From: a virus
Length of the DNA: 46,237 bases
Reading direction: 5' to 3' (one strand)
Virus record (IMG/VR): IMGVR_UViG_3300031372_000011
Location: 1 to 46,237 of that record
Shown: positions 1 to 46,237 of the stretch, piece by piece
How positions within the stretch are numbered: position 1 is the stretch's first letter
Layout of the letters: the number at the start of each line of letters is the position of its first letter
Program-made: the position numbers and the translations under genes
The notes under the pieces: model-generated
Databases searched by the model: none
What the model saw: only the letters and a program-made list of their open reading frames with translations
Told to the model about the DNA's origin: nothing

Positions 1-127
1 ACAGCTGGCTATGCCACATCAAGCCCAGCTCCGGCATGGTCATGCGGCGATGTCGTTTATCAAGTCACGGATAAGGGCCGTGAATTGGCTGTTGCCGCAC
101 TGCCGATGCCGAAAAAGAAAAAAGAAA
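1..127. repeat. Terminal redundancy copy 1, identical to 46111-46237
   Basis: Base-by-base comparison of the two ends shows 127/127 identity. A length of 127 is typical of a k-mer overlap in a circular de Bruijn contig. Confidence 0.95.
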
Positions 128-393
128 CGCTCTACGACAAGTTTCTCGATTACGACTGCTGCCAAACATTCACTGAGTTTTTACTCGGTAATCGCGCCCC
201 ACAAATTGAATCCAGGATCGGCTTCAAGAAAGGAAAATACCGGATGTACCGCGAATTGCGCTGCGAGTATTACGGCGATATTCGGCGGGATGTTGAGGGT
301 GATTGGTGCGACACGGTGACAGCGGCCAAGGCCAGTTACAAGCAGGCGCTGAAAGCGTACAAGGCCAGGCATAGAACGGAGCGCGCAGCATGA
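1..393 (+). CDS. Hypothetical early protein, 3' part of a gene that crosses the circular junction (5' part at 45982-46237)
   Basis: Frame 1 is open from base 1 (TAGYATSSPAPAWSCGDVVYQV...) to the stop at 391-393. It is in frame with the ORF starting at ATG 45982, taken through the 127-nt overlap. Confidence 0.6.
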   Translation, partial: TAGYATSSPAPAWSCGDVVYQVTDKGRELAVAALPMPKKKKETLYDKFLDYDCCQTFTEFLLGNRAPQIESRIGFKKGKYRMYRELRCEYYGDIRRDVEGDWCDTVTAAKASYKQALKAYKARHRTERAA

Positions 394-887
394 AGAATAA
401 CAACGAGTCTGATAAAAAATACTGCTATCGCTATGTCGATGGCAATGATTCCCAGGGGCGCCCGATCGTCATGTTGTGGGAGCGCGTCATCCTGCGCGAA
501 ACCGAAAAGACGTTTTGGCACGTTCACGATCTGCCTTACATGTCACTTGAGAAAATGCGCCAGTATCATTCCAGGCCAAGCAATAAGCAGGTAAAGCGCT
601 GCCTGAAGAATGCCGCCCGCTCCGGCTATCACATGACCAAAGAGCAGGCTATGCAGGCGTTTCTCTACCGCAAGGCGTTCCAGCTTAACCGGATTTTGCT
701 TACCGCTGAGACAATTGAGCTTTGCCTGAAAGGGCTGCAAAACGCTGGATATGTCCGCAACATCGGCTTTGATGATGGACTGCAGATCAACCGGCGCGGG
801 GATGTCGTCAACGTTCCTGATGGCGAATTCCTCGCTGCTGAACATCCCGGCCCTGTTGCCTCCACTTATAGCTGGGGAGAATACTGA
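390..887 (+). CDS. Hypothetical protein (165 aa)
   Basis: The ORF has an ATGA start/stop overlap with the upstream gene and sits in a co-oriented early operon. No motif was recognised. Confidence 0.6.
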   Translation: MKNNNESDKKYCYRYVDGNDSQGRPIVMLWERVILRETEKTFWHVHDLPYMSLEKMRQYHSRPSNKQVKRCLKNAARSGYHMTKEQAMQAFLYRKAFQLNRILLTAETIELCLKGLQNAGYVRNIGFDDGLQINRRGDVVNVPDGEFLAAEHPGPVASTYSWGEY

Positions 888-1234
888 TGGGAAAGGTAAC
901 TTTTGTTGTCGATTTTATTGATGGGCTGGAGCCGCAGGTCAGCGCGGATACCGCAGTATTCGGCGGGAAATTGGTATCCGTCGCCTGGCGCGATACGGTC
1001 AGCGGGAAAGCAATTCCCGTAACTGAAAGCCTGCCCCCAGAAAACGAATCCGCCCTGCTGTTCGATGCCAAAGGCGAGGGCTGGATCATCGGCTGGCGCA
1101 GCGTGTGGCGCACCCTGGGCGGAAAGAAAACGGGCGAGTGGCAATGGACATTCCAGATTGAAGGCCTAAGCCACGAAAACGTGAACATCACACACTGGGC
1201 ATCGATTCCCGAGGATCCGGAGGTAGCTGCATGA
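887..1234 (+). CDS. Hypothetical protein (115 aa)
   Basis: The ORF has a TGATG overlap with the upstream gene. No motif was recognised. Confidence 0.55.
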   Translation: MGKVTFVVDFIDGLEPQVSADTAVFGGKLVSVAWRDTVSGKAIPVTESLPPENESALLFDAKGEGWIIGWRSVWRTLGGKKTGEWQWTFQIEGLSHENVNITHWASIPEDPEVAA

Positions 1235-1800
1235 CCATATCAACTGAGAAATTGAAACAACGGATCGACCGCCTACGCAAACAAGCTGCTGACGTTAAGT
1301 GGGTATCGGCTCACGCCGCACAAGAAATGCTGGAAGTTGCCGATGCCCTGGCTGAGCTGTTGGCTGCAAGGGAGGCGCAGAGTGTGCCAGTTGCCGTGTT
1401 AGACATACAACGTAATCGCGATGATAAGCCATTCCTGTTGATCGAGAATGCCGCAGCGCTGGAACTTCCAGATGATACATATCAGCTCTACACCGCCCCG
1501 CCTGCGCCTGCGGTGCCGCCAATAATGAAAGGCATCACACCATACTGTCAGGGCTGGAATGAGTGCCGCGCCGCAATGCTGGTTTCCGGTGTCACCGATG
1601 GTAAACCGGTTACCGGCAACTCTCCGGTAATTCCGGATGGTTGGAAGCTGGTGCCGAACGAACCGACCACAAAGCAGTGGGCAGCTGGATACAAGGCTAT
1701 GGATGGAGGGATCGATAAAGTCACCCTCGCATATAGAGCGATGGTGGAAGTTGCACCGTCCCCAGGAGGTGCAGATGACAGCCACGCCACAGCTACCTGA
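1231..1800 (+). CDS. Hypothetical protein (189 aa), N-terminal coiled-coil-like
   Basis: The ORF has an ATGA overlap with the upstream gene. No motif was recognised. Confidence 0.55.
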   Translation: MTISTEKLKQRIDRLRKQAADVKWVSAHAAQEMLEVADALAELLAAREAQSVPVAVLDIQRNRDDKPFLLIENAAALELPDDTYQLYTAPPAPAVPPIMKGITPYCQGWNECRAAMLVSGVTDGKPVTGNSPVIPDGWKLVPNEPTTKQWAAGYKAMDGGIDKVTLAYRAMVEVAPSPGGADDSHATAT

Positions 1801-2011
1801 TACGGCAATTGTGGATGACCTGATCGGCACGCTGGCTAAGTACGGCTGGAACGTTGACCGCCGATCGCTGAGCCCAATACTGGTGGTGATCCTTACTCAG
1901 AACAAAGCACATAGAGAAGTCGCCAAGATGTGCACCCATTACTTAGAAGACCCAGAGCGCCTGCTGATTGAGCGGGCCATGGATAACAAGAAGGCAAACG
2001 TTAATGAATAA
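1775..2011 (+). CDS. Hypothetical protein (78 aa)
   Basis: An internal ATG at 1775 is preceded by AGGAGG (1764-1769). The longer track ORF from 1637 overlaps the upstream gene and looks like frame read-through. Confidence 0.5.
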   Translation: MTATPQLPDTAIVDDLIGTLAKYGWNVDRRSLSPILVVILTQNKAHREVAKMCTHYLEDPERLLIERAMDNKKANVNE

Positions 2012-2576
2012 CTTGATGGTAGACCTGGAAACCATGGGCAATAAGCCCAACGCGCCAATCGTGGCGATCGGTGCCATATTCTTTGAACCAGCCACCGGCG
2101 AACTCGGACAGCAGTTCTATACCGCGGTGAATCTTGCCAGCGACATGGCGGCTGGTGCCGTTCCTAGTGGGGATACCATTAACTGGTGGCTGATGCAGAG
2201 CAGTGAGGCACGGGCGGCGATCACCACCGATGCCGCAGTAACCATTAACGTGGCCATCTGCGAGCTCAGTGCCTTCGTTCGTCAACACGGTGAAGATCCA
2301 AAATATCTCAAGGTGTGGGGGAATGGGGCCTCTTTCGATAACGTAATCCTTCGCAGTGCTTATGAGCGCTGTGGCTTACCGCCATGCTGGAACTGGTTCA
2401 ACGACTTGGACGTCCGTACCATCGTGAACCTCGGCCGGCTGATTGGTTTTGACCCAAAGCGCGATCTACCATTCGACGGTGATCGACATAACGCACTGGC
2501 TGATGCAATTCACCAGGCACAGTACGTGTCAGCAATCCACCAGCGGTTATTGGCACCCCACCAGCAAGATCTTTAA
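2004..2576 (+). CDS. DEDDh-type 3'-5' exonuclease (DnaQ-like fold)
   Basis: Three Exo motifs are present: Exo I (MVDLETMG), Exo II (WGNGASFDNVIL) and Exo III (HNALADAIHQA). The ATG at 2004 overlaps the upstream stop. Confidence 0.75.
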   Translation: MNNLMVDLETMGNKPNAPIVAIGAIFFEPATGELGQQFYTAVNLASDMAAGAVPSGDTINWWLMQSSEARAAITTDAAVTINVAICELSAFVRQHGEDPKYLKVWGNGASFDNVILRSAYERCGLPPCWNWFNDLDVRTIVNLGRLIGFDPKRDLPFDGDRHNALADAIHQAQYVSAIHQRLLAPHQQDL

Positions 2577-2621
2577 TTTTGGCGGCCCGTTGCAGCGGGC
2601 CTAATTGTGTGGAGATAAACC

Positions 2622-2840
2622 ATGGCGAATGAAGCAAAACTTATGAAGGCCAGCGCTTGGGGTAAAAGAGAGTTTGAGGTGGGTTCAATACCAGATAATC
2701 GAACTATCAAACGCTGGATCGAAATAGGCAAGCTGCAGGGCAAGGTTGTTGAAGGTGCGATATTTGTCGCATCCACTGAGAAATGGGGAGTTCAATCTAC
2801 TATTTCCCATGCTGTTACTCAATTAATCAGGGAGTCTTAA
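2622..2840 (+). CDS. xis: Excisionase-like DNA-binding protein
   Basis: A 72-aa ORF lies immediately upstream of int. It has a lambda-Xis-like segment (NRTIKRWIEIGKLQGKVVEG). Confidence 0.6.
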   Translation: MANEAKLMKASAWGKREFEVGSIPDNRTIKRWIEIGKLQGKVVEGAIFVASTEKWGVQSTISHAVTQLIRES

Positions 2841-2841
2841 A

Positions 2842-4041
2842 ATGGCTGGCCGCCCGCGCCATCGGGAAAATAGGCACCTGCCCGATTGTCTTTATTATGA
2901 CAAGGACGCGGGCGTCTACCGATTTACATTAATAAACGGCGTAAGGAAATCACTCGTTGATGCGTCCACTCGTAAACCATTGGATCGCGCAACAGCAATT
3001 GCTATCGCCAGAGAATATAATAATAGGATGCGGCCAGAGGTGGCAGTATCAGTAGACTTTCTGATCCGTGAATCCGGTGGGGTACAGGGGGAGGCATTAC
3101 CGTTTGCTGAACACGTCGATCATATTATGGAAAGAGCTATAACTGATGAAAAACCATCAGAAAGCACCCGTGAAGATTGGAATAATGATGCTGTCCGCGT
3201 GAAAGCCTTCTTCAGTAATATTCCAGCCTGCGATATAGAGCTGGAGCACGTGAACGCCTATATAAAGGAATATCATGCAGAAGCATCAGCAAACGTGCAA
3301 AACCGTAAGGTCAGCTTCTTGAAGAAGTTATTCAGCTATGCGGTCGATGAATCGCTGATGCTCGATAACCCGGCCACTCGTAAGAAGATGCGCCGGATCG
3401 AAGAGAAAAGGCGCCAGCGGTTGTCCTTTGAAAACTTCATGGCTATCCGTGCCGCTGCGGCTCCATGGTTGCGAACGGCTATGGATCTGGCTCTGCAAAC
3501 GACACATGCCAGGCTAGAGGTATCACGTATCCGCTATACCATCCGAGAGCCAAAAAATGGTATCTGCGGTTGCCTATGGCTCGATCAGCCTGAAGATGGC
3601 ATTTATGGCACGCTGTACATCCACCGCCAGAAGGTGCAGAAGAAAGAGGCTTCACATGTGGCTATCCCGATCGGTGCCGAGCTAAAGCGGATTATTGACG
3701 ACAGCCGGGACAGCGTGGCCAGTCCTTACATAGTGCACAGGATCCCAGATCGAAGAGTTAAGCCCAGCAAAGAAGTGGCGCACCCGACACAGGTTGCCCC
3801 GGACTATCTCAGCCGGTCATTTTCTGCTGTACGGGACAAGCTCGGCCTATCCGATCACCTGGAAATGGACGAGCGGCCAACGTTCCATGAAATCCGCGCA
3901 CTGGCCGCGCACCTGTTCGATAACCAAGGTATCGACCCGCAGGCGCGCATGGCTCACAGCGATGCTAAATCTACCAAGATTTACACCCAGAACCATATCG
4001 ATTGGGTGGTGGTACCACACGGGGAAATCAAAACAGGGTGA
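2842..4041 (+). CDS. int: Tyrosine site-specific integrase (lambda Int-like)
   Basis: The 399-aa ORF has a C-terminal catalytic region (HEIRALAAHLF...AHSDAKSTKIYTQNH) that includes the terminal Tyr. It is adjacent to xis and to a tRNA-derived attP. Confidence 0.9.
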   Translation: MAGRPRHRENRHLPDCLYYDKDAGVYRFTLINGVRKSLVDASTRKPLDRATAIAIAREYNNRMRPEVAVSVDFLIRESGGVQGEALPFAEHVDHIMERAITDEKPSESTREDWNNDAVRVKAFFSNIPACDIELEHVNAYIKEYHAEASANVQNRKVSFLKKLFSYAVDESLMLDNPATRKKMRRIEEKRRQRLSFENFMAIRAAAAPWLRTAMDLALQTTHARLEVSRIRYTIREPKNGICGCLWLDQPEDGIYGTLYIHRQKVQKKEASHVAIPIGAELKRIIDDSRDSVASPYIVHRIPDRRVKPSKEVAHPTQVAPDYLSRSFSAVRDKLGLSDHLEMDERPTFHEIRALAAHLFDNQGIDPQARMAHSDAKSTKIYTQNHIDWVVVPHGEIKTG

Positions 4042-4170
4042 TGGTAATATTCGCCCTAACTCATTGATGCATAAATGCCGACTTATGCAAAAAATGCACT
4101 GTTTGTATGATCAGCCTGAAGGCTTGAAAGCCAGGGCTGGCGCGGCTTGCGGAGGATTTTAAACGGTGTC

Positions 4171-4215
4171 ATGGGGTGTCGGGGGTCGGAGGTTCGAATC
4201 CTCTCATGCCGACCA
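4171..4215 (+). other. attP core: 3' portion of tRNA-Pro(GGG), from the anticodon loop to CCA
   Basis: The sequence parses as ATGGGGT (anticodon loop, GGG), GTCGG, GGGTC, GGAGG-TTCGAAT-CCTCT (T arm), CATGCCG, A, CCA. No 5' half (acceptor 5' strand or D arm) lies upstream. From memory it matches the enterobacterial proL-type tRNA. Confidence 0.8.
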
Positions 4216-4228
4216 ATATTCGATAGAG

Positions 4229-4257
4229 AAACCAACCAGTTACGGTTGGTTTTTTTA
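4229..4257 (+). terminator. Rho-independent terminator following the tRNA-Pro fragment
   Basis: AAACCAACC (4229-4237) and GGTTGGTTT (4244-4252) form a perfect stem with a 6-nt loop, followed by a T-run. Confidence 0.7.
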
Positions 4258-4331
4258 TTAACAAAATCTTCACATGGTAAAATGATGGTAAAATGGTGGT
4301 AAAATTGCCGACATTAGCTAGGCCATGAGCG

Positions 4332-4733
4332 CTAAACAACAAGGTCGTCAAACTCGCACGTACGCATGTCATTGAGAGCATAGGTCACGACTCCAAACAC
4401 CTCGATCGCCCCACTGTCATCAGTAATATCATCCCCCTCGTCTATCATCGTCACATTCTCCGATCCGTCCAGATACTCCAGGCACCGAACCGGGACCAGC
4501 TTCAATCTACGGATAACGAACTCACCGCCAACCGAAGCAAGAATAACGCTGCCGTCTACTGCCTTTACTGCTCTATCGACAACTAGCGTTGCGCCCGGGT
4601 GGATTCCGGCCATGATGGCGCCACCCTTAGCAGTAACGAGATACACAGATGCCTTACGGGTGCCGCACAACTCATCGAAACTGATGCGGCTCTGAGCATA
4701 GTCTTGAGCCGGGCTGGGAAATTTTGATGCCAT
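4332..4733 (-). CDS. UmuD'-like (pre-processed UmuD / P1 HumD-like) S24-fold protein lacking the Ser-Lys dyad
   Basis: The protein (MASKFPSPAQDY...GEFVIRRLKL...VFGVV) aligns along its length with E. coli UmuD from Gly25 onward. The ATG at 4733 is preceded by GAGGA. The track start at 4748 is a TTG that abuts the SOS box. Confidence 0.8.
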   Translation of the reverse strand: MASKFPSPAQDYAQSRISFDELCGTRKASVYLVTAKGGAIMAGIHPGATLVVDRAVKAVDGSVILASVGGEFVIRRLKLVPVRCLEYLDGSENVTMIDEGDDITDDSGAIEVFGVVTYALNDMRTCEFDDLVV

Positions 4734-4751
4734 ACAATCCTCACACAAAAT

Positions 4752-4771
4752 TACTGGTTATGCATACAGTA
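4752..4771. promoter_or_regulatory. LexA (SOS) box overlapping the promoter of the UmuD'-like gene
   Basis: TACTGGTTATGCATACAGTA fits the consensus TACTG-N10-CAGTA exactly. On the minus strand a candidate -35 TTCACA and -10 TATACT lie just upstream of and overlapping the box. Confidence 0.8.
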
Positions 4772-4848
4772 TAAACACAGTAAAATGCGTGTGTGAAGAT
4801 CGATTTGGCGGGTGAGTGGTATGGCTCTGATCGTGAAGGAAATAAAGC

Positions 4849-4860
4849 CATGCCGACCAA
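4849..4860. repeat. Second copy of the tRNA-Pro acceptor end (CATGCCGACCAA), a direct repeat of 4205-4216
   Basis: An exact 12-nt match brackets the terminator plus the UmuD'-like cassette. Confidence 0.6.
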
Positions 4861-4958
4861 CCCTAGGCACCCATGATTGAATTTAAATGCTTGGTACACT
4901 CAAGGCGATTTGCTAAACTGCTGAATTAACAGTAGAACAAAGATAAAATGGAATTGAA

Positions 4959-5663
4959 ATGATTGCGAAAGCACTAAGACTCATGATTATAATTTCTACA
5001 GCATTTTTACTTGGCTTGCTATCATGTCACTATAAAACACCTCCATATTCTACGATAATTTACTTTAAAAACAAGATTTCAAATTCAATGCCACCTAGCG
5101 AGTTTTACATCCGTAATAAGCTTGATACATTCAATAAACTAAGTGAGAGCTCTGACGTTGTGTTTATTGGCGATAGCATTACAGACTGGATGGATTGGGG
5201 CGATGCTTTCCGTGATAATAAAATAGTAAATTTCGGCATTGCCGGGAATACCATTTCCAATATGAGCAGCTACTCGCAAATGGTTTATAATACCGGAGCA
5301 AAAAAGGCATTCATCATGGGAGGAATTAATGACCTAATGATAAAGAAAGCCAGTTCCGAAGTTGTTTTTGATGATTATAAAAAAACAATCACTGCACTGT
5401 CAGAAAAAGGAATTCAGGTGGTTGTTCAGTCAACTTTATTGACAAGAAAATCAGACTCGCTAAACATTAAAGTTTCAAATTTAAATAACAACCTATCAGA
5501 ATACTGCAATAATACGAAAAAGTGCTTATTCGTTGATTTGAATAAGCACCTATCTCGCGACGGCAGGCTTGATGCCAAATACACTTTTGACGGAGTTCAC
5601 CTGAATGGCGATGGTTATTTAGTGTGGGTTAAATTATTAAGGTCTGATGGATTACTTCTTTAA
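4959..5663 (+). CDS. SGNH/GDSL-family hydrolase, predicted lipoprotein or signal-anchored (moron)
   Basis: All four SGNH blocks are present: FIGDSIT, GIAGNT, GGINDL and FDGVHLN. The N-terminus has a signal with a possible lipobox (LLGLLSC). The gene is strongly AT-rich relative to its flanks and lies on the strand opposite the tail genes. Confidence 0.8.
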   Translation: MIAKALRLMIIISTAFLLGLLSCHYKTPPYSTIIYFKNKISNSMPPSEFYIRNKLDTFNKLSESSDVVFIGDSITDWMDWGDAFRDNKIVNFGIAGNTISNMSSYSQMVYNTGAKKAFIMGGINDLMIKKASSEVVFDDYKKTITALSEKGIQVVVQSTLLTRKSDSLNIKVSNLNNNLSEYCNNTKKCLFVDLNKHLSRDGRLDAKYTFDGVHLNGDGYLVWVKLLRSDGLLL

Positions 5664-5679
5664 GGTGGTTACCATCATG

Positions 5680-6600
5680 TTATGCCCTGTCAGATATCAA
5701 CTGGGCATCCAACACGCTGGCGATGCTCAAGCAACGGATATTGGCAAGATAGCCATAGCAACTGTTACCAGTTGGCACAGATGAATCTGCCGGACCAAGG
5801 TGCCAATTTCCGCTAACTTGGCTAAGGTCTGCCAGGCTGCCAGTTGTTGACGTACCCGTATGCAACACTGTGCCATTTCCATACCCGATAACCGCCCCTG
5901 CTGCCTGGTCAAACAACCCCGCGCATTTAGCAAACGCGATATACGGCGATTGTGCGCCACTGGCAACGTCCGATCCGCTCACTGGTGGGTTAACATTGGT
6001 TGCGAAATACTGCCAGGCAACGTTCTGTGCCCCCGCGTTTGTGTAGATAGTCTGCTGCCGAGCCAGTGCTTTGTTTGTCGTTGCATCCGCAAATGAAACA
6101 GTGATACCGAGCTGGTCTGTGCCGCTTCGGTCTTCGAGTCGTGCGCTGATGAGGTAAGGAACTCCAGATGCCGCTTGCGCCTTTGTCGCTAAACTCGATT
6201 TCAAATACACACCACCGCTTACGAGCGTGATAGATAGTTTGTTCGGTGAGCCTGGCACGAGCGAAACCACTGGAGCACCGGAAGGTGCCACAGCTAGCGG
6301 AATGAAATCAGGCGATGATGATAACCCATACAGTTTATCGATTTGAGCTGTTGTGCCAGTCCGGATCTTCAAACCAAAACTCGCACCAGCCCACGCAGAG
6401 ACGCGCCCCCACATACCGTTATTTACCATGAAGGTGATTTCATCAAGCGTGGCCGCTTCATCAACGATTACCCCACCATCAGCCAGCACGCGATTTTTAT
6501 ACGCAGTAAACAATGTTGCCGGGTTTAATATTGCGCCGCTGATATCGATGCCCGCCAGAGCACCCGTGTACAGTTTCTGTGAGTTAAATAAAGCTGTCAT
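5680..6600 (-). CDS. Hypothetical distal tail / receptor-binding accessory protein (306 aa)
   Basis: This is the last gene of the tail operon, directly downstream of the tailspike. It is Gly/Ala/Ser/Thr-rich. No motif was recognised. Confidence 0.45.
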   Translation of the reverse strand: MTALFNSQKLYTGALAGIDISGAILNPATLFTAYKNRVLADGGVIVDEAATLDEITFMVNNGMWGRVSAWAGASFGLKIRTGTTAQIDKLYGLSSSPDFIPLAVAPSGAPVVSLVPGSPNKLSITLVSGGVYLKSSLATKAQAASGVPYLISARLEDRSGTDQLGITVSFADATTNKALARQQTIYTNAGAQNVAWQYFATNVNPPVSGSDVASGAQSPYIAFAKCAGLFDQAAGAVIGYGNGTVLHTGTSTTGSLADLSQVSGNWHLGPADSSVPTGNSCYGYLANIRCLSIASVLDAQLISDRA

Positions 6601-6609
6601 TTGATATCC

Positions 6610-8775
6610 TTAAATTACTGCGATTCGTGAAATTGCGCATGGGTTAACCATCACAAAAGATGGGACGTTTCTGCTGACTGTCGTTGTCGTGTCGAAGATA
6701 TTAACCAGCGGATAGCTATTGGCCCCATTATCCGTAGCAGTGCAGCCGAACCTGAAATAATCACCGACCGTTGGTGCTACATCAGTCACAAAGCGGAATA
6801 CAAAATCACTCTGCTGAGTAGCAGAAACAACACTGGCCGAAGCGTCTTGCAAATCACACCCAAGGTTAGGTGCAGTAATTCCGTTGACTGCAATTATTTG
6901 CAATGGTTTTCCGAACGGAGAGCTAAACGTTATATCGAAAGTAGTGGCATTCACTTTCGTGATGCTCTCAGGCTGGACGGGTTTAAACTTGACACCAGAT
7001 GGATTATTTACTCGGTCGTAAATTGTCCAATCCTCAGCGGCCCCCTGGTACTCACCTAGAATTCGATATCCCTGGGCGGTAAGGTGCAAAAGGTCTAGCG
7101 GAAACATTCTGTTTAAGTACCACTTCGGGATACTCATGAAAGCCTCTGTGCGCTCTTTAGTGAACTCCCACTGATCAATTGCAACAACATAGCCACGCTG
7201 AGTAATGCCACTGATTACTGTCGTGTTGGTCAATGAACCTACCTGATCAACATCAAGCCATGGCTTTTCTGTCTGCCCAGAACGAGCCATCATGTCAGCC
7301 TGTGTATCGTCAGACCATTGAGTTAGATAACCTTTATAAGTGCCAAATTGCAGGTTTGCCGTATTTGCGTCAGCCTCACCATGGGTAAAACCGATAAGCT
7401 TGCAACGTGGAAGTTTCCCTATTGATTCTGCTCGCTTGCAGAACGAATCGAAAGCCGTCGTTCCGTCTATGTACGGCTGAGTCCCCTTCTTCAACTGGCT
7501 ATATGTAAAGCCACCACGAGCGTCTAGGCGAGTTACAATAATTGGCATTTGCGCATTGCGGTCTTGGTGGTTTAACAGTATCGCCTCACCTCCTGGAACC
7601 TGGCAATTATTCCGTAGGTTCACAATGCGAGCATCGGCTAAAGCACCTAGTGTTTCATCGGTTACCGGGCCATCTATACCAGCGCCACGGTCACGCCCCG
7701 AACCAGAGAACATAAGCAAATACCCCTGAAGAGCAAGAAGTGCTGCTCTAGCGCCACCGTTCGCCCCTACGCGAAGCGATTGCCCGCGCCCGGCGAAGAA
7801 ATGCATCTCCAGTGATGCGCTATTGACCTCTCGGATCTCTTCACCAGCAGCCACCGGCCAATTAGGAATTAATGCTGACTTCAACACACCATTTTCGCTA
7901 TAAACAAACGATATGCCGTTATCAGTTACTTTCTCAGCACTCGATACGGGGTAATAAGACCACAGCGGGGTCGTGTCGGACTCGCTCGCAAACAGCGCTA
8001 TCTTGCCCGTACCATCGGGCTTGATTAATCGCTCAGCCCCACCGCCCCCAGCATTTGCAATTGCTGTCTGTACCGATTCTGTCATTCCTGCTAGCCATAA
8101 GTGACCATCATCATCAATCGCAGCGACGGCTGTTTTCATGTCTTTCGTAAGCCATACGTATTGATAGCCTAAAATCATGGATGAGAATGTTTCACTCACT
8201 AGATTTCTTAAATAGTCCTGAACTGCACCATCAATACCGCAAACTTCAAGCCCACCGTTATCGTTAATTGCTATCACACCAGTATTACCTGTCAAGTCAG
8301 TTACAACAAACTGATATCCACTAATTTTATTCGCCTGCGCTTGCGGGATGACAAGGCTGATGTACTTTGTGACATCTTCCAGCAAAAATACCCTGTCATT
8401 TACATCAACAACAAATGCTGTGCTTGGGTAAGATTTTCCAGTAGGAGTGGCAACACCAGTTATGTTTTTGTATTGATCAGCGATTGATTTTTCTTCATCA
8501 GACCAAATAAAAAACAATGCACCATTAGGAATTTCACCAGAAGTTATTGCGGTGTTTGCCTCATCTAGCGTGTAAACCTTTCCCAGGGGAGCTAAGTTTT
8601 TTACAACATTGTCGTAATCAGCCCTGTACCCAGCCATGGTAAAACCTGAAACGCCAAACCGATTATCCCAAAACTCTCCTGGCCCATTAATCGCATAATC
8701 AAAGTTCTGAGCGTTATCATATAAATCCCTTGGGTCAGTAGATCCAAGAGGATTGTTGGTATGGTAAGTGGTCAT
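6610..8775 (-). CDS. Tailspike / tail fibre protein with a SASA/SGNH-like carbohydrate esterase domain
   Basis: The N-terminus carries the conserved tail-fibre segment NPLGSTDPRDLYDNAQNFDYA. The central part has FAGRGQSLRVG (GQSN-like) and GFTHGEADAN (QGESD-like) motifs. The ATG at 8775 is preceded by GGAGA, while the track start at 8790 abuts a terminator hairpin. Confidence 0.7.
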   Translation of the reverse strand: MTTYHTNNPLGSTDPRDLYDNAQNFDYAINGPGEFWDNRFGVSGFTMAGYRADYDNVVKNLAPLGKVYTLDEANTAITSGEIPNGALFFIWSDEEKSIADQYKNITGVATPTGKSYPSTAFVVDVNDRVFLLEDVTKYISLVIPQAQANKISGYQFVVTDLTGNTGVIAINDNGGLEVCGIDGAVQDYLRNLVSETFSSMILGYQYVWLTKDMKTAVAAIDDDGHLWLAGMTESVQTAIANAGGGGAERLIKPDGTGKIALFASESDTTPLWSYYPVSSAEKVTDNGISFVYSENGVLKSALIPNWPVAAGEEIREVNSASLEMHFFAGRGQSLRVGANGGARAALLALQGYLLMFSGSGRDRGAGIDGPVTDETLGALADARIVNLRNNCQVPGGEAILLNHQDRNAQMPIIVTRLDARGGFTYSQLKKGTQPYIDGTTAFDSFCKRAESIGKLPRCKLIGFTHGEADANTANLQFGTYKGYLTQWSDDTQADMMARSGQTEKPWLDVDQVGSLTNTTVISGITQRGYVVAIDQWEFTKERTEAFMSIPKWYLNRMFPLDLLHLTAQGYRILGEYQGAAEDWTIYDRVNNPSGVKFKPVQPESITKVNATTFDITFSSPFGKPLQIIAVNGITAPNLGCDLQDASASVVSATQQSDFVFRFVTDVAPTVGDYFRFGCTATDNGANSYPLVNIFDTTTTVSRNVPSFVMVNPCAISRIAVI

Positions 8776-8790
8776 GTTTTCTCCGGCCAT

Positions 8791-8813
8791 AAAAAAACCC
8801 GCCGAAGCGGGTC
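8791..8813 (-). terminator. Intrinsic terminator/attenuator between the J-like gene and the tailspike
   Basis: On the minus strand, GACCCGC-TTCG-GCGGGT is followed by TTTTTTT. Confidence 0.6.
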
Positions 8814-8831
8814 AGTTGTTGCGAATGGTTT

Positions 8832-11800
8832 CTACTGAACATCGCCTGGATAAGCGGCGTCGTCGTACTCGTATTTGCGAGGGGTATATTGAATGGCGTT
8901 AACCTGGCATGTCCCATCGCCACCCGGGGCTATCTCCGCGATCAGGGCATCATAGCCAACCTTTTCAGAACTGCAGAATATCAGCCGCGGCGGCTCGGTC
9001 ACTCCATCGCCCATTATCCATGTTTCTGGAGCCACATCAGTGCTGTACGGGATCGTCAGCGTGTAGTCATTAATCCGAGTTGGTGTCAGCAAGCTGGAAG
9101 CGTGCCCGTCCTGGTATCGGATCAGCACTCGTGGGTTGCTGAATAACCAGTTCAGTGGCTCACTAACCTGCAGCGTTATCAGCACGGTGTCATACGACAT
9201 GCCGATAATTAGGCAACTGATAGTGTCAGTGCCTGGTATGTCGTCTGTCATTATGATCCTGTCCATAAACTGGTAGCACAGCGCGTCTAGCTCGGTCGAT
9301 GTCGAGTGGGTTAGACGTTGGTATTTGTACCCCATCAGCCGGCGCATACCGATTCGATAGGCTCGGTCTTCATTAAGAACACCATCCAACGTGTAGTTCT
9401 CAACCTTCAACGGAGTTGGGTTATCGACGGTTCGGCATTGAACAGTTTCCTCTGCCCAGGTAGTGCCATTTAGGTATTTAACATCTACGCCATCAAAGTC
9501 GTCCTGCGAGTGGGCTGCGAAACCAGTTTGCAACTCCTCTGTTTGCTCTTGCGGACTGATGATACCAGTCCAGTTTTTTACTCCCTCACGGCCCGCCGAT
9601 GCCAGGCCATCACTCAATAGAAAATACCCCATCCCTGCGTTGGTTATTTTCTGCATAACATCCAGGCCAGACATTCCTGATTTATATGCTGAGTAGTCGA
9701 AGGTCTCACCACGCGGAGTCCAGTACGTGCTCTCGAGCATGCCGATCGTCGCGTAGTCAATTTGCTGATCAGTGAACCCCAGAGATTTCAGAACGTGGAA
9801 AATGGCACCACTTATCGACCGTGATGGATGCCCGTCATAGAGGCGAATGCCCTCCAGGTTTACGCGGCGATCTGATTGTGCTGCCAGGCGACTGCCAGTC
9901 CGAATGGTTATACCCATCGTGGTAAGGCCTTCATATCTAACAGGCCTGGATGGCAGTTTTGACCGCATGGATTGCCATTGAACAGAGTCACGTGTTGTTC
10001 CGCCCCAGACTGGCGTATCGCGTTTAATCCGGACCTCGTACGCCGCCGGCGCGGGTAACACGATAGTTTCGGTGTAACCGATCTCGTTAACCGTATTATT
10101 GCCATGCTTAATTTTGGTGCTGACCCAATCAGTGCTTCCTGGCTCGCGGTACTGCACCGTCATTTCTACGTCATGCCAATGGATAGCGCCGTCCTTACTT
10201 CCCACATCGCAAAGGCCCTGCGGGTAAAGAAAGTTGATTTCAATCTCTGTCGTCTTTTCATTCGACGGACAACACAGAAATGGCCCCATCCAATCGTCAT
10301 TAGTATTCAATCCAGTGACCGTGGCATCAAGCAGCGTCCGTACAATAAACCCTGGCCAGTCAGAATCTACAGTTACCGTGCCATCAGCGTTCTCTATCAG
10401 TCGCTCAACCGTCAACGTTAACCCATCAATATCCGTAATGCGGTACTTATACCCTTTAATCCCAAGCGCTATACGCTGCTGGCCACTCGGGATTCCTGCA
10501 AACGGGGTGCCAACTGCACTACCCCAGGCCAGGGTGATATTTTCGATTACCGCAGGCGTTCCTCCGGTCGATGCTACACCTGCAACTACAACTGGTGCAG
10601 AACCAAACAGGGATGATGGCAACAGGCTGTAGGTGATCGAGTTCCCAGTGAACGGGCTTTCTTTTTCCGTGATAACAAGGAGCGTTCCAGATGAGTTTGC
10701 AACCAAGGCAGACCCAACCAACTGATCGGTGATCTCATCCGTCAAACCAGCCATAGTGACGTAGTTAGCTGATAGCGATATCACATAGCTTACCCCGGCC
10801 CAAGTAAGCGTGAACGAGACTGGCGTTACGCTGAAATCGTACGTTGTCGGTGCAGCAGAAGCCGTAATGCTTGCAGCGTTCCCTCCCACTCCGGGAACAG
10901 CCGGGGCCCCAGGGTTGTGCGCTGAGATAAAGAGATCAAAGCGACTGCTATTCCAGGTCAAAGAGACCGGCAACCCCACAGAGGGATTAATCTCCGTCAT
11001 ATCGCCATAGATCACATTGCCACCACCGGCGGTGGCCACGGCGTATGTATCTGGGGCAATGATGCTAATAACCGTTCCGGTTTGCCAGGACTCGGGGATT
11101 TCAGGCTCAGCAGAATTCAATACCGTGAAGCTGTTTCCCGACACCGTTATAGCATCTGCTGAGATGCTGACTGAAGCTGGCCCCGTTGATGCCAGATCCA
11201 GACCTGCCGTGCCGGATGTCGTGCCTCCTACTTCTGTGACCACATACCAGTTTTCTGACCTGCTATCCGCACTGACATCTTCACCAGGCTGATAGATTGT
11301 TAGACTGACATCATCACCAAATGCCGCTGTTGCTGTGTTACCCAACTTTATGAGGGAGGGATTGATAGAAAAGAAACCATTGCCAATGGAAAGAAAAAGA
11401 TAGCTCCTGTAAATTTGTGGGTCATCGGGATCGAATCGGCTTACTGGCTGCACAAGATAATCGGGATAGATACGCATCAGCCCCAACACTTCCCGGATTG
11501 GGTCTCCAAGCTTCGCTGTGTTGGCTTTGGCTGGTGATAGATCGAGGGAATCTCCATTACTAACGGATGCGGCACCATCCCCTTTCATTTGGTTCATCAT
11601 GTACAACGAGTATGCCACCGCAGCAACCATCACTGCTGCTGCTATCCACATTGCAGTAGCGGCCCCTATTGCATAGGGAACAGGGTAAATACGGACATCG
11701 CTTTCCGGGCTAATATGGCATAGCGGCCACTCGGATGGATCAATGCGCTTCCCATTTACTTCTACTGCAACAGGGTGGCGCATCTCTGCGTGAAAATCAT

Positions 11801-11900
11801 CGACATTATCCACAAGCCATTCGTGCATTGTCATGGCTTTGTGCTCGTGCACCTCAAGTGGCTCACCAGGTAATCTGGATGGGTAAATTCGAATAGTCAC
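8832..11900 (-). CDS. Host specificity / central tail tip protein (lambda J-like) with an I-like N-terminal extension
   Basis: The 1022-aa ORF sits in the J position. Its first ~105 aa resemble lambda tail assembly protein I, with a compact domain followed by a hydrophobic segment (AIGAATAMWIAAAVMVAAVAYSLY). The rest is J-like (GDPIREVLGLMRIYPDYL...; C-terminal YRIGMRRLMGYKYQRL). Confidence 0.75.
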   Translation of the reverse strand: MTIRIYPSRLPGEPLEVHEHKAMTMHEWLVDNVDDFHAEMRHPVAVEVNGKRIDPSEWPLCHISPESDVRIYPVPYAIGAATAMWIAAAVMVAAVAYSLYMMNQMKGDGAASVSNGDSLDLSPAKANTAKLGDPIREVLGLMRIYPDYLVQPVSRFDPDDPQIYRSYLFLSIGNGFFSINPSLIKLGNTATAAFGDDVSLTIYQPGEDVSADSRSENWYVVTEVGGTTSGTAGLDLASTGPASVSISADAITVSGNSFTVLNSAEPEIPESWQTGTVISIIAPDTYAVATAGGGNVIYGDMTEINPSVGLPVSLTWNSSRFDLFISAHNPGAPAVPGVGGNAASITASAAPTTYDFSVTPVSFTLTWAGVSYVISLSANYVTMAGLTDEITDQLVGSALVANSSGTLLVITEKESPFTGNSITYSLLPSSLFGSAPVVVAGVASTGGTPAVIENITLAWGSAVGTPFAGIPSGQQRIALGIKGYKYRITDIDGLTLTVERLIENADGTVTVDSDWPGFIVRTLLDATVTGLNTNDDWMGPFLCCPSNEKTTEIEINFLYPQGLCDVGSKDGAIHWHDVEMTVQYREPGSTDWVSTKIKHGNNTVNEIGYTETIVLPAPAAYEVRIKRDTPVWGGTTRDSVQWQSMRSKLPSRPVRYEGLTTMGITIRTGSRLAAQSDRRVNLEGIRLYDGHPSRSISGAIFHVLKSLGFTDQQIDYATIGMLESTYWTPRGETFDYSAYKSGMSGLDVMQKITNAGMGYFLLSDGLASAGREGVKNWTGIISPQEQTEELQTGFAAHSQDDFDGVDVKYLNGTTWAEETVQCRTVDNPTPLKVENYTLDGVLNEDRAYRIGMRRLMGYKYQRLTHSTSTELDALCYQFMDRIIMTDDIPGTDTISCLIIGMSYDTVLITLQVSEPLNWLFSNPRVLIRYQDGHASSLLTPTRINDYTLTIPYSTDVAPETWIMGDGVTEPPRLIFCSSEKVGYDALIAEIAPGGDGTCQVNAIQYTPRKYEYDDAAYPGDVQ

Positions 11901-12277
11901 TGGTAATACTCCACTCTCACAAAACGGCGCTCGAAACGCGATAGCGGAAGAAATGTTACATTCGATTTGGGGTTACATTCGGCAGCATGCAGGATGCCAT
12001 TAATGCTGACCACGATCGCAACATGTGTTACCAGACTTCCCGAGTAGCAGGAAATACCAGCACCTTCACAGGGCTCGCACTGCGTCAGTTCCGCCATCAG
12101 TTCTCGCGCAGAGTTGTCCAGCCCGTTATTGTCCTTGGTTATCCCGCTGAAGTCCGGCCAGGCCGGCAGACCAAGATCCCTGCGAATTTCGTTAACGATG
12201 CCGAAACAGTCAAGTTCCGGATACACCCTACCGCCCTTCAGCCAAATAACTGAACGGTACTTATCAGGATTTAACAT
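11897..12277 (-). CDS. NlpC/P60-family tail tip protein (lambda K C-terminal-like)
   Basis: A Cys (LDCFGIV) and a His (THVAIVV) are spaced as in NlpC/P60. The gene sits directly upstream of the J-like gene. Confidence 0.65.
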   Translation of the reverse strand: MLNPDKYRSVIWLKGGRVYPELDCFGIVNEIRRDLGLPAWPDFSGITKDNNGLDNSARELMAELTQCEPCEGAGISCYSGSLVTHVAIVVSINGILHAAECNPKSNVTFLPLSRFERRFVRVEYYQ

Positions 12278-12287
12278 TATGGGTTCC

Positions 12288-12782
12288 TTACGAGATATAG
12301 CGCAGACCTGAATGCTCTACTAGGTTGTAGCGGCGGCGCGGCCACGCAGTATCGAGGATATTCATGTACCCAGCAGTTATCTGAACTTCTGTTGCGTTCC
12401 AAGATCCGTTTTTGATGGTTAGGACAAAGGGCGATGATGCAGGGAATGACAAATCGCTTGATACATAATTACGATATGTCAGTGTTCCAATATCGTTATT
12501 ATCAAGCGCTTCCCGTATCGCAGTAGACACAATCCCATCAATATTTCCGATAGCAAACTTTAGATCTTGTGTCCCATCAGAATTTCGTGCGGGTAGCGCA
12601 ATTTCTATTCCTGAAGCTATGAACGTTGCAATACTGCCATCTTCCAGTGTTGCGGTAACATCATCCCAACCGCGGGTAAGCCAGTACGTTCCTGTGCTGA
12701 CATCTATCTGCAGCGTTTCAATAATCACTTCATCGCCAGATGAGGCGTAAAGACGGTTTAAAATAGTCATGCCTTTGGCCAC
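12288..12782 (-). CDS. Minor tail protein (L-position; DUF1833-like)
   Basis: The call rests on position between the tape measure and the K/J-like genes, plus the N-terminal segment LYASSGDEVIIETLQI. Confidence 0.5.
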   Translation of the reverse strand: MAKGMTILNRLYASSGDEVIIETLQIDVSTGTYWLTRGWDDVTATLEDGSIATFIASGIEIALPARNSDGTQDLKFAIGNIDGIVSTAIREALDNNDIGTLTYRNYVSSDLSFPASSPFVLTIKNGSWNATEVQITAGYMNILDTAWPRRRYNLVEHSGLRYIS

Positions 12783-13237
12783 TCCCGATTAAGTGCAAGA
12801 TCGATGATGTTCTGGCCCGCCAGAAATTCAGGAAAGTTCCCCCAACCTGGTAGTGGCAACGGCCTTTCCCAAAGTTCTAGCGTTGCCGAGTAGCGCCAGT
12901 AAAGTCCACCCTCCGGTGTTGGCCCTTGATAAATATCGGTGAACCGACAGACATAGAGCTTTTTACCGATCGGCGTCATCAACGGCATGTTGAACCAGGC
13001 GGCTCCATCCGTAAGCACATCACGGAACCAAGCTTCAAAAGCCTGGGCCTGGCCATCGTTCAGGATCCATTGGACCCCAGACTGGGTAGGGGTTGAAGTG
13101 TATGCCCTGCGCTGTCTTGATCTGCCGGTGACTAACTCCGTGCGCTTCAACGGAGATATCGCCTGCAAACCAAAACCATCCTTCAGAACGCAGGGAAGAT
13201 AATCGAGCGGATAGTTAATATTCGTTGTAATGGCCAT
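12767..13237 (-). CDS. Minor tail protein (M-position)
   Basis: The ATG at 13237 overlaps the tape-measure stop (TAATG) and is preceded by AAGGTGA. The rest of the call is positional. Confidence 0.5.
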   Translation of the reverse strand: MAITTNINYPLDYLPCVLKDGFGLQAISPLKRTELVTGRSRQRRAYTSTPTQSGVQWILNDGQAQAFEAWFRDVLTDGAAWFNMPLMTPIGKKLYVCRFTDIYQGPTPEGGLYWRYSATLELWERPLPLPGWGNFPEFLAGQNIIDLALNREWPKA

Positions 13238-15672
13238 TAACTCACCTTGCGTCCGGTTGCCCAACTTCCCATGGCCTTACTCATCTTTCCCGTACCTGTC
13301 GCCAAGTCTTGCGCGCTCAGGTTATAGGCCGCCAGTGTCGCCTCTTTAACTGCACTGCGCACAAGCGCAACCGTCGAGTCAGATGGGTTACCGTTTATTG
13401 GTACACTGATCACGGGGCTAAAATTCATCCCACCAGTAGACTGAGCAGAAACCCGATCCAGTGTGGCATCCAGTTTCGCGCTGGTTTGGGCTGTAGTGAC
13501 CCGCTCACCTTTCTGTAACAGCCAGGTTCCGGTCTCCGGCACCGAGTCCATACCGCTATGTGCCATACCAACCAAACTTACAGACTGGATATTAGAGATA
13601 ATGCCAGCAGTTGCTGCTGCAACGCTGGCCATGGCTGCAAGGTTCAACGGGAATGGGTTGGCGGAAGCCATCGCAATACCTTGTGAGATGGCAATAGTTG
13701 ATTGTGCGATAGCTGCTGCTTTTTGGGCAACAAAGGCCGCTTTGTACAGGCCTGACTGCTCACCTAGTGCGTTCTTGGTAATATCTGCCACCGATCCTAG
13801 GCCATCCTCAATACTGCTCAACATAAGTTGATTACGAGCCTGATCTATCCCATCCAACTCGTCCTGGTGCTTTTTCCTTAACGCTAACTCTTGTGCATCC
13901 CACTGTTCGTTAAGGTCTGATTGGTTCTTCCTGTTTTCCTCCAGCATCTCGAGCTGTGTCTGGTACCAAGTCTCCAACTCTTTTTGGGCTTCCTCGATCT
14001 TTCTCAGCTCACCAGATTGGCCGCCAAACATCGGATCGATCCCCTCAAAATGAGGCGCAGCCGTGAATGACGCACCAGCGATAGCTTTTGCTGCCTTCTG
14101 GTAGTCATCATCGCTAACCAACCCAAGCCCTTTAGCCTCCCTGAGAAGATTCACGCGCTCTTTAGTAATACCCAACAATTTCTCTTCTGGTGTTAATAGT
14201 TCGTCCTGAAGATCTTTAAATTTGCCAAGAACATTCAGACGGTCGATCTCGGTCGCTAAACCTTCCAAAGTTAACTTTTGTGCTTCATTCAAGCCTTTAA
14301 GCTTTCCGTCATTAATATCAAACTGTATCTTTTGTAATTCTGTTGTTTCTTTAGTCTTACCGTTTACCTTGTCTATTAACGCTATTTGCCTTAGATACCT
14401 CTGCTCCACCGATTTAAATGCATTTTCAATTTTATTTGTATTTGCAACATTTTTTTTATCCTGTTTCCCGTTACTTTCCCCATCCCCGAGGTCAAAAACA
14501 CCTCCAACAGTTGCAGCCTGGGTTGGTAAATTTATAACTGGAATTTTACTTTCCCTTAGTTTGTCTCTTGCTGCTATTAACTCATTTACTTCATCTGTTA
14601 AAGCCTTAACAGAGTCGTCCTCACCAAGGATCCAGCCAGCCATTGATTCTTCTTGGTCGTAAAATCCTTTCCGTTGGTCTATTAAGTTTTGTAAATGTTC
14701 AATTCTTCCATTTATTTGGTCTTCACTATTCTTATCAACATTTCCACCTAAAACTGAAACGCGATCATTCTGAAATTTCAGAAGTTCCCCTGCCGCTGCT
14801 GCGGTTTTAATTAACCAGCCAGCAAGAGAAGCTATGTTACTAACAAGATCAACAAGTCCTTGCTGTATACCTGGATCAGTTAGTACGTCACGTATCTTAT
14901 CTAAAGATACCTGAAGTGGGGATAAGTCAGCTTTGGCCAACCCTGATGCAATCTCAATTTTAAGGCCTTTAACCTGATCGTCCATCTGCTGGAATAAATC
15001 GTTAACCTTAACGAGGTCATCAATGGATTCAGGATTCGGTGCAACCCCATAATCCTTTGATAACTGCAGGAACTGTTTTAACTTTTCGTTATTATTATCG
15101 AAAAGAGGCAACATTTTTGATAAATCGTTACCAAGGCTTTCGAGTATTGTTACTTTCCCAGCATTAGTATCAATTTTCCCAATAGCTTCACCTATGGCTA
15201 ATAATTGTTTATCTGGTGAAACCTTGGATAGCTTTTCAGCAGAAAGCCCCAGAGAATCTAAAGCATCAACCGCATCACCTGATTTATTAAGGACTGCATC
15301 GCCTATTTTATCCCCTATATCCTTAAATATGTCAGCCATGTTATCGCCAGCTAAACCTGCTTTTTCAGCTGCGAATTGCCAAGCCAACAACTCTTGGGTA
15401 GACATTTTTAAGGACTTTGCCCATTTATCTGTTTCTGAAATTTGTGCTGATGTTGTTTTTAAAAGTTGAAATCCAGCCACACCAACCGCTACAGCTGCGC
15501 CTTGAGCCACGGATGCCACTGCTGCTATTGCCTTGGCTGCTGCTACCGCATTTTTTTGAACTGCTTGACTCCATTCGTCAGATGACCGCTCGGCTCTATC
15601 CATACCGGCAACAAACCCACCAACTCTGGCGATCAGATCGATTGTCAGCGTTCCAAGTGATTTTCCAGCCAT
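13237..15672 (-). CDS. Tail tape measure protein
   Basis: The ~811-aa protein is coiled-coil and Ala/Gln/Lys-rich, with hydrophobic glycine-rich segments. It lies downstream of G/GT. The ATG at 15672 is preceded by AGGGG. Confidence 0.85.
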   Translation of the reverse strand: MAGKSLGTLTIDLIARVGGFVAGMDRAERSSDEWSQAVQKNAVAAAKAIAAVASVAQGAAVAVGVAGFQLLKTTSAQISETDKWAKSLKMSTQELLAWQFAAEKAGLAGDNMADIFKDIGDKIGDAVLNKSGDAVDALDSLGLSAEKLSKVSPDKQLLAIGEAIGKIDTNAGKVTILESLGNDLSKMLPLFDNNNEKLKQFLQLSKDYGVAPNPESIDDLVKVNDLFQQMDDQVKGLKIEIASGLAKADLSPLQVSLDKIRDVLTDPGIQQGLVDLVSNIASLAGWLIKTAAAAGELLKFQNDRVSVLGGNVDKNSEDQINGRIEHLQNLIDQRKGFYDQEESMAGWILGEDDSVKALTDEVNELIAARDKLRESKIPVINLPTQAATVGGVFDLGDGESNGKQDKKNVANTNKIENAFKSVEQRYLRQIALIDKVNGKTKETTELQKIQFDINDGKLKGLNEAQKLTLEGLATEIDRLNVLGKFKDLQDELLTPEEKLLGITKERVNLLREAKGLGLVSDDDYQKAAKAIAGASFTAAPHFEGIDPMFGGQSGELRKIEEAQKELETWYQTQLEMLEENRKNQSDLNEQWDAQELALRKKHQDELDGIDQARNQLMLSSIEDGLGSVADITKNALGEQSGLYKAAFVAQKAAAIAQSTIAISQGIAMASANPFPLNLAAMASVAAATAGIISNIQSVSLVGMAHSGMDSVPETGTWLLQKGERVTTAQTSAKLDATLDRVSAQSTGGMNFSPVISVPINGNPSDSTVALVRSAVKEATLAAYNLSAQDLATGTGKMSKAMGSWATGRKVS

Positions 15673-15723
15673 AAATACCCCTATATCAAATTTCAATAAA
15701 TCACTTAGTTTTATTAAGAATAA

Positions 15724-15732
15724 TGCTATAAT
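15724..15732 (+). promoter_or_regulatory. Extended -10 promoter element (TGcTATAAT) for the membrane moron
   Basis: A perfect TATAAT (15727-15732) with an upstream TG lies in an AT-rich intergenic region about 40 nt upstream of the CAGGAG RBS and ATG. Confidence 0.5.
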
Positions 15733-15771
15733 TTAACACAACCATTTCTTCATGTTTTATCAGGAGCAAAA

Positions 15772-16053
15772 ATGAAATCATTAGTATACATTTTAATAAA
15801 ATCAGTAATTCAAGGCTTGTATAAAGGAACTTTATTTTTTACAGCAATATTTATCCTTTTTATGACTTCAACCTTCTTTAGTGGGAATTACTTCCTAATA
15901 ACTTCCTTGAGTGATATATTTAACTTTAACGCTAAAGCCATGAGTAACCTATCAAGCCTGAACTCTAGGGTGTTTGTTTTTTACATCACAACAGTTTTAA
16001 TTTCAATTTTATTAGTGATTGCAAAAAATATACTTGAAAGGAAAGGTAATTAA
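15772..16053 (+). CDS. Small membrane protein (93 aa, 2-3 predicted TM segments), moron inside the tail operon
   Basis: The ORF has a CAGGAG RBS and is very AT-rich. It is on the strand opposite the flanking tail genes and has its own promoter-like element and a downstream hairpin. Confidence 0.6.
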   Translation: MKSLVYILIKSVIQGLYKGTLFFTAIFILFMTSTFFSGNYFLITSLSDIFNFNAKAMSNLSSLNSRVFVFYITTVLISILLVIAKNILERKGN

Positions 16054-16059
16054 AAATAC

Positions 16060-16087
16060 ACGTGCAGATTAATATAATGCTGCACGT
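16060..16087. terminator. Hairpin between the convergent moron and the T reading frame
   Basis: ACGTGCAG (16060-16067) and CTGCACGT (16080-16087) form an 8-bp stem with a 12-nt AT-rich loop. No clear T-run follows. Confidence 0.4.
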
Positions 16088-16751
16088 TACTTCCAGCTAT
16101 CCATTGCTTCGTCAAGGCTAACAGGCCTTTCATCAATATGTGGAGCAAAGTCAGTTATGCGGAATGGTTGGGTGTCCTTACCACGGTTGACGTTGGCTAT
16201 CATACTTGATATCAACGCTGCCGCCCATTCAGTCCGCATCATTGAGTTAAGGCTGCCGTATTTTGCTCGGTATTTTACCCAAACCCAGTACTCGCTGAGG
16301 CTCATGAACTCCTTTGCCTCAGCTATCGTACGCCCTCCGATACCGTTAAGCACCAATTCGCACCAGATATCATCCTCGCCTGTTAGCTCTTCATCTTTCC
16401 CAGATCGTTGACCTCTTGAATAGCAACCATCAACGATATACTAAGTTCGCTATTTAGCGCTCCACGTTCTGGGTCCGCTTCCCCTGTTATATCTTCGGGG
16501 GTAAAAATTGACTTGCCGTGTTCATCACAAATCAGCGCAGCAATATATGCAGCCATATAATCTTGGTTTTTACTAGAGGCCAGTGCACTAGATTTAGCTG
16601 ATTGATACCCCGCGGGCCGTACATATACAGTAGCTTTTAATTCAACTTCTTGTTGTGTCTCTACATCCTTCTGTTTCCAGGTGATCTCCTTTTCTACCGG
16701 TCGCCCGGTGAATGCCCCAACGCCTTTTAGCGAATCAATGCTTAATTTCAT
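16087..16751 (-). CDS. Tail assembly chaperone G-T fusion product made by -1 programmed frameshift
   Basis: The 16087-16356 ORF stays open in the -1 frame back to the GGGAAAG heptamer at 16395-16401, near the end of the G frame. The predicted junction reads ...NDLGKDEELTGEDDIW... Confidence 0.7.
16383..16751 (-). CDS. Tail assembly chaperone (lambda G-like)
   Basis: A 122-aa ORF lies between the major tail protein and the tape measure, and its 3' end contains the slippery heptamer. Confidence 0.75.
   Translation of the reverse strand: MKLSIDSLKGVGAFTGRPVEKEITWKQKDVETQQEVELKATVYVRPAGYQSAKSSALASSKNQDYMAAYIAALICDEHGKSIFTPEDITGEADPERGALNSELSISLMVAIQEVNDLGKMKS
16395..16401 (-). promoter_or_regulatory. 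-1 ribosomal frameshift slippery site G GGA AAG
   Basis: The minus strand reads CTG GGA AAG ATG. The heptamer is identical to the lambda G/GT slip site and is in the correct X XXY YYZ phase. Confidence 0.75.
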
Positions 16752-16767
16752 ATTGTTACCATCGAAT

Positions 16768-16797
16768 TAAAAAAATGAGGGGTGTTCACCACCCCGC
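16768..16797 (-). terminator. Intrinsic terminator/attenuator after the major tail gene
   Basis: On the minus strand, GGGGTG-GTGAA-CACCCC is followed by TCATTTTTTT. Confidence 0.55.
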
Positions 16798-16810
16798 CGG
16801 AAACAGTAAA

Positions 16811-17293
16811 TCAGGTTGTTGACACCACCTTACGAACCCAGACGCCAGGACCACTTCGCTGCATGGTTGCGGCAGTAGCAACGACGGCATTAGCTTGGAA
16901 ATCGAAAGGAAAATCGCTGACATAAGCTTGGAAGGTGTACCAGGTGCGGCCTTCTGGTAGGGACATTTCACCACTTACAACCGTCGGTGGGACCTCGCCA
17001 TCCGACCAGCCAATAGCCCACTGAATAAGCTCATCCTCGCCTTCTTCTGTTTCGGCTAACTGCCACATCAGATAATGGGAATCGTTCTTCGGATCGGCGT
17101 TAATCGTGACAGATGCTTGCCCTGGAGTTCGCAGCCCTTTTTTGTAGGAGCGGCTATTTCTCTCGCTCAAGCAGGTGTCTTCAATCTGATCCGCTGGGTT
17201 GCTGCCAGGACTGAACGCCGTAATACATTCGATCTCATGAACTACGCCTTGGATAAGGCCATATAGTTGCGTGCCTTGTGTCAATACAGACAT
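16811..17293 (-). CDS. Major tail (tube) protein
   Basis: A 160-aa ORF lies immediately upstream of G/GT and is flanked by attenuator hairpins. Its size and position are typical. Confidence 0.75.
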
Positions 17294-17310
17294 GGGTTAT
17301 CTCCGGTCAT

Positions 17311-17334
17311 AAAAAAACCGGCTCAAGGCCGGTG
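17311..17334 (-). terminator. Intrinsic terminator/attenuator upstream of the major tail gene
   Basis: On the minus strand, CCGGC-CTTGA-GCCGG is followed by TTTTTTT. Confidence 0.6.
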
Positions 17335-17351
17335 TGTTGAAAATTCGGGTT

Positions 17352-17717
17352 TTAGCGCTTAACTAGCCAGTCAATATCGAAGGAATATCGGTAGCTCTTT
17401 GTTTCGGGGTCTCTCCCCTGTTGGCCCCAGCGGGTGATGTACGCATGCGGCTCAATGGCATCTCGCAACGCCTTGGCCACCGCTATGCTGCTGGCTACGG
17501 TTTTGGCGTAGACGTCAACTTGAAGCGAATAGCGATCTACATCCGGCGGCGTGTCGAGGTACATCTCAGGATCACCGCCAACGTTCTGCCACACCACATA
17601 GGGGTAAACCACGTTGTCGTCTTGCAGGCCAAAGGGGTAAAGCCTGACCGGTGCGCTACCGATCAGCGCGGTTACTGCCGGGCTGCCAGCGCAAGCAGCA
17701 AAGATGGGGGCAATCAT
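17352..17717 (-). CDS. Tail completion / tail terminator protein (DUF3168-like)
   Basis: The call rests on position between the gp10-like gene and the major tail gene, plus the 121-aa size. Confidence 0.55.
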   Translation of the reverse strand: MIAPIFAACAGSPAVTALIGSAPVRLYPFGLQDDNVVYPYVVWQNVGGDPEMYLDTPPDVDRYSLQVDVYAKTVASSIAVAKALRDAIEPHAYITRWGQQGRDPETKSYRYSFDIDWLVKR

Positions 17718-18202
17718 GATCCCCCTCCCTGGTTGCCAGCTCGAGCTATGGCGCGGTCGAGGGCTTTCTCATACTCAATGGCAAACGTGTTGATCACCTC
17801 TGGAACGTTATCCTCGGCCGCCGGGCGCATGATGGGCTGGGCCCGCATTTTCTCGGTGCCAAACTCAAGCAGGCGCCAGTGCGGGGTCGGGGCATTCCTG
17901 GCTTTATCCGGATGGTTTTTTATAACCGCGCCGTGGAGCACACCGATCCTGAATGCGAGGTTACCCGTTCTCTTGAAAACACGATTGTTCCACCGCATTG
18001 CAATGTTATCGGCAATTCGGCGGCCGGTGACCGGATCATCAACGCGCTGTGCGTTGGCTTTTGCTTTTGCAACGATTACATTGCCCGCTTTCCTCAGAGC
18101 GGCGCGGCCACCCTTGCGCTTCACGTCATTGCTGACAGTCGCAAGCTTGGCCATCAATGCATCGATACCGGTAATTGAATACTCTACGCCATCAGCCATC
18201 AT
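17714..18202 (-). CDS. HK97 gp10-family head-tail / tail component protein
   Basis: The motif WRLLEFGTEKMRAQP is typical of the HK97 gp10 family. The ATG at 18202 is preceded by GAAGG. The track start at 18238 is a TTG inside the upstream gene. Confidence 0.65.
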   Translation of the reverse strand: MMADGVEYSITGIDALMAKLATVSNDVKRKGGRAALRKAGNVIVAKAKANAQRVDDPVTGRRIADNIAMRWNNRVFKRTGNLAFRIGVLHGAVIKNHPDKARNAPTPHWRLLEFGTEKMRAQPIMRPAAEDNVPEVINTFAIEYEKALDRAIARAGNQGGGS

Positions 18203-18542
18203 TTGCGCCTTCTGAGCAGGGAAGCGTGAAATACTCAAGACCGCTGACAGGGTCCGGCAACACGCCCTCGATGTTGTAAATTTTCCCGCGAAAGAGAATG
18301 CGGCAGTCCGGAGTTACATCATCCCGCCGGCGGATGGTGATCCTGGTGGTGATGACGTTCTTGAAAGCCTGGGCGGCCACGAACTCTCTTGCCGAAAGAG
18401 GATGGACATCAGCCCATACCCCACCGTCGGTGGTCGTAGAAATGAGGTTTACCCAGCCCTTAACCATTTCGCCGCTTTGCGGATCCTGAACCATCACGGG
18501 CTTTTGCGGTATTACCCGGTGCCGTAGCTTTCCAGCCTGCAT
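18192..18542 (-). CDS. Head-tail joining (head closure) protein
   Basis: The N-terminus MQAGKLRHRV, the 116-aa size and the position are typical of the Phage_H_T_join family. Confidence 0.7.
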   Translation of the reverse strand: MQAGKLRHRVIPQKPVMVQDPQSGEMVKGWVNLISTTTDGGVWADVHPLSAREFVAAQAFKNVITTRITIRRRDDVTPDCRILFRGKIYNIEGVLPDPVSGLEYFTLPCSEGANDG

Positions 18543-18544
18543 AG

Positions 18545-18748
18545 TTACCCCTTTGGCTTTCCGCTAAGGTAAGTGTTTGTCGTGATACCTTCCTCCTCAT
18601 CCTCGCCAAAAGACTGGCAGAGCATGGCAACAAGCGCTTCGTTCGATTCAGCTAACCGGCTTATTGCCGCGGTCTGCTCCCGCTTGGCTACCGTCTCCGC
18701 TGTCAGCGCTTCGATCAATTGGTTTACCAGTTGCTCGTTCATATGCAA
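18545..18748 (-). CDS. Hypothetical small head-module protein (67 aa)
   Basis: The ORF lies in the operon between the connector genes. Confidence 0.45.
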   Translation of the reverse strand: MHMNEQLVNQLIEALTAETVAKREQTAAISRLAESNEALVAMLCQSFGEDEEEGITTNTYLSGKPKG

Positions 18749-18813
18749 TTTTCATCCACTTTTTTAGCCACTCTCGGCGGCGTTCGCAGCCCGCACAGGC
18801 CATAGAAACTCTC

Positions 18814-19143
18814 CTAAATTACCGATGGTTCCCGAAGGTCATAGATCAGCATCGTGACAGCAAACGGCAGATTGCCCTGCTGCAACTTCTCCTCCTCTTC
18901 ACCACCACGGTTGCGATCCATATAGCCCAACAGCACGAGCAGCGCATTCTGCACGCGAGTCAGCGCCTCAGTGTTCTGAATAACTGCGTCATTCTCACCG
19001 ACTATCAAAGCCCTGCTGCCTTGGATATAGGCAAGAATTGCCGCGCTGCCGCCCTGAATTTTCAATGTCAGATCGTCGTCGCCGTAGTCATCATCGATGC
19101 GCAGATGGGCTTTTGCCTGTTCAAGGCTCACAAGTTCGATCAT
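18814..19143 (-). CDS. Head-tail connector protein (gp6-like)
   Basis: The N-terminal segment LEQAKAHLRIDDDYGDDDL is typical of gp6-like connectors. The position also fits. Confidence 0.7.
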   Translation of the reverse strand: MIELVSLEQAKAHLRIDDDYGDDDLTLKIQGGSAAILAYIQGSRALIVGENDAVIQNTEALTRVQNALLVLLGYMDRNRGGEEEEKLQQGNLPFAVTMLIYDLREPSVI

Positions 19144-20174
19144 GGTTTACCGTCCCGCCCACGCTTGGCCGCCAGGGTCCACCCCTTCGAGCCATTCTCG
19201 CCAGGCTTGTCCGTGGTTACATCGTCGCAGTGCCAGAGCGAGCCGCCCCAAGTCACCGTATCGCCAGGCAGGTAGCCTTCTCCATTTTTGAATACGCCGC
19301 GGTAGATCATGACGGGGAGACAGAAGGATTTATTCACGACCGTGCCGCTGGCCATTGAAATGCTGACCTCAAAGGTTCGCGCCTCGGTCTGCTTGATGTC
19401 GGCGGCAGACATCCCGTCAACCACACACTCCCATCCCTTCATACCTGTTGTTTTCTGGTAAGCCCGCCACAACCCGCCAGAATGGGTGGCGTAGGTACCA
19501 CGTGGATAGGACTTGGTTTCATCGATAGCCGGCTGGATCTCCAGTTGCAAAGCATCCTTACCGTCAACGCCATTTTCTGGCGCGGGAACGGATGGAAGCG
19601 CTGCTACAGCATCTGTAACGGCAGATGCCACCAACGCGCCTACGTCCGGCGGTTCCGGCGCCACCGGCAGTGGGATCGCCGCTACAGCTTCGTCAACCAT
19701 GCCTTTAATATCGGGCAACTCTGGCGCAGCAACCGGTGGGATCGCCGCCACAGCGTGAGCAACGGCGGAATCAACCAACGCGCCTACGTCCGGTAGTTCC
19801 GGTGCCACCGGTACCGGGATCGCCGCTACGGCTTCGGCAACCATGCCTTTAATATCGGGTAGCTCTGGCGCAGCAACCGGCGGGATCGCCGCAATGGCGT
19901 CAGCAACAGCGGATTCAACTAATGCACCTACGTCCGGAAGTTCCGGCGTTATCGGTGCCGGGATCGCCGCCACAGCGTCAGCGACAATGCTTTTAATATC
20001 AGGCTGTGGTGTATCCTTTATCGCCTCCAAAATGGCTGTAAGATGCTCTATTTTCTTGGTAAAGGAATCAGCCTGATCCTTCAAGGCATTCTCAAACTGC
20101 TGCTTAATTTCGGTAATCTGCTCGCGAACGGCGCCACCGATCTCCTTCAATATGGATAATTCGCGGTCATTCAT
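19140..20174 (-). CDS. Repeat-containing head-module protein: N-terminal coiled coil, Ala/Pro-rich tandem repeats, C-terminal CBM5/12-like segment
   Basis: The 344-aa ORF has ATGA overlaps with both the portal and the connector gene. It contains three (A+B) repeat pairs, PELPDIKGMV..AAIPVPVA / PELPDVGALV..AAIPPVAA. The C-terminus reads YLPGDTVTWGGSLWHCDDVTTDKPG. Confidence 0.7.
   Translation of the reverse strand: MNDRELSILKEIGGAVREQITEIKQQFENALKDQADSFTKKIEHLTAILEAIKDTPQPDIKSIVADAVAAIPAPITPELPDVGALVESAVADAIAAIPPVAAPELPDIKGMVAEAVAAIPVPVAPELPDVGALVDSAVAHAVAAIPPVAAPELPDIKGMVDEAVAAIPLPVAPEPPDVGALVASAVTDAVAALPSVPAPENGVDGKDALQLEIQPAIDETKSYPRGTYATHSGGLWRAYQKTTGMKGWECVVDGMSAADIKQTEARTFEVSISMASGTVVNKSFCLPVMIYRGVFKNGEGYLPGDTVTWGGSLWHCDDVTTDKPGENGSKGWTLAAKRGRDGKP
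19600..20010. repeat. In-frame 144-bp tandem repeat, about 2.8 copies, inside the 19140-20174 CDS
   Basis: Units start at about 19672, 19816 and 19960 (GGGATCGCCGC...), with a partial diverged copy from about 19600. Unit identity is about 85-90% by eye. Confidence 0.85.
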
Positions 20175-21523
20175 GAGTTGATTATTCCTTTCAGCACGGT
20201 TTTTACGATAAAGGCTTCACTTTCTGAAAGTGCCTTATTACCAGGATCTGCGGGGTCATCATCGGCCGCTGCCGTTGCAGCACCGGAGGTGCTAAACGGG
20301 TCAGGACGAGCATCACGTTTCGCCAGCGCCTCGAGGCTGTAGTTTTGCTGCTGGAGATAAGGCGATTCACCACCGACAACCGGCGGCATGTTCTCTTTCT
20401 TCCTGGCCTCATTCGGCGAGAGCAACGCACTTTTAACGCCATCGCCCAACACTTTGTAGCGAGTTTGCGTATCCATGCGCAGCAGTACATCGAGGTCAAA
20501 CTCAACACCTGTTTTTTTGTCCAGAGCCAATCCCTCATCCATCAGTATTTCCATGGCCTCGATAAGCGACTGCAGACATTGAGAATAATATTGCTGATCT
20601 AATGCTTCGATATTGCTAACCGCTGGCAAATTCCCAATCCCGCCCTTATAAAGGGGAACGTGGAACGTTGAAAAGATAATTTCCGCAGTCATTTTCAACT
20701 GTTCTACCACTTGAGAGTCAGCCGCGCTCATGGCCATTGGAGCATAAGTAGCCCCGTCAGCCAGCACCGCAGTACGACCTGCGTTTTCACCTGAATACCC
20801 AGACTCCCAGGACTCTTTGATAATTGCTATTTTCTCTTTACTGACGCTACCAGGTAGGGTGAGCACCCCTGCTGGTTTACCGCCATTCTTGAAGAACAGC
20901 GCGTTGCCGTTCTGGATGTAAAACCCCTGCATTGCAGAAATACCGCAGGCAAAAATTGGAGATAGTCCAACCAGTGGATGAAACAAACAGTTGAATCGGT
21001 CGTGAATAATCTCTCTCGCCGGCACAGTTACCGACGTATCAAGGCCGGAGATGTTATCCGCCATCAGCTGGTAGAACACCGCCCCATCATCGGATACCAG
21101 AGGGGTAACGCGATTGGGATCCAGTACACGCCATTCCTTCACATCACCTTTGGCATCGCGCACTTGCAAAACGTAGGTGTTGCCATGGGCCAACTTGGAG
21201 ATCAGCCAACTCTCAAAAAACTGTATCCGAGTCTGGATTGAATTTGGTTTTGCCAGCAGCCTGGCGATCGGGTTGTCTTTATCTATATCCTGCCAGATAC
21301 CATCCGAGGTTTTCCCTTTAAGCAAGGCAGGCATTTTTGATATATCGCTGGATATCAGGCTAATGCACGTAAAGACAGCGTGGTTAGCCAGAACAACATC
21401 CTGGCTTACCTCGATATTTTTCTGCCAAGCTCCCGCAAATGCCTCGCGGATCAGCGAAACCCAGCCACCACGGCTGTTAGGTTGCTGTAGCGATTTTTCT
21501 TTTCGCTTAAAGGGATTCCACAT
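20171..21523 (-). CDS. Portal protein (HK97 family)
   Basis: The 450-aa ORF has typical HK97-type portal segments (HAVFTCISLISSDISKMP, GNTYVL, HDRF...HPLVGLSP, AEIIFSTFHVP). Confidence 0.88.
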   Translation of the reverse strand: MWNPFKRKEKSLQQPNSRGGWVSLIREAFAGAWQKNIEVSQDVVLANHAVFTCISLISSDISKMPALLKGKTSDGIWQDIDKDNPIARLLAKPNSIQTRIQFFESWLISKLAHGNTYVLQVRDAKGDVKEWRVLDPNRVTPLVSDDGAVFYQLMADNISGLDTSVTVPAREIIHDRFNCLFHPLVGLSPIFACGISAMQGFYIQNGNALFFKNGGKPAGVLTLPGSVSKEKIAIIKESWESGYSGENAGRTAVLADGATYAPMAMSAADSQVVEQLKMTAEIIFSTFHVPLYKGGIGNLPAVSNIEALDQQYYSQCLQSLIEAMEILMDEGLALDKKTGVEFDLDVLLRMDTQTRYKVLGDGVKSALLSPNEARKKENMPPVVGGESPYLQQQNYSLEALAKRDARPDPFSTSGAATAAADDDPADPGNKALSESEAFIVKTVLKGIINS

Positions 21524-21693
21524 CAGTCTTTCTCCGTGCGATTTTTCTTGCTGCGACGTCCACCAGCACGTTTTTCACTGATGTATTCCACTTTGCCCAG
21601 CAGCCACAACACTCTGGCGCACTGGTCATCAATCTCTTTCTCTTCACCGCGGAAAGAATCATGAGTGCTCTTCAGGTAGATGACTTTTGCCAT
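21523..21693 (-). CDS. Possible small protein (56 aa) between the capsid and portal genes
   Basis: I translated this by hand as MAKVIYLKSTHDSFRGEEKEIDDQCARVLWLLGKVEYISEKRAGGRRSKKNRTEKD. Its stop overlaps the portal ATG (TGATG). It falls below the ORF-track cut-off. Confidence 0.45.
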   Translation of the reverse strand: MAKVIYLKSTHDSFRGEEKEIDDQCARVLWLLGKVEYISEKRAGGRRSKKNRTEKD

Positions 21694-21728
21694 GCAAAAT
21701 GGCGGGGAAGATCCCCGCCCTCCTTCTA

Positions 21729-23672
21729 TCAGGTTGTAGAGTTGGCACCGTAGTTAACGTTGGTAACGCGTGCAACAGCTGCGCTACGGCGACGCTTCCA
21801 GTTAATCCAGCGCTCTGCGCGGATTGCTACACTGTTGGTCTGCCACATAGATACCAACTCGGTACCTGTTGGCGTAACGCTATCACCCGTTGGTGCACTC
21901 TCCATTTCCAGAGAAGCTTCGCTGGACATGTCAACGGCTACGCCGCCGTCATCCGCCAGGTAGATATCCGGCGCATTCACAAGAACCAACTGATTCCCAA
22001 CGTACTGTGAAACGATCGCTGGAAGTCCTTGGAAAGTCCCGCCAAGCATGGTCATCTCAGGGTATTCCTTCTGACCCAGCGGGTTCTTACGCATAGAGAG
22101 CGCCAGCGCAGTGGTACTGGACATGAGCCACACGCCGCCTGTCGGTTGCAGTTCGGCATCAATGAATTGGCCGAAGGCAGCTGCAGCATCATCGTCTGGG
22201 TTACCAGTTGAAGGGATACCCACAATTCCATTGGTGATCGATGCCGGTGATACTCCCGCAACCTCCGCTTTCGCCGGGTTAATGAAGTCAGTATCCAGAC
22301 GAGCAATAACTGACTCTGCCAGGCCATTACGAACCAAGGCATCGGCTGATGGCGTGGAGAATCGGATCAGCTCTTCGGTCAGTACAGAAATTGCAGCAAC
22401 TTTGGCAAACCCGAAAGTGATTGATTCAAAATCGAATTTGGTTAATGGCTTCGGCTTACCCTGGCCAACCCATTGCGCAGCACCGCCGCTGGTCTGAGCA
22501 TTAACACGAATGTTGAATGGCACTTGGCGCAATGCTGGAATACCACCCTGACCAAAGCGACCAATAATGGTTTGAGGACGCAGGAATTCAACGAAGTCAT
22601 TCGCGAAATCCTGATATTCGACCAGAGAACCAGCCCAAGTAGGATCGGTTGTGGTACCAGCACTCACCGCCGCCTTCAGGACGTGGTGCAGCTTGGTGTC
22701 ATCCGGATACTTACTTTTTGCAATTGTCAGCGCTTCAGAACGGATCCCCTTGGCTGCCGCAAGCGATTTGGTGAATCGGGCGAAGGCAATCCCTTTTTCA
22801 AGCTTCTGCTCCACACGAATGATGCCGGGTGCGCGGTTGTCCACGACGGCCACCGTGCCGCTTGCTGCCTTAGCCACTGGCTTGGCGCTATTAGCCTGAG
22901 CCTTTTCCATGTCATGTAGGCGAACCAGATGGATGTCCACGGATTTAATTTCTGACGAGTTCAGCTCGTACTGCTCTTCTTCTTCGGCATCCAGCGTGCG
23001 GCCTTCTTCGGCAGCCTTGGCCATGATGGTATCCAATGCCGCTGCCAGCGCTGAACGCTTAGACTCGAAGCTCTTGATCTGCTCTGCGAGGTTCATATTT
23101 TTTCCTTTATTTTCAGTTAGTTTTTTTGCTGTAGCGCCAGCGGGGGTATTGAGTTTTACGACCGGTTTTTCATTGCCTGACGCGGCGAAAAACTGATGGT
23201 CGAGAGATTTAATGGTCTGGATGGTGCAATCGGCATTTGCCGGGATAGTCACGGCTGAAACCTCGAAGAGGTCCCATGAGATAAATTTGATCCCGTCGTC
23301 CAGGTAGGAATATTCAATTGGCAAGAAACCAATGGATAACCCACCAACAAGCCCCGATTTGATTGATGCCCATGCCTCATCAAGGCGGGCGGCCAGTTGT
23401 GACGGCATGTCCGGTGTTGGCTTCACCAACCTGGCGGTGATCTGGATCCCCTCTTTCACCAGCGACGGTGTGCAGTTGCCGATCGGTTGAGACCGGTCGT
23501 GCTGCCAAAGGAATGGGGTACTTTCGCGAAACTTCGCGCCGGTTGGCTCCATGACGTCGCCGTAACGATCTGGTGTTGGTGTTGACGCAATGCCGGTAAT
23601 TTCACGCAGTTCCTCGTTAACGGCCTTGAGCGTCATGAGGCTGTAGGCGCGTTTCTGCGTCTTATCAGTCAT
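21729..23672 (-). CDS. Prohead serine protease (HK97/S78-like) fused to an HK97-fold major capsid protein
   Basis: The first ~180 aa are protease-like (GIASTPTPDRYGDVMEP...FLWQHD...). A coiled-coil delta-like segment (NLAEQIKSFESKRSALAAALD...) and a capsid body follow in one 647-aa ORF. Confidence 0.8.
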   Translation of the reverse strand: MTDKTQKRAYSLMTLKAVNEELREITGIASTPTPDRYGDVMEPTGAKFRESTPFLWQHDRSQPIGNCTPSLVKEGIQITARLVKPTPDMPSQLAARLDEAWASIKSGLVGGLSIGFLPIEYSYLDDGIKFISWDLFEVSAVTIPANADCTIQTIKSLDHQFFAASGNEKPVVKLNTPAGATAKKLTENKGKNMNLAEQIKSFESKRSALAAALDTIMAKAAEEGRTLDAEEEEQYELNSSEIKSVDIHLVRLHDMEKAQANSAKPVAKAASGTVAVVDNRAPGIIRVEQKLEKGIAFARFTKSLAAAKGIRSEALTIAKSKYPDDTKLHHVLKAAVSAGTTTDPTWAGSLVEYQDFANDFVEFLRPQTIIGRFGQGGIPALRQVPFNIRVNAQTSGGAAQWVGQGKPKPLTKFDFESITFGFAKVAAISVLTEELIRFSTPSADALVRNGLAESVIARLDTDFINPAKAEVAGVSPASITNGIVGIPSTGNPDDDAAAAFGQFIDAELQPTGGVWLMSSTTALALSMRKNPLGQKEYPEMTMLGGTFQGLPAIVSQYVGNQLVLVNAPDIYLADDGGVAVDMSSEASLEMESAPTGDSVTPTGTELVSMWQTNSVAIRAERWINWKRRRSAAVARVTNVNYGANSTT

Positions 23673-23691
23673 TACTGACCTCCTGAAACGG

Positions 23692-23711
23692 AAAAACCCG
23701 CCGAAGCGGGT
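23692..23711 (-). terminator. Hairpin plus T-run between TerL and the protease-capsid gene
   Basis: On the minus strand, ACCCGC-TTCG-GCGGGT is followed by TTTTT. The same stem sequence occurs at 8797-8812. Confidence 0.55.
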
Positions 23712-23730
23712 GTGTTTTTGATGTGTTCTA

Positions 23731-25392
23731 TCAAATGAAATGGACTTGGAAATCTCTCAGCTTGGCGGCCGGGTTTAGCGCCATCAGGGAAACGGCATTA
23801 AACAGGGCCATCAATGGGTCAATCTTCCCGGCACCGCTGACCTGCTTTGTAATGAGGATGGCGTTGCCGCGTGGCTCAACCTTGGCGTTACCTACACACC
23901 AAACCATCAAAGGCTGGCCACCATGGATCAGCCCGCCCTCAGCAAGCTTTCTTTCTGTAGTCTTGATCGCGCCGCCAAGGCGCCAACCCTGGCTGATGCC
24001 TACCACTTTTTCCTGATCGATTTCGGCAGCGACCAACTCATCCAAAATTGCGCCAATACCCGATGGGTCCACGCCGATCTTGTCGAGTAAATCCGCCGCC
24101 TCGATCATGGAAACCCGCTCGGCCACCTCCTGGGTATCCTGGCCAAGAAACTCAACCAGGGTAAGATCACCGGCAGCAACGAAGTCCATCAGCTTTGACG
24201 CCTCACTTTTACGCCGATCAAGCACCGACTGGTGCGCCCAGGCATGCGTCCAGGCCAGCCACTCACGCGTGGTTTTATCCCGGCCAACGACCGCCATACC
24301 CAGTAAGTCATCCAGCCCACCGCCATCGATGCCGACCGTGACCACCTCAGCCCGATCCAGAATTTCTTCGAAACTGACGTTTTTACGTGCCTGGGCTTCC
24401 CAGAACTCGGCGCCTGCCCAGCGGTCGCTGCGCAAGTTGAGACCCATCTCGACATTGAGATGTTTCGCCAAGAACTGCTGCAGCGTGCCGCCGGTTTTGT
24501 TCTGGTTTTTCTTCAGCTCGTCAACCAGCCACTCGGCGCTGACAGAACGTCCAATGTTGGGGTTGGTGATGTAGAAGTTTTCAGGCTGCAAGTAGCCCTT
24601 GGATTCAATGATGTGATCGGGGAACTCATACAGGATGCCCAGCGTCTTAAGATCTGGGATCTTGCCATCACGAACATCACGCCAGTAACCCAATTTATCC
24701 TTGAACACGCCCGCCGGCGGATCATCGCTTTGGGTTGTGAGGTAAATTACCCAACCCTCATCACGCGACACCTGACCACCCAGCGCCTCCATGAACATGG
24801 CCTCGGCGTTGGCACGCTTACCGAAAAGCCAAAGTTCGTCCACCAGCACACGCCCAGCTTTCTTACCGGAGACCGTATCGGTATCGGCCGCTACGACTTT
24901 CAAAGTGTTGCGAGTAACGCGATGGGTAATCGTTCTGATGTGGTCCTGAATCTGGAACATATCAGACAACTCATCATCTGCCCGGATCATGCCAGCGGCA
25001 GGCTTGAAGCTGTTATCGGCAACCTCTTTTGTTGGCGCCAGAATCAGGTGTTCTTCATCCTCCCGCCAGCAAAGTATGAGCGCCGTCAGCATGATGCCCG
25101 CGGCAATTGTCGATTTGGTATTCTTCTTGGAGATAAGCAGCCCGTATTCACGGATCAGCTGCTTGCCGGTTTCGGCTTCGTACCCGCCAAAAATAGCACT
25201 GACGAAATCAAACACCCATTGCTCGGAGCACTCGCCAAACGTTGGCTTGCCGGGCAGGTCTGACACACGCAGCTCTTTGAATATGGATAGTGCCTGGTCT
25301 GCCTGGTCTTTGAAGATCGGTGGCGGAATGATCGAGGCTTTCTCCACCAACCTCTTTGCCCAGTCAGTGCAGGCCGTTGACCACTCAGCCAT
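23731..25392 (-). CDS. terL: Terminase large subunit
   Basis: The 553-aa ORF has a Walker A-like region (LISKKNTKST), VLVDELW (Walker B-like) and a C-terminal nuclease-type region. It lies next to TerS. Confidence 0.88.
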   Translation of the reverse strand: MAEWSTACTDWAKRLVEKASIIPPPIFKDQADQALSIFKELRVSDLPGKPTFGECSEQWVFDFVSAIFGGYEAETGKQLIREYGLLISKKNTKSTIAAGIMLTALILCWREDEEHLILAPTKEVADNSFKPAAGMIRADDELSDMFQIQDHIRTITHRVTRNTLKVVAADTDTVSGKKAGRVLVDELWLFGKRANAEAMFMEALGGQVSRDEGWVIYLTTQSDDPPAGVFKDKLGYWRDVRDGKIPDLKTLGILYEFPDHIIESKGYLQPENFYITNPNIGRSVSAEWLVDELKKNQNKTGGTLQQFLAKHLNVEMGLNLRSDRWAGAEFWEAQARKNVSFEEILDRAEVVTVGIDGGGLDDLLGMAVVGRDKTTREWLAWTHAWAHQSVLDRRKSEASKLMDFVAAGDLTLVEFLGQDTQEVAERVSMIEAADLLDKIGVDPSGIGAILDELVAAEIDQEKVVGISQGWRLGGAIKTTERKLAEGGLIHGGQPLMVWCVGNAKVEPRGNAILITKQVSGAGKIDPLMALFNAVSLMALNPAAKLRDFQVHFI

Positions 25393-25395
25393 GGA

Positions 25396-25854
25396 TTACC
25401 CCTTGTTGTTGACCACCAGCTTTGGCGGCGCCATCGCGCCAAACTTTCCACGCCCGGCAGCAACTTGTGCAGCAGCGTTTCGAGCGTCTTTCTTTCCGCC
25501 CTCGCCTTTCTTGGGATGGATATAAGGAAGCATCGCCTTGGCGGCATCCTTTCGGGTATCGATATCTTTGCCCGTGTCGTTCATAACCGATCGGAGAAAA
25601 TCCAGCGGGTCTTCATACTGAGCAGGTGCTTTGCTCTCTTTTACTTGCTCGCTCTTTGGCTGCGGCTGATCAGCGGTTACCGTAACTTCACCTCGTTTTG
25701 AATTGATAAACGCGATGACATCCGGGTCTTTATTCAGCTGCGAGCCTTTGGAACGCGCCGATTTCTCAGAGTACCCCGCCTTGATGGCAGCGGCGGCCTG
25801 AGTGGAGCCGGACATCAGCGCGATGGCAAATTTGCGCTTCTGCCCTGTTAACAT
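25396..25854 (-). CDS. terS: Terminase small subunit (P27/Terminase_2-like)
   Basis: The N-terminus reads MLTGQKRKFAIALMSGSTQAAAAIKAGYSEKSA (HTH). The ATG at 25854 is preceded by GGAGG. The track start at 25869 is a TTG. Confidence 0.75.
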   Translation of the reverse strand: MLTGQKRKFAIALMSGSTQAAAAIKAGYSEKSARSKGSQLNKDPDVIAFINSKRGEVTVTADQPQPKSEQVKESKAPAQYEDPLDFLRSVMNDTGKDIDTRKDAAKAMLPYIHPKKGEGGKKDARNAAAQVAAGRGKFGAMAPPKLVVNNKG

Positions 25855-25951
25855 GTTTATACCCTCCAAAGGGGATTTTTTCTGCGCGTGAGAGGGGGCG
25901 AGGTTTCGCGGTTATTTTGCCCGAAAAATTGTTTATCCCCCCCCGGCATCA

Positions 25952-25970
25952 AATGATAATAATTATCATT
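25952..25970. promoter_or_regulatory. Perfect 19-bp palindrome AATGATAAT-A-ATTATCATT containing an exact 7-1-7 Fur-box motif (TGATAATnATTATCA)
   Basis: Read directly from the sequence. It lies in the AT-rich HNH-terS intergenic region. Confidence 0.5.
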
Positions 25971-25982
25971 GCAAATGATATT

Positions 25983-26082
25983 ATTTCACTTTGAAATCGA
26001 AAATGATAATCAATATCATTCGAATTGAAATGATTTCACAATGAAACCACTTGTTGGGAATGGATATCATTTCACATTGAAC
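25983..26082. repeat. Three direct repeats ATTTCAC(W)(W)TGAA in the packaging-region intergenic (candidate cos/terminase-binding elements)
   Basis: The copies are ATTTCACTTTGAAA (25983-25996), ATTTCACAATGAAA (26033-26046) and ATTTCACATTGAAC (26069-26082). Confidence 0.45.
26002..26020. promoter_or_regulatory. Second near-palindrome AATGATAAT-C-AATATCATT (Fur-box-like, one mismatch)
   Basis: Read directly from the sequence, 50 bp from the first palindrome. Confidence 0.45.
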
Positions 26083-26393
26083 TATTGCGAATGATTCATA
26101 TCCTGCTTGGTCTTCTTCCCATGGCATCCATCAGGCCCATTGCAAAGGATCTGGCAGTTGGCATCGCTGTCTTCACCACCCATATAGAGGGGCACGATGT
26201 GGTCCAGGTCGAAGCCATGAGGGTATTCAGTCACACGACCACACTGGGTGCAGCATGGGTCCCGCTTCCATATCCGCATGCGCCGCTGCTGCAGGGCATA
26301 GCCAGTAATGCGGGTATCAGCAACTACCATGGGCTGGATGCGCCGTGTGTCCTGCACCTTGACCCTGGGCTGCAATGTCTTTAGTCGTGCCAT
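26082..26393 (-). CDS. HNH endonuclease (HK97 gp74-like, packaging-associated)
   Basis: The motifs CTQCG...DLDHIVPLYMGGEDSDANCQILCNGPDGCHGKKT are present, and the gene lies directly upstream of the terS region. Confidence 0.85.
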   Translation of the reverse strand: MARLKTLQPRVKVQDTRRIQPMVVADTRITGYALQQRRMRIWKRDPCCTQCGRVTEYPHGFDLDHIVPLYMGGEDSDANCQILCNGPDGCHGKKTKQDMNHSQ

Positions 26394-26395
26394 GG

Positions 26396-26590
26396 TTATT
26401 CCAATGTGATCGTTATCGGGTCTTCGACCTGCTCAGCTCTCAACGTGAACTGCACATTGATGATCGGCAATTCATTGGCGCTGCTGATGATGTTTGTGTT
26501 GATCTGTTGTTCAACCAATACACCATCAACTGCAACGCCATACCCAAAGAAGGTATCGCATCGGTATATCTTCGCTAACTGAAGCTTCAT
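26396..26590 (-). CDS. Hypothetical protein (64 aa)
   Basis: The ORF has an ATGA overlap with the upstream methyltransferase gene. Confidence 0.45.
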   Translation of the reverse strand: MKLQLAKIYRCDTFFGYGVAVDGVLVEQQINTNIISSANELPIINVQFTLRAEQVEDPITITLE

Positions 26591-27222
26591 AGTTCTGCTC
26601 GCTTGAATGCGTAACTGCCGATGCCATCACGGCCCAGCATGCTTTCACAGGTGTTGTGCTCAACGCAGATGAACCCCTGTTCAGCGAACCAACGGATCAG
26701 GCCATCGTGCGTCCAGTACCATATGTGCTCGTCCTTGCGGTAATGCCGCGAGGATAGAATGTGCTCAGCACCATTGAAGATGGGGATGGAGACGAACACC
26801 CACTCGGATGCCTTAGCCACCGCATCTTCTGGCTTATCGATGTGTTCCAACGCATCCCAGAACGTAAGCGCCGGAAAGCGGTCTTCCGGCAGCCAGGCAT
26901 CGTAAAGGTTGGCCCACTTGCCCAACTTCTTCAGCCACTCAACACCAGCAGGATTGACGTCATAACCCCAGGTATCAGGACGGGCACTGACGAACTGACC
27001 GGCACCAATACCCACATCAAGAACAGTACCCTGATAATGGCGCGCTACCAGCTGCAGGCGAGCCATTGTGAGTTGGTGGCCTAGCGGGGTGTCTGCCAGC
27101 TTCTGATAACGATCGAAGTAACCATGGTCATATGGCCGGGCCTCGGGCACCGGGTAGCGACCCATGCCCAACTCAGGCAGCCACACCAGGCCATTGCTTA
27201 ATTCATTCAAGAACGATTTCAT
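26587..27222 (-). CDS. Class I SAM-dependent methyltransferase (small-molecule/sugar O-MTase-like, not a DNA MTase type)
   Basis: Motif I is VLDVGIGAGQF. The later segments GYDVNP and FWDALEHIDKPEDAV are typical of the Methyltransf_11/23 type. Confidence 0.7.
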   Translation of the reverse strand: MKSFLNELSNGLVWLPELGMGRYPVPEARPYDHGYFDRYQKLADTPLGHQLTMARLQLVARHYQGTVLDVGIGAGQFVSARPDTWGYDVNPAGVEWLKKLGKWANLYDAWLPEDRFPALTFWDALEHIDKPEDAVAKASEWVFVSIPIFNGAEHILSSRHYRKDEHIWYWTHDGLIRWFAEQGFICVEHNTCESMLGRDGIGSYAFKRAEL

Positions 27223-28072
27223 TCAACCACCCGGTGAATTTGCTTTCGAAGTTACTGATGCGTTTATCGCATCGGTGATCAGCGCGAGTGCACTGACAGT
27301 AATTATCTGGGATCGCCCAGCGCGTTTTGCTCAAATCCATTTCCTGATCGGTCACTATGCGGGGTGCGTTATGGCCACCGCGGCCACCGGCTACAACAAA
27401 CAGCGGTGTCTTGTAGGCGATCGCCATCGGTATTGAAAAGCCAACAGGGCTTACCACTGCTGCTGCGTGCTCATACAGGGTGCACAGTTGGGTAACACTC
27501 AGCTCACCGCTATGCAGTTTCAGGTCCGCTTCGGGGCTTGGCCCTACGATCCATTCCTGACCAACCTCGATATCAGCCACACTAACCACAAAGAAGCCCT
27601 GCTGGCGTAACAGCTTGGCCGCGGTACATAGGTAGGCTGGTTCGGGGTTACGTGAGGCGCTGGCCCATTCTGTTCTGATCGTTCCTGGCCTGATGACAAC
27701 AACACGGCGGTTAGCCGGAATCATCGGGTGGTGATCGTTAAAGCTCGGCAGGTCAAACCGCAAGGGTTGGCCCACAATGAACTGCTTTCTGAATGCCTGG
27801 ATGATGCCGCCGCTGGCCAGTTCCTGTGGGCCGTATGCAATCCGCCGCCTTAACGCCAACGGCGGTGGAGTATGGAAACGGTAATCCGTCCGTCGCTCGT
27901 TCTTACCCTGGGTACGCAGTCCTGTTCCCGATCGGACACAGCGAACATTCAACCCCTGATAAAGTTCTGGCCACGGTGTCCGGATGTAGGCGCCAGGAAA
28001 GTACCGCAGGAACGGGCGCTGATAGATGTTGTCACCAAGGCCAAACATCCCTTCAAAAAATAAAATTGTCAC
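27203..28072 (-). CDS. GT-B glycosyltransferase, family 9 (heptosyltransferase)-like
   Basis: The N-terminus reads ILFFEGMFGLGDNIYQRPFL. The C-terminus reads GELSVTQLCTLYEHAAAVVSPVGFSIPMAIAYKTPLFVVAGG, paralleling the GT9 consensus (..LGD.. / ..GNDSGPMHLAAALGTP.V.LFG). The GTG at 28072 is preceded by AGGAGG and overlaps the upstream stop (GTGA). Confidence 0.55.
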   Translation of the reverse strand: MTILFFEGMFGLGDNIYQRPFLRYFPGAYIRTPWPELYQGLNVRCVRSGTGLRTQGKNERRTDYRFHTPPPLALRRRIAYGPQELASGGIIQAFRKQFIVGQPLRFDLPSFNDHHPMIPANRRVVVIRPGTIRTEWASASRNPEPAYLCTAAKLLRQQGFFVVSVADIEVGQEWIVGPSPEADLKLHSGELSVTQLCTLYEHAAAVVSPVGFSIPMAIAYKTPLFVVAGGRGGHNAPRIVTDQEMDLSKTRWAIPDNYCQCTRADHRCDKRISNFESKFTGWLNEIVLE

Positions 28073-28602
28073 AGTACCTCCTGAAGGCTGGCGCTCCGGA
28101 AGCACCCCAGTTCGGTATGGCGGGAACAGTTGATAATGTCGGCATCATGCAAAGCCAGGCGCGTTTTAAAGAACTCACGTTTCCACCCTGCAATGCTGGT
28201 GGCTGTGGGGTTACGCATACCTTCGTGCGGGCCATGCCAGTGGATACCGGCCTGCAGTGAACAGTCATAGCCCAGCAGGATGATCCGCCGGGCGCCGAGG
28301 GTGTAAGCAAGCTCTATAGCTCTTTGCCCTGAGTTGTGAGGTGCTGGCGTGATGCCGCGGAAGTATTCAAGCGAGTGCCGCCGCGCCACCGCCGGGATGA
28401 AACAGAACTTGCGCATGCCAGCAGGGATTTCCCCAGCATTACGATCCCACCAATCACCGTCACCGGCGCAAATGGCCATACTGAATGGAACTGCGCGCCA
28501 GGTGCTATTGACGGCTATCGATTCAATACCAGATAACCGGAGGGCCAGGCAGTCCTCGCTGTTCAGTGATGGCCCGCTTGCAACGCAGGCCATTACTTTC
28601 AT
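28069..28602 (-). CDS. MptE/DUF115-like Rossmann protein (Maf-type putative sugar transferase family)
   Basis: The motifs VASGPSL, AVNSTW, GDGDWW and NSGQRAIELAYTLGARRIILLGYDC match the DUF115 layout as I remember it. This is not verified. Confidence 0.45.
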   Translation of the reverse strand: MKVMACVASGPSLNSEDCLALRLSGIESIAVNSTWRAVPFSMAICAGDGDWWDRNAGEIPAGMRKFCFIPAVARRHSLEYFRGITPAPHNSGQRAIELAYTLGARRIILLGYDCSLQAGIHWHGPHEGMRNPTATSIAGWKREFFKTRLALHDADIINCSRHTELGCFRSASLQEVL

Positions 28603-28835
28603 GCCGTTATGCCAACGGTCTGCTTATCATGCAGAGCCGAATTGGTATAGGTCGCCACGGTGCGGTTATTACTGTTGACCAGGTAAGCGGTATCGCCGGG
28701 CTGGAGGTCTACCACATTGCTTTCGTTATCAGCAGTGACAACGTGCAGTTGGCGGCCCTCTCTTTTGTACTCCCAACGCTTAACCGCATCCCCTATCTCA
28801 TTCTGCCCTTGGGTTACTATTTTCAATGTGTACAT
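28599..28835 (-). CDS. Hypothetical protein (78 aa)
   Basis: The ORF has an ATGA overlap with the downstream DUF115-like gene. Confidence 0.45.
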   Translation of the reverse strand: MYTLKIVTQGQNEIGDAVKRWEYKREGRQLHVVTADNESNVVDLQPGDTAYLVNSNNRTVATYTNSALHDKQTVGITA

Positions 28836-28909
28836 AGTGGTATCTCGTATTGGTGGTATGAAAAAGCCACCAGCCCGGTAACCAGGTTGATGGCTGAATT
28901 TGAGGCATT

Positions 28910-28930
28910 AAAAAACCCGCCGTAGCGGGT
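28910..28930 (-). terminator. Intrinsic terminator
   Basis: On the minus strand, ACCCGC-TACG-GCGGGT is followed by TTTTTT. Confidence 0.55.
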
Positions 28931-28951
28931 TATCTTGGTGATGATCGACTT

Positions 28952-29206
28952 TTACTTCTTGCCGTTGGCTTCTGCCATTTGCTGGTACACCGGCGCGCTT
29001 CCACCTGGTAGTTGCTTACTCACGTCACGATAGTGAGCCAACCGCTCAAGAAAGTATTCACGAAGATGCAGAGGTTGCTGTGAAGCCACCTCTGCTGGTA
29101 CCACCGGCATGTTCATCCGTTCCTTGTAAGCAACGCCACTGGCAGCAAGATCAACGTTGACCTTATCCATTTCTTCTTTTGGTAAATCGGCGAGATTATA
29201 AGACAT
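28952..29206 (-). CDS. Hypothetical protein (84 aa)
   Basis: The ATG at 29206 lies downstream of AGGAGG. The track start at 29215 is a TTG. Confidence 0.45.
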   Translation of the reverse strand: MSYNLADLPKEEMDKVNVDLAASGVAYKERMNMPVVPAEVASQQPLHLREYFLERLAHYRDVSKQLPGGSAPVYQQMAEANGKK

Positions 29207-29244
29207 ATCTGGCAATCCTCCTGGTTTAGGGGATTATAGCCTGA

Positions 29245-29448
29245 TTATTTCTTCGAGTGTTCGCCGCGGCGTATAGCTGCCTCCAGTATCCGCATACTAC
29301 GGATCATGCGATTACACATTTCAATGTTTGCAGTTCTACCAATGCGAGTGAGGAAGTTCCTGTCCATATCCTTAACAGCGCTGCTAAGAATATCGATAAC
29401 CATTTTGACTCCATCCGCTTTTAGGCTGTTTTCTTTCTGGGCATCCAT
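29245..29448 (-). CDS. Hypothetical protein (67 aa)
   Basis: The ATG at 29448 is preceded by GAAGGGG. Confidence 0.45.
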   Translation of the reverse strand: MDAQKENSLKADGVKMVIDILSSAVKDMDRNFLTRIGRTANIEMCNRMIRSMRILEAAIRRGEHSKK

Positions 29449-29624
29449 GATCACGCCCCTTCTACATTTGTTGGATTTAGCATTGCGTTCTCTATAGAAA
29501 AGGAGCCTGTCGCATAGAAAAGCCGCCCGAGAGAGGTCGCCACCTTAACGGCTGTTCTCAGGCTCACTTTCTATAGGCTCTCGGTTGATATGCGCTTGCG
29601 ATAGCGCGGTGATGTTAAAGAAGC

Positions 29625-29647
29625 GGTGGCACCCAGCGAATGCCACC
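29625..29647 (-). terminator. Hairpin (7-bp stem GGTGGCA/TGCCACC) after the 29656-29844 gene
   Basis: Read directly from the sequence. The following U-tract is weak (GCTTCTTT). Confidence 0.4.
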
Positions 29648-29655
29648 TGTAATGC

Positions 29656-29844
29656 TTACTCCCACTCTTCGTTCATTGAAATCGACACAAAGCAAGATGA
29701 CAGTTTTTGCTTTTGATCTTGCGAAAACGCATCCCAAATTGACCTAACCTCTTCACTTACATAGTTGTGCCAGTGATGAGGAGTCTTGTTATCGGTTTCC
29801 CATTCAGGGAACTCCCAATCTTCTGGTATGTAAAAAAATAACAT
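29656..29844 (-). CDS. Hypothetical acidic Trp-rich protein (62 aa)
   Basis: An ORF with an ATG start and no recognisable motif. Confidence 0.4.
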   Translation of the reverse strand: MLFFYIPEDWEFPEWETDNKTPHHWHNYVSEEVRSIWDAFSQDQKQKLSSCFVSISMNEEWE

Positions 29845-29917
29845 TCACTACCCCCATTGACATCAGGACTGAGATGTGGGTTTCCAGTATCGTGAAACTG
29901 GTGATCACCAAGTCTCG

Positions 29918-30223
29918 CTACATGCCCGGATCGCCAATGTGGATGTCATGGCAAGGATGATTCGAATCCCACGGGTCATCGTGCGGTATTGGGTTTTTTG
30001 TGTTATATCGCATCGCTGGCGGCGCCGGGGTAGGCTCAGGCTTTTTGAAATCTACCGGCGGTGGCGGATTACGGCCAGCCTTCTCTAGCTGAGAAATGAA
30101 ATATTGCTTGTTTAAAGCCCTCTTCAATTTTTCCTGGTCAAAAACAACCTTCGGTCTACCACTTCGCCAAACAGCAATGACGCTGATGGCCAACGCCAGT
30201 AATGAACATGCGATTGCGAACAT
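29918..30223 (-). CDS. Hypothetical membrane-anchored proline-rich protein (101 aa)
   Basis: The RBS is strong (GAAGGAG). An N-terminal TM segment (FAIACSLLALAISVIAVW) is followed by a PPPP/PEPTPAPP segment. Confidence 0.55.
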   Translation of the reverse strand: MFAIACSLLALAISVIAVWRSGRPKVVFDQEKLKRALNKQYFISQLEKAGRNPPPPVDFKKPEPTPAPPAMRYNTKNPIPHDDPWDSNHPCHDIHIGDPGM

Positions 30224-30324
30224 ACCTATGCTCCTTCAAACCAGGCGTTGAGAGTTCCCACCTGCAATGTGAATGTGTTTAGCAATCAGCATCAGGCTGA
30301 GCGCCGTCAGCAATGCACAAGGAA

Positions 30325-30516
30325 TTAAGAACATGCCTCCGCCTCCTCCGCTCTGATGTAGTAATTGCTGGTTATTTTCCACTCCTCGAAGGCTGCCTTT
30401 GGAGTGCTACCATTTCCGGTTATGAAGCACAGTTCACCAGGCGTGCGCTCTACAGACACGCAGGTATACGTGCCGTTGAGCACATCAAATTTTATGACCG
30501 GCTTCTTTAGCTTCAT
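30325..30516 (-). CDS. Hypothetical protein (63 aa)
   Basis: An ORF with an ATG start directly downstream of the spanin genes. Confidence 0.4.
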   Translation of the reverse strand: MKLKKPVIKFDVLNGTYTCVSVERTPGELCFITGNGSTPKAAFEEWKITSNYYIRAEEAEACS

Positions 30517-30811
30517 TTCTGCCTTTTTCCCGTTGCCACTTTATTAATCCATCGATACGCGATGCGCACACGTCCAACTCGCTCTGTGCCACCTGTAGCG
30601 ATATCACCGCATCGCCGAACGTGTTGCCGGTGAACGGGGTCTGTTTGCATTGTTGGAGCAGTACAGCGGGCGGGTACACGTAGATCAGCTTAGGGGGCGC
30701 TGGCGGGGGCCGTATCCTCTCGGCGCAGGATACGCTTAACATCATCAGGCAAAGGCTGATTGCCAGCGTCACTATACTCCAGCGCCTTGCGTAATTTTCC
30801 GTTTTCAGCAT
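30485..30811 (-). CDS. o-spanin (Rz1-like outer-membrane lipoprotein), overlapped architecture
   Basis: A signal with lipobox (LCLMMLSVSC) is followed by a proline-rich segment (IRPPPAPPKLIYVYPP). The reading frame overlaps the 3' part of the i-spanin gene. Confidence 0.6.
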   Translation of the reverse strand: MLKTENYARRWSIVTLAISLCLMMLSVSCAERIRPPPAPPKLIYVYPPAVLLQQCKQTPFTGNTFGDAVISLQVAQSELDVCASRIDGLIKWQREKGRNEAKEAGHKI

Positions 30812-31061
30812 CGGCCTTGGCCCTCTTCTGCTGTTCAATCTTGAGCTGCTCCTCGGTCGCTCGCCGGTCAGCGTCGATTGACCCTTTTAGCCCGGTGATC
30901 GTTTCATCACGATCTGACACCGCCTTGTTGAGGTCTTTGTTAGCCTTGCTAAGCTTCTGGTTTTCCTCATTGGCATTATCGAGCCTGTGGTTGAGTACGG
31001 CGCTAACCCCTCCCAGGCTGATAGCCAGAAAAAGTAATCCAACCAGGCCATACTTCATCAT
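30690..31061 (-). CDS. i-spanin (Rz-like)
   Basis: An N-terminal TM segment (LVGLLFLAISLGGVSAV) is followed by a coiled coil. The ORF has an ATGA overlap with the endolysin. Confidence 0.7.
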   Translation of the reverse strand: MMKYGLVGLLFLAISLGGVSAVLNHRLDNANEENQKLSKANKDLNKAVSDRDETITGLKGSIDADRRATEEQLKIEQQKRAKADAENGKLRKALEYSDAGNQPLPDDVKRILRREDTAPASAP

Positions 31062-31681
31062 GACAACACCTTGCGTGCGCGCTGATAACGAGCGGTGCGG
31101 TCATCGAGGCCATTCAGGCCGCCGTTGATGATCTTCGTGACCTTCTCTACGTCGGCACCGTACTTGCCACATTTGTTTGCCGCCCAGAACCAGCCGGCGG
31201 AGCGCATTGCGTAGGAGTCCTGCTCCAGCAACTCGGGCACCAGTACCAGGTCAACCTTCAGCACTGCGCTGCAGGCGCGGTAATTATCCAGACCGGTGAT
31301 CTGCATTGGCCCACGCCCTCGGTATTTCCAGCCGTCACCGGCCGCTTTATTGCCCATGCGGTTGGAATAGACCAGGTTAGCGATCGCTGCCTGCCGGTTG
31401 GCGGGCACCACCTTTTCCCCTGGCTGGCGGCCCAGCATAGAACACTGCTCGGCAGATAGGCGGTGGCCGAACGTCGCCTTTAAACCCGCCACACCGTAGT
31501 TGAACGACTCAACCGAAGCGGTAAAGCCACCGGATTCGTGCCCAACCTGCGCAATGAACATCGCCTGCTCGATCACTGATGTGATGCCGAACTCTTTAAA
31601 AGTGGCGTCGATATGCGGAAACCAGCGCGCAGCCAGTTCGGCGCTGATGCCAGCCGCCTGCTGAAATTGTTCTTGGGTCAT
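31058..31681 (-). CDS. Endolysin, glycoside hydrolase family 19 (chitinase-like)
   Basis: The motifs FIAQVGHESGGF, YRGRGPMQITG and INGGLNGLDDR are present. The ATG at 31681 overlaps the holin-like stop (ATGA). Confidence 0.85.
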   Translation of the reverse strand: MTQEQFQQAAGISAELAARWFPHIDATFKEFGITSVIEQAMFIAQVGHESGGFTASVESFNYGVAGLKATFGHRLSAEQCSMLGRQPGEKVVPANRQAAIANLVYSNRMGNKAAGDGWKYRGRGPMQITGLDNYRACSAVLKVDLVLVPELLEQDSYAMRSAGWFWAANKCGKYGADVEKVTKIINGGLNGLDDRTARYQRARKVLS

Positions 31682-31962
31682 GAGTGTTTTCTCTGGAGAG
31701 GTTTCGCCAGGCGCATGATGTTGCCGCGGGAAGTCCAAACAGCAACGCAGAAGCCTATGTTGATCAGAGTTTCCGACCAGTTGGCATTGAAGTAGTCGCC
31801 AGTTAGCGTCCGGATCGTCACCGAGGCGCTGGCCACTATCAGCAAATAGGCAAAAAACGACGCGATAGGTCGGTGTGTAGCGCCGTTTCGGCTGTAGGCC
31901 AACAGGCGCAAGGAAATAGCAGCACAGACAATCGCATTAACCGTCAGCAGGTAATCATTCAT
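31678..31962 (-). CDS. Holin-like membrane protein (94 aa, ~3 TM segments)
   Basis: The ATG at 31962 is preceded by GAGGGGG. The protein has hydrophobic segments and lies upstream of the endolysin. Confidence 0.55.
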   Translation of the reverse strand: MNDYLLTVNAIVCAAISLRLLAYSRNGATHRPIASFFAYLLIVASASVTIRTLTGDYFNANWSETLINIGFCVAVWTSRGNIMRLAKPLQRKHS

Positions 31963-32350
31963 CGGGTCCCCCTCGCCGCCTGATGATATCCAGTGCATTT
32001 GGGTCTGATGATTTAGCGATCAGCATCATCAGCAACCTGACGGCCACAGCCCCACCGACCAAAGCACCGATGGTGTCATCGACCTCGATGTGGTTGCCCG
32101 GCATCACGGATAAACAGGCTTCAATAACATCTGCAAAAAAAGCAGCTGAAAACATGCCAGTTAGGAACGATAAGACAAACATCCATATCTTTTTGAGAAG
32201 AGAGAACTCACTGGATGACATAACGAAAACTGCCGCCCCGGCAAATGCCCCAATCACTACAGCAGGGTCCAGATTGGAAAACAGCCCAACTAATGTGACG
32301 CCGGTAACTGTCGCTGCTGCCGCCCCACTTCCCGAGATCGGCTCGCTCAT
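31955..32350 (-). CDS. Holin / holin-associated membrane protein (131 aa)
   Basis: This is the first gene of the lysis cassette. It has a strong AAAGGAG RBS and multiple hydrophobic segments. Confidence 0.55.
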   Translation of the reverse strand: MSEPISGSGAAAATVTGVTLVGLFSNLDPAVVIGAFAGAAVFVMSSSEFSLLKKIWMFVLSFLTGMFSAAFFADVIEACLSVMPGNHIEVDDTIGALVGGAVAVRLLMMLIAKSSDPNALDIIRRRGGPDE

Positions 32351-32393
32351 GTAATGGCTCCTTTGCTGTGTCGCTCAGCAAGACGCCGGGCGT

Positions 32394-32424
32394 AAAATAA
32401 AAAAGGCCACGCAACAGCGCAGCC
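32394..32424 (-). terminator. Strong intrinsic terminator in the late leader, upstream of the lysis genes
   Basis: On the minus strand, GGCTGCGC-TGTT-GCGTGGCC is followed by TTTTTTATTTT. Confidence 0.6.
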
Positions 32425-32574
32425 CTGAATTAACCCGCTTACTGATACGGGGCGATCAACCGCAGTTATCGCAGAATCAAATTGTGGCCCTGATTTATTT
32501 CGCGCCGGGTTCATCTGGGACATGTAAATCCCCTTTGCGCTGCCGTTCTCTCAAGACGATCGTGGCAGTACGAA

Positions 32575-32679
32575 TTAGTTTCGGTCTTTTCCACGGAAGT
32601 AGCCGATGGTAAACCCCAACCCAAAGCACGAGAATGCCAATGAAATGATGGGAAGGAGAGAATTCATATAATCAGGCAT
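32575..32679 (-). CDS. Possible 34-aa hydrophobic leader peptide
   Basis: The ATG at 32679 is preceded by GGAGG. The peptide reads MPDYMNSLLPIISLAFSCFGLGFTIGYFRGKDRN. The long track ORF (to 32895) overlaps the Q-like gene and is rejected. Confidence 0.3.
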   Translation of the reverse strand: MPDYMNSLLPIISLAFSCFGLGFTIGYFRGKDRN

Positions 32680-32699
32680 ACAACCTCCAGAAACGACAA

Positions 32700-32719
32700 G
32701 ACCCCGCCGAAGCGAGGTC
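32700..32719 (-). terminator. Terminator-like hairpin about 45 nt downstream of the predicted late promoter (tR'-like)
   Basis: On the minus strand, GACCTCGC-TTCG-GCGGGGTC (one mismatch) is followed by TTGTCGTTTC. Confidence 0.4.
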
Positions 32720-32763
32720 CTTTGCACCAATTGCAATATTGGCAAAATATCAAAATCACATAA

Positions 32764-32792
32764 AATATGGCCTATTTTGTTCACTTTTGCAA
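32764..32792 (-). promoter_or_regulatory. Candidate late promoter (PR'-like): -35 TTGCAA, 17-nt spacer, -10 CATATT
   Basis: Read on the minus strand immediately downstream of the Q-like stop codon. Confidence 0.4.
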
Positions 32793-32795
32793 GCA

Positions 32796-33470
32796 TCATG
32801 CTGTTAAAAGTTGCTTTCTCGCAATTCTGTGACCAACAACACAATGCAGTGCATTGGCATCCAGAGCAGTAACCAGCTGCAAAATGCACTCCCAATGCTC
32901 AGCGTAATGCATCTGCCAGTTACTGCGCTGCACACCCGTTAGCTCAGCCAGCTTGGCGTATTGGTAGATACCGCAGCCTTGCAATGATCCGTATTCACTG
33001 GCCCTCTGCTGAACAGCCAGCCATACCAGGCTTTCTATCCGCTTTAGAACTTTGCCGGTCATTTTCTTGCCCTGCATACCAGACAAAAAATCAGCCCAGA
33101 CATACCGACATATAGCAACCTGCCCATCAAAGTTAAGGTCATGCGCGTAACAGTAACGGATCCAGGCATGCTGCGGCGTATCCAGAACGCTGACCGCCCG
33201 GCGCCATGAGCTGGTGCAATATGTTAATTCATGTAAAGGCGGGAATGGCCTAACCCTGGTGCGCGTTTCGGGGCAATGAATAGGATCGGTTTCCGGGCAC
33301 ACCTTGCGGTTGCCAACTACCACCGTGCGGTGGCGCTGACGCTTGAACCGCGTGGTGTGCGCCAGTGCCGCACTCTCGAATGCGGCCAGTTGTCCTTTGG
33401 TCATCCCGTGGATATCGGCCAGGGCCAACGATACAGCGCCGCGAACATACTCTAGATATTGCTGATTCAT
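32796..33470 (-). CDS. Putative late-gene antiterminator (Q-like)
   Basis: This is the last gene before the late promoter, terminators and lysis cassette. The segment AWIRYCYAHDLNFD resembles antiterminator-Q families as I remember them. The call is mostly positional. Confidence 0.5.
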   Translation of the reverse strand: MNQQYLEYVRGAVSLALADIHGMTKGQLAAFESAALAHTTRFKRQRHRTVVVGNRKVCPETDPIHCPETRTRVRPFPPLHELTYCTSSWRRAVSVLDTPQHAWIRYCYAHDLNFDGQVAICRYVWADFLSGMQGKKMTGKVLKRIESLVWLAVQQRASEYGSLQGCGIYQYAKLAELTGVQRSNWQMHYAEHWECILQLVTALDANALHCVVGHRIARKQLLTA

Positions 33471-34507
33471 TTTTTTGCCCCGCGCTTATTTGCTGTGACG
33501 ATTACCCCGAGGCCGTACGCCCGATCGAGGGTACGCGCCAGGTGATAAAGTTGGCTGCCGTGTTCGGCCTCCCATGCCGCCACATTGTCATGCAACTTGT
33601 TGTGGCACTCCCTGGTGAGAGGAATGGCGAATATGTCGTGTGGTTTGGTGCCGGTACCGCCGAAGCCCTGATCGATGATGTGGTGCGGGTCATCCGCCGG
33701 GCGCCCGCAACCGCAACAACACACCTGCGATTTAACCCACTGGGTGTACTTCTCGCACTCCCACCGCTTCATCTTGGGCCGCAGCATGAAACCTGCTGGT
33801 GGCTCGGGATCGATGTCGACCGCCAGCACCGGCTTAATCTGCTCCACGTAGTCATTGATGACTTCGACTGGTGCGCGCTCCCAGGTGATATCCGCCTCTC
33901 TTCGGGTACCGGTTAGAACCTCTGCTGGTGGCAGGCGCAGAGAGAACCTAGCCACAGAGTCCGGCAACAGGTCGGAAACCTGCTCCATCACAGCCCACCA
34001 GCACAGTTCCGGCAGGCTCAGTTGGTGGTTTTCGTCAAAGCGGAAATGCGTACGGGCACGGTACAGGATGAAATCCGCCACGTTCCTGATGGCCAGATCA
34101 TCGAGGGCCGGTAACGTCTGCTCGGCCAGAGTGTGTTCGTGATGCCAACACAGGCGAACTGCGCCATCGCCGTACCGCAGCGTGCTCATGTTCCGATCGT
34201 GATAATCGTCAGCGGGAGCGTGCCACTGGCACTCGTTCGACCGGTCTAGCCAGTCCACCAGCGCATTAATGCCACCAGCGGCAACAAGAACCCGCTTATT
34301 GGAGAAGAAAGAGGAAAGGCGTGGATCAGCGGCAAGGTGCTGGCTGGCCACCGGCACCAACCCGGACGGCAATGGATTAAGCTCTGCAGGCTCACTGGCA
34401 ATCAGCAGCCGCGCACGGCCGGTGAAGTAATGGAGCAGATCCCGACCAGGGCGCAGCAGCACCACGCCCAGATCACGCTGCACGTAAGGAGTGAGCAGCA
34501 TCTTCAT
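33467..34507 (-). CDS. DUF968-domain protein (HNH-like Zn-ribbon/His-Me C-terminal domain)
   Basis: The C-terminus reads WVKSQVCCCGCGRPADDPHHII...GTKPHDIFAIPLTRECHNKLH. The ATG at 34507 overlaps the C5-MTase stop (ATGA). Confidence 0.6.
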   Translation of the reverse strand: MKMLLTPYVQRDLGVVLLRPGRDLLHYFTGRARLLIASEPAELNPLPSGLVPVASQHLAADPRLSSFFSNKRVLVAAGGINALVDWLDRSNECQWHAPADDYHDRNMSTLRYGDGAVRLCWHHEHTLAEQTLPALDDLAIRNVADFILYRARTHFRFDENHQLSLPELCWWAVMEQVSDLLPDSVARFSLRLPPAEVLTGTRREADITWERAPVEVINDYVEQIKPVLAVDIDPEPPAGFMLRPKMKRWECEKYTQWVKSQVCCCGCGRPADDPHHIIDQGFGGTGTKPHDIFAIPLTRECHNKLHDNVAAWEAEHGSQLYHLARTLDRAYGLGVIVTANKRGAKK

Positions 34508-36489
34508 GCAGCCACCTCCCGGCGTGGTACACACATTTCCGGTAGATTGGCACGGACCAGCGCTTCAGCAAATGGAGGCGGTACCGCATTGCCACAGCGG
34601 GCTACTTGTTTATCCTTCGCGTATTTCTTGCCCTTGTAGTCCTGATCGATGATATACCAGGATGGGAAACCCTGAGCAGCGTAAAGCTCATGCGGTTGCA
34701 GCATACGCATGCCAATATCAACGATCTGGTAATCGATGCCCTCTACCGTGACCAGGCCAAAGCGGTCGTTGGTTGTGACGGTGTGCAGTGGATCCGCGAG
34801 GCTTACCCCTTCTTTCTCGTTGCCGTAGTATTTCAGCAGGAAGGCGCGAACCTCACCAAAGTGATTGCCACCGGCGGTTACCGTCTGCAGCGGTGCTGTG
34901 ACTTCCTGGCCAATGTTGGTACCGCGCATCTTGATAAGGTTGGATGTGACCAGAGAGTTGTGATCGGTTGTCGTCACCGTATGCAAAGGACTGGCCAGAT
35001 CAGAGCCCGGACCGGTATAGTTGCCGCCGAAGTGTTTGGCCAGGAACGTAGCCACCAACTGGCTTTTGCCACCACCGCCAGCAGTGATCGTGCCATTTGG
35101 CTCATCTACAGCATGCCCTACGCTGTTGCCGAACTGGCGCGCAATGAGCGGAGCTACCACCAGGTGCTCTGCTTTAGTCGTGACTGTTGTTAGCGGTTTG
35201 TCTGCCTCATAGGCCAGGCGATCACCACCAAATCCTGTCTGGCCAATGCGGGCAATGACTGGCGCAATAACACAGGAATGGTTTGTATTGCACAGCGTAT
35301 GCATCGGCTGATCTACAGATCGCGGTTTCGCGGAGTATTTAGGGCCGCCAGCACCAGCGATAAACGGGGCCAATTTCGCCTCAACCATTCCCATAGCATG
35401 CCCATTACCGCCTGGCCGCTCGGAACTACCCGCCGTGATGGTGGAAAGCGGCTCGTCACATTCTTGTCCGGTGGCTCCGGTGCGGAACTTGGTGATGTGT
35501 GGCGATACCAGCGCGTAACCATGGGTTTTCGTGATCGTCTGCAGTGGTTCAGCCAGTGACTGGCCACGGAAACAGTTGTAGACCGTTTTAGTGCTGGTAT
35601 GGTTGCACTTCACGATAAACGGCGCCGGGCTATCGATAACAAAGCGCTGAATGCCGCGGGCAATACGGCGCAAGGTGTTTTCGGCCAGCGGTCGCTTGCG
35701 CTCGAAGATACTCGGGCAAGGAATAGACCAATCAATGCACTCCGCCGCGGTGCGCCATGGCTTCAGCTTGCCGCTTTGGACTTCCAGCGATTTCGGATCC
35801 CCGTGGGTAGGCTCTGGCCAGACAATTGGCCGCCCGTCGCGACGCATCAGCATGAAGAAGCGTTTACGGATGGTTGGCGCGCCATAGTCACAGGCCCGCA
35901 GCTCACGGTAATCGACAACATAACCCAGACCGGCAATCAGCCGGTTGTGATCGTCACTACCCACTTCAATGCCCAAAATGTCGCAGCATTCGGCCAGCGC
36001 CGGGTGATCTGCTTCTATGCCGGTGGTCAGCATTGCCACAAATCCTGCGAATGTTTCCCCTACACGGGCAGGACATGGGTAATTATTGCCGTTTTCGTCG
36101 GTGACCAACGGCCCCCACGTCTTGAATTCTTCCACGTTTTCCAGCGGGATTACCCGAGGGCGGGCCTTTAATATCCAGCGGATAACGATCCAAGCAAGGC
36201 CGCGAATTTCTTTCTTAACCGGCGCGCTGCCCTTGGCCTTGCTGAAATGACGACAATCAGGACTGAACCATGCAAGGCCGATGGGTTGCCCTGCGGTCGC
36301 AGCTACCGGATCGATATCAAAGACGGACTCGCAGTAGTGAAGCGTATCGGGGTGGTTGGTTTCGTGCATCGCAATAGCGTTTTCGTCGTGATTAATCGCA
36401 ATGTCAACGCTGCGCCCAGTGGCCATCTCAATGCCGGTACTCGCCCCACCGCCGCCAGCAAAATTATCTACTATCAGTTCACGGATCAT
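34504..36489 (-). CDS. DNA (cytosine-5) methyltransferase with an expanded, internally repetitive target-recognition region
   Basis: The conserved motifs are I (DNFAGGGG), IV (FSPDCRHFS), VI (PLENVEEF), VIII (PTIRKRFFML), IX (MRMLQPHELYAAQGFP) and X (CGNAVPP). Eight PLxT(I/V)T-type modules lie between motifs VIII and IX. Confidence 0.85.
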   Translation of the reverse strand: MIRELIVDNFAGGGGASTGIEMATGRSVDIAINHDENAIAMHETNHPDTLHYCESVFDIDPVAATAGQPIGLAWFSPDCRHFSKAKGSAPVKKEIRGLAWIVIRWILKARPRVIPLENVEEFKTWGPLVTDENGNNYPCPARVGETFAGFVAMLTTGIEADHPALAECCDILGIEVGSDDHNRLIAGLGYVVDYRELRACDYGAPTIRKRFFMLMRRDGRPIVWPEPTHGDPKSLEVQSGKLKPWRTAAECIDWSIPCPSIFERKRPLAENTLRRIARGIQRFVIDSPAPFIVKCNHTSTKTVYNCFRGQSLAEPLQTITKTHGYALVSPHITKFRTGATGQECDEPLSTITAGSSERPGGNGHAMGMVEAKLAPFIAGAGGPKYSAKPRSVDQPMHTLCNTNHSCVIAPVIARIGQTGFGGDRLAYEADKPLTTVTTKAEHLVVAPLIARQFGNSVGHAVDEPNGTITAGGGGKSQLVATFLAKHFGGNYTGPGSDLASPLHTVTTTDHNSLVTSNLIKMRGTNIGQEVTAPLQTVTAGGNHFGEVRAFLLKYYGNEKEGVSLADPLHTVTTNDRFGLVTVEGIDYQIVDIGMRMLQPHELYAAQGFPSWYIIDQDYKGKKYAKDKQVARCGNAVPPPFAEALVRANLPEMCVPRREVAA

Positions 36490-37355
36490 GCTGTGGCTCC
36501 CATTGCGGCGGTTAAGGTGGTTGCGGTCTGGATAATGGCTTCGGCTGGTGTGCCTTCCAGTTTCATGCGGTTTATGTGGCTACGCAGTTTGTTCTGCAGG
36601 TGCTCCGGCAAACTGCTGGCGGTGTCCACCTGGTCAAACAGGAAATTAACTTCCTGCGGCCAAACGGTGTTGCCGGTTTCCGGCTGAATATTTTCTGGAA
36701 TATTTTGGGGTTGGATTTGTGGTGCCAAGCGCTCGGCCTCGCGACGGATCTGCGCCATAAAGGCTTCACCCATATTTTCCAACTGGGTGCGGCTCACATA
36801 GCTGGTGGCCGGGCCATGCCATGCCTTATCGAACACGGCGATCGCCCCAGCAAAGAATGCGCCGGTGGGCACCTGCTTTGCATTCGCTGGCACAAACCAC
36901 TTCGGCACATCAAACCCGACTCGGCCCCGGATGAAAGCGACATGATCAGCATGCTCTGGCCACCAGGTTTCTGAGGTTGCTGCTTTGATCAGGAAAACAT
37001 ATCTGCCTCCCAGTTCACGCATAGCCATCGCGTGGGCCATGATGTGCACCATGCCGGTGATGTACTGATCTTCGTGCTGCTGGGCGCGGGAATATGGCGG
37101 ATTGCCAAAGGCGGCACCATGCAGGTCTGCCAGCTTTTCTGACCAGTTCTGGGTCAAGGCATTATCTTCGGCGGTGTAGTACGCCGGGCACTTGCTGTTT
37201 TGGCCATCAGTGAACAGGTCCAGAACAAGCGGCCCGAACATGGCATTGATACCCCAGAACAACGGATCGGGAGTGCACCACTGATCGCCAACTTCTTTCA
37301 ACATGTGCTCTGGCTTGGTACGCAAAGCGGTTAGATTTTCACAATAGAAATTCAT
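36486..37355 (-). CDS. Phage-type DNA N6-adenine methyltransferase (Dam family)
   Basis: The motifs WCTPDPLF..., LDLFTD and FGNPPYS (NPPY) are present. The ORF has an ATGA overlap with the C5 MTase. Confidence 0.85.
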   Translation of the reverse strand: MNFYCENLTALRTKPEHMLKEVGDQWCTPDPLFWGINAMFGPLVLDLFTDGQNSKCPAYYTAEDNALTQNWSEKLADLHGAAFGNPPYSRAQQHEDQYITGMVHIMAHAMAMRELGGRYVFLIKAATSETWWPEHADHVAFIRGRVGFDVPKWFVPANAKQVPTGAFFAGAIAVFDKAWHGPATSYVSRTQLENMGEAFMAQIRREAERLAPQIQPQNIPENIQPETGNTVWPQEVNFLFDQVDTASSLPEHLQNKLRSHINRMKLEGTPAEAIIQTATTLTAAMGATA

Positions 37356-38371
37356 CCTGCCAACCTCCCCAGATCGTTCTCACTGGCCTGAGCCACAGCT
37401 TGTGCCCAAATGCCTGTCCATGCCCGGCGGGCGTCGTAGTCGGTCATGCGACCCAGGGAACCAGCCATTTTCTGGGCTATCTCCTCGATCTCGTTACGTG
37501 GCTTTCGGCGCTGGGATATCAGGCGGGTGTAAGCATCGTCCCGGGCAGCGGTGTCCAGTCTCTCGACTTTCGGCAGGTCGTTGGCCCGTTCTTCCTTGAC
37601 CGACAGGTAGCATTTCTCGGTGATCAGGTAGTCGAAATCCTTCTTGCGCCATGTCTTACCGCTGGTGGTATCCGGGCGGTCTTCCAGCATCCAGCGGCAC
37701 TTCTTGGCGATGTAGCGCAGGTAAGCGCCCCACTTCTCGATGTTCAGGTCGTACTCTTTCCACAGCTTGCGCAGCACTTTGCGACGGGCTTCGGTCACTT
37801 TGAGAACCTGTGGCAGTTCTGGCAGTGTGTCGTGGAAGGTTTTCAGCACAGCCTGATAATCGATTTTCAAAGAATCTTCCTGCGGTTCGTCGGCTGGCGC
37901 AGCCAGTTGACCAACAGGTTTTAATACTGATGGATCTTGTTTTGAATTTACTGACGGATCGTATCCAGATTCTGGAGGGTCAAAAGTCCCGTTTTTGCCG
38001 GATTCTGACGGGTCAGATTTTGAGGTATCAAATTTTGATGTATCAGATTTTGAGGTGTCAGATTCTGGAGGGTGAAAGTTAGCAGCAGCACGCAGTTTAT
38101 CTACGTTCAGTTGGGTCATGCTTGAGGTATTGCGGTTACCCTTGCGGCGCTGCTGGCGGCTAATCCAGCCTTCTTCCACAAGTTTTGCCAGTGCTGCGCT
38201 TACCGTGCTCTCGCTCGCGCCGATCTGCCGGGCAATGGTCTTGGTGGAAGGCCAGCATAAGCCCTCGTCAGACGAGAAATCCGCCAGGCGCGCCATGATG
38301 GCCACCATGGATAATTTCATGCCCGCCGCCGCGCAGCCGTCCCACACGTATGCGGTTAATTTTGTGCTCAT
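37352..38371 (-). CDS. Replication initiator (lambda O-like role; N-terminal winged-HTH) containing the origin iterons
   Basis: The N-terminus reads GLCWPSTKTIARQIGASESTVSAALAKLVEEGWI. An internal pentapeptide repeat (SDTSK) is encoded by 15-bp iterons. The ATG at 38371 overlaps the upstream stop (ATGA). Confidence 0.7.
   Translation of the reverse strand: MSTKLTAYVWDGCAAAGMKLSMVAIMARLADFSSDEGLCWPSTKTIARQIGASESTVSAALAKLVEEGWISRQQRRKGNRNTSSMTQLNVDKLRAAANFHPPESDTSKSDTSKFDTSKSDPSESGKNGTFDPPESGYDPSVNSKQDPSVLKPVGQLAAPADEPQEDSLKIDYQAVLKTFHDTLPELPQVLKVTEARRKVLRKLWKEYDLNIEKWGAYLRYIAKKCRWMLEDRPDTTSGKTWRKKDFDYLITEKCYLSVKEERANDLPKVERLDTAARDDAYTRLISQRRKPRNEIEEIAQKMAGSLGRMTDYDARRAWTGIWAQAVAQASENDLGRLAG
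37964..38072. repeat. Putative replication origin: six 15-bp iterons (consensus TCAGATTYTGAGGKN)
   Basis: Four contiguous copies lie at 38013-38027, 38028-38042, 38043-38057 and 38058-38072. Related copies lie at about 37965-37979 and 37998-38012. Confidence 0.7.
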
Positions 38372-38547
38372 AATACAAACCTGAAAAAGCGTGAACGGAA
38401 GATGATCAGCGCAGTGGTGATCTCCCACGAATAACCGACCGGGCTATAGGTAACGGTCTGGTTTTCCTGATCAATGCCGTGGACCAGCACTACAACGTGA
38501 TTGCGGTCGCGGTAATGGTGATGGGCCTGAATAGCCAGAGTAGTCAT
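38368..38547 (-). CDS. Hypothetical protein (59 aa)
   Basis: The ATG at 38547 overlaps the upstream stop (TGATG), and its own stop overlaps the replication-gene ATG. Confidence 0.45.
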   Translation of the reverse strand: MTTLAIQAHHHYRDRNHVVVLVHGIDQENQTVTYSPVGYSWEITTALIIFRSRFFRFVL

Positions 38548-39230
38548 CAGCTGCCCCTCAGTTCGGAGGAATAGCGATCGGCGATCCACTGGATACCGCG
38601 TGGTGTTACCCGGGTTTGGGTGTAGGCGTGACCAAAATCAGACGTGCCAGTTTTTACGCTGAACAATCCTTCACGCTGCTTAAGAGCATGAGGCATGAGG
38701 TTGCCAGACTTGCCTGGCATGCGGAAAAGCACCTTGTCACGTACCAAGGCGTCGATCATGGCCTTCTCAGGCATGTTCAGGACTTTGGCCGTTTCACGCA
38801 GGCTCTTTGAGCCGCTGGCATCCACGTAGTTGTCCACGAACGCCACCTTTGGCGCGTCAGCCTGTACCTTCTGTTCAAGGGCTGCATTCTGCTCGGCCAT
38901 GTCGGCGGCTAAGCGGAGCGCCTCGGGCAAAGATTGGGGAACTGCTGGCGCAGCGTTCTCCAATTCCTGCCACCGATCAACCAGACGGGCGGTAAACTCC
39001 GGGGAAAGCTGAGCAACCACAACATAGCTGTCACGCTTGTTGATATGGTACTGATGGTACTGCTGGCCGTTCTGCGGGTGGGTGTACGGCACTGCCGCAT
39101 ACCCCGCAATAGCCCCCCTCTTAACCAATCGGTCAATAGTGGTGCAGACATCCGAATGCCGAGACTCCAGAAGGCGTGAAATTTCAAGGCTGCTCATGGT
39201 TGGCGTTACCGAAGTGATCAAAGTATTCAT
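38547..39230 (-). CDS. Rha-family regulator with a KilAC-type antirepressor C-terminal domain
   Basis: The N-terminus reads MSSLEISRLLESRHSDVCTTIDRL (Rha-like). The C-terminus reads KVAFVDNYVDASGSKSLRETAKVL... (KilAC-like). Confidence 0.75.
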   Translation of the reverse strand: MNTLITSVTPTMSSLEISRLLESRHSDVCTTIDRLVKRGAIAGYAAVPYTHPQNGQQYHQYHINKRDSYVVVAQLSPEFTARLVDRWQELENAAPAVPQSLPEALRLAADMAEQNAALEQKVQADAPKVAFVDNYVDASGSKSLRETAKVLNMPEKAMIDALVRDKVLFRMPGKSGNLMPHALKQREGLFSVKTGTSDFGHAYTQTRVTPRGIQWIADRYSSELRGS

Positions 39231-39415
39231 ACGCCCTCCCGTTCACGAGCTAACCACTTGCCGCTATCTACCACCCAGCGCGCAAACTGGTAGTTGCTGG
39301 CGATCCACTGGCCAAGTACATTGACCTCATACCGAAACGGCATCGCAGAATTACCGCCAGTCATTGCCCGGCAGCGCATTTGCGGTACTGTTGAATTTCT
39401 GGTTACAATGCTCAT
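39227..39415 (-). CDS. Hypothetical protein (62 aa)
   Basis: The ATG at 39415 is preceded by GGAGAA. The track start at 39451 is a GTG. Confidence 0.4.
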   Translation of the reverse strand: MSIVTRNSTVPQMRCRAMTGGNSAMPFRYEVNVLGQWIASNYQFARWVVDSGKWLAREREGV

Positions 39416-39481
39416 GCGATTTATTTCTCCACACACTGATTTAATTCGCACCCGACGCCCAGAGGCTGCAACCTTTGGGCG

Positions 39482-39955
39482 TCAACCTTTCTGACCCTTG
39501 GCTTTTTTGCCAAACAGCGCCAATATCGCTCTAACCTCGGCGTCACGCGCTTGCAGATGCTTGCGGTGATAGCGCATGATTTCATCGGCTTCTTTCTCAT
39601 CAATAACCCCATCAGTAAGCGACTCCTGAATGATCTGATCCACATGGCCGCGACGTGCTGCCGTGCGAATGCTTTTGCTGAACAGCTCCACCTGGTCCAA
39701 TTCTTCGAACACAGGGATCTCGACCACCAGCAACCCACGGCGCCGGGCAAAATATTCCGTAAGCAGGTTAGTGCCCGAAATATCCTCCATGGCTTCCAGT
39801 TCGCTAATCTCAAAGAAGCGGCAACCGTTCTTCTCGTAGAGGTTGTTGGTGAAGGTGGTATCCGTCATGCCAAGGGCACCGGCCATAGCCGAGCGGCCAC
39901 CAGCTACTGCCTTGCACATGCTCTTCACAACGTCTTTCAAGTTTTGCTCTACCAT
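39482..39955 (-). CDS. CII-like lysogeny regulator (CP76-type)
   Basis: The gene lies directly downstream of cro. An HTH-like segment (AGALGMTDTTFTNNLYEKNG) is present. The call is mostly positional. Confidence 0.5.
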   Translation of the reverse strand: MVEQNLKDVVKSMCKAVAGGRSAMAGALGMTDTTFTNNLYEKNGCRFFEISELEAMEDISGTNLLTEYFARRRGLLVVEIPVFEELDQVELFSKSIRTAARRGHVDQIIQESLTDGVIDEKEADEIMRYHRKHLQARDAEVRAILALFGKKAKGQKG

Positions 39956-40014
39956 GTTGTTTTCCTTTTGGTAGTTACTTTCACTGAACCATCGAGCTAG
40001 TCTTCACCCGAGAC

Positions 40015-40284
40015 TTAAATTTGTTTGGGAAATGGTTTGGCTGCACTTGGCTTCGGTAATGCGTCACCTTTGTTCGGATAAAGGTCTGGTCGAAGATCGT
40101 GCGGGGAAACTGACCAGCCACCCATCTCGCAAAGTTGGATAACACGCTCAGAAGGAACGTGGTTTTTTTCTATCCAGTTAGCAACGGATTGAACTGAACG
40201 AAAGCCAAAGCGGCGCGAAACTGCTGAAATGTTTCCGACAGCCTTCACAGCTTGCTCAGTGATGTTCTTGAATTCCTGCGGCAT
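40015..40284 (-). CDS. cro: Cro-like HTH repressor (YdaS/Cro family)
   Basis: The 89-aa ORF is divergent from cI and carries an HTH (SRRFGFRSVQSVANWIEKNHVP). Confidence 0.7.
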   Translation of the reverse strand: MPQEFKNITEQAVKAVGNISAVSRRFGFRSVQSVANWIEKNHVPSERVIQLCEMGGWSVSPHDLRPDLYPNKGDALPKPSAAKPFPKQI

Positions 40285-40312
40285 AAGAGCCTCCTAAAGT
40301 AGTCACATTCAA

Positions 40313-40341
40313 ATACTACTTATAGTAGCCCATTTAATCAA
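40313..40341 (-). promoter_or_regulatory. PR-like promoter: -35 TTGATT, 17-nt spacer, -10 TAGTAT
   Basis: Read on the minus strand in the cI-cro intergenic region. It overlaps the operator palindrome. Confidence 0.5.
40316..40328. promoter_or_regulatory. Operator palindrome CTACT-TAT-AGTAG (CTAC-N5-GTAG type)
   Basis: A perfect 13-bp palindrome. A further AGTAGT half-site at 40298-40303 is inverted relative to ACTACT at 40315-20. The same CTAC-N5-GTAG motif recurs at 41197-41209. Confidence 0.55.
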
Positions 40342-40353
40342 CTTAAAATAGAA

Positions 40354-41073
40354 ATGACGAATGTCATGAGTCCGGCTAATCTTCTACTTATGGTAGAAAA
40401 CGAATCAAAGTATCAAGACTTCGCAGATCGTCTAAACTCCCTAATGAGAGAAGAGGGGGTGGACGTGAATGCACTTAAAGATATCAGCGGGGTCTCATAT
40501 GAGATGGCCCGTCGCTATACGTTAGGCACAGCAAAGCCCAGGGATGAAAAGCTGGAGAAAATTGCGAAGCACTTCGGGGTAACAATGCCGTTCCTTGACT
40601 ATGGTGTCGGGGAGGCACTGCCTGTGGGTCATGATGCGGAAAAGCTCGAGCAGCTGGAAGTGTATGCCAGCGCAGGCCGCAGTGGTTATATAAACCGTGA
40701 TTTCCCTGAAGTAATCAGATCTATAGAAATTCCGAAAGAGAGGATCTACGAACTTTTTGGCAGAAAAAACCTCGACGGGATCAGGATTATGAACGTTGAT
40801 GGCGACAGCATGATGCCAACGTTAAACCCAAGGGATCTACTGTTTATCGATTCCAAGGTCGACCATTTCAATGGCGATGGCGTGTACGTTTTCTGCTTTG
40901 AAGATGCTACCTTCGTCAAGCGCCTTCAGCGTGTAAAAGGCCGACGCCTGGCGGTTATTTCCGATAACGATCGCTACCCACCGTTTACCATTGAAGAAAA
41001 TGAGATGTTCGAACTCTACATTTTTGGAAAACTCATCAAACAATTACCCATGAAATTTGTAGATTTCGCCTGA
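40354..41073 (+). CDS. cI: CI-type repressor (HTH plus S24 LexA-like autopeptidase domain)
   Basis: The protein has an N-terminal HTH and a C-terminal DGDSMMPTL (catalytic Ser) and FVKRLQR (catalytic Lys). Confidence 0.9.
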   Translation: MTNVMSPANLLLMVENESKYQDFADRLNSLMREEGVDVNALKDISGVSYEMARRYTLGTAKPRDEKLEKIAKHFGVTMPFLDYGVGEALPVGHDAEKLEQLEVYASAGRSGYINRDFPEVIRSIEIPKERIYELFGRKNLDGIRIMNVDGDSMMPTLNPRDLLFIDSKVDHFNGDGVYVFCFEDATFVKRLQRVKGRRLAVISDNDRYPPFTIEENEMFELYIFGKLIKQLPMKFVDFA

Positions 41074-41107
41074 CCAAACTCCCGCCCCTCTCCTTCTACT
41101 AAAACTA

Positions 41108-41131
41108 AAGCCAGCGAAAGCTGGTTTTTTT
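41108..41131 (+). terminator. Rho-independent terminator after cI
   Basis: CCAGC-GAAA-GCTGG is followed by TTTTTTT. Confidence 0.75.
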
Positions 41132-41186
41132 GTTGTCTAAATTCAATTAGTTAAAATCTACTTTCAATATTTTCTACTTTTTGTTG

Positions 41187-41215
41187 TTGACGAATTCTAC
41201 ATTAGGTAGCATATT
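41187..41215 (+). promoter_or_regulatory. PL-like early promoter: -35 TTGACG, 17-nt spacer containing the operator CTAC-ATTAG-GTAG, -10 CATATT
   Basis: Read directly from the sequence, upstream of the plus-strand early operon. Confidence 0.55.
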
Positions 41216-41261
41216 TAACCCATCGAAGGCGCACCGCCAACAACTGAGCAGCGAGGTAGTT

Positions 41262-41588
41262 ATGGCACTTGACCACGGCATCCTGAACCTACCCCTGAAC
41301 AAGCGCGGCCTGGGCAACATCGATGCAGAGATCGACCGGTTCAACAAGCAACAGCGCGAAGCGAAAGCCGAGGCCATGTGGGTGGCGAAAGACAACTACA
41401 AGACCAACAAGGCAGCAGCACTGGAAGCCCTTAAGCAGATCGATAGCACCCTGCTCAAGGCTCAGGCCGACAAGCGCAACATGAAGCCTCGGGAGTTGCT
41501 AAAGCTGGTCAAAGAAATGTGTAACGACAAGCCGAAGGTGGCCCTGAAGGTCATTCAGGATTTGTTTATCGCCAAAGCTGACGAGTAG
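41262..41588 (+). CDS. Hypothetical early protein (108 aa, Lys/Ala-rich helical)
   Basis: The ATG at 41262 is preceded by GAGGT. The track start at 41181 lies inside the promoter. Confidence 0.55.
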   Translation: MALDHGILNLPLNKRGLGNIDAEIDRFNKQQREAKAEAMWVAKDNYKTNKAAALEALKQIDSTLLKAQADKRNMKPRELLKLVKEMCNDKPKVALKVIQDLFIAKADE

Positions 41589-41595
41589 GAACGCG

Positions 41596-41862
41596 ATGAT
41601 GAAAGCTTACCAGTGCACAACAGACCTTTTTGCAGACGTCGATCTGGGCATCAAAAATGCTGTCCTGATGTGCGTTGAAGGCCCAGCAGCAGCAACCAAA
41701 AAGCTGTGTGGCCAACTGGCTAAATCCTTCGTCATCGCCGGGTATGAAGAAGATGGCGCAAAGGCTGGTGATCTGGTGGTGTTCTTCGTCGTTAAAAAAT
41801 CCGGGGTGTCTGCGTTCGTGGACGCGGCAACCCAGAAAGGAGGCGCTCGTGTTGAAGCATAA
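41596..41862 (+). CDS. Hypothetical protein (88 aa)
   Basis: An ORF in the early operon. Confidence 0.5.
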   Translation: MMKAYQCTTDLFADVDLGIKNAVLMCVEGPAAATKKLCGQLAKSFVIAGYEEDGAKAGDLVVFFVVKKSGVSAFVDAATQKGGARVEA

Positions 41863-42034
41863 AATGTGGACCTTCGAAATGAAGGGTGATCAGTTCTTCT
41901 TCACCGAGTTTGTTGACGGTCGCGAAGTAGCGACGCATGGCCCGGTGGATAAGGCAGCGGCCTCAGTATTGGCAGTCAGCATCATCCAAGGCTTTCAACC
42001 CCCTGCTCTGTTTGTAGAGGTTGAAAGTGAGTAA
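41849..42034 (+). CDS. Hypothetical protein (~61 aa)
   Basis: The GTG at 41849 is preceded by AGGAGG. An alternative ATG lies at 41864. The longer track ORF from 41675 overlaps the previous gene. Confidence 0.4.
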   Translation: MLKHKMWTFEMKGDQFFFTEFVDGREVATHGPVDKAAASVLAVSIIQGFQPPALFVEVESE

Positions 42035-42722
42035 GGGCGGCTGCCGGGCGACGGTGATCAGCATGCTGATCGGGCTTGTGTTCTTCGCCACCCTAGCTGT
42101 GGCTGTAGTGATCGATACCGCCGGGTAACCGGCCCATAACGGCCTGCTCATTCGCCCTTTTAATTAATTTTGGAAGCGGTGGGGGTAGCACTCATGAGTG
42201 AGCAGACCGTTGTGGTGAAGCGTTGGAGAGACGTTTGTATGCGGATTCAAGCGGGAGGCCGTTCGCAGTCGGAAGACTCGACCCCCGTTCGGCAATAGGA
42301 CGTAGGTACCAGCCACTACGGTGAGCCCAGCACCACAAATCTCCTTGCCGGGGAGTTCAACCGGCATGACAGCTCGGAAGAGACGAGCACACAACGATAA
42401 GAGCTCTGCACCGGATATGTGGCAAGCACCTGTGTAACTCCCGCTGGCGGCGTGGTAGTGAGGTCGCAGAGCCGACGTTACGGGCAACGCGGCGCAAGGT
42501 GGTCAAAGGCAGTGCTCTTTTCGTTGTGGCATCCGGTGATAGGCGGGCTACCTCTCCGCCCGGGGGTTCAACTCCTCCCACCACACACCTTATCCCCTAC
42601 CTTGGGATAAACCGGGCCCAGGCCGCCGGATAAACGTAACCGGCACCCAACTGAAACGGTTTTTAGGGGACGCGGTCTGTTTTACAGCGTGACGAAAGAA
42701 CCGGAGATAAAGCCGTTTCAGT

Positions 42723-42891
42723 TGTGGTGAATGCACAGGCTGATGTGCAAAGAGTAAGGGTGACGGGGTTCCTAGGCCCGGTGAACCGAGCGATTTGGTA
42801 AGGCCGATCTGGTGAAAGCGCCCTCAAAGTGGGTAGAGGCAGGTTCGATTCCTGCTACCAATGCCGGAGATCAGCGCCGGTCACCACAACC
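42723..42891 (+). ncRNA. tRNA-like element 2 (expanded, ~169 nt)
   Basis: The 5' part reads TGTGGTG-AA-[TGCAC AGGCTGAT GTGCA]. An inner minihelix follows: ATTTGGTA...[CCTC AAAGTGGGTA GAGG]-[GCAGG TTCGATT CCTGC]-TACCAAT. Then comes the hairpin GCCGG-N9-CCGGT, and the element closes with CACCACA-A-CC. Confidence 0.4.
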
Positions 42892-43064
42892 TAAATCTGA
42901 ATGTTGCTTCCTCGCTTTGCTGATAGCAGCGCATTCGCCGGATAGAGTAACCGGCACCCAACAGGAAAGAGCATTGGGACCGTGAGCGTGAAACGCTAAG
43001 GGCCACCCACACCAGGGAAAAGAGCAACGATAACCCGTTGCAGTGGTCCCAGTGCTCTCTCCGT

Positions 43065-43193
43065 TGCGGTGTAGTTCAGCGGTAGAACGGGCTATGGAGT
43101 GCTGGCCAGCGTGGGGATCAAAGAGGTTTGCAAACCTCCTGGTACCCGGTCCAAAAAGTGCAGTCGTCGGTTCGAATCCGACCACCTCAACCA
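43065..43193 (+). ncRNA. tRNA-like element 3 (129 nt) with canonical D arm, T arm and encoded CCA but a 77-nt central region
   Basis: The acceptor is TGCGGTG/CACCTCA (6 of 7 pairs). The 5' side reads TA-GTTC-AGCGGTA-GAAC. The 3' side reads GTCGG-TTCGAAT-CCGAC-CACCTCA-A-CCA. The central imperfect hairpin at 43113-43147 has the loop TTTGCAAA. Confidence 0.5.
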
Positions 43194-43470
43194 ACTAAAT
43201 GCTGTGTGTAGCTTTGGCGGCCTCGCCTAACTTCTACTTAATAGAGGTGACGACAATGTTCATGGGCCTGGCCGCCCTTTTTACACATCAGGTGGCGTAC
43301 TGTCCGGACCCTTAAACCTGGATAGTCTAAGAAAAACCGGAACGGTGCGCCACCTGGTGTGTGGAGAAATATGGCAGGCGATGAGTGGTATCCCTGCCAA
43401 TTAATATCAACCTATTTTCTGCGAAATATTGCCGAGTCTTGGCAGGGAGTTGTTTTGCCGAAAATCAGTG

Positions 43471-44400
43471 ATGGAGAATATCGTGAGCCATTTAACTTTC
43501 AAAAATATCCTTATTTATCGCCTGTCTCGGGATGTTGATTTATCGCCTGAAACTATTGAAACCCACCTGGCACCGTTCGCCCTTACACCATGTAGCAGCC
43601 AGGATATGGCGAAAGCTGGCTGGATTTCCCCCATGGGAAAGCGCGGAACGTCGCTATTTCATGCCGTTAACGGCCAGGTAATTCTTTGCGCTCGCAAAGA
43701 AGAAAAAATTCTTCCTGCTTCGGTAATTAAAGAAGAAGTGCAGAAGCAGATCGAAAAAATCGAAGGCGAACAGCATCGCAAACTGAAAAAGACGGAGCGG
43801 GACCAACTGAAAGATGAGGCTTTGCAGAGCCTGCTACCTCGCGCGTTTAGCCGCTTTACTAGTGTATTCATGTGGATCGATACCGTTAACGGCCTGATTG
43901 TGGTTGATTCGCCAAGCTCTAAACGTGCCGAAGATGTCTTGGCCTTGCTACGTAAGAGCCTTGGCTCGTTGCCGGTCACCCCTTTAACGATGGAGAGCCC
44001 TATAGAGCTGACTTTAACCGAGTGGGTTAGATCTGGAAAGGCGCCAGCCGGTTTCTTGCTGCAGGATGAGGCTCAACTCAAAGCCATTCTGGAAGAAGGC
44101 GGGACCATTAGCTGCAAAAAACAAGACCTGTGCGGCGATGAGGTGGCAACAAACATTGAGGCCGGAAAGCTTGTTACCACGCTGGCCCTTGAGTGGAAGG
44201 AACGGATCAGCTTTTCCATTACTGACACTGGAAGCCTCAAGAAGCTGAAGTTTTGCGATCAGTTGCTCGAGCAGAATGATGATATTGACCGTGAAGATTT
44301 TGCCATGCGCTTCGATGCTGATGTTGTTTTGATGACCGGGGAGCTATCTGCACTTATAGCCAACCTGACCGAAGTTCTTGGCGGGGAGGTGACTTCCTGA
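43471..44400 (+). CDS. rdgC: Recombination-associated protein RdgC homolog
   Basis: The protein is collinear with E. coli RdgC as I remember it, through segments such as FKNxxxYRLSR, [84 protein letters not shown] and [13 protein letters not shown]. The start is either ATG 43471 or GTG 43483 (GGAGA lies upstream of the GTG). Confidence 0.88.
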
Positions 44401-44591
44401 TGTTCGGTTTATTCCTCCTAGTCTGCTACACCTACCAGCCTTGCGATTATGTGCCCCAGGGTTGGGTGTACCCGGACCGATCAAACTGCCTGGCGGATAT
44501 CTACCAGCAGCAGTCGCCACCCCAGTATGAATGCCTGCCGGTTGACGGTGTAGTTCCAGCCGCAGTGCAGGATCAGGGAGAAATGGAATGA
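44400..44591 (+). CDS. Hypothetical small Cys-containing protein (63 aa) with a hydrophobic N-terminus
   Basis: The ORF has a TGATG overlap with rdgC. Confidence 0.45.
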   Translation: MFGLFLLVCYTYQPCDYVPQGWVYPDRSNCLADIYQQQSPPQYECLPVDGVVPAAVQDQGEME

Positions 44592-45346
44592 AAGAGCGCC
44601 CAGTTTTATTCAACGGCGATATGGTTCGCGCCATTCTCGACGGTCGCAAGACGCATACGCGGCGGGTTATGAAAGTGCAGCCCGAATCCCAGGAATTAGG
44701 GTTGAGCCGCATAACTGAGTCAAAAAATAGCAGCGACACAGGAAAATACTTCTGGTCACTATCAGATGCTCTAGGTAGTAGGTCGCGCTCAAAAATTTTC
44801 CCATGCCCGTTCGGCCAGGTAGGTGATCGGCTGTGGGTGCGAGAGACGTTCGCGACTCTCGGTAACGAGGACGGCTGCCCTATCGATTGGAGTGAGAATC
44901 TGGTCAAAGGCGGCGGCCCAGAAGCGGCAAGAATTTACCGCGCTAGTTGCGATCAGAAAGCCGGAAATTATGGGCTGTGGTCAATCCCTGATATCGCAGA
45001 TTGGAAACCCCATACCTGGAACGTGCAATACGAAGGATCATGGGTTCCCTCTATCCACATGCCGCGCTGGGCTTCGCGCATCACTCTGGAGATAACAAAC
45101 GTAGGCGTTCAACGCCTAAATTCGATTAGCCAGAATGATGCCGAACGGGAGGGGCTTCATAAACTGCCAGCCTCCGGCAGGTACTGCATTACACCTGGAG
45201 CGCAATATTTTGGCGGCGCGAGCCATGATGCGCGTGAGGTATTTTCTTGGCTATGGCAATCCATTTACGGTGAAGAAAGTTGGCAGGCTAATCCCTGGGT
45301 GTGGGTCATCGAATTTAAACGCGTGGAGGGTGCTCATGGAAAATAG
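44588..45346 (+). CDS. ASCH/PUA-like domain phage protein
   Basis: The N-terminus PVLFNGDMVRAILDGRKTHTRR, then CPFGQVGDRLWVRE, SIHMPRWASRITLEI and NPWVWVIEFKRV match a widespread phage family usually annotated as ASCH. This is from memory. Confidence 0.5.
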   Translation: MKERPVLFNGDMVRAILDGRKTHTRRVMKVQPESQELGLSRITESKNSSDTGKYFWSLSDALGSRSRSKIFPCPFGQVGDRLWVRETFATLGNEDGCPIDWSENLVKGGGPEAARIYRASCDQKAGNYGLWSIPDIADWKPHTWNVQYEGSWVPSIHMPRWASRITLEITNVGVQRLNSISQNDAEREGLHKLPASGRYCITPGAQYFGGASHDAREVFSWLWQSIYGEESWQANPWVWVIEFKRVEGAHGK

Positions 45347-45992
45347 ATTTTACATGATTTGCCTGCGCGACACCGTGGGCACTAACGCGTCATTCCACTG
45401 CAAAGATGGGAGCGGGTATAGCACCGACATAGATAAGGCTCACGCATACACGCGGGAGGAAGCCCAAAGCGCCTGGAATTGCGGGCGGGAGATCGATCTG
45501 CCTATTTCTGCCGATAGCGTAGATGCTCATGCCGTTTGGCATGTAGATCACCAGCATGTTCCTGGCGAAACAACGATCGTTGAGGGATGCGAAAAGTATG
45601 TTGGCTTTGTGAAGGGCCAGTGGGATGGCAATGACTTGTATTGGGTGTTTGGGGCAAATCCTCCGACAACCGATTTTAGTCGAGCGACCATTATACAGCC
45701 GGTCGATTACACCGTTCCCGGCCTGGTGTGGCTCCCCTTTCATATTGCCGATGCCGCAAAGCGCCGAACATTCAACATCAACCTGCTAGATCGCCGCACA
45801 ATGATCCAGGGGGCCGGTTTACGCAAGCCCGATTGGTTGAAGCGCCAACAGCGACGTAACCCATCTGGAAAAGTCCGTTGGAACTGTCCGTGTTGCGGAA
45901 AGATTAGCTGGCAGTTTAACCCTTACGATTTCGACGGTTGCAGGGATGTCTATTGCGAAGAGTATCGCAGCGAGGCCCACCATGAAGAGTGA
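45336..45992 (+). CDS. Hypothetical protein (218 aa) with a C-terminal Cys-rich Zn-ribbon-like motif
   Basis: The ATG at 45336 is preceded by GGAGGG. The C-terminus reads WNCPCCGKISW...DGCRDVYCEEY. The track start at 45135 overlaps the upstream gene. Confidence 0.55.
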   Translation: MENRFYMICLRDTVGTNASFHCKDGSGYSTDIDKAHAYTREEAQSAWNCGREIDLPISADSVDAHAVWHVDHQHVPGETTIVEGCEKYVGFVKGQWDGNDLYWVFGANPPTTDFSRATIIQPVDYTVPGLVWLPFHIADAAKRRTFNINLLDRRTMIQGAGLRKPDWLKRQQRRNPSGKVRWNCPCCGKISWQFNPYDFDGCRDVYCEEYRSEAHHEE

Positions 45993-46237
45993 ACAGATGG
46001 AGCTTATGCAGCATGCGCTGGGCATCAATGAGCGCCAGCGCGAACCGTACCGGAATTACTTTCTGGCCAGCGGCGGCAATGCGGCTAACCCAGACTGGCA
46101 GGAGTTGGTAACAGCTGGCTATGCCACATCAAGCCCAGCTCCGGCATGGTCATGCGGCGATGTCGTTTATCAAGTCACGGATAAGGGCCGTGAATTGGCT
46201 GTTGCCGCACTGCCGATGCCGAAAAAGAAAAAAGAAA
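45982..46237 (+). CDS. Hypothetical early protein, 5' part of the gene that crosses the circular junction (continues at 128-393)
   Basis: The ATG at 45982 overlaps the upstream stop. The frame stays open to the window end and is in phase with 1-393 through the duplicated 127 nt. Confidence 0.6.
   Translation, partial: MKSEQMELMQHALGINERQREPYRNYFLASGGNAANPDWQELVTAGYATSSPAPAWSCGDVVYQVTDKGRELAVAALPMPKKKKE
46111..46237. repeat. Terminal redundancy copy 2, identical to 1-127
   Basis: 127/127 identity. Confidence 0.95.

Follow-up and report, generated by a model that had tools for sequence, protein, structure and literature searches.

The window analysed here, the whole 46,237 nt stretch of viral DNA, carries on its minus strand a cassette of three overlapping genes that encode a DUF115/MptE-like protein, a predicted compact GT-B glycosyltransferase and a class I SAM-dependent methyltransferase, and that together make up a mobile phage module. 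Our best reading, put forward tentatively, is that the module specifies a late-expressed glycan-building pathway that may act on virion proteins. Three soluble cytoplasmic enzymes would build and cap a short glycan in one pathway: by analogy with known enzymes, gp1 would transfer one sugar from a CMP-activated ulosonic acid such as CMP-Kdo and gp2 would transfer another, heptose from ADP-heptose, and gp3 would O-methylate the glycan product. The likeliest acceptor is a capsid- or neck-region protein that would receive the glycan in the cytoplasm while virions assemble and before the cell lyses, much as TibC and Aah act on autotransporters and Maf on flagellin. What the analysis shows is the gene structure and coupling, the folds, the conservation of the trio, the fusions and the setting among late and structural genes; we infer which sugars are donated, in what order the enzymes act, what is methylated and, most of all, which molecule is glycosylated.

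Gene structure and late-operon context

The cassette and its immediate surroundings comprise the following features.

28914-28931, minus strand: terminator-like hairpin followed by a T run, between a theta-like gene and orf78 (consensus scan and sequence)
28599-28835, minus strand: orf78, small ORF upstream of gene 1, ATGA overlap; phrog_3909, E 1.5e-8
28069-28602, minus strand: gene 1, 177 aa, DUF115/MptE-like single domain; candidate CMP-sugar (Cst-II/Maf-type) glycosyltransferase
27203-28072, minus strand: gene 2, 289 aa, GTG start; predicted compact GT-B glycosyltransferase, GT9/TibC-like
26587-27222, minus strand: gene 3, 211 aa; class I SAM-dependent methyltransferase of the small-molecule O-methyltransferase type
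26396-26590, minus strand: orf64, small ORF downstream of gene 3, ATGA overlap; phrog_10235, E 5.6e-23
26082-26393, minus strand: terminase-associated HNH endonuclease; Pfam HNH, E 4e-7; phrog_589, E 5e-23

When the sequence is re-read base by base, the three genes (28602-28069, 28072-27203 and 27222-26587) overlap as first described. The stop of orf78 and the start of gene 1 share an ATGA (28602-28599), the stop of gene 1 and the GTG start of gene 2 share a GTGA (28072-28069), the ATG of gene 3 at 27222 lies 20 nt ahead of the gene 2 TGA (27205-27203), and the stop of gene 3 and the start of orf64 share a second ATGA (26590-26587). Through these ATGA overlaps orf78 is translationally coupled to gene 1, and orf64 to gene 3. 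The preliminary description placed both flanking ORFs and the HNH gene in one coupled string; this is borne out for orf78 and orf64, but the HNH gene starts 2 nt past the orf64 stop and is not overlapped. A longer version of gene 2, starting at a GTG at 28105, appears in the ORF list; we prefer the GTG at 28072 because it has an AGGAGG 5 nt upstream, because 42 homologues start there and because a separate gene call on a 97 % identical contig also gives 289 aa. The three genes are real rather than chance ORFs, since each has hundreds of homologues and their order is conserved. No hydrophobic segment was found in any of the three proteins. The hairpin and T run (28931-28914) that separate the upstream theta-like gene from orf78 were absent from the earlier description, and a consensus scan between this hairpin and orf78 found no sigma-70-like promoter.

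Further landmarks on the same strand are these.

32796-33470, minus strand: Q-like antiterminator (phrog_304, E 9e-67), from which the late transcription unit with the cassette begins
31955-32350, minus strand: holin, downstream of Q
31058-31738, minus strand: endolysin, downstream of Q
30690-31061, minus strand: Rz, downstream of Q
25396-25869, minus strand: TerS (phrog_641 / phrog_617 matches among the packaging-head genes, 21729-25869)
23731-25392, minus strand: TerL, an indirect assignment from tblastn hits in annotated terminase genes
21729-23672, minus strand: prohead protease-major capsid fusion (phrog_641 / phrog_617 matches among the packaging-head genes)

The minus-strand order is thus Q antiterminator, holin, endolysin, Rz, cassette, HNH, TerS, TerL, capsid and portal, and the proposed late-operon placement holds by gene order, with the cassette between the lysis genes and HNH/terminase in a Q-dependent unit. 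The repeat protein encoded at 19140-20174, offered earlier as a possible Ala/Pro/Ser-rich substrate, finds no support in that role: its homologues are the C-terminal portions of long portal proteins, its repeats are rich in Ala, Pro and Val with few Ser or Thr, and no link to the cassette was found. The host is apparently not E. coli, since megablast found no match for the cassette in the phage or E. coli collections and none for the right end of the window in E. coli.

The three predicted enzymes

All three enzyme assignments, made at first from motifs, stand at the level of fold and profile (HMM and Foldseek searches), but genes 1 and 2 are not formal family members, with a sub-threshold PF01973 match for the one and no Pfam GT9 match for the other. 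The gene 1 product belongs with phrog_4603 (E 8e-47), a family that the PHROG annotators labelled 'alpha-2,3-sialyltransferase'. Its match to Pfam PF01973 reaches 21 bits where 34.6 are required, and covers residues 91-117 only; the same model matches 37 of 40 gene 1 relatives at E<=0.01 (best 5e-8), and many relatives carry a precomputed PF01973 label. Both motifs quoted in the preliminary description (GPSL and NSGxxAIxLAxxLGxxxIxLLGxD) are present, as ASGPSL at residues 8-13 and NSGQRAIELAYTLGARRIILLGYD at residues 90-113, and within the family G10, P11, S12, L13, N90, S91, G92, L109 and G111 are invariant, with D113 nearly so. GPSL, N32 and NSG...LLGxD line up without gaps with GNGPSL, N31 and TSG...LSGID of Cst-II, an alignment made partly by inspection, and inspection also suggests HWHGxH as a candidate catalytic His motif.

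The AF2 model of gp1 (pLDDT 94.7) has its best PDB fold overlap with Cst-II (2x61; TMq 0.58, prob 0.96, E 0.034), as against a TMq of 0.38-0.42 for the thiamin pyrophosphokinases, which have the highest probability (0.98); all PDB matches have E>1e-3. Many viral DUF115/MptE-like proteins are found in BFVD, with E-values down to 1e-10, and a GT29 sialyltransferase-like protein is among these neighbours. At the sequence level, hhalign of the DUF115 profile with Cst-II (sequence verified against 1RO7) aligns the N-terminal 55 columns only (E 0.009, prob 4.6 %); a search of PDB sequences with the single protein gave noise, and one with the DUF115 profile gave nothing meaningful.

Gene 2 encodes a member of phrog_6804 (E 4e-105), a family of unassigned function that stands apart as a compact group (about 900 clusters at 50 % identity). 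The window protein has no Pfam or NCBIfam match, the NCBIfam model for BAHT (TibC/Aah) included, and PF01075 matches none of 42 family members. Among PDB sequences the family profile finds WaaF as its sole match (E 0.34), and the single protein gives noise. With the AF2 model (pLDDT 97.2) the best Foldseek match is TibC (9e-8), followed at a nearly equal score by the LPS enzyme WaaF (2e-7) and then by the GT9 protein 3tov and WaaC; these four account for ranks 1-26, 28, 30, 32 and 36 (E 9e-8 to 1e-3; TMq 0.44-0.61). The lead to TibC and Aah given in the preliminary description is strengthened by this ranking and by a shared four-stranded N-lobe, and a conserved Cys/His knuckle, a candidate metal site, stands at the position of the TibC iron finger. 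In the model, DSSP places the N-lobe strands at residues 4-7, 28-32, 43-47 and 74-77 and the helices at 12-22, 35-38, 53-61 and 82-98, and the first strand with an invariant GLGD motif spans residues 4-14. The knuckle, CxCx4HxC, has three Cys and one His within 10 residues, between the final strand of the C-lobe and the C-terminal helix; D14, C259, C261, H266 and C268 are invariant in 42 sequences.

A direct hhalign comparison of gene 2 with TibC (prob 69.5 %, E 4e-5) shows that the catalytic Asp of the TibC LGD motif (Asp110) is kept as D14. TibC Trp305, which contacts the heptose O4, corresponds to a consensus Trp of the gene 2 family, at which the window protein has Phe212. The adenine-contacting Arg286 of TibC aligns with Leu196, and an ADP-heptose donor is not assured, since Leu is the family residue here; Thr226 and Lys230 of TibC fall outside the aligned stretch, and the invariant R133 of gene 2 is a possible substitute.

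The gene 3 product matches Pfam Methyltransf_23 (E 6.6e-11; 42.6 bits against a 27-bit cut-off) and phrog_6564 (E 2e-88), with an invariant SAM motif, DxGxGxG, at residues 69-75. In a profile search of PDB sequences the UbiG O-methyltransferases are best (E 3e-4), and a search with the single protein yields noise. Neither a (D/N/S)PP(Y/F/W) nor a PCQ motif is present in its 211 aa, nor is the target-recognition domain of DNA methyltransferases, and we agree with the original view that this is a class I SAM methyltransferase and not a DNA methyltransferase.

Distribution and neighbourhoods of the trio

The gene-neighbourhood survey called for in the preliminary description found the order DUF115-GT-MT retained in about 94-95 of 107 loci, with a few others rearranged or truncated, and the GT on at least 576 viral contigs. 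The loci come from phages whose terminases are unrelated (about 22 % identity to the one in the window) and whose virions, of HK97-like, protease-capsid fusion, T4-like and jumbo types, have proteins that are unrelated in sequence; the cassette enzymes are 35-57 % identical across the deposited phages and about 35-55 % across unrelated virion types. Almost all hosts are Gram-negative. DUF115-GT fusions in the same order occur in prophages of Bordetella, Castellaniella, Alcanivorax and MAGs, and a survey of 145 family representatives has 9 of them; elsewhere in the family the fusion partner is a methyltransferase, a true Pfam GT9 domain, LicD or further copies of the protein itself. All of these partners are glycan-building enzymes, and a single pathway is suggested by this fact together with the conserved order, the unrelated terminases and the DUF115-GT fusions.

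Several candidate associations were set aside. A fused virion domain was sought in the long family members, in which the extra domains are GT copies, DUF115, true GT9, LicD, methyltransferase and intein. Clustering of same-strand ORFs within 1.5 kb of the cassette gave no family shared beyond closely related prophages that might be a substrate gene. Orf78 occurs only in two close relatives (L003 and L113) and is not part of the conserved module, and orf64 is not conserved with the cassette in distant loci. A DpdA-like gene, which would link the cassette to 7-deazaguanine DNA modification, lies near it in L018, yet the association is found in only 3 loci.

The preliminary description knew of no described system of this composition. 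The same trio, partly annotated, is in fact present in many deposited phages since D3, among them Pseudomonas phages D3 (orf7, orf12 and orf13), PAJU2 (ORF010-012), PMG1 and PP9W2, Enterobacter phage Mulvp2, Klebsiella phage Eowyn and a Synechococcus myovirus; a full-text literature search found no functional study of a DUF115-GT-MT cassette. In D3, Psp6, PP9W2 and PAJU2 the cassette lies among capsid, adaptor and head-closure genes, and the methyltransferase gene overlaps the next structural gene. A capsid gene is located 1.5-2.5 kb directly upstream of the cassette in 12 non-enterobacterial prophages, while in Mulvp2 the cassette comes after the tail terminator, and in a T4-like cyanophage after gp15. 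The PAJU2 DUF115 homologue (40 % identical) was labelled 'structural protein' by its depositors. In many lambdoid relatives the cassette is found between Q and holin, a place classically taken by cargo genes and not by those for morphogenesis.

The acceptor and comparison with known systems

Glycosylation of virion proteins is favoured by the Q-dependent late operon, by the capsid/neck neighbourhood in D3-like phages and prophages, by the depositors' label for the PAJU2 homologue and by the presence of the cassette in presumably lytic jumbo and T4-like phages, which speaks against lysogenic conversion. Weighing against it are the near-tie with WaaF, the change of Arg286 to Leu, the tie between Cst-II and the pyrophosphokinases as matches of gene 1, the weak hhalign result with Cst-II and the Q-holin cargo site, and it also tells against this reading that no conserved neighbour gene qualifies as a dedicated substrate. 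The conservation of the enzymes across unrelated virions is a better fit to a non-virion acceptor, or else to very loose acceptor recognition. A conserved host acceptor would suit it, and the cassette might then decorate a lipid-linked glycan at the inner membrane, lipid A-core or another, with a sugar of the Kdo or heptose type and a methyl cap. Receptors would be masked, so that superinfection is prevented or progeny are not lost to cell debris. We consider this unlikely, even though WaaF, WaaC and another GT9 are among the top neighbours of gene 2, the hosts are nearly all Gram-negative, fusions to true GT9 and LicD are typical of LPS or teichoic acid decoration, and the lambdoid relatives use a cargo site. 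With late expression and coupling to structural genes, newly made LPS would hardly arrive at the outer membrane in time, the enzymes lack a membrane segment, and the N-lobe, which binds the acceptor in WaaC and WaaF, is cut to four strands as in TibC. Moreover, the GT and MT are carried by a Synechococcus phage, and cyanobacterial LPS commonly lacks Kdo and heptose. The cassette is also found in jumbo and T4-like phages, which we regard as strictly lytic and for which lysogenic conversion is thereby excluded.

The product could instead be a small molecule or a modified nucleotide, with gene 1 an MptE/thiamin-pyrophosphokinase-type diphosphokinase that activates a hydroxymethyl compound and with the GT and MT elaborating it, for example into a metabolite for host takeover or counter-defence. 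The only Pfam family touched by gene 1 is named for a pterin diphosphokinase, its highest-probability PDB folds and the UbiG-type nearest solved relatives of gene 3 point the same way, and the cassette occurs in very different phages and hosts. This too seems a rather poor prospect given the greater overlap with Cst-II, the GT29-like BFVD neighbour, the gap-free motif alignment, the exclusively glycan-related fusion partners and a late/structural position that is unlike that of early host-takeover genes. Hypermodification of phage DNA before packaging, by base glycosylation and methylation that would evade restriction in the next host, is highly improbable. In its favour, DNA is the sole substrate common to all cassette phages, the window cassette adjoins HNH/terminase, and phage Mu provides in Mom a precedent for a DNA-modifying enzyme that is expressed late. 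Phage GT-B enzymes that place Kdo or heptose on 5hmC in DNA are also on record, but these DNA glycosyltransferases are T4 beta-GT-like and need a cytosine methylase and a 5mYOX/TET enzyme (bioRxiv 10.1101/2023.12.21.572611). No such gene is conserved with the cassette, and a general (not dedicated) PHROG search gave no dioxygenase or hydroxymethylase annotation among the early genes of the window. T4 beta-GT is absent from the best 50 structural matches of gene 2, gene 3 lacks the hallmarks of DNA methylases, the early region of the window already has two DNA methyltransferases, and the DpdA link is confined to the 3 loci noted above.

If virion proteins are indeed glycosylated, phage self-glycosylation would reach beyond mycobacteriophages to hundreds of phages of Proteobacteria, temperate as well as lytic, including the D3-like phages of Pseudomonas aeruginosa and Klebsiella jumbo phages. 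Recognition by antibodies, the stability and adsorption of the particles and their use in therapy might all be affected. It would also provide two minimal enzyme families, a 289-aa TibC-like GT-B and a 177-aa DUF115 domain, which could serve glyco-engineering in E. coli with endogenous donors. A more specific version, decidedly speculative, is a kit that draws on the host LPS-core precursors CMP-Kdo and ADP-heptose to place a methyl-capped, inner-core-like glycan on the phage's own capsid or neck by a minimal, sometimes fused, TibC-like and Maf/Cst-II-like complex, which would be a first for phages of Gram-negative hosts. Even with LPS or DNA as the acceptor, the module is widespread, tightly linked and uncharacterized.

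Among known enzymes, WaaC and WaaF (GT9, PF01075) share the GT-B fold and a similar C-lobe motif pattern with gene 2, but their N-lobe is much larger, their Pfam model does not match the gene 2 family and, as read from the comparison in the TibC paper, they lack the Cys/His knuckle (PMC4358343). TibC has a GT-B core whose N-lobe consists of four strands and four helices, as in the gene 2 model, and an iron finger of four Cys over 32 residues (Cys339/342/358/370) in the same place as the 10-residue knuckle; it differs in its length of 406 aa, of which residues 1-97 form an N-terminal beta-barrel that gene 2 lacks (PMC4358343). TibC and Aah are cytoplasmic enzymes that modify a protein before export (eLife 2014, PMC4358343), and their autotransporter substrate gene is adjacent, whereas the neighbours of gene 2 are phage genes only. 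Gene 1 resembles the DUF115/Maf proteins and Cst-II in its two motifs and its sub-threshold PF01973 match, and Cst-II is its best fold overlap, though the statistics against solved structures are weak and pyrophosphokinase folds score similarly; it is a single domain without the flanking domains of Maf or the lid and membrane-association region of Cst-II. For Maf, CMP-Kdo is one reported donor (PMC11339370). The deposited cassettes usually stand beside head or neck genes, whereas that of the window lies upstream of HNH-terminase and not after the capsid gene, and in D3 the DUF115 gene is split from GT-MT by adaptor, head-closure and KilA-N genes. Some mycobacteriophages decorate their capsid and tail tube with their own glycosyltransferases. 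Their hosts are actinobacterial, unlike those of the cassette, and to our knowledge their enzymes belong to different families, among which a trio of DUF115, GT9-like and MT proteins is undescribed, but the logic is the one proposed here, namely phage enzymes that act on the phage's own virion proteins.

The cassette and its place in the late operon

Gene 1 (DUF115/MptE-like), gene 2 (the putative glycosyltransferase, GT) and gene 3 (the putative SAM methyltransferase, MT) form part of a tight string of genes, 28835-26082.

Gene string around the cassette
28931-28914, minus strand: terminator-like hairpin and T run, between the theta-like gene and orf78
28835-28599, minus strand: orf78, a small ORF, first gene of the string
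28602-28069, minus strand: gene 1, 177 aa
28072-27203, minus strand: gene 2, 289 aa, GTG start
27222-26587, minus strand: gene 3, 211 aa
26590-26396, minus strand: orf64, a small ORF overlapping the end of gene 3
26393-26082, minus strand: HNH gene, 2 nt after orf64

The overlaps claimed for these genes in the preliminary description (ATGA at 28602-28599, GTGA at 28072-28069, 20 nt at 27222-27203 and ATGA at 26590-26587) can all be read in the bases. In an ORF listing gene 2 begins earlier, at GTG 28105, but we place the probable start at GTG 28072: AGGAGG precedes this codon by 5 nt, the N-termini of 42 homologues agree, and gene calling done independently on a 97 %-identical contig also gives 289 aa. 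No promoter-like site was found downstream of the hairpin at 28931-28914. The PHROG assignments run in the order Q antiterminator, holin, endolysin, Rz, small ORFs, theta homologue, cassette, HNH, TerS, TerL, protease-capsid fusion, portal, connectors and major tail protein; the cassette therefore lies inside a Q-dependent late unit, as its proposed placement in the late operon had implied. The theta homologue just upstream (28952-29215, minus strand; Pfam DNA_pol3_theta, E 2e-34), related to a DNA polymerase III subunit, sits in this late region with the terminator-like hairpin on its 3′ side.

The repeat protein at 19140-20174, put forward previously as a possible substrate of the cassette, is not supported in that role. 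The portal is seemingly split into a 450-aa portal gene (20171-21523, minus strand) and, after an ATGA overlap, this 344-aa protein, which corresponds to positions 623-857 of phrog_2271, the last third of portal proteins 859 aa long; its approximately six tandem repeats, PELPDxxxxVxxAVAxAxAAIP, are Ala/Pro/Val-rich, and no evidence connects it with the cassette. A 647-aa prohead protease-major capsid fusion (21729-23672, minus strand; phrog_617) separates TerL from the portal gene, an unusual order shared with Pseudomonas phage PAJU2 (ORF003, then portal ORF006). At 14001-16000, inside the 819-aa ORF (13237-15696, the presumed tape measure), the G+C content falls to 0.38-0.41 and the GC skew is strongly negative; the remaining prophage has a G+C content near 0.52. 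The early region at 33467-37355 (minus strand) encodes two DNA methyltransferases of 661 aa and 289 aa, the latter also matching a PAPS-reductase-labelled PHROG, and a 355-aa HNH endonuclease directly upstream of Q.

Predicted activities of the three proteins

Gene 3 was described as a class I SAM methyltransferase other than a DNA methylase, and this holds: it scores above threshold for Pfam Methyltransf_23, the first solved-structure matches of its profile are UbiG O-methyltransferases, and no DNA-methylase motif was found in it. No hydrophobic segment was found in any of the three proteins, and all are predicted to be soluble, cytoplasmic enzymes.

The assignment of gene 1 to the DUF115/Maf type stands on its motifs and on its fold neighbours among viral models (many DUF115/MptE-like proteins and one GT29-like protein), although its match to Pfam PF01973 (MptE-like/DUF115) is below threshold; 37 of 40 relatives likewise touch this model. 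The invariant motifs are ASGPSL, AVN, AxDxxWW, NSG..AI..A..LG...LLGYDCS and HWHGxH, and the protein matches phrog_4603, labelled 'alpha-2,3-sialyltransferase' (E 8e-47). Its AlphaFold model is confident (pLDDT 94.7), and a search with it found no strong solved structural neighbour; the highest-probability solved fold matches are thiamin pyrophosphokinases, and the best overlap is with the sialyltransferase Cst-II (TMq 0.58). In an hhalign comparison with the verified Cst-II sequence only GPSL and N31/N32 aligned, and a gapless line-up of NSG...LLGYD with TSG...LSGID of Cst-II was made by eye only. Gene 1 is thus a minimal DUF115 domain, most likely a CMP-sugar transferase by prediction, with a diphosphokinase as a real alternative.

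Gene 2 matches no Pfam or NCBIfam model and falls in a PHROG (6804) to which no function is assigned. Its model (pLDDT 97.2) is a compact GT-B fold, and the closest solved structures are the protein O-heptosyltransferase TibC (E 9e-8), the LPS heptosyltransferase WaaF, a Veillonella GT9 enzyme and WaaC, so that the earlier comparison with GT9 heptosyltransferases survives at the level of fold, although none of 42 relatives matches Pfam GT9. With 905 clusters at 50 % identity (598 at E<=1e-30), its family is small and distinct.

A mobile module of phage genomes

Relatives of the GT are encoded on at least 576 IMG/VR contigs. The neighbourhood survey suggested in the preliminary description covered 107 loci (the best 80 of these contigs, 25 genome loci and annotated phages), and the DUF115-GT-MT order is kept in 94 of them; the others are mostly rearranged (GT-MT-DUF115) or interrupted by contig ends. 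The terminases and portals beside the cassette often share just ~22-25 % identity with those of the window; the trio is therefore a single mobile unit that passes from one phage lineage to another. DUF115 and GT are joined in a single ORF in prophages of Bordetella, Castellaniella and Alcanivorax and in two MAGs, and also in 9 of 145 family representatives, with the gene order kept every time. Other GT fusions are to a methyltransferase, a bona fide GT9 domain or LicD, and tandem GT copies also occur; such partners are those expected of enzymes that would jointly build and decorate one glycan. Two representatives are elaborate: P0303 (1032 aa) has a gene 2-type GT preceded by a bona fide GT9 domain, which is interrupted by an intein carrying a LAGLIDADG domain, and P0247 (1214 aa) combines DUF115, two gene 2-type GT copies and a true GT9 domain.

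Co-oriented phage hallmark genes lie within 8 kb of the cassette in 19/23 genome loci, and in 12 non-enterobacterial prophages a capsid gene lies 1.5-2.5 kb directly upstream. The Pseudomonas phages D3, Psp6, PP9W2 and PAJU2 have the trio interleaved with capsid, adaptor, head-closure and tail-completion genes, the MT overlapping the next structural gene. The cassette follows the tail terminator in Mulvp2 and gp15 in a T4-like cyanophage, lies between Q and holin in many lambdoid enterobacterial prophages, and is a free-standing unit in a Klebsiella jumbo phage. The jumbo and T4-like carriers are presumably strictly lytic, which argues against lysogenic conversion as its function. PAJU2 ORF010 (AP009624.1, 4450-5019), a DUF115 homologue 40 % identical to gene 1, is named alpha-2,3-sialyltransferase in RefSeq; its depositors labelled it 'structural protein', as they did the capsid and major tail proteins, and if that label is real the DUF115 enzyme is virion-associated. 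In D3, orf11 (7184-7684), between the head-closure gene and the GT, encodes a KilA-N/ORF11CD3 domain protein and looks like a moron-like insertion within a split cassette. One lambdoid prophage with the cassette between Q and holin (L018) carries a DpdA-like queuine tRNA-ribosyltransferase gene in its nin region (3190-3981); a link to the cassette was rejected, the gene being present in only three loci.

Possible function and relation to known systems

The best-supported reading, which we hold tentatively, is that the two transferases would glycosylate virion proteins, with O-methylation after. It is preferred because the nearest characterised relatives of the transferases, TibC/Aah and the flagellin-glycosylating Maf proteins, are cytoplasmic protein O-glycosyltransferases drawing on LPS-type activated sugars, and because the genes are co-expressed late and recur among head and neck genes. 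The virion proteins of cassette-bearing phages are, however, without sequence relationship, and no candidate substrate gene travelling with the trio was found among its neighbours, so that a conserved acceptor outside the virion has to be taken seriously as a rival. Such an acceptor could be LPS or a lipid-linked glycan, as the resemblance of gene 2 to WaaF and WaaC suggests, but the late timing, the presumably lytic carriers and the reduced N-lobe of gene 2 make this rather unlikely. A small-molecule pathway with gene 1 as diphosphokinase, compatible with the fold statistics of that protein, is a little less probable still. Glycosylation of DNA seems improbable: phage glycosyltransferases can attach Kdo or heptose to 5hmC, but these are T4 beta-GT-like, whereas T4 beta-GT is absent from the 50 best structural matches of gene 2, and they depend on a cytosine methylase and a TET-type oxygenase (bioRxiv 10.1101/2023.12.21.572611), neither of which accompanies the trio.

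The genes themselves are not new: those of D3 entered GenBank in 2000, and the GT already goes by 'family 9 heptosyltransferase' or 'GTB-type' in some recent entries. Full-text searches turned up no functional study of these genes. What is new is the demonstration that the trio is conserved across phages of Proteobacteria as a module of the late operon, fused in some cases, the recognition of the GT from its model as a putative TibC-like enzyme of minimal size whose metal-type knuckle is conserved, and a testable hypothesis of virion glycosylation from LPS-precursor sugars.

Gene 2 was compared with TibC using the sequence from the ETEC H10407 genome and the features given in the TibC paper (PMC4358343). 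The catalytic Asp of LGD corresponds to the invariant D14, the N-lobe, like that of TibC, is built of four strands and four helices, the C-lobe core aligns by hhalign (E 4e-5), and Trp305 of TibC (heptose O4) corresponds to a consensus Trp of the family. An invariant CxCx4HxC, which follows the last strand of the C-lobe and precedes the C-terminal helix, occupies the position of the TibC four-Cys iron finger, although this knuckle is much shorter; gene 2 also lacks the N-terminal beta-barrel, and has Leu in place of TibC Arg286, which contacts adenine.

Follow-up and report, generated by a model that had tools for sequence, protein, structure and literature searches.

How many different DNA targets can a single phage cytosine methyltransferase read? 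The question is raised by a gene in a 46,237-nt virus record (IMGVR_UViG_3300031372_000011), the whole of which was analysed and is called the window here; it is a complete record with direct terminal repeats. The gene encodes a 661-aa C5 DNA cytosine methyltransferase (C5 MTase), and an earlier note on this DNA suggested that repeated modules in its variable region could be several target-recognition domains (TRDs) in tandem. The enzyme belongs to a large known phage family, tested relatives of which already show many-site activity. The gene and the parts of it that enclose the modules are as follows.

34504..36489, minus strand: orphan C5 DNA cytosine methyltransferase gene (open reading frame of 661 aa plus stop codon; PF00145, PHROG and Foldseek matches)
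35848..36489, minus strand: catalytic N-lobe, residues 1-214, with motifs I, IV (PDC, Cys79), VI and VIII; pLDDT mostly 80-98
35620..35847, minus strand: conserved linker that joins motif VIII to the module array, residues 215-290 (WPEPTHGDPKS...AECIDWSIPCPSIFERKRPLAENTLRRIARGIQRFV)
34507..34740, minus strand: catalytic C-lobe, residues 584-661, with motif IX (RMLQPHELYAAQGFP) and motif X (GNAVPPP)

The protein matches PF00145 (Pfam, 1.4e-21) and the PHROG DNA-methyltransferase families phrog_116 and phrog_23072 (1e-101 to 1e-104), and the best Foldseek matches of its modelled catalytic core are the C5 MTases 3g7u, DNMT1, M.HaeIII and M.HhaI. The motifs of the class are all present and in the expected order: I (FAGGGG at residue 10), IV (PDC at 77), VI (ENV at 117) and VIII (RKRFF at 208) in the N-lobe, then IX (RMLQPHE at 595) and X (GNAV at 633) in the C-lobe. 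AlphaFold2, run both with 86 close relatives and with 140 diverse relatives, models the catalytic lobes confidently (e.g., pLDDT 86-96 over C-lobe residues 600-650). The linker is almost unchanged over 140 diverse relatives, and its mean pairwise identity is 0.87 among relatives sharing one architecture.

Between motifs VIII and IX lie the modules, which are eight distinct conserved cassette types, named A to H. They rest on module HMM domains and on cassette types among relatives, and the cassette boundaries given below are approximate.

35500..35619, minus strand: module A, residues 291-330, anchor EPLQTIT (HMM domain, cassette type)
35365..35499, minus strand: module B, residues 331-375, anchor EPLSTIT, with a SERPGGNGHAMG loop (HMM domain, cassette type)
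35239..35364, minus strand: module C, residues 376-417, anchor QPMHTLC (HMM domain, cassette type)
35146..35238, minus strand: module D, residues 418-448, anchor KPLTTVT (HMM domain, cassette type)
35047..35145, minus strand: module E, residues 449-481, anchor EPNGTIT, followed by AGGGGKS (HMM domain, cassette type)
34939..35046, minus strand: module F, residues 482-517, anchor SPLHTVT (HMM domain, cassette type)
34843..34938, minus strand: module G, residues 518-549, anchor APLQTVT, with GEVRA at its end (HMM domain, cassette type)
34741..34842, minus strand: module H, residues 550-583, anchor DPLHTVT (near-universal terminal module, adjoins motif IX)

The pattern P..T[ILV][TC] matches at P315, 347, 395, 432, 464, 501, 533 and 567, giving spacings of 32, 48, 37, 32, 37, 32 and 34 aa. 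The module starts (residues 314 to 566) are exactly those reported in the earlier note, which had placed the array at 34720-35550, i.e., residues 314-590. Chance would supply about 0.06 modules: when the protein was shuffled 20,000 times, the pattern occurred 0.063 times on average and at most twice, against 8 in the real protein. A module HMM also finds eight separate domains in the enzyme, each with an E-value of 1e-10 to 1e-15.

At the DNA level, copies of the modules are no more than 65-77% alike over 26 nt. The duplications are therefore old and diverged, and recent tandem duplication or slippage was rejected. A nested gene in the codon-aligned antisense frame was a further candidate. Such a frame is typically open in GC-rich genes, and its open length here varies widely among 78 relatives (median 188 aa, range 93-402); no evidence of a nested gene was found.

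The modules carry a published TRD element. This “TL” motif (consensus P-x-x-T-[ILV]-[TASV]-x(n)-H) lies at the conserved centre of the TRD, in contact with DNA (PMC2413257). The downstream His of this consensus is present in five of the eight modules. Model positions 200-320 of PF00145 align to 34552-34974 (roughly residues 506-646), a stretch that takes in modules G and H along with motifs IX and X, which bears out the proposal in the earlier note that the last module occupies the place of the single TL element of ordinary enzymes. Among 263 diverse family members, 224 have module H and 136 end in a G-H pair. Because they are nearly invariant, at least one or two of the eight modules (H, often G) may be structural, and H in particular may act as a structural anchor and not as a variable TRD.

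These observations bring up a monospecific enzyme, in which the terminal G-H alone would read DNA and the other cassettes would be pseudo-TRDs or a flexible spacer. Such an enzyme would accord with the near-universality of H, with the alignment of PF00145 to G-H only, and with a 472-aa relative (P0201) in which G-H by itself is the complete architecture. Inactive “pseudodomains” have also been described in Bacillus phage MTases.

Structure prediction brings up a second alternative. In both AlphaFold2 runs, residues 288-594 have pLDDT below 50 and no secondary structure. A profile built from 71 diverse modules found no PDB sequence match at E-values up to 10 that would point to a solved TRD resembling the modules, and a Foldseek search of the model against the PDB matched only the catalytic core. 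A module without an autonomous fold in these models would suit one composite TRD of relaxed specificity, i.e., a joint surface or clamp that reads a very short or degenerate context (e.g., a dinucleotide). The enzyme would then be nearly non-specific, with cassette number tuning its affinity or processivity and not its list of targets. Such behaviour has an established precedent in the non-specific adenine MTases of phages (PMC3299994, PMC7556043).

Comparison among relatives bears on both alternatives. Across 198 close relatives, modules sort into 11 discrete types, and pairwise identity is 0.71-0.90 for modules versus 0.86-0.91 for the catalytic core. By this measure the modules are conserved to the same degree as the core, with purifying selection on A to F equally strong, which is not what a monospecific enzyme with idle cassettes would lead one to expect. 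Six architectures occur among 21 proteins that are at least 95% identical across residues 1-290, which span the catalytic core and the linker, and these include gain, loss and replacement of single cassettes with clean boundaries. For example, module B is cleanly missing in ACDEFGH relatives within the same identity cut-off, module C is cleanly missing in ABDEFGH relatives, and type I stands in for module E in a protein (P0001) that is 98% identical to the query over those residues. Module F is doubled in some relatives, and module C exists as two allelic subtypes.

The wider family is more varied still. The 263 diverse members compared have 2-12 modules in 248 architectures, and module order is not fixed (e.g., C-I-J-x-F-q-B-E-G-H versus A-B-C-D-E-F-G-H here). 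The repertoire comprises more than 20 common cassette types and more than 100 rarer ones. Modules number 3-9 (median 6) in an independent set of 76 proteins drawn from named genomes in several phyla. Cassette types are kept between Firmicute and proteobacterial phages, each with its own conserved loops. For example, cassettes I, G and H also occur in a record labelled as a Bacillus phage. Its protein shares 56% identity with the query over aligned stretches that cover 86% of the query, and its G module, compared with the enterobacterial G type, reaches a score of 0.92.

Judged from these alignments, the modules evolve as autonomous, conserved, swappable cassettes. Permuted order and clean deletions between near-identical enzymes are hard to fit with one cooperative surface, and strong conservation of type-specific loops across phyla suggests type-specific readout, so both speak against a composite TRD. 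The conservation of cassette types from Firmicute to proteobacterial phages likewise counts against a monospecific enzyme.

Some relatives have been assayed. ARM81mr_p29, from Aeromonas phage phiARM81mr, covers 100% of the query in tblastn with 54.3% identity and has the cassettes q12-E-F-G-H, the last four of which have normalised similarities of 0.59, 0.66, 0.90 and 0.94 to the matching types of the 661-aa enzyme. Full-length homology and common cassettes place the two in one protein family. According to Dziewit & Radlinska 2016, as cited in PMC5537653, ARM81mr_p29 and ARM81ld_p31 (from phiARM81mr and phiARM81ld) are relaxed-specificity m5C MTases. An F-like module is found in both; they differ from the enzyme here in having five cassettes rather than eight and a first cassette of another type.

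In Paracoccus aminophilus, the prophage enzymes JCM7686_0772 and JCM7686_2655 (about 700 aa) led to partial blocking of 16 restriction enzymes (PMC3925955, supplement 8). Grouped by motif, the blocked sites make up about nine or ten classes, among them AGCT, GGCC, CCNGG, CCGG, GCGC, ACGT and CTCGAG (PMC3925955). These Paracoccus enzymes are linked to the present family through identity figures in PMC5537653; a search with an alphaproteobacterial query and one scan of genome contigs gave no Paracoccus copy among the matches listed. Like the gene studied here, both the ARM81 and the Paracoccus genes are orphan, phage-borne and adjoin replication genes, and for both the activity reported is partial protection from many unrelated 5mC-sensitive restriction enzymes. 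A regression of protein length against module number predicts roughly nine modules for a 700-aa member, a figure close to the nine or ten motif classes.

How should this activity be read? Those who assayed the homologues took partial protection to mean relaxed substrate specificity, not multiple TRDs, and later summed up the activity as cytosine modification in a CC context (PMC3925955, PMC5537653). Relaxed specificity, partial protection at many sites and a CC context are all in keeping with a composite TRD. Several 5mC-sensitive enzymes in the Paracoccus panel, however, were left fully active, among them those cutting CGCG and GGNNCC, MluI and NcoI (PMC3925955, supplement 8), so methylation is not context-free. 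On balance we regard a composite TRD as rather unlikely. A monospecific enzyme seems to us improbable, given that tested homologues with at least five cassettes protect many unrelated sites. The literature searched on the ARM81 and Paracoccus enzymes leaves a repeat or TRD architecture unmentioned; for example, “TRD” and “target recognition” occur zero times in PMC6536676.

There is a well-studied parallel for cassettes that each read a target. Trautner, Noyer-Weidner and colleagues reportedly described multispecific C5 MTases of Bacillus temperate phages. These enzymes (M.SPRI, M.Phi3TI, M.SPbetaI, M.Rho11sI and M.H2I) are also phage-borne and orphan, have tandem TRD units of comparable size between motifs VIII and IX with one TL motif each, and let one catalytic core serve many readers. 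The SPbeta enzyme, which is bispecific by experiment (two specificities), served as a control and has two TL motifs, SPTLTT and EPAFTVNT, 45 aa apart. Tandem arrays of several TRDs in Bacillus phage enzymes are documented (PMC8936443, PMC12707154). The enzyme in the window shares these features: eight tandem, non-overlapping TL-motif units lie between motifs VIII and IX, and the gene is phage-borne, with no cognate endonuclease, in a lytic-cycle operon.

The likeness does not extend to sequence. With hhalign, the SPbeta MTase and the 661-aa enzyme gave a probability of 4.8% and aligned in the motif VIII region only, and the module HMM scored the SPbeta MTase at E 0.05 (-0.1 bits). The comparison with the SPbeta enzyme thus yielded no specific relatedness by HMM or hhalign, and membership in the SPR/phi3T/SPbeta sequence group was rejected. 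By these profile comparisons the 661-aa enzyme is of a different PF00145 subfamily, and the Bacillus case is an analogy. Independence of TRDs has been proven experimentally for the Bacillus enzymes only; here, clean natural deletions and swaps of single cassettes are indirect evidence for it. The multi-TRD reading is supported in part: the modules carry the TL motif, swap as cassettes and have tested homologues that protect many sites, but kinship with the SPR and phi3T enzymes has to be given up.

The idea that eight TRDs would exceed the described Bacillus cases also needs qualifying. The Bacillus phage enzymes above have two or three active TRDs, compared with eight modules here and up to 12 in the present family. 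Seven targets are reported, however, for M.BceSV (BCE_0393) from a prophage of Bacillus cereus ATCC 10987 (PMC3459991). By its published description, M.BceSV resembles the enzyme here in being prophage-encoded and in adjoining an adenine MTase gene (BCE_0392), and it is poorly expressed in the lysogen; BCE_0392 is fused to ParB, and the adenine MTase next to the gene here is of the Dam type, with a PF05869 domain.

Our preferred reading, towards which we lean with some reserve, is that the gene encodes an active orphan C5 MTase whose cassettes act as alternative target-recognition units, with many motifs methylated. Many-motif methylation is probable because the enzyme has eight different swappable copies of the unit that in ordinary enzymes reads the target, and its purpose is probably escape from host restriction enzymes. 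The enzyme would methylate replicating phage DNA with no partner nuclease. Each cassette (about 32-45 aa) consists of a type-specific loop, a P-x-x-T-[IVL]-T TL element and a type-specific turn; in solved C5 MTases, it is a loop and TL-type elements that read the target. Cassettes might dock singly beside one catalytic pocket, and one polypeptide could then methylate several unrelated short motifs, leaving the phage pre-protected against many 5mC-sensitive restriction systems. Recombination at similar flanking strands (hLVxP) would add, delete or swap cassettes, and this turnover would retune the protected set as hosts change. Terminal H, often together with G, would be the part that stays constant and corresponds to the one TRD core that ordinary enzymes have.

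A bolder version of this reading is that the family forms a natural combinatorial library of ~35-aa TRD cassettes, each for one short motif, freely permutable and exchanged between phages across phyla. We hold it tentatively, at a little less than even expectation. If it is true, cassette content would be a “specificity code” that predicts a phage's 5mC methylome, and no known DNA methyltransferase would be more multispecific than enzymes with 8-12 cassettes, such as the one in the window.

If the cassettes are independent, one small gene would pre-methylate phage DNA against many restriction systems at once, with a protected set that simple recombination could retune. That would go some way towards explaining which hosts phages can infect among Enterobacterales such as Serratia and Yersinia. 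In addition, the cassettes would offer a compact set of interchangeable parts with which to program 5mC methylation, and 5mC motifs, which PacBio-based methylomes largely miss, would become predictable from sequence. The 661-aa gene itself adds little beyond what its family offers, and the natural single-cassette variants in near-identical backbones amount to a ready-made deletion series.

When would the enzyme be made? The genes around it are as follows.

36486..37355, minus strand: Dam-type N6-adenine methyltransferase, 289 aa, upstream of the C5 gene (PF05869 2e-40, phrog_111)
33467..34534, minus strand: DUF968 / HNH-like protein, downstream of the C5 gene (PF06147 9e-71; phrog_96 and phrog_304, together with the Q-like gene)
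32796-33470, following the DUF968 gene: Q-like antiterminator (phrog_96 and phrog_304, together with the DUF968 gene)

The operon order is O-like replication gene, Dam-type N6A MTase, C5 MTase, DUF968 and Q, and no restriction endonuclease was found in the operon context. The stop of the Dam-type gene overlaps the start of the C5 gene by 4 nt. Among 80 related viral loci, a Dam-type MTase lies upstream of the C5 gene in 39 and a DUF968 gene lies downstream in 33. We also considered whether the Dam-type neighbour is of the non-specific ARM81ld_p56 type and rejected this (BLASTP E 70); it belongs to PF05869 instead. The C5 gene is part of a delayed-early operon, that of a lambdoid temperate phage, and is therefore probably expressed only in lytic growth, while phage DNA replicates.

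This position also suggests a mainly regulatory role, in which the C5 MTase, with the Dam-type MTase, would mark phage DNA so as to control its replication, its packaging or the choice between lysis and lysogeny. The gene is placed directly between replication genes and Q, to which it is translationally chained, and a replication-linked role has been proposed for homologues from the same location (PMC5537653). Such a role offers no explanation for fast cassette turnover between near-identical phages or for hundreds of architectures; combinatorial diversification of this kind fits an arms race against restriction systems. We consider it very improbable as the main role. Regulatory and anti-restriction roles can coexist in one enzyme.

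The gene for the C5 DNA methyltransferase (C5 MTase) lies in a complete record of 46,237 bp with direct terminal repeats:

34504-36489, minus strand: C5 MTase gene, ORF of 661 aa

The protein matches Pfam PF00145 (C-5 cytosine DNA methylase, 1.4e-21) as well as PHROG families of DNA methyltransferases (1e-101 to 1e-104), and it has the full set of C5 catalytic motifs in canonical order: FAGGGG (residue 10), PDC (77), ENV (117), RKRFF (208), RMLQPHE (595) and GNAV (633). The earlier note had described eight modules between motifs VIII and IX, and their P..T[ILV][TC] anchors are all present as described, at P315, 347, 395, 432, 464, 501, 533 and 567, with a spacing of 32–48 aa. Shuffling the protein 20,000 times gave a mean of 0.063 such patterns and a maximum of two, and with a profile made from the modules, eight distinct domains score at E 1e-10 to 1e-15 each. 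We call these cassettes A to H, so the query reads A-B-C-D-E-F-G-H. Nucleotide similarity between the copies is only 65–77% over 26 nt, so the duplications are old and diverged. Within cassette E, FGNSV(GH) at MTase residues 453–457 (~35119–35133) recalls motif X (GNxV) at residue 633, which is probably a coincidence.

For close relatives, we used an HMM to cut each protein from 120 homologues and 77 IMG/VR loci into modules. This gave 714 unique modules of 11 discrete types, and the proteins carry 6–10 modules each in 32 architectures. These differ by gain, loss or replacement of entire cassettes, the breaks falling cleanly in the hLVxP strand. ABDEFGH relatives, for instance, lack exactly APFIAGAGG...SCVI, ACDEFGH relatives are missing exactly the B cassette, and in the homologue P0001 type I stands in place of E. 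Cassette turnover is rapid: six architectures occur among 21 proteins whose first 290 residues (catalytic core and linker) are at least 95% identical to those of the query.

Within the 66 proteins of the query's own architecture, mean pairwise identity is 0.85–0.90 for A, B, D, E, F and H, versus 0.86 and 0.91 for the two catalytic lobes, and it is lower for C (0.71) and G (0.80). The modules are thus conserved as strongly as the catalytic lobes and are not a drifting spacer. Cassettes G (34843–34938) and C (35239–35364) each occur as two allelic subtypes among close relatives, which may differ in target choice if specificity is determined by the cassettes. In relatives including P0043, P0050 and P0093, the G subtypes are MRGTNIGQ..AGGNHFGEVRA versus LRGTCKDGQ..AGGLHIGEVRA. 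The C subtypes are PKYSAKPR..HTLCNTNHSC versus SEYQ(A/G)KPR, the latter with HTVLKESHAA (P0043/P0050) or HTILKQSRAA (P0093).

Across 1.84 billion cluster representatives, a full HMMER scan returned 2,751 clusters at E < 1e-30. With an iterated module HMM, 263 diverse members have 2–12 modules per protein in 248 different architectures. Average-linkage clustering sorts the modules into more than 20 well-populated types, each with conserved loop residues of its own, and many rare ones. In a further, separate sample, 76 proteins drawn from named genomes, the module count is 3–9 (median 6); this sample spans Alpha-, Beta-, Gamma- and Zetaproteobacteria, genomes labelled Deltaproteobacteria, Bacillota, Planctomycetota, Dehalococcoidia and Obscuribacterales. 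Eight modules are therefore ordinary and mid-range for the family. Module order is not conserved (e.g., C-I-J-x-F-q12-B-E-G-H), and this permutability, together with clean deletion, argues on sequence grounds for structurally autonomous cassettes.

Only the terminal H is near-constant (224/263 proteins). G frequently precedes it, with 136 of the 263 ending in G-H, and in one member G-H is the whole array. In KY197768.1 (locus L084, labelled Bacillus phage phi105), a record whose single annotated feature leaves the MTase stretch unannotated, positions 2468–3850 encode a 458-aa member with three cassettes, I-G-H. Where it aligns with the query (86% of the query), identity is 56%. G and H in this protein are nearly as in enterobacterial phages, with G scoring 0.92 when compared with the enterobacterial type. 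PF00145 model positions 200–320 align to query residues ~506–646, i.e., G-H plus motifs IX and X, so G-H is the counterpart of the canonical variable-region core. It is conceivable that DNA is read by G-H alone; the remaining cassettes, most of them as conserved as the lobes, would then be pseudo-TRDs (target-recognition domains), a minor rival that we consider improbable.

We ran AlphaFold2 twice, with 86 close and with 140 diverse relatives. Both runs predict the catalytic lobes confidently and leave residues 288–594 at pLDDT < 50, without secondary structure. The lack of predicted inter-module packing is compatible with beads on a string, though as evidence it is weak. Foldseek matches cover the core only: 3g7u (prophage CP-933R), DNMT1, M.HaeIII and M.HhaI.

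The TRD consensus, or ‘TL motif’, is (YFW)X(RK)X5-P(STCA)PT(ILV)(TASV)X5-16-H; it lies 10–50 residues ahead of motif IX, and the structures of M.HhaI and M.HaeIII show it in contact with DNA (PMC2413257). Its P-x-x-T-[ILV]-[TC] part is present in all eight modules, five of which have a His 3–5 residues later. Our control for the TL-motif count was the SPbeta C5 MTase, a bispecific enzyme (GGCC and GCNGC). Its TL motifs number exactly two, SPTLTT and EPAFTVNTIDRHG, separated by 45 aa, i.e., one per TRD. The query's resemblance to the Bacillus multispecific enzymes, a precedent now decades old, is confined to this motif level. Membership of their subfamily is ruled out: SPbeta reaches only E 0.05 with the module HMM, and hhalign of the query with SPR/phi3T/SPbeta-type enzymes aligns the motif VIII region only (probability 4.8%). 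At most, by analogy, the query may work like them. A PDB search with a profile of 71 modules gave no match.

The family already has assayed members. Large phage proteins of ~700 aa, widespread in Alpha- and Gammaproteobacteria, include m5C MTases ‘with relaxed specificity’ from Aeromonas phages phiARM81mr (ARM81mr_p29) and phiARM81ld (ARM81ld_p31) (PMC5537653). ARM81mr_p29 is 54% identical to the entire query and reads q12-E-F-G-H. The Paracoccus aminophilus prophage enzymes JCM7686_0772 and JCM7686_2655, related according to the identity figures in PMC5537653, give partial protection against 16 restriction enzymes (AluI, BglI, Bme1390I, BsuRI, CaiI, EcoO109I, EcoRII, Hin6I, HpaII, HpyF10VI, MspI, NciI, PauI, PvuII, TaiI and XhoI), while digestion by 12 others in the panel remained complete (PMC3925955 with supplement 8). 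The 16 reduce to ~9–10 motif classes, close to the ~nine modules expected at 700 aa from our regression (length = 28.1 x modules + 454), a match that is suggestive only. The accessible publications on these homologues do not mention repeats or TRDs. The earlier note's idea that eight TRDs would exceed described cases needs qualifying, as the B. cereus prophage enzyme M.BceSV (BCE_0393) already has seven reported targets (PMC3459991).

We favour, with moderate confidence, an orphan phage C5 MTase of the lytic cycle, with cassettes that would serve as alternative target readers beside a single catalytic pocket, each presumably specifying its own motif. Multi-site methylation would shield phage DNA from many restriction systems, and recombination could reshuffle cassettes when hosts change. 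The main rival, in which the cassettes together make up a single DNA-binding region of relaxed specificity, echoes the Aeromonas description and would have to accommodate cassettes that come and go whole; we regard it as possible but unlikely. The worthwhile question is the cassette-to-motif code, which is directly testable with near-identical natural variants of the query gene.

The gene is located in an early-right operon of lambdoid type:

32796-38428, minus strand: five chained early genes, O-like to Q-like, with short overlaps
33467-34534, minus strand: DUF968 (PF06147) protein, PHROGs label HNH endonuclease, directly downstream of the C5 MTase
34606-35193, 35599-36171 and 36247-36687, plus strand: long open frames of 146-195 aa, antisense in the MTase gene

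Transcription order is CI-like repressor (opposite strand), CII-like, Ant, O-like replication protein, Dam-type N6A MTase (PF05869), C5 MTase, DUF968/HNH-like protein, Q-like antiterminator, holin and endolysin; expression would accordingly be expected during lytic growth. The operon context holds no partner restriction endonuclease for the C5 MTase. A primarily regulatory role, itself compatible with the other readings, seems very improbable. At three junctions (37352–37355, 36486–36489 and 33467–33470), the O-like, Dam-type, C5 and Q ORFs share 4 nt with a neighbour, which suggests that translation is coupled. With its GTG start as listed, at 34534, DUF968 overlaps the C5 gene by 31 nt, and the true start may be the in-frame ATG nine codons downstream (MKMLL...). 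A DUF968 gene also directly follows the C5 MTase in 33 of 80 related viral loci.

We set aside a nested antisense gene: in 78 relatives, the codon-aligned antisense frame has a median open length of 188 aa, and its range of 93–402 aa means that this length is not conserved. The open frames most probably arise as an artefact of codon usage in a GC-rich gene. The closest named proteins are from Serratia (fonticola and sp. 14-2641; 90–91% identity) and Yersinia prophages, so the host is probably a Serratia-like enterobacterium.

Follow-up and report, generated by a model that had tools for sequence, protein, structure and literature searches.

The stable RNAs of phage T4, rnaC (species 1, 139 nt) and rnaD (species 2, 119 nt), are larger than tRNAs and are encoded within a tRNA cluster on the same strand; their function is still unassigned (PMC3014915). 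YrlA and other bacterial Y RNAs, some of which are phage-encoded, contain a tRNA-like domain that lacks a decoding anticodon. YrlA from M. smegmatis, which has a 7-bp acceptor-like stem, is cleaved by RNase P and has CCA added (PMC4201824). In tmRNA, an acceptor stem and a T arm surround a large insertion. GOLLD, ROOL, and C4 antisense RNA are prophage-borne and often adjoin tRNA genes. C4 antisense RNA is matured by RNase P. Ponchon and Dardel reportedly introduced, in 2007, a synthetic "tRNA scaffold," a protective frame that carries its payload at the anticodon position. And in plant mitochondria, t-elements and tRNA punctuation rely on a tRNA-shaped fold as a processing signal within a longer transcript (PMC1920247).

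Here we describe four tRNA-shaped RNA modules in an ORF-poor 1.3 kb of the early operon of a temperate phage (Table 1). We analyzed the entire IMG/VR virus record IMGVR_UViG_3300031372_000011 (46,237 nt, "the window"), which has no close relative over its whole length among GenBank phages. The array is on the + strand of the early-left (repressor-side) operon, with small ORFs on one side and rdgC on the other; the neighbors, from a Pfam scan, are the repressor, small ORFs, and RdgC. Because the array lies inside a + strand operon, it is likely to be transcribed. In syntenic relatives, the leader and the 3' hairpin stay the same and the number of cassettes between them varies: there are 5-6 in locus L016, ~3 in L017, and 1 in L018.

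Table 1. Features of the RNA array and its 3' flank. Positions are those of the window. P1 is the helix that closes a module.
Feature	Positions	Strand	Remarks
Array leader	42129-42210	+	Reading of the sequence; common to L017 and L018
boxA-like CGCCCTTTTAATTAA in leader	42153-42167	+	Tentative
Small palindromic hairpin GCACTCATGAGTGAGC in leader	42188-42203	+	Followed by CCGT right before the first P1
Module 1	42211-42337	+	P1 UGUGGUG (42211-17) with CACCACA (42331-37)
Module 1 hairpin at D-arm position, AAGCGU-UGGAGAG-ACGUUU	42218-36	+	After P1 and AA; followed by ~90 nt of cargo
Module 2	42338-42585	+	Reading of the sequence and fold
Module 2 hairpin GCCGG-GGAGTTCAA-CCGGC	42347-65	+	
Module 2 second hairpin	42372-88	+	Followed by ACACAAC (42389-95)
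Module 2 long helix H2, AGAGC...GGCAGTGCTCT	42400-42518	+	Interior variable; followed by UUUCGU
Module 2 P1, UGUGG with CCACA	42525-29 with 42581-85	+	Encloses two hairpins
Module 2 hairpin inside P1, GGCGG-GCUACCUCU-CCGCC	42542-60	+	
Module 2 T-arm-like hairpin GGGGG-UUCAACU-CCUCC	42562-78	+	Abuts P1-3'
Spacer before module 3	42586-42722	+	Reading of the sequence
Spacer hairpin H1, GCCGG-ATAAACGTAA-CCGGC	42625-44	+	Followed by ACCCAAC (42645-51)
Spacer hairpin H2, CTGAAACGG with CCGTTTCAG	42651-59 with 42713-21	+	
Module 3	42723-42888	+	Full member of the scaffold family; covariance model R1, 180 bits
Module 3 P1	42723-29 with 42882-88	+	
Module 3 hairpin A, UGCAC-AGGCUGAU-GUGCA	42732-49	+	
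Module 3 domain B	42752-92	+	Core GUGACGGGGUUCCUAGGCCC at 42760-79
Module 3 mini-tRNA without anticodon loop	42794-42863	+	T arm 42839-55; Rfam tRNA model, 29.6 bits
Module 3 hairpin D, GCCGG-AGAUCAGCG-CCGGU	42863-81	+	
Spacer before module 4	42889-43064	+	Reading of the sequence
Second H1, GCCGG-ATAGAGTAA-CCGGC	42937-55	+	Followed by ACCCAAC (42956-62) and AGGAA
Long helix H2, AGAGCATTGGGACC with GGTCCCAGTGCTCT	42968-81 with 43045-58	+	Followed by CTCCGT
Module 4	43065-43193	+	tRNA-like, with canonical D and T arms; Rfam tRNA model
Module 4 acceptor stem/P1, UGCGGUG with CACCUCA	43065-71 with 43183-89	+	
Module 4 D arm GUUC-AGCGGUA-GAAC	43074-88	+	
Module 4 insert of 72 nt replacing the anticodon arm	43090-43161	+	
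Module 4 T arm	43166-82	+	
Module 4 encoded ACCA	43190-93	+	
Array 3' end, terminator-ended sRNA-like piece	43194-43282	+	Reading of the sequence
Long 3'-end hairpin, GGCGGCC with GGCCGCC	43216-22 with 43270-76	+	Followed by CUUUUU
Further hairpins and rdgC ribosome-binding region	43283-43470	+	Kept in L016-L018
Hairpin AGGTGGCG with CGCCACCT	43290-97 with 43349-56	+	
GGCAGG/CCTGCC hairpin	around 43375-98	+	
rdgC	43471-44397	+	RdgC; Pfam PF04381, E = 1e-116

The region is non-coding. On its + strand, the longest stop-free run is 87 codons, and the ORFs that can be called mechanically have 63-107 codons. None of the four ORFs inside the region matches Pfam, and none of the four is intact in L016, a close relative whose RdgC protein is 97% identical: there they are truncated or frameshifted, with many 1-2-nt indels. 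A preliminary description of this DNA, made from the letters alone, had seen no credible coding sequence here, and these results bear it out. The G+C content is 0.561, versus 0.515 in the window.

The preliminary description also listed three T arms (GGGGG-TTCAACT-CCTCC, GCAGG-TTCGATT-CCTGC, and GTCGG-TTCGAAT-CCGAC), recurring 7-mers, and long helices (42651-59 with 42713-21, and 42969-81 with 43045-57), besides hairpins further downstream, and on re-reading, the coordinates of all of them are exact. The 5' 7-mers are TGTGGTG at 42211 and 42723 and TGCGGTG at 43065; the 3' 7-mers are CACCACA at 42331, 42579, and 42882 and CACCTCA at 43183. Over both strands of the whole window, the abundance of TGTGGTG is unremarkable (9 occurrences versus 6.5 expected). 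Five of these nine occurrences lie within 678 nt, where 0.095 would be expected (Poisson P ~6e-8), in line with the earlier argument that the recurrence is not due to chance. A hairpin does come 2 nt after each of the three 5' 7-mers, and this detail (2 nt and a D-arm-like hairpin after TGTGGTG) is the defining plan of the family to which module 3 belongs. Two of the earlier claims need to be changed. First, the modules were thought to end in a tRNA-like element each; instead, a closing helix, P1, has the role of the acceptor stem. Second, the region was called densely structured, but its folding energies are unexceptional (z = -1.9, -1.5, +0.1, and -1.2, including -1.9 for module 1 and +0.1 for module 4). 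The support for structure comes from covariation and is limited to module 3.

Module 3 is a member of a covarying family of phage RNAs, for which we obtained 13 full members from blastn and motif scans. The plan of this scaffold is P1; 2 nt; hairpin A, at the place of the D arm; a variable cargo, at the place of the anticodon arm; and hairpin D, at the place of the T arm and abutting the 3' strand of P1. The loops of hairpins A and D are complementary. Module 3 has the spacing of hairpin A, the placement of hairpin D, and the complementary loops; U42881 leaves 1 nt between the CCGG strand and P1-3', or 0 if a G-U pair is counted. Folding the alignment of the family gave 48 pairs, of which 29 show compensatory changes. 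With the pairing between the A and D loops added (10 sequences), 92.4% of the cells pair, versus 77% in shuffled alignments and 35-42% in slid ones, and for 31 of 53 pairs there are changes on both sides; 0 of 500 shuffles matched the alignment. In helix 1 (P1), 7 of 8 pairs have changes on both sides. In the loop-loop helix, 84% of the cells pair, with changes on both sides in 2 of the pairs; the covarying loops are GCUGAU/AUCAGC, ACUGAU/AUCAGU, GGUGAU/AUCACC, and GUCGA/UCGGC. The compensatory changes, which affect P1, both hairpins, the loop-loop pairing, and the mini-tRNA, imply that there is selection on the structure of the RNA.

An independent anchor gave the same P1: all 7 of 7 pairs are at the predicted spot in 72 of 103 modules, versus 0-1 at control offsets, with 31 distinct P1 sequences. 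The gap between hairpin D and P1 is 0 in 86 of 86 modules, and a U is immediately 5' of P1 in 57 of the 86. Most P1 helices have 8-9 bp instead of 7, the loops at the D and T positions are non-canonical, and NCCA follows P1 in only 6 of 86 scaffolds (NCC, 21 of 86). Minimal members of the family, with 85-95 nt, fold into four-arm cloverleafs. The scaffold is constant while the cargo is highly variable. The core of domain B varies in the independently anchored scan, and its apparent invariance is partly an artifact of having fetched members with that motif.

The other modules are relatives of the scaffold family by plan only, as they have P1 and arms at the corresponding positions but different loops. 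The family's covariance model (R1) gives module 4 a score of 10.5 bits and does not match modules 1 or 2. Module 4 does match Rfam's tRNA model (RF00005): the match at 43065-43190, with a 72-nt insertion, has 38.8 bits and E = 2.8e-6 (gathering threshold 29). This match and the one to the mini-tRNA of module 3 were obtained with permissive filters only and are missing from the run at gathering thresholds. Both module 4 and the mini-tRNA have the acceptor, D arm, and T arm of RF00005. Neither has its anticodon stem of 5 bp with a 7-nt loop; the corresponding stem of the mini-tRNA has 3-4 bp, and the loops are variable. The sole call by ARAGORN was a "tRNA-???" at 43095-43193 with a 4-base "anticodon," which agrees with the earlier by-eye view that the region contains no proper tRNA or tmRNA.

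No Rfam family matches the window at gathering thresholds. With E up to 10, the region has, besides the matches to the tRNA model, only weak matches such as rydB (17.7 bits) and RNase P (11 bits). With E up to 1, no family spans the scaffold in 14 scaffold-bearing loci. The scaffold family thus appears to be new to RNA databases, as we found no matching family in Rfam 15, and we found no description of it in the literature. The terminator-ended piece at the 3' end of the array, which is kept in L016, L017, and L018 regardless of the preceding modules, is not a DicF RNA (19.5 bits at 43203-43277, versus a gathering threshold of 48). Overall, the decay of the ORFs, the Rfam searches, the tRNA-model matches, and the covariation of module 3 agree with the original reading of the region as a non-coding array of structured, tRNA-mimicking RNAs, and they place it outside the canonical tRNA, tmRNA, and Rfam families.

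Because the homologs of modules 1, 2, and 4 are near-identical only, the folds of these modules rest on one sequence each. Module 1 is identical in L016 (at 2740-2866), and its minimum free energy (MFE) fold has a closed P1. Since P1 strands can pair with one another in whichever order they come, neighboring strands could pair differently: when modules 1 and 2 are folded jointly, the MFE structure pairs 42211-17 with 42579-85, which encloses both modules. Module 2 has the base of H2 and P1 in common with L016, where the interior of H2 differs and there are two T-arm-like hairpins. Pieces of module 2 also match loci L151, L149, L075, and L070 at 74-83% identity. Module 4 is almost identical in L016. 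In the leader, the boxA-like element resembles what we take to be the boxA of lambda nutL, CGCTCTTAAAAATTAA, with 1-2 mismatches; this likeness is weak and tentative, and the element is absent from L016.

In the spacers, the combination of H1 and ACnCAAC looks like a remnant of hairpin D and P1-3', judging from its sequence. It is present again at 42937-62 and in Klebsiella phage Kp4866-6 and Salmonella phage Sasha, and the string H1-ACnCAAC-AGGnAAGAGCATTG is found in unannotated DNA of over 100 phages of Salmonella, Klebsiella, and E. coli. Many family members have a hairpin that ends 2-7 nt upstream of P1, but a weak, overly permissive test of its covariation gave 56 of 114 modules versus 34 of 114 for the control.

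How does the array compare with the described systems? T4's rnaC has a canonical T arm (CCGGG-UUCGAAU-CCCGG) beside its 3' terminal strand, as in module 4. However, rnaC and rnaD have no similarity to the scaffold family by sequence or covariance model, and they lack the loop-loop design of hairpins A and D as well as the conserved P1 sequence; in T4, R1 matches only real tRNAs and the T arm of rnaC (11.7 bits). The hallmarks of YrlA are the Rsr-binding motif GNCGAAN0-1G near the 5' end, the canonical nucleotides of the D and T loops, and a gene for Ro60 (TROVE) that lies on the same strand and no more than 4 kb away, and the array has none of these. The one match to the motif, GACGAAAG at 42691, is in the loop of a spacer hairpin, and chance alone would give ~0.6 matches. 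A search for TROVE covered eight of the nine ORFs of at least 350 amino acids (all but an ORF of 1022 amino acids in the tail region) and gave no match. With the motif at chance level and no Ro gene among the ORFs searched, we rejected the idea that these are YrlA RNAs. The T loop of module 2 (UUCAACU) is, we presume, of the tmRNA type. But ARAGORN finds neither a tmRNA nor a tag ORF, the matches to Rfam's tmRNA-type models have 16-17 bits versus a gathering threshold of 47, and the G3:U70 pair and the pseudoknot rings of tmRNA are missing. GOLLD, ROOL, and C4 antisense RNA have no Rfam match in the region (E up to 10) or in the 14 scaffold loci (E up to 1). The t-elements and the synthetic tRNA scaffold are analogies of mechanism only, without homology to the array.

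The leaders of lambda are homologous in part. The H2 of the spacer before module 4, together with P1, is found in lambda at 44787-44939, in the late leader, and both this leader and the N-leader stem have homologous flanking and closing helices of the type GCUUUGGGGUGUGUG...CACACACCACCAAAGC. These are at the same positions as family members, either in the nutL-N interval or downstream of tR' and ahead of S. In contrast, the interiors in lambda lack hairpin A, the loop-loop pair, and a tRNA-like cargo. The late leader keeps a degenerate copy that has lost hairpin A; this piece partly overlaps the annotated "orf-64," and its function is unassigned. The lambda N-leader stem is, we assume, an RNase III site. 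Phage phi80 has the N-leader stem with a different interior. The RNase P-processed M3 RNA of phi80 is not a member of the family, as M3 is annotated as a homolog of oop.

The scaffold is present in at least 120 viral contigs and in 154 GenBank phages, including HK620, Stx2 phages, and Klebsiella phages of the therapeutic type. It is almost never annotated, or else it is mis-called as a hypothetical protein. Two contexts recur: cI-pL-nutL-[RNA]-N and Q-[hairpin+RNA]-holin. In these contexts, the closing stem is homologous to the N-leader stem of lambda and phi80. A preprint on the Pas sRNAs places PasA and PasC upstream of holin, with the 5' end of PasA arising from cleavage. True tRNA genes are on the same strand and 50-600 nt away in about a quarter of the loci. 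Among complete E. coli genomes, none matches the whole region, and only 2 of 5,426 have a partial match to module 3. With one representative genome per species, there was a single match, in Intestinirhabdus alba.

We propose that the array consists of co-transcribed, tandem, tRNA-shaped cassettes and a terminator-ended small RNA, which would be cut out by RNase P and RNase III. We consider this reading to have a probability of roughly 60%. Each cassette would be closed by P1 (7-9 bp) at the position of the acceptor stem, and in the family of module 3 the pairing of the A and D loops would mimic the elbow of a tRNA. The host's enzymes for maturing tRNA and rRNA would cut the long transcript at the modules. 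The 5' edge of P1 would be the site for RNase P, for which the cleavage of M. smegmatis YrlA is a precedent, and RNase III would cleave the long helices that flank or close the modules, on the model of the N leader of lambda; trimming of the 3' ends would follow. Given that NCCA is rare, that P1 is 8-9 bp, and that the loops are non-canonical, recognition of the scaffolds by RNase P is plausible but not more than that. The outcome would be that the operon's RNA is punctuated and that compact, nuclease-resistant RNAs are released. The conserved scaffold would account for processing and stability, and the variable cargo would be the effector, if there is a function in trans. Punctuation alone does not explain why there are four large cassettes, as a single mini-module suffices in L018.

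More tentatively, and with the odds against it, the family could be a hitherto unrecognized, horizontally mobile class of phage RNA: a natural "tRNA scaffold" whose elbow is formed by Watson-Crick pairing between loops, which is released from operon transcripts by the tRNA-processing enzymes of the host, and which displays interchangeable trans-acting effectors at the anticodon position. The targets would be factors of the host or of rival phages, and the array would be a multi-effector locus. For instance, the cargo of domain B and the mini-tRNA, which is found ahead of N in several lambdoid phages, might bind a host factor.

We also considered that the modules might be purely cis-acting leader elements, located between nut or qut (with a terminator) and the first gene, which control the translation or stability of the downstream mRNA, like the RNase III stem in lambda's N leader. 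The excised RNA would then have no role, and the array would be a by-product of recombination among its repeated arms. Members between nutL and N or between Q/tR' and holin do have a ribosome-binding site 20-40 nt after P1; the homologous N-leader stems of lambda and phi80 hold other interiors; and even close relatives differ in their number of modules, the break-points lying in arms that they share. However, many copies of the scaffold are in tRNA clusters or, in virulent phages, downstream of structural genes, and there the logic of a leader does not apply. Also, the conservation of the loop sequences and of the pairing between the loops goes far past the requirements of a processing stem, and in the window the array is ~1 kb from the likely promoter and has a terminator-like hairpin of its own behind it. 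We consider this explanation to be unlikely.

Slightly less probable, in our view, is that the modules are trans-acting decoys or sponges, which the preliminary description had raised as a possibility: tRNA-shaped RNAs that titrate a host or defense factor that recognizes the bodies of tRNAs, such as an anticodon nuclease, a PARIS- or retron-type effector, a Ro/Rsr-like protein, or a modification or repair enzyme. The diversity of the cargos on a constant scaffold would reflect an arms race. There is precedent, as phage tRNAs counter tRNA-cleaving defenses (PMC11555353, PMC10802454). The location in the early operon and at accessory "moron" positions, one of which is the late leader, the place of tRNAs in Stx phages, would fit this idea, and copies that are 96-99% identical are found in unrelated phages with different hosts, which suggests a transferable benefit. 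But none of the modules has a 7-nt anticodon loop and the elbow loops of the scaffold are non-canonical, so factors that read the anticodon loop or canonical T and D loops would not be mimicked, and the idea is mildly weakened. Furthermore, there is no conserved protein partner (the downstream ORFs form 54 clusters and the upstream ORFs form 65), the search of eight of the nine large ORFs for Ro/TROVE was negative, and the lone GNCGAANG motif is at chance level. Finally, the minimal members are almost free of cargo, so the function is probably in the scaffold itself.

It is quite improbable that these are decayed tRNA genes or recombination scars, whose arms provide DNA homology for mosaic exchange and whose RNA has no present function. 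The surviving T arms, the single D arm, and the single encoded ACCA would fit with decay, as would the resemblance of the H1 and ACCCAAC pieces to remnants of the 3' ends of modules, the loss of hairpin A from the lambda copy, and the gain and loss of cassettes among relatives. Yet the compensatory changes described above argue against it, and the loops of the scaffold are not tRNA-like in sequence and are nevertheless conserved across the 154 GenBank phages. That the region encodes small or unusual proteins on either strand, as its mechanical ORFs might suggest, is effectively refuted by the lack of Pfam matches, the broken ORFs in L016, and the pair-preserving substitutions in the same DNA.

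If processing of these RNAs is confirmed, it would mean that phages routinely use tRNA-shaped folds to punctuate operon transcripts and to make stable RNAs, including in leaders that have been studied for decades, those of the two antiterminated operons in lambdoid phages. Because this abundant family is almost always unannotated or mis-called, recognizing it would improve annotation at once. The family also offers a sequence-defined entry to the old question of the purpose of T4-type "stable RNAs" that occur in phage tRNA clusters. It provides a natural scaffold, already tested by evolution, on which structured RNAs could be expressed in enterobacteria, and its variable cargos are candidates for RNA-based takeover of the host or for anti-defense.

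The window is a complete temperate phage genome, encoding an integrase, portal, capsid-protease, large terminase, C5 methylase, DUF968 protein and replication protein. The repressor is followed by a terminator, a promoter-like site, small plus-strand ORFs, the array and then rdgC. From this order, the array belongs to the early operon on the repressor side, the counterpart of the lambda pL operon. A DNA-level comparison of the whole window with known phages found no matching part besides 29495–29612 (118 nt), which is 86–88% identical to mostly unannotated DNA in many lambdoid phages, including HK620, phi80, HK106 and Salmonella S107. (The phi80 match extends into the start of rha.) From these alignments, this may be another conserved non-coding element.

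The array has four modules, each closed by a helix (P1) of UGUGGUG with CACCACA or a variant; the preliminary description had counted three or four. Each spacer between modules has a hairpin (GCCGG-loop-CCGGC), then ACCCAAC, and then a long hairpin (H2) that ends 4–6 nt (CCGU) ahead of the next P1. In our reading of 41800–43800, the T-arm-like hairpins, the 7-mers on both sides, the 2-nt spacer and hairpin after every 5' 7-mer, the long helices, and the downstream hairpins were all present as first reported.

Features of the array and its neighbors in the window
Feature	Position	Remark
Repressor	40354–41070	HTH and S24; then terminator and promoter-like site
Stretch holding the array	42129–43470	plus strand
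Module 1	42211–42337	
Module 2	42338–42585	
Module 3	42723–42888	
Module 4	43065–43193	canonical D arm 2 nt past P1-5'; canonical T arm abutting P1-3'; ACCA encoded
5' 7-mers	42211, 42723; 43065	TGTGGTG; TGCGGTG
3' 7-mers	42331, 42579, 42882; 43183	CACCACA; CACCTCA
T-arm-like hairpins	42562–78, 42839–55, 43166–82	
Long helices	42651–59/42713–21, 42969–81/43045–57	
Long hairpin and U tract	43216–43282	3' of module 4
rdgC	43471–44397	Pfam E = 1e-116

The recurrence of the 7-mers had been judged not to be chance. This holds locally, as 5 of the window's 9 copies of TGTGGTG (both strands) are within 678 nt (0.095 expected, P ~6e-8), but across the window there is no enrichment (9 observed versus 6.5 expected). 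G+C is raised (0.561 in the region versus 0.515 in the window). Folding energies are not unusual (z-scores of −1.9 to +0.1), so the claim that the region is densely structured must rest on comparative evidence.

That evidence is for module 3. A distant blastn search against GenBank phages found relatives in Pseudomonas phage Marin, "cyanophage" Cy-LDV1, Salmonella phage Sasha, and Klebsiella phage Kp4866-6 (short matches of 85–91% identity, in unannotated gaps), and a motif scan of IMG/VR then found the full element in nine loci. An alignment of 10 sequences folds into P1, hairpin A (at the D-arm position), an irregular hairpin (domain B), a mini-tRNA (acceptor, D arm, 3–4-bp stub, and T arm), and hairpin D (at the T-arm position). 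Compensatory changes occur at 29 of 48 pairs; the folds of modules 1, 2, and 4 are predictions. Hairpins A and D have complementary loops (GCUGAU/AUCAGC), whose pairing, a pseudoknot, covaries: it is ACUGAU/AUCAGU in L161, GGUGAU/AUCACC in L121 and L010, and GUCGA/UCGGC in L008, L009, and L014. With the pseudoknot added, 92.4% of cells are standard pairs, versus 77.3% if shuffled and 35–42% if slid by 1–3 columns, and 31 of 53 pairs are altered on both sides, versus 14.4 and 7–16, respectively. The observed value was attained in 0 of 500 shuffles. As judged from the alignment, this shows that selection acts on RNA structure in the module 3 family.

The insert of module 3 (domain B and the mini-tRNA), which we call its cargo, defines a sub-family; it was found in none of 100 hairpin-A loci. 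The "invariance" of the domain B core is partly an artefact of how members were fetched, as a scan anchored elsewhere found variants, one with a base pair deleted on both sides. At the apex of domain B (42769–42778) is a palindrome, CCUAGG, through which loop-loop dimerisation would in principle be possible; the apex differs in L184, L194, and L204. The full family member in Cy-LDV1 (BK059895) shares its early operon with bet, exo, and ssb. Judging by its genes, this record looks more like a temperate phage of proteobacteria, so it may be worth re-examining whether its host is a cyanobacterium.

The family's covariance model also finds copies with P1 and hairpins A and D but a different cargo. 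The hairpin A motif is present in at least 120 viral contigs, and among the matches listed, we examined 108 unique modules of 85–380 nt. Using the hairpin D loop as a P1-independent anchor that predicts the position of P1-3', all 7 pairs of P1 formed in 72 of 103 of these modules (with 31 distinct P1 sequences among the matches listed), versus 0–1 at control offsets. The geometry was taken from 86 modules with a paired P1, a slightly larger set. None has a gap between hairpin D and P1, and U immediately precedes P1 in 57. (Hairpin A is 2 nt after P1 in all 86, but the search motif itself demands this.) Members of 85–95 nt fold into four-arm cloverleafs. The plan is thus tRNA-like: P1 corresponds to the acceptor stem, A to the D arm, D to the T arm, and the A-D loop pairing to the elbow, with the cargo in place of the anticodon arm. 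The family is not tRNA: an anticodon loop is missing, the loops it does have are non-canonical, and NCCA comes after P1 in just 6 of the 86.

At gathering thresholds, Rfam 15 had no match in the window. Under permissive filters, the tRNA model alone exceeded its own gathering score, with 38.8 bits at 43065–43190 (a 72-nt insertion replaces the anticodon arm) and 29.6 bits at 42794–42863; tmRNA, Y RNA, GOLLD, ROOL, C4, and RNase P had no match. ARAGORN made one call, an anomalous "tRNA-???". A DicF-like match at 43203–43277 weakly resembles the DicF 3' hairpin (19.5 bits versus a gathering score of 48). For every one of YrlA, tmRNA, GOLLD, ROOL, C4, and DicF, one or more defining tests failed. 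The nearest classical analogues are rnaC and rnaD, stable RNAs within the T4 tRNA cluster, but these have no sequence or model similarity to the scaffold family. Their roles are still unknown (PMC3014915). In an incomplete collection of papers, we found neither the family's characteristic 15-mers nor any description of it.

A 107-nt minimal scaffold matches 154 GenBank phage records, nearly all unannotated, from unrelated types of Klebsiella, Escherichia, Salmonella, Erwinia, Stx2, and Pseudomonas phages. No conserved protein neighbor was found. True tRNA genes are found on the same strand, 50–600 nt away, at about a quarter of loci. A 105-nt minimal scaffold is 96–99% identical in SopranoGao, vB_Kpn_ZC2, swi2, and HK620, which are unrelated Klebsiella and E. 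coli phages with genomes of 38–61 kb; such identity suggests that the RNA gene was recently transferred horizontally by itself.

L009 has tandem scaffolds (7232–7408 and 7552–7731, spaced by 144 nt), one with the domain-B and mini-tRNA cargo and the second with another cargo, so arrays are not unique to the window. On the minus strand of L007, just past the scaffold at 3439–3570, the 3' arm and tail are tandemly repeated (CACCAATCACCAATCACCAATCACCAATCACCAAT). The leader, the terminator-like hairpin at the 3' end, and rdgC are common to three syntenic relatives, which differ in the number and kind of modules in between: five or six in L016, different cargos in L017, and one mini-module in L018 (P1 around a single 10-bp hairpin). 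The break-points fall in shared arms (CCGUUGUGG, CACCACAACC). Immediately 3' of the module 4 ACCA is a terminator-ended, sRNA-like piece (43194–43282), which these relatives retain whichever modules precede it. Its 5' end could be made by cleavage at the preceding tRNA-like module. As for modules 1 and 2, the MFE fold favors closure by 42211–17/42579–85. The loop GGAGAG (42224–42230) of module 1's hairpin at the D-arm position is complementary to CUCUCC (42552–42557) in a hairpin loop and stem of module 2, so the two may form a single 375-nt unit with this predicted closure.

Among 185,579 species representatives, the only match was Intestinirhabdus alba, whose element has a lambda-like pL/operator region (nutL with boxA, boxB-like) on one side and an N-like gene on the other. 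Other copies are followed by a genuine N gene (Pfam N36, E = 2e-13) or flanked by Q and the S holin. The outer stem of these N-side and Q-side leaders is homologous to the N-leader stems of lambda and phi80, whose interiors differ. The lambda late leader (J02459, 44787–44939) keeps H2, CCGU, and a covarying P1 (TGTGCTG/CAGCACA); this unit is just past tR' (the 6S RNA terminator) and starts before the annotated orf-64 (44621–44815) has ended. The sRNAs PasA and PasC of pathogenic E. coli prophages are directly upstream of the holin, and the 5' end of PasA arises by cleavage of a longer transcript (bioRxiv 10.64898/2026.05.13.724894). Their position is just downstream of the late-leader scaffold.

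The design is non-coding, modular, and tRNA-shaped, and the scaffold is linked to tRNA clusters and operon leaders. By analogy, we propose, with a probability of about 0.6, that the modules are cut from the operon transcript and serve as punctuation and as stable RNAs. RNase III, which cleaves the lambda N leader in its long stem, would act on the long helices that close or flank the modules, and the 5' edge of P1 would be the site of RNase P cleavage; this cutting would punctuate the operon transcript and release stable RNAs. We propose RNase P because the acceptor-like stem is stacked on a 5-bp hairpin, U is frequent at −1, and RNase P cleaves the YrlA of M. smegmatis (PMC4201824).

We also considered that these elements might act purely in cis, as leader controls, which seems unlikely, or in trans, as decoys for tRNA-binding defence or host factors, which we rate slightly lower. 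Decayed tRNA genes are improbable. That the region is coding is scarcely credible: 42129–43470 has no credible gene, and the ORFs within it have no Pfam match and, in L016 (97% identical in the RdgC protein), are either cut short or frameshifted.

The scaffold family comprises tRNA-like non-coding RNAs of phages, with a distinctive architecture and a very wide distribution. Minimal members carry hardly any cargo, so the core function, which would be processing and stability, probably resides in the conserved scaffold; the cargos may add functions in trans.

Follow-up and report, generated by a model that had tools for sequence, protein, structure and literature searches.

The window, i.e., the whole stretch of 46,237 nt analysed here, is a complete circular temperate phage genome (an IMG/VR record with a terminal repeat). 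Its leftward early operon contains an RNA array at 42120-43370, about 1.2 kb without a credible ORF, which is flanked by small ORFs on one side and by a phage rdgC gene on the other. None of the four small ORFs that follow the promoter (41181-42034) matched a PHROG family. We rejected a reading of the region as attR with tRNA remnants, in which rdgC would be a host gene and the array a set of integration scars, because the record is a complete circular phage and rdgC is phage-borne. The array is framed by the following elements:

40354-41073: cI, PHROG repressor match, with its own terminator and then a promoter downstream
41187-41215: sigma-70-like promoter, located after cI and its terminator
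43471-44400: phage-borne rdgC, phrog_724

The array is built from units of one order: a short GC hairpin, here denoted H0; N-CA(C/T)AAC; a long helix, here denoted P1; GTTGYGGTG; a tRNA-shaped body; and CACCACA. When units were folded singly, this layout was found four times in the window, each time as H0, one base, CA(C/T)AAC or CCCAAC, and P1. P1 is a long imperfect helix whose last pairs were CAAC:GTTG in 4 of 4 folds and which is closed by CA(C/T)AAC:GTTG(T/C)G in all four units. GTTG(TG) directly precedes the 5′ strand of the tRNA-shaped body and overlaps with it, and TGTGGTG...CACCACA forms the closing stem of this body, an acceptor-like helix of 7 bp. The closing stem is perfect in units 1 and 3, has 5 of 7 pairs in unit 2, and reads TGCGGTG/CACCTCA with one G.U pair in unit 4. 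The four bodies are mutually different in type. Feature by feature, the array reads as follows:

42120..42133, plus strand: H0-1, GCCGG-GTAA-CCGGC (repeat family D1), identical in the relative L030
42135..42215, plus strand: P1-1, long helix closed by CATAAC:GTTGTG, fold z -3.0
42211..42337, plus strand: body 1, TGTGGTG...CACCACA closing stem with a divergent interior, in a 99.5% block common to L030
42347..42365, plus strand: trailer hairpin of unit 1, GCCGG-GGAGTTCAA-CCGGC (repeat family D4), not the H0 of unit 2
42372..42388, plus strand: H0-2, GCTCG-GAAGAGA-CGAGC, through 42395 with A-CACAAC, the start of P1-2
42390..42528, plus strand: P1-2, base AAGAGC/GCTCTT, closed by CACAAC:GTTGTG (fold; repeat family D3)
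42525..42585, plus strand: body 2, without a D arm, with one central hairpin and a canonical T arm GGGGG-TTCAACT-CCTCC, then CACCACA
42593..42624, plus strand: trailer of unit 2, a spacer hairpin and a mini-hairpin GGC-CCAG-GCC abutting H0-3 (fold)
42625..42644, plus strand: H0-3, GCCGG-ATAAACGTAA-CCGGC, to 42651 with A-CCCAAC, whose CAAC is the base of P1-3
42646..42726, plus strand: P1-3, long helix (fold)
42723..42888, plus strand: body 3, composed of TGTGGTG, D-like hairpin, variable insert, T-like hairpin and CACCACA
42733-42748, plus strand: D-like hairpin of body 3, GCAC-AGGCTGAT-GTGC
42794-42863, plus strand: nested tRNA-like element in the insert of body 3, 29.6 bits with the Rfam tRNA model
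42863-42881, plus strand: T-like hairpin of body 3, GCCGG-AGATCAGCG-CCGGT
42937..42955, plus strand: H0-4, GCCGG-ATAGAGTAA-CCGGC, to 42962 with A-CCCAAC
42957..43068, plus strand: P1-4, base AAGAGCA/TGCTCTC, fold z -2.9
43065..43193, plus strand: body 4, with acceptor, D and T arms of canonical form and A-CCA encoded at its end
43216..43366, plus strand: long terminator-like hairpin ending CCGCCC-TTTTT and, directly after it, a fifth P1-type helix, fold z -7.0

The stop codon of the preceding 30-aa ORF sits in the loop of H0-1, which is followed by C-CATAAC (42134-42140). Body 2 gave a weak tRNA-Sec-like match (16.8 bits), and body 4 scored 38.8 bits with the tRNA model Rfam RF00005 (43065-43190); the gathering threshold of this model, 29 bits, is reached by 43065-43190 and by 42794-42863. 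Instead of a simple anticodon arm, body 4 carries a 72-nt insert that holds a GCA-anticodon-like hairpin, and ARAGORN called it tRNA-??? with a 4-base anticodon, i.e., it has no normal, assignable anticodon arm. The terminator-like hairpin downstream is directly followed by ACACATC and a fifth, near-perfect P1-type helix. The boundary element before P1 is H0 in 4 of 4 units of the window and a terminator before the fifth helix, where the terminator fills the H0 position; a like arrangement is found at other loci.

The initial annotation had described a 26-nt hairpin motif that recurs once per module. Its two near-identical copies, GCCGGATAAACGTAACCGGCACCCAAC at 42625-42651 and GCCGGATAGAGTAACCGGCACCCAAC at 42937-42962, were both found in place; the pattern, allowing up to 3 mismatches, was expected 0.00 times in shuffles. 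GCCGG-N8-11-CCGGC occurs 4 times in the window vs 0.33 expected, and 3 of the 4 lie in the array region. We also confirmed that the surroundings have diverged: pieces of the junction are the longest direct repeats of an otherwise diverged 1.4 kb (families D1 and D2), and the repeat finder returned GTAACCGGC-N-C-N-N-AAC three times and CAGTGCTCT..CGTTG.GG twice. Both copies are preceded by CACCACA (42579-42585, 42882-42888) and spacer hairpins and, according to the folds, directly followed by a long helix (P1-3 at 42646-42726, P1-4 at 42957-43068). The looser third copy suggested at 42347-42370 is not equivalent; it is a trailer hairpin, and the true counterpart by position and homology is GCTCG-GAAGAGA-CGAGC-ACACAAC at 42372-42395. 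The AGCTC/GAGCT helix that had been placed after it (42371-42405) conflicts with this true H0-2. A further copy absent from the initial annotation, GCCGG-GTAA-CCGGC-CCATAAC, is located at 42120-42140.

Searching deposited phages with the array by BLAST yielded short islands only; Salmonella phage Sasha, a Klebsiella phage, a Pseudomonas phage and a cyanophage carry them in gaps that have no annotation. The Sasha module lies in the gap after the capsid gene (the capsid/tail gene interval), between a 10/12 promoter and a strong terminator, and has the order mini-hairpin, GCCGG hairpin, ACACAAC, P1, GTTGTGGTG, body and CACCACAAC. The body-core pattern TGTGGTGAAT-N4-AGGCTGAT was present in at least 120 viral contigs. 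One representative unit matched 171 deposited phage records, among them mEp460, cdtI, Stx2c phages, SfV, the plp region of phage P1, phiV10, ST64B and HK633, in which the module is mostly unannotated or named hypothetical protein; the same unit was found in 1530 of 5426 complete E. coli genomes, where its annotation is "none". Genuine co-oriented tRNA genes stand beside the module in 12 of 60 loci. The D-like loop AGGCTGAT, which the search pattern fixed, and the T-like loop AGATCAGCR are complementary (GCTGAT/ATCAGC) and occur in unit 3 only of the window; the interiors of units 1, 2 and 4 are of other kinds.

A search with the reported motif itself, GCCGG-N9-10-CCGGCACNCAAC, recovered family members among much noise: 83 viral contigs matched, about 15 of them truly, while most were chance matches in GC-rich coding DNA. 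Over genome contigs, where chance matches are expected for 17 fixed bases in 596 Gb, the matches listed (at least 120) were mostly due to chance, with a few genuine copies in prophages among them. Related phages do carry the motif, and it is not a generic repeat of host genomes.

Rfam at gathering score gave 0 matches for the whole window, and permissive scans gave tRNA matches alone for the array and, for 26 related loci, nothing beyond tRNA, isrK, C4 and weak matches at chance level. STnc100 (RF02076) was detected neither in the array (E up to 10) nor in 11 loci (E up to 0.1) nor in 15 loci (gathering score), and GOLLD and ROOL matched neither the array nor the 26 related loci. An exact-sequence literature search found no paper containing the D-like or T-like core sequences, and keyword searches likewise found no description of the module. 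The module family is a widespread, still uncatalogued phage RNA array with no Rfam family. The STnc100 (RF02076)/PasD sRNAs resemble it in being prophage-borne, structured and widespread in pathogenic E. coli (bioRxiv 10.64898/2026.05.13.724894) and differ in that RF02076 has no match here.

The ACCCAAC tail of the motif had been taken for single-stranded, but 4 of 4 folds pair its CAAC with the GTTG that ends P1. In the family, CACAAC has the distal GTTGTG of P1 as its partner, and outside the body core no stretch is more conserved than CACAAC (1.3-1.7 bits per position). The two bases before TGTGGTG covary with the P1 5′ strand in 72 of 81 homologous units (e.g., CACAAG with CT, CACAGG with CC, CACAATC with GAT, CACATC with GA), whereas the same two bases pair with those after the 3′ CACCACA in just 47 of 78 units; positions -2 and -1 therefore belong to P1, and the acceptor-like stem has 7 bp. 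TGTG (+1 to +4) has two possible partners, the 5′ CACA or the 3′ CACA, both of which were kept in evolution, and the clamp may hold the acceptor 5′ strand until its 3′ partner has been transcribed. The base of P1 has conserved non-canonical positions near it. The reported motif is thus two things joined, the H0 of the preceding unit's 3′ trailer and ACNCAAC, the 5′ foot of the next P1.

H0, P1 and GTTGTGG might alternatively act together as a nut/put- or rrn-like element, with H0 as boxB, TGCTCTTT in the P1 3′ strand as boxA and GTTGTGG as boxC, loading Nus factors or a phage antiterminator. Polymerase would then escape Rho termination while crossing the 1.2-kb untranslated array with its terminators, and distant acceptor strands would be helped to pair. 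The rrn leader has the order boxB-boxA-boxC, which the succession of hairpin, TGCTCTTT and GTTGTGG resembles. Lambda nut and rrn sites have further traits in common with the module: a short hairpin whose GNRA-like loop is purine-rich (lambda boxB is similar to H0 loops such as GAAGA), TGCTCTT(T/A), a stretch rich in G and T, and a place upstream of terminators in an early operon. The array follows cI and the promoter in the leftward early operon, the mEp460 unit stands directly after cI, the terminators within or after arrays need read-through for rdgC to be reached, and GCTCT is present in 46 of 82 P1 3′ strands. However, the boxA-like stretch is part of a helix, in which it and its partner vary freely together, and the two strands show no asymmetry (GCTCT has a wobble partner 8 times and the reverse is seen 3 times, with 95 vs 100 G.U pairs), and P1-1, P1-3 and P1-5 of the window are without it. 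A lambda-type nut site has a single-stranded boxA 5′ of the boxB hairpin and a cognate N-type protein, whereas the stretch considered here lies 3′ of the hairpin, is helical and shows no preferential conservation. The first ORFs of the operon match no PHROG, and no N-like protein was found. The module also occurs outside early operons; the same cassette stands between capsid/tail genes in Sasha and beside tRNA genes elsewhere. Without a strand-specific boxA constraint and an N-like protein, we regard antitermination as quite improbable.

Turning to H0 itself, selective retention of one 26-nt sequence, as originally envisaged, was not borne out. Among the matches listed, just 13 of the 121 homologous units that have the body core carry the GCCGG..GTAA hairpin; at its place, other units have a terminator of the intrinsic type or a hairpin with unrelated stem and loop, and a 98%-identical relative has another hairpin before the same long helix. 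The reported motif is one allele of H0 joined to the foot of the next P1. H0s found at the same spot, 0-3 nt before CACAAC, include CCTGG-GAAGAGA-CCAGG, GCTCC-ACGAAAC-GGAGC and TGCCAC-ACGAAAC-GTGGCA, and further examples are GCCTG-GAAAGA-CAGGC, TGACTGG-CGTAA-CCAGTCA and GCCGG-TGGAAGC-CCGGC. A GC hairpin of at least 5 bp ending no more than 3 nt from the P1 start was found in 34 of 79 unique units (~43%), vs 3-15 in shifted controls and 9 (maximum 16) in shuffles, an enrichment of ~3-4x. A generic helix finder run over all loci was too permissive (2909 "P1-like" helices) and was used only after filtering.

Across units, H0 has 21 different stems and 19 loops. In a gapless alignment of 14 distinct homologues of the 7-nt-loop class, the stem was 100% paired (70 of 70 cells), with compensatory changes on both sides in 4 of the 5 stem pairs; 0 of 500 shuffles were as high, and pairing in slid-window controls was at most 40%. 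Stems that differ and are nevertheless always paired at a fixed place therefore make H0 a selected hairpin with free sequence. Every H0 loop contains a GNRA-type tetranucleotide (GTAA, GCAA, GAAA, GAGA or GGAA), often at the 3′ side of the loop. In many other units an intrinsic terminator (hairpin and T-run) is located 0-10 nt before CACAAC; H0-1 to H0-4 have no U-tract, are followed by (A/C)C(A/C)(C/T)AAC and were free of hits in the terminator scan. Over half of the units do without a clean H0, which is thus dispensable.

The ownership of H0 was addressed by comparison with the relative L030, which has three blocks in common with the window (42203-42404, 99.5%; 42508-42744, 97.9%; 42959-43500, 97.8%) and unrelated sequence between them. 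The breakpoints of this mosaic lie in GTTGTGG, in CACAAC and the first P1 bases, and in the P1 3′ strand. Unit 4 of L030 has another trailer and another H0, GCTGGCT-GGAA-GGTCAGC, then C-CTCAAC, before the same P1, and from CAAC-AGGAAAGAGC onward it is 97.8% identical to the window. In 9 of 9 pairs of units with an identical H0 (pairs that are non-independent), the upstream flank was more similar than the downstream one; two pairs combined a near-identical upstream flank with an unrelated downstream flank, and none showed the reverse. The GTAA-type alleles each keep their own upstream spacer: a mini GNRA hairpin goes with ATAAACGTAA, GAGGAAGAGGCNTG with AACCGTAA, and TTGCTGATAGCAG with ATAGAGTAA. 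The mini-hairpin upstream of ATAAACGTAA covaries in homologues (GGGC/GCC vs GGTC/GAC) and has GNRA loops. Terminal H0 copies without a following P1 were found in L001, L092, L224, L228 and L223, which include a Klebsiella phage and prophages of Leminorella, Serratia and Stenotrophomonas, and H0 stands directly before genuine tRNAs in L068 and L010. These comparisons establish the structure of H0, its covariation, position, interchangeability and upstream linkage. The likeness of the two copies in the window, previously ascribed to retention, is better explained by a hairpin that travels with the upstream unit through recombination.

Recombination could also account for the junction on its own, if H0 and CACAAC were a DNA-level linker without RNA function that is copied or homogenised between modules. 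The breakpoints between the window and L030 fall exactly in conserved connectors, the longest repeats of the region are junction pieces, and one H0 allele is common to unrelated phages of Salmonella, Klebsiella, Serratia, Leminorella and Stenotrophomonas. But homology at the DNA level would keep sequence rather than pairing, and the stems differ yet always pair, with compensatory changes. The crossovers are located downstream of H0, in CACAAC and P1, and not in H0, and the excess of hairpins at a single fixed site indicates that structure is under selection. We therefore give a pure DNA linker very little credence.

A different assignment makes H0 the 5′ structural domain of the downstream unit, whose GNRA-type loop would dock into the minor groove of P1 or the body, stack at the junction of H0, P1 and acceptor and aid folding. 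Several traits fit: the GNRA-type tetranucleotide in all H0 loops, often at the 3′ side, the distance of only 0-3 nt between the end of H0 and P1, and the conserved non-canonical positions near the P1 base. In Sasha, moreover, a strong promoter precedes H0 by ~50 nt, and L052 likewise has H0 after a promoter; in both, H0 is inside the primary transcript just before the only unit. Yet H0 alleles segregate with upstream and not with downstream flanks, the same P1 and body work with different H0s (L030), some units have a terminator in place of H0 or lack it altogether, and terminal copies have no P1 behind them. On balance, a docking domain seems unlikely.

Our best explanation, which we hold with moderate confidence, is that H0 serves as a non-terminating 3′ end-cap or boundary hairpin of the preceding unit, next to a cleavage and crossover zone. 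The selected pairing with free sequence, the fixed place, the equivalence with terminators, the inheritance with the upstream unit and the terminal copies together point to such a 3′ boundary hairpin. The whole array would be made as one transcript from the early promoter at ~41190. Host RNases might then cut at the P1/acceptor junction, with RNase P acting at the acceptor and RNase III or RNase E in or beside P1, and H0 would cap and protect the new 3′ end of the upstream product. It would thereby do the job of the intrinsic terminator hairpin of other arrays, and since H0 has no U-tract, transcription would continue into the next unit. The CACAAC/P1/GTTGTGG connectors could double as homology for the swapping of units between phages. 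The initial annotation had suggested a binding or processing site. The part of this idea that concerns the hairpin stands, as H0 is a selected structure at the unit boundary and a processing or binding role is therefore still plausible; the 26-mer with its single-stranded tail as the retained entity does not.

The placement in Sasha speaks against an end-cap, because H0 there follows the promoter, with no tRNA-shaped RNA before it to be capped and just a short leader. The GNRA-type loops (GTAA, GAAA, GAGA, GGAA) and the abutting mini-hairpin hint at a specific tertiary or protein contact, because a plain exonuclease block would not need either of them. As the GNRA-type loops and the Sasha and L052 arrangements misfit a passive cap, we kept the three rival explanations discussed above. 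A bolder extension, which we put forward tentatively and consider rather less probable than a boundary hairpin as such, is a plug-and-play RNA expression system, in which a universal adaptor would be made of H0 or a terminator, the CACAAC:GTTGTG clamp and P1, and a specific host factor would recognise H0, which would then be no passive cap. Such an adaptor would keep the acceptor 5′ strand shielded until synthesis of the 3′ partner and would direct host RNases to excise any cargo (a tRNA, a tRNA mimic lacking an anticodon, or some other RNA), and its connectors would provide the homology for trading cargo among phages across Proteobacteria.

Arrays of long hairpins and tRNA-shaped elements are found in other phages, namely in the upl/plp region of phage P1 and in the immunity regions of mEp460, SfV and cdtI. 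They share with the window CACAAC, the AAGAGCA/TGCTCTT base of P1, GTTGTGGTG...CACCACA, the D-like loop AGGCTGAT and the T-like loop AGATCAGCR as in unit 3, the same tandem layout and the same association with phage tRNA genes; the array of the window differs from them in combining four different body types. New is the resolution of H0 as a separate, swappable element that is equivalent to a terminator in position and travels with the upstream unit. The array also resembles polycistronic phage tRNA clusters (RF00005) in that unit 4 has canonical arms and CCA and that real tRNAs, some preceded by H0, are present in the same arrays. In contrast to such clusters, it has no normal anticodon arm (72-nt or larger inserts, or none), and its spacers are long structured helices instead of short leaders.

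Early mRNAs of phage T7 carry 3′ stabiliser hairpins that are left by RNase III processing. Like these and like intrinsic terminators, H0 is a GC-rich hairpin of 5-7 bp at the 3′ edge of an RNA unit; its slot is filled by true terminators in other arrays, and the adjoining long imperfect helix is a candidate cleavage site. Unlike them, it has no U-tract, contains GNRA-type loop motifs and neighbours a cleavage that is only predicted.

Unit boundaries are needed to annotate these RNAs, to build covariance models and to design knock-outs or end mapping. What matters here is that the boundary hairpin is interchangeable with a terminator and travels with the upstream unit, and that the crossovers lie in the CACAAC/P1 connectors. 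The analysis also corrects likely false ORF calls in such regions. The tRNA-shaped products themselves may be decoys for defences that target tRNAs, enzyme sponges or scaffolds for variable RNA.

Features of the window considered here are:

Window 42028-42129: open reading frame for a 30-aa hydrophobic peptide (…VISMLIGLVFFATLAVAVVIDTAG), with its stop codon within the GTAA loop of H0-1, the first boundary hairpin.
Window 43065-43193: unit 4, a near-canonical tRNA with acceptor, D arm, T arm, discriminator A and encoded CCA.
Window 43216-43370: terminator-like hairpin and long helix just upstream of rdgC.

The D arm of unit 4 reads GTTC-AGCGGTA-GAAC and its T arm GTCGG-TTCGAAT-CCGAC, while 72 nt stand in place of the anticodon region. 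This replacement contains a hairpin with the 7-nt loop TTGCAAA, which resembles a Cys GCA anticodon loop. Unit 4 may represent either a tRNA that carries expansion segments or a tRNA mimic. In unit 3, the loop of the D-like hairpin (aGGCTGAT, 42737-42744) is complementary over 6 nt (GCTGAT/ATCAGC) to that of the T-like hairpin (agATCAGCg, 42868-42876), and both loops are almost unchanged throughout the module family. This complementarity and near-invariance suggest, at the sequence level, a Watson-Crick kissing contact between the two loops, replacing the tRNA elbow.

In related loci (L089, L092, L106, L116, L133, L202), a T-arm-like element, GGTTCGA(C/A/T)TCC, was found close to the tip of many of the long P1 helices, and the "long hairpin" modules may themselves descend from tRNAs that have degenerated. 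The trailers following CACCACA (window 42586-42611; L001, L089, L092, L180) have in common the sequence N-CC(A/T)-AA(T/C)CC as well as a hairpin with the loop C-TACCT-N, in which TACCT is complementary to AGGTA in the common P1 5′ strand (ACAGGTAAGAGC).

In phage mEp460 (L208, 3375-3928), two "hypothetical protein" CDSs, mEp460_036 and mEp460_037, are annotated right after cI, antisense to the RNA module; both are probably false gene calls. Matches to isrK and C4 antisense RNA lie ~2 kb from the module in the same phages. The permuted tmRNA model gives weak, sub-threshold matches, at ~26 bits and E ~0.08, that adjoin the modules at three loci:

L105 958-1012
L117 1003-1110
L146 324-430

At its upstream end the array adjoins a coding region without a gap, as the stop codon of the 30-aa reading frame lies inside the H0-1 loop. 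At the other end, the long terminator-like hairpin (GGCGGCC...GGCCGCC followed by TTTTT) leads directly into an 89-nt near-perfect helix (z -7.0), the 5′ strand of this helix beginning within the T-run. The same pair was also found in other loci, e.g., L033, L091 and L103, and may act as a gate on rdgC expression.

Follow-up and report, generated by a model that had tools for sequence, protein, structure and literature searches.

A candidate tRNA-shaped, non-decoding RNA module at the end of a four-unit array in a phage genome sequence

The virus record IMGVR_UViG_3300031372_000011 (46,237 nt; the whole of this stretch is called the window here) contains a 129-nt element, unit C, in which tRNA-like arms enclose an interior much longer than that of a tRNA. 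A sequence-only reading had left two interpretations side by side: a highly unusual expanded tRNA, possibly with an 8-nt anticodon loop, or a tRNA mimic whose anticodon domain had been replaced by another functional module. Which of the two describes unit C, and what might such an element do in its phage?

The arms that had been described agree with the letters of the sequence. The acceptor strands UGCGGUG (43065-43071) and CACCUCA (43183-43189) form six of seven pairs, with a C3·U70 mismatch; UA (43072-43073) and the D arm GUUC-AGCGGUA-GAAC (43074-43088) follow, and on the 3' side lie the T arm GUCGG-UUCGAAU-CCGAC (43166-43182), the discriminator A73 (43190) and an encoded CCA (43191-43193). 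The D and T arms are indeed separated by 77 nt (43089-43165), as compared to about 23 nt in a canonical tRNA. The imperfect hairpin reported at 43113-43147 is present as well, but its supposed 8-nt loop can close further, to a UGCA tetraloop, because the hairpin tip is a perfect 16-nt palindrome, GAGGTTTGCAAACCTC (43123-43138). An additional hairpin, GGCUA-UGGAGUGC-UGGCC (43090-43107; 5 bp, 8-nt loop), had been missed. It lies directly 3' of G26 and occupies the anticodon-arm site, and the long palindromic hairpin is thus in the variable-arm position, not that of the anticodon. The parts of the element are:

43065..43193, plus strand: unit C, a 129-nt tRNA-shaped RNA, supported by its sequence, an Rfam tRNA match of 38.8 bits, a copy in the related locus L008 and covariation in 14 tRNA-type units
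43063-71/43183-91, plus strand: closing helix of unit C, extendable to 9 bp
43090-43107, plus strand: hairpin of unit C in the anticodon position
43113-43147, plus strand: long, imperfect hairpin of unit C in the variable-arm position
43148-65, plus strand: linker between the long hairpin and the T arm

The tRNA resemblance of 43065-43190 exceeds chance. In a 3-kb scan, the Rfam tRNA model (RF00005) spanned this interval end to end with 38.8 bits (gathering score, 29; E = 5.6e-06); the match required relaxed filters, skipped 72 nt as a local insert and was missed by a default-filter scan. An Rfam scan of the window at gathering score returned nothing, and the relaxed scan (41500-44500, E <= 10) returned the tRNA match plus weak, chance-level matches only. 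Unit C has the acceptor stem (6/7 pairs), A73, CCA, a D arm with G18/G19 and a T loop of the UUCRANY type. It departs from a tRNA in the anticodon arm, where a 5-bp stem and a 7-nt loop with U33 and a purine at 37 are expected; the loop of the hairpin at 43090-43107, UGGAGUGC, is 8 nt long and carries G at 33. It also departs in the variable region, which is 58 nt long (43108-43165) as compared to 4-5 nt in class I and up to ~21 nt in class II tRNAs. Thermodynamic folding neither supports nor opposes the structure (z scores, 0.66 for unit C as a whole and 0.18 for its insert), being no better than for shuffled sequence.

Could unit C nevertheless be a working tRNA of odd form, either a four-base (UGCA) frameshift suppressor or an intron-containing tRNA? 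Its perfect D and T arms, A73 and encoded CCA favor this idea, and the ARAGORN check that the sequence-only reading had proposed did return a 'tRNA-???' with the 4-base anticodon UGCA at 43095-43193. However, the ARAGORN model takes its 5' acceptor strand from elsewhere and leaves out the D arm, and the UGCA hairpin stands where a variable arm would be. The anticodon position itself is taken by the hairpin with the 8-nt loop, which has G instead of U at 33, and excising a simple insert restores no anticodon arm. An insert of 72-77 nt is also below the size of a group I intron (~200 nt or more), and no intron family matched at E <= 10. Furthermore, the anticodon loops of sister unit types have 4-6 nt. 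We therefore regard a working tRNA as highly improbable. The expanded tRNA with an 8-nt anticodon loop likewise lacks support: the UUUGCAAA hairpin is outside the anticodon position, the hairpin actually there lacks U33, the anticodon loop of the T2 units is shortened and ARAGORN called zero tRNAs among related units. Other identities fared no better. ARAGORN found no tmRNA at unit C, the permuted tmRNA model scored 16.1 bits vs the 47 required, and the 3:70 position is C·U, not G3·U70. Bacterial Y RNA (YrlA) gave no Rfam match, and the ends of unit C form an acceptor stem rather than an anticodon-side stem.

The earlier interpretation had also overlooked the neighborhood of unit C. Four units lie across 42209-43193, unit C being the last; they have a common closing helix, GUUGYGGUG/CACCNCAAC, and in the spacers between them long helices and a conserved hairpin are repeated. 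A DicF-like sRNA follows. The features are:

41187..41215, plus strand: PL-like promoter, TTGACG-17-CATATT, by consensus scan only, downstream of the cI terminator (41107-28)
42145..42204, plus strand: conserved 5' flank hairpin, UGCUCAUUC with GAGUGAGCA, common to relatives with other units or a single minimal unit
42209..42339, plus strand: unit 0, the first unit, with an 8-bp closing helix of GUUGUGGUG (42209-17) and CACCACAAA (42331-39); identical in L008
42347..42522, plus strand: spacer between units 0 and A, with an hp-like hairpin (42347-65) and the P0a helix of GAUAAGAGCUCUGC (42396-409) and GGCAGUGCUCUUUUC (42508-22)
42523..42587, plus strand: unit A, small and tRNA-like, without a D arm; 5-bp closing helix, hairpin 42542-60, T arm GGGGGUUCAACUCCUCC (42562-78)
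42625..42723, plus strand: hp motif GCCGGAUAAACGUAACCGGC (42625-44) and P0b helix of AACUGAAACGG (42649-59) and CCGUUUCAGUU (42713-23)
42721..42890, plus strand: unit B, a kissing-loop scaffold with closing helix 42721-29/42882-90 and P2 hairpin 42732-49
42762-87 and 42794-42863, plus strand: interior of unit B, an H-type pseudoknot and an inner tRNA-like element (Rfam tRNA, 29.6 bits)
42863-81, plus strand: last hairpin of unit B, whose loop pairs with the P2 loop
42937..42955, plus strand: conserved 'hp' hairpin motif GCCGGAUAGAGUAACCGGC, then ACCCAAC
42964..43062, plus strand: P0c domain, a 17/18-bp long-range helix of GGAAAGAGCAUUGGGACC (42964-81) and GGUCCCAGUGCUCUCUCC (43045-62), adjoining the 5' strand of the unit C closing helix
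43201..43282, plus strand: DicF-like sRNA and intrinsic terminator, GCUGUGUGUAGCUUUGGCGGCC ... GGCCGCCCUUUUU, starting 8 nt past the CCA of unit C

Unit A is identical in L008 and gave a weak tRNA-Sec match in the relaxed Rfam scan; the interior of the spacer between units 0 and A (42347-42522) is not the same in L008. The insert of unit B recurs in Pseudomonas phage Marin, in Cyanophage Cy-LDV1 and in the related loci L005 and L006. A preQ1-like aptamer, considered for the unit B pseudoknot, had no Rfam support. The P0c helix is a predicted RNase III site, and helices of its type precede units in at least 120 loci. Before each unit, CAGUGCUCUUU resembles boxA, and an rrn boxA/Nus-factor site was therefore considered; this reading was rejected because the P0 helix covaries in loci L148 and L128, in which the boxA sequence is lost. 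Genes for a CI repressor and a cII-like protein were identified, the PL-like promoter is the likely start of its transcript, and the array is followed by the terminator and then by early genes (an rdgC-like gene and beyond).

Comparison with other loci showed that unit C belongs to a large, unannotated family of tRNA-shaped cassettes in hundreds of E. coli prophages. It has the closing helix of this family, GUUGYGGUG / CRCCNCAAC, in which the 3' strand follows the last hairpin without a gap (43063-71/43183-91). Upstream it has the ..AAGAGCAYUG.. / ..CAGUGCUCU.. helix and the hp motif (42964-81/43045-62 and 42937-55), and it has the family elbow, which consists of D/T arms or a loop-loop helix and is retained by covariation. 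A single flank motif detected at least 120 IMG/VR loci. One unit type was present, unannotated, in 891 of 5426 complete E. coli genomes (16%), and phage HK75 has it as well, in the interval from pR'/tR' to the holin gene. The family is absent from the models of Rfam 15, and a literature search that included the motif sequences found no description or published name; pieces of the family may be among the 10,006 candidate viral structured RNAs catalogued in PMC10690425.

The other interpretation of the sequence-only reading, a tRNA mimic with its anticodon domain swapped for another module, gained support from these relatives and now extends to 14 distinct tRNA-type units. These fall into four classes, all 128-131 nt long, in which compensatory changes maintain the acceptor, D and T stems (covariation at 4/5 positions of the T stem and 2/4 of the D stem) and the interiors are unalignable. 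A second, larger class has the same topology, with a loop-loop helix replacing the D-loop/T-loop contact. In these kissing-loop scaffolds, 16 of 25 pairs, the loop-loop helix included, had compensatory changes, and the observed values were reached by 0 of 500 shuffles. G·U pairs are common (in 8 of the 14 sequences, for instance, one acceptor pair is U·G); because they would be mismatches on the opposite strand, a plus-strand RNA is favored. Sites of recombination at the DNA level, such as integron attC-like sites (GTTRRRY cores), were rejected because the compensatory changes come with many one-strand G·U pairs and because the window has no integron integrase. The T2 units resemble tRNA-Ile(GAU) with an anticodon loop shortened to 4-6 nt. 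The encoded CCA is not family-wide, many units having ACCC, ACCU or CACA. In about half of the units, as in unit C, the G-2 and U-1 that precede the acceptor can pair with A73 and C74, which could block or displace RNase P cleavage.

Covariation also bears on whether unit C is a decayed tRNA gene, or a tRNA fragment remaining from integration or recombination, with a chance insertion and without function. The C·U mismatch in the acceptor, the insert without a canonical anticodon arm and a folding energy no better than that of shuffled sequence are what decay might leave, and tRNA fragments at att sites are frequent in phages. The exact unit is rare, too: it is known in two contigs only. Two IMG/VR pattern scans found the window and the near-identical copy in L008 (the fold of the insert is predicted), plus one false match across neighboring tRNA genes. 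Near and distant BLAST searches with the array against phages and E. coli genomes gave short, module-level matches only, none of them to unit C. Genome contigs searched for the D-arm...T-loop gap pattern gave no enterobacterial match, and the matches in unrelated taxa were taken as D/T arms of adjacent tRNA genes. Of two metagenome scans for unit C, the first found nothing and the second, a loose one, found chiefly chance 17-mers, besides a small number of genuine T2/T3 units and tRNA-Asn genes. Against decay, the acceptor, D and T stems are retained by compensatory changes in four unit classes of equal length. The unit also sits in register within a repeated architecture, and its family is abundant. 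Nor is it an att site, since ~7 kb of the early-left operon would separate it from the integrase, provided that the window represents a circular genome. Thus, a functionless remnant is very unlikely.

The same loci show how widely the inserts vary inside the constant scaffold. Close relatives with the same flanks have other units or spacers, or one 60-nt unit, and the number of quite different units ranges from one to four. This variation is relevant to the idea that the whole ~1 kb is one large ornate RNA like GOLLD or ROOL, with unit C as a structural domain. The structure of the array is indeed dense and continuous, with abutting helices (P0 and the closing helix, for example, adjoin directly), and related loci contain real tRNA genes among their units, just as GOLLD and ROOL lie in tRNA arrays of bacteria and prophages and tRNAs are embedded in GOLLD (PMC12990946). 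However, there was no GOLLD or ROOL match in 41500-44500 even at E <= 10 and none at gathering score in 17 related loci, and unit number and order differ among close relatives, one of which has a single 60-nt unit. A single large RNA is, in our judgment, improbable.

We give somewhat more weight to a cis-acting role, though it too is unlikely as the main explanation: the array, unit C included, might be an mRNA leader that governs stability, translation or read-through of downstream genes (rdgC-like and beyond), in the manner of the RNase III-processed lambda N leader. The order of array, terminator and early genes fits such a leader. In L005, L006 and L003, lone unit-B-type units stand 20-45 nt before ORF start codons, and in E. 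coli K-12 only 25 nt separate the end of a unit from the start codon of dicB. The L005 ORF encodes an N-like antiterminator (phrog_271, E = 2.8e-07), and its unit follows a boxA-like UGCUUCUUUAACAA and a hairpin; since these are separate and upstream, the unit itself is not a nut (put-like) site. The lambda N leader is closed by a comparable GU-rich/CA-rich helix. On the other hand, the last unit in the window precedes an sRNA-like terminator, not an ORF, and close relatives that share the downstream genes have one to four very different units, a poor fit to a tuned leader. Units also occur in late-operon leaders and beside tRNA genes; some P22-like phages have tRNA genes in this same late-leader position (PMC8022706). 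A role in cis and a role in processing are, moreover, compatible.

The sequence downstream of unit C may connect the array to a locus that has been studied experimentally. When compared to the Rfam DicF model (RF00039), 43201-43282 scored 19.5 bits, below the threshold of 48, and related loci scored 29.1 and 27.1 bits, likewise sub-threshold. Alignment of this sRNA with K-12 dicF revealed a common CUG(U)GUG..UUUGGCGG and a common GCCGCCCUUUUU terminator. Furthermore, K-12 dicF is flanked by family units and embedded in array-type architecture. In the Qin prophage dicBF operon, the 190-nt DicF precursor has its parts in the order seen in the window: the long helix comes first, then a unit with the closing helix GUUGUGGC/GCUGCAAC and finally the sRNA with its UUUGGCGG...GCCGCCCUUUUU terminator. 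This locus, too, belongs to the early-left operon of a lambdoid element. Two DicF species occur, one of 190 nt with a 5' end made by RNase III and one of 53 nt with a 5' end made by RNase E (PMC10448788); in the published work that we found, the 137 nt upstream of DicF are described as precursor sequence only. A distance of 190 nt, measured backward from the 3' end of dicF, leads into the K-12 helix CCGUGCGCUUCC, homologous to P0c, at a point inside the P0 3' strand and just before the unit closing helix. [quoted passage not shown] The two loci differ in the low DicF score of the window sRNA and in the K-12 unit, which has a hairpin and loop-loop design and, unlike unit C, is not of true tRNA type.

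What, then, is unit C? Our best explanation, which we hold with slightly better than even confidence, is that unit C is a tRNA-derived, tRNA-shaped, non-decoding RNA module, the last of four cassettes in an array of ~1.1 kb (about 42145-43285) that would be untranslated and part of the early-left operon of a lambda-like temperate phage. Under this explanation, selection would keep the tRNA outline, i.e. a 7-bp acceptor stacked on a 5-bp T stem, the elbow and the A73-CC(A) tail, and the 77-nt D-T interval would be interchangeable 'cargo' made of a short hairpin in the anticodon position and a ~14-bp hairpin in the variable-arm position. The most likely role, as we infer it, would be that of a processing and stability scaffold that carries the insert and is cut by RNase III, RNase P and RNase E. 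The predicted transcript would run from the PL-like promoter to the terminator at 43270-82. RNase III would cleave the long P0 helices before each unit, as suggested by the experimental cut in the homologous K-12 dicF. Judging from shape and sequence, the tRNA shape would attract RNase P and so set the 5' end at U43065, and RNase E would cut the A/U-rich AACUAAAU directly after the CCA, a cut that might also create the 5' end of the downstream DicF-like sRNA. More speculatively, the freed 129-nt RNA could be stable because it is tRNA-like and could offer its insert to a partner. A hammerhead-like match within one P0 domain and the tRNA genes interleaved with units fit with processing. The scaffold role leaves the number and structuredness of the inserts unexplained.

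A further idea, tentative and rather doubtful, is that temperate phages have a natural 'tRNA scaffold' display. The constant frame (D/T arms or kissing-loop) would serve stability and processing, and the inserts would be decoys or aptamers that copy host RNAs and titrate host RNA-binding proteins or RNA-targeting defense nucleases; the shuffling of cassettes would reflect an arms race, and unit C would be one such decoy. Inserts that resemble host RNAs were seen, namely a copy of 16S rRNA helix 11 and inner tRNA-like domains, and so was a widely conserved pseudoknot.

If the scaffold explanation is true, annotation has so far passed over a feature that is very common in lambdoid prophages, one unit type alone being present in 16% of complete E. 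coli genomes. The cassettes would combine a tRNA shape with swappable inserts, including a form in which Watson-Crick loop-loop pairing substitutes for the D-loop/T-loop elbow. The K-12 DicF precursor of 190 nt, known for a long time, would join the family together with the surroundings of dicF and provide an immediate experimental system, for which rnc, rne and rnpA strains are available. What the inserts do could be relevant to the conflict between phage and host. Family members account for sporadic 'tRNA-???', 'tRNA-Ser' or 'hypothetical protein' calls in phage records.

How does unit C compare with known systems? With a canonical bacterial or phage tRNA (RF00005), especially the tRNA-Asn and tRNA-Ile types found at the start of lambdoid late operons, it has in common a 7-bp acceptor from U1:A72, U8-A9, a 4-bp D stem with GG in the loop, the UUCGAAU T arm, A73 and CCA, and the acceptor of the real tRNA-Asn genes from soil, UGUGGUG/CGCCACA, is as in the units. 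In contrast to unit C, which is without means of decoding, a canonical tRNA has a canonical anticodon arm and ~23 rather than 77 nt between the D and T arms. RNAs with tRNA-like folds or RNase P processing include MALAT1 mascRNA, the TMER genes of murine gammaherpesvirus 68, the C4 RNA of P1/P7 and the CI RNA of P4; there, a tRNA-like fold in a longer transcript lets tRNA enzymes set RNA ends, and the same cuts free neighboring small RNAs. These are single elements, or eukaryotic/viral pol III units, and none is known as a shuffled array with interchangeable inserts; the Rfam C4 model had no match in 41500-44500 (E <= 10).

The lambda N leader, which is processed by RNase III, has a structure between nutL and N whose closing helix, CUUUGGGGUGUGUG/CACACACC(A)CCAAAG, is GU-rich/CA-rich, and in L005 a unit-B-type unit upstream of the N-like gene takes the place of this structure. 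However, the N leader is without a tRNA-like scaffold, and the likeness is one of closing helix and position. GOLLD and ROOL are likewise large, structured, non-coding RNAs of phages and prophages that lie in tRNA arrays, sometimes with embedded tRNAs (PMC12990946), but they match neither the sequence nor the structure of the array, which is modular and variable in unit number. A parallel in design is the engineered tRNA scaffold of Ponchon and Dardel, an approach mentioned in PMC3753655, in which a structured RNA replaces the anticodon arm, whereas the acceptor, D and T arms remain in place to give stability and allow processing in E. coli. That scaffold is man-made, whereas the version in the array appears to be natural and to exist in two forms, one with D/T arms and one with a kissing-loop substitute; if so, nature reached the 'tRNA scaffold' trick used for recombinant RNAs in E. 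coli.

The interval 42034-43429 holds only short open reading frames, and a PHROG search of those tested matched no family. Four units lie inside it, closed by a nearly identical helix in which GUUGYGGUG pairs with CACCNCAA(C), and two other elements recur between them:

42209-42339, unit 0
42523-42587, unit A
42721-42890, unit B
43063-43193 (+), unit C including its full closing helix
42625-44 and 42937-55, with a variant at 42347-65, the hp hairpin GCCGGAUA(A/G)A(C)GUAACCGGC, repeated between units
42964-81 with 43045-43062, an example of P0, a long-range helix repeated between units that abuts the unit following it
43201-82 (+), GCUGUGUGUAGCUUUGGCGGCC...GGCCGCCCUUUUU with a terminator hairpin, 7 nt 3' of unit C; aligned weakly to DicF by Rfam (19.5 bits)

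The tail after each hp hairpin (42644-42651 and 42955-42963), CACCCAAC, resembles the 3' strand of the closing helix. Its pairing with GUUGYGGUG (42721-29, 43063-71) could occur, and would extend P0 and compete with unit closure. Just 5' of the array, at 42021-42128, is a 35-aa hydrophobic ORF, MKVSKGGCRATVISMLIGLVFFATLAVAVVIDTAG, in place of which the related locus L079 carries a different small hydrophobic ORF.

The window represents a temperate phage of the lambda type. Among its genes, PHROG matches recognised those for a CI repressor (40354-41073, +), a Q-like antiterminator, a terminase, an integrase, the major head protein and tail proteins, and a cII-like gene on the - strand. cI is followed by a predicted terminator, and a PL-like promoter is predicted at 41187-41215. 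On these grounds the array belongs to the early-left operon, with an rdgC-like gene downstream.

A sequence-only reading had described 43065-43193 as a tRNA-like gene, and its parts were recovered at the nucleotide level. Reading of 42700-43600 and exact segment search showed that 43065-71 pairs with 43183-89 at six of seven positions (C3·U70 mismatched). The search also placed the D arm, GUUC-AGCGGUA-GAAC, at 43074-88 directly 3' of UA, the T arm, GUCGG-UUCGAAU-CCGAC, at 43166-82, and A73 with an encoded CCA at 43190-93. The D and T arms are 77 nt apart, as reported, and the imperfect hairpin is present at 43113-47, its tip being a perfect 16-nt palindrome (43123-38). With 72 nt skipped, the full-length Rfam tRNA model aligned to 43065-43190 at 38.8 bits (E = 5.6e-06; gathering score 29), a match missed with default filters. 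ARAGORN called a different structure, a 'tRNA-???' at 43095-43193 that lacks the D arm and has UGCA as its 4-base anticodon. The alternative acceptor strand in that model is UGGAGUG at 43095-43101, the loop of the hairpin at the anticodon position, which is complementary at six of seven positions to the acceptor 3' strand CACCUCA (43183-43189); this complementarity may reflect chance or an alternative fold. Folding energies of unit C were no better than those of shuffled sequence. Unit C has just two known copies, nearly identical to each other, in the window and in L008, a related locus, and the fold of the insert is predicted.

Units with real D and T arms (T-type) fall into four classes, T1 to T4, with unit C and L008 forming T1. 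They are 128-131 nt long, except for a 142-nt T3 variant (L365), and their interiors were not alignable across classes. Covariation bore out the frame: in 14 distinct T-type scaffolds, 92.1% of cells pair, with double changes at four of five T-stem pairs and two of four D-stem pairs. The inner seven acceptor pairs are kept in these scaffolds, and the outer G-2:C74 and U-1:A73 pairs form in about half of the units. The frequent G·U pairs fit an RNA read from the + strand. What the family conserves is a tRNA-shaped frame.

The T2 units (L211, L231, L228 and L343) align with E. coli tRNA-Ile(GAU) from the D arm through the anticodon stem. Their anticodon loops have 4-6 nt (UGAA, UUAUGU or UUGUGU), and a large insert of roughly 60 nt follows in the variable region. 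In this register, the anticodon position of unit C is occupied by GGCUA-UGGAGUGC-UGGCC (43090-107), whose loop has 8 nt and carries G at position 33; the long palindromic hairpin, previously considered as an anticodon arm, instead falls at the position of the variable arm. ARAGORN found no tRNA at T2, T3 or T4 loci. T-type units are very unlikely to be decoding tRNAs. The acceptor UGUGGUG/CGCCACA, with its U1:A72 start, is the same as that of real tRNA-Asn genes from soil metagenomes, which makes a tRNA-derived origin of the frame probable. An encoded CCA is found mainly in units that are last before the 3' flank; the others end in ACCC, ACCU or CACA.

Listing of what follows the constant 5' strand revealed two frame types; besides the T-type there is a kissing-loop (K-type) frame, GUUGUGGUG-AA-[UGCGCA GGCUGA UGCGCA]-insert of 32-161 nt-[GCCGG AGAUCAGCA CCGGC]-CACCACAAC. 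Its hairpin loops are mutually complementary (GCUGA with UCAGC), and it shares tRNA topology: two nucleotides separate the first hairpin from the closing helix, and the last hairpin is contiguous with the closing-helix 3' strand. Among 29 distinct scaffolds, including Pseudomonas-type phage and cyanophage copies, 94.3% of cells were paired, with double-sided changes at 16 of 25 pairs. The loop-loop helix was 93.8% paired and compensated at two positions, as in L227 (GGUCGA with UUCGAC) and Cy-LDV1 (GCGA with UCGC). These values were not reached in any of 500 shuffles, and pairing fell to 27-54% when the 3' partners were shifted by 1 to 3 columns.

The interiors of the units are interchangeable. 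Array relatives were retrieved through the RdgC-like protein and compared by BLAST. L078/L008 (97% RdgC identity) has units 0, A and C as in the window and differs in unit B and the spacer interior; L079 (91%) carries other modules. At 81% identity, L080 has one 60-nt unit, consisting of the closing helix and one 11-bp hairpin, between 5' and 3' flanks shared with the window. The array is a cassette locus, with modular exchange between relatives.

Several inserts offer hints of a role. That of unit B combines a pseudoknot, GACGGGGUUCCUAGGCCCGGUGAACC, with an inner tRNA-like domain and hardly varies among enteric phages, a Pseudomonas phage and a cyanophage. Conservation this wide is unusual for a phage non-coding element; the insert was located at:

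window, 42762-42863
L001, 1535-1640
L003, 1516-1618
L005, 1838-1945
L006, 3719-3830

The unit-B-type unit of L005 forms part of the leader of a gene for an N-like antiterminator (phrog_271; 1992-2285). On its 5' side (1741-1782) are a boxA-like UGCUUCUUUAACAA and a hairpin, likely nutL. A similar helix, GU-rich on one strand and CA-rich on the other, closes the leader of lambda N (L404). In L222 (- strand), the kissing-loop unit starting at 1591 has an insert that copies E. coli 16S rRNA nt 243-282, helix 11 (85% identity over 40 nt; Rfam SSU E = 9.6e-07); the copy was also noted in L207. Such hints are compatible with inserts that act as decoys or aptamers.

The family has many members and has escaped annotation. 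The motif CAGTGCTCTNNNCGYTGYGGTG, spanning the P0 3' strand and the closing-helix 5' strand, occurs in at least 120 IMG/VR loci. The T4 unit type occurs in 891 of 5426 complete E. coli genomes and 145 phage records, without RNA annotation; in records PQ186186, ON470589 and PV340546, T4-type units are labelled 'tRNA-Ser', 'polyubiquitin-A' or 'hypothetical protein', which are probably annotation artefacts. We regard the family as novel because Rfam 15 has no model for any part of it and no description was found in the searchable open-access literature, motif sequences included. The hp motif alone, written CCGGAUA(A/G)A(N)GUAACCGGCAC, is found in 42 IMG/VR loci of very different phages (L120-L160). 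A small GNRA-capped hairpin usually lies 5' of it, and often an ORF begins 10-35 nt downstream, in some cases with no visible Shine-Dalgarno sequence. The motif appears to be a stand-alone module, either cis-acting or involved in processing, and Rfam has no model for it.

In several loci, real tRNAs sit among the units. In phage HK75, a T4 unit lies between pR'/tR' and the holin gene, where some P22-like phages have tRNA genes (PMC8022706). An apparent DNA methyltransferase gene (translation read by eye) in L004, L121, L129 and related Klebsiella-type contigs overlaps, at its 3' end, either a real tRNA-Thr (L120) or just a unit's last hairpin and 3' strand, which suggests recombination at these sequences.

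Beside the observed architecture, covariation and modular exchange between relatives, we propose a processing pathway. RNase P gauges the 12-bp stack of acceptor and T stem relative to the elbow, favouring U at -1 and an RCC tail; by established tRNA biology, its cut would make U43065 the first nucleotide of unit C. RNase E cuts tRNAs apart in A/U-rich sequence a few nucleotides past CCA, and a cut in the A/U-rich AACUAAAU 3' of the unit C CCA would also give the DicF-like sRNA its 5' end. The released tRNA-shaped RNA might, speculatively, be stable and present its insert to a partner. By homology, RNase III would cut P0c, the helix before unit C, at ~43050-43058. L200 contains a hammerhead-like match (384-430; 28.7 bits, gathering score 34) in the loop of the P0 helix just upstream of its unit; this type I candidate, CUGAAGAG...CGAAAC...GUC, fits the conserved hammerhead core by eye and points to cutting of family transcripts.

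Other family loci gave sub-threshold DicF matches of 29.1 and 27.1 bits. In E. coli K-12 (L402, NC_000913.3), family units, neither annotated, lie on both sides of dicF in Qin (1775-1965 and 2052-2185). Upstream of dicF is a P0-type helix, GAAAGCGCAUGG with CCGUGCGCUUCC, and then a unit; GUUGUGGC and GCUGCAAC form its closing helix, and its hairpin loops are able to pair through AUGG and CCAU. The second unit, GUGAUGUGGUGAAUGCGGCUGAGCGCA...CACUGCAUCAC, lies 3' of the dicF terminator and ends 25 nt before the dicB start codon. [quoted passage not shown] Measured back from the 3' end of dicF, 190 nt leads to ~1846 of L402, within the P0 3' strand (1839-1850) just before the closing helix, and thus the 190-nt species corresponds to 'unit + DicF'. 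The K-12 dicF locus and the window share the same order: P0 helix, unit and DicF in K-12, and P0c, unit C and the DicF-like sRNA in the window.
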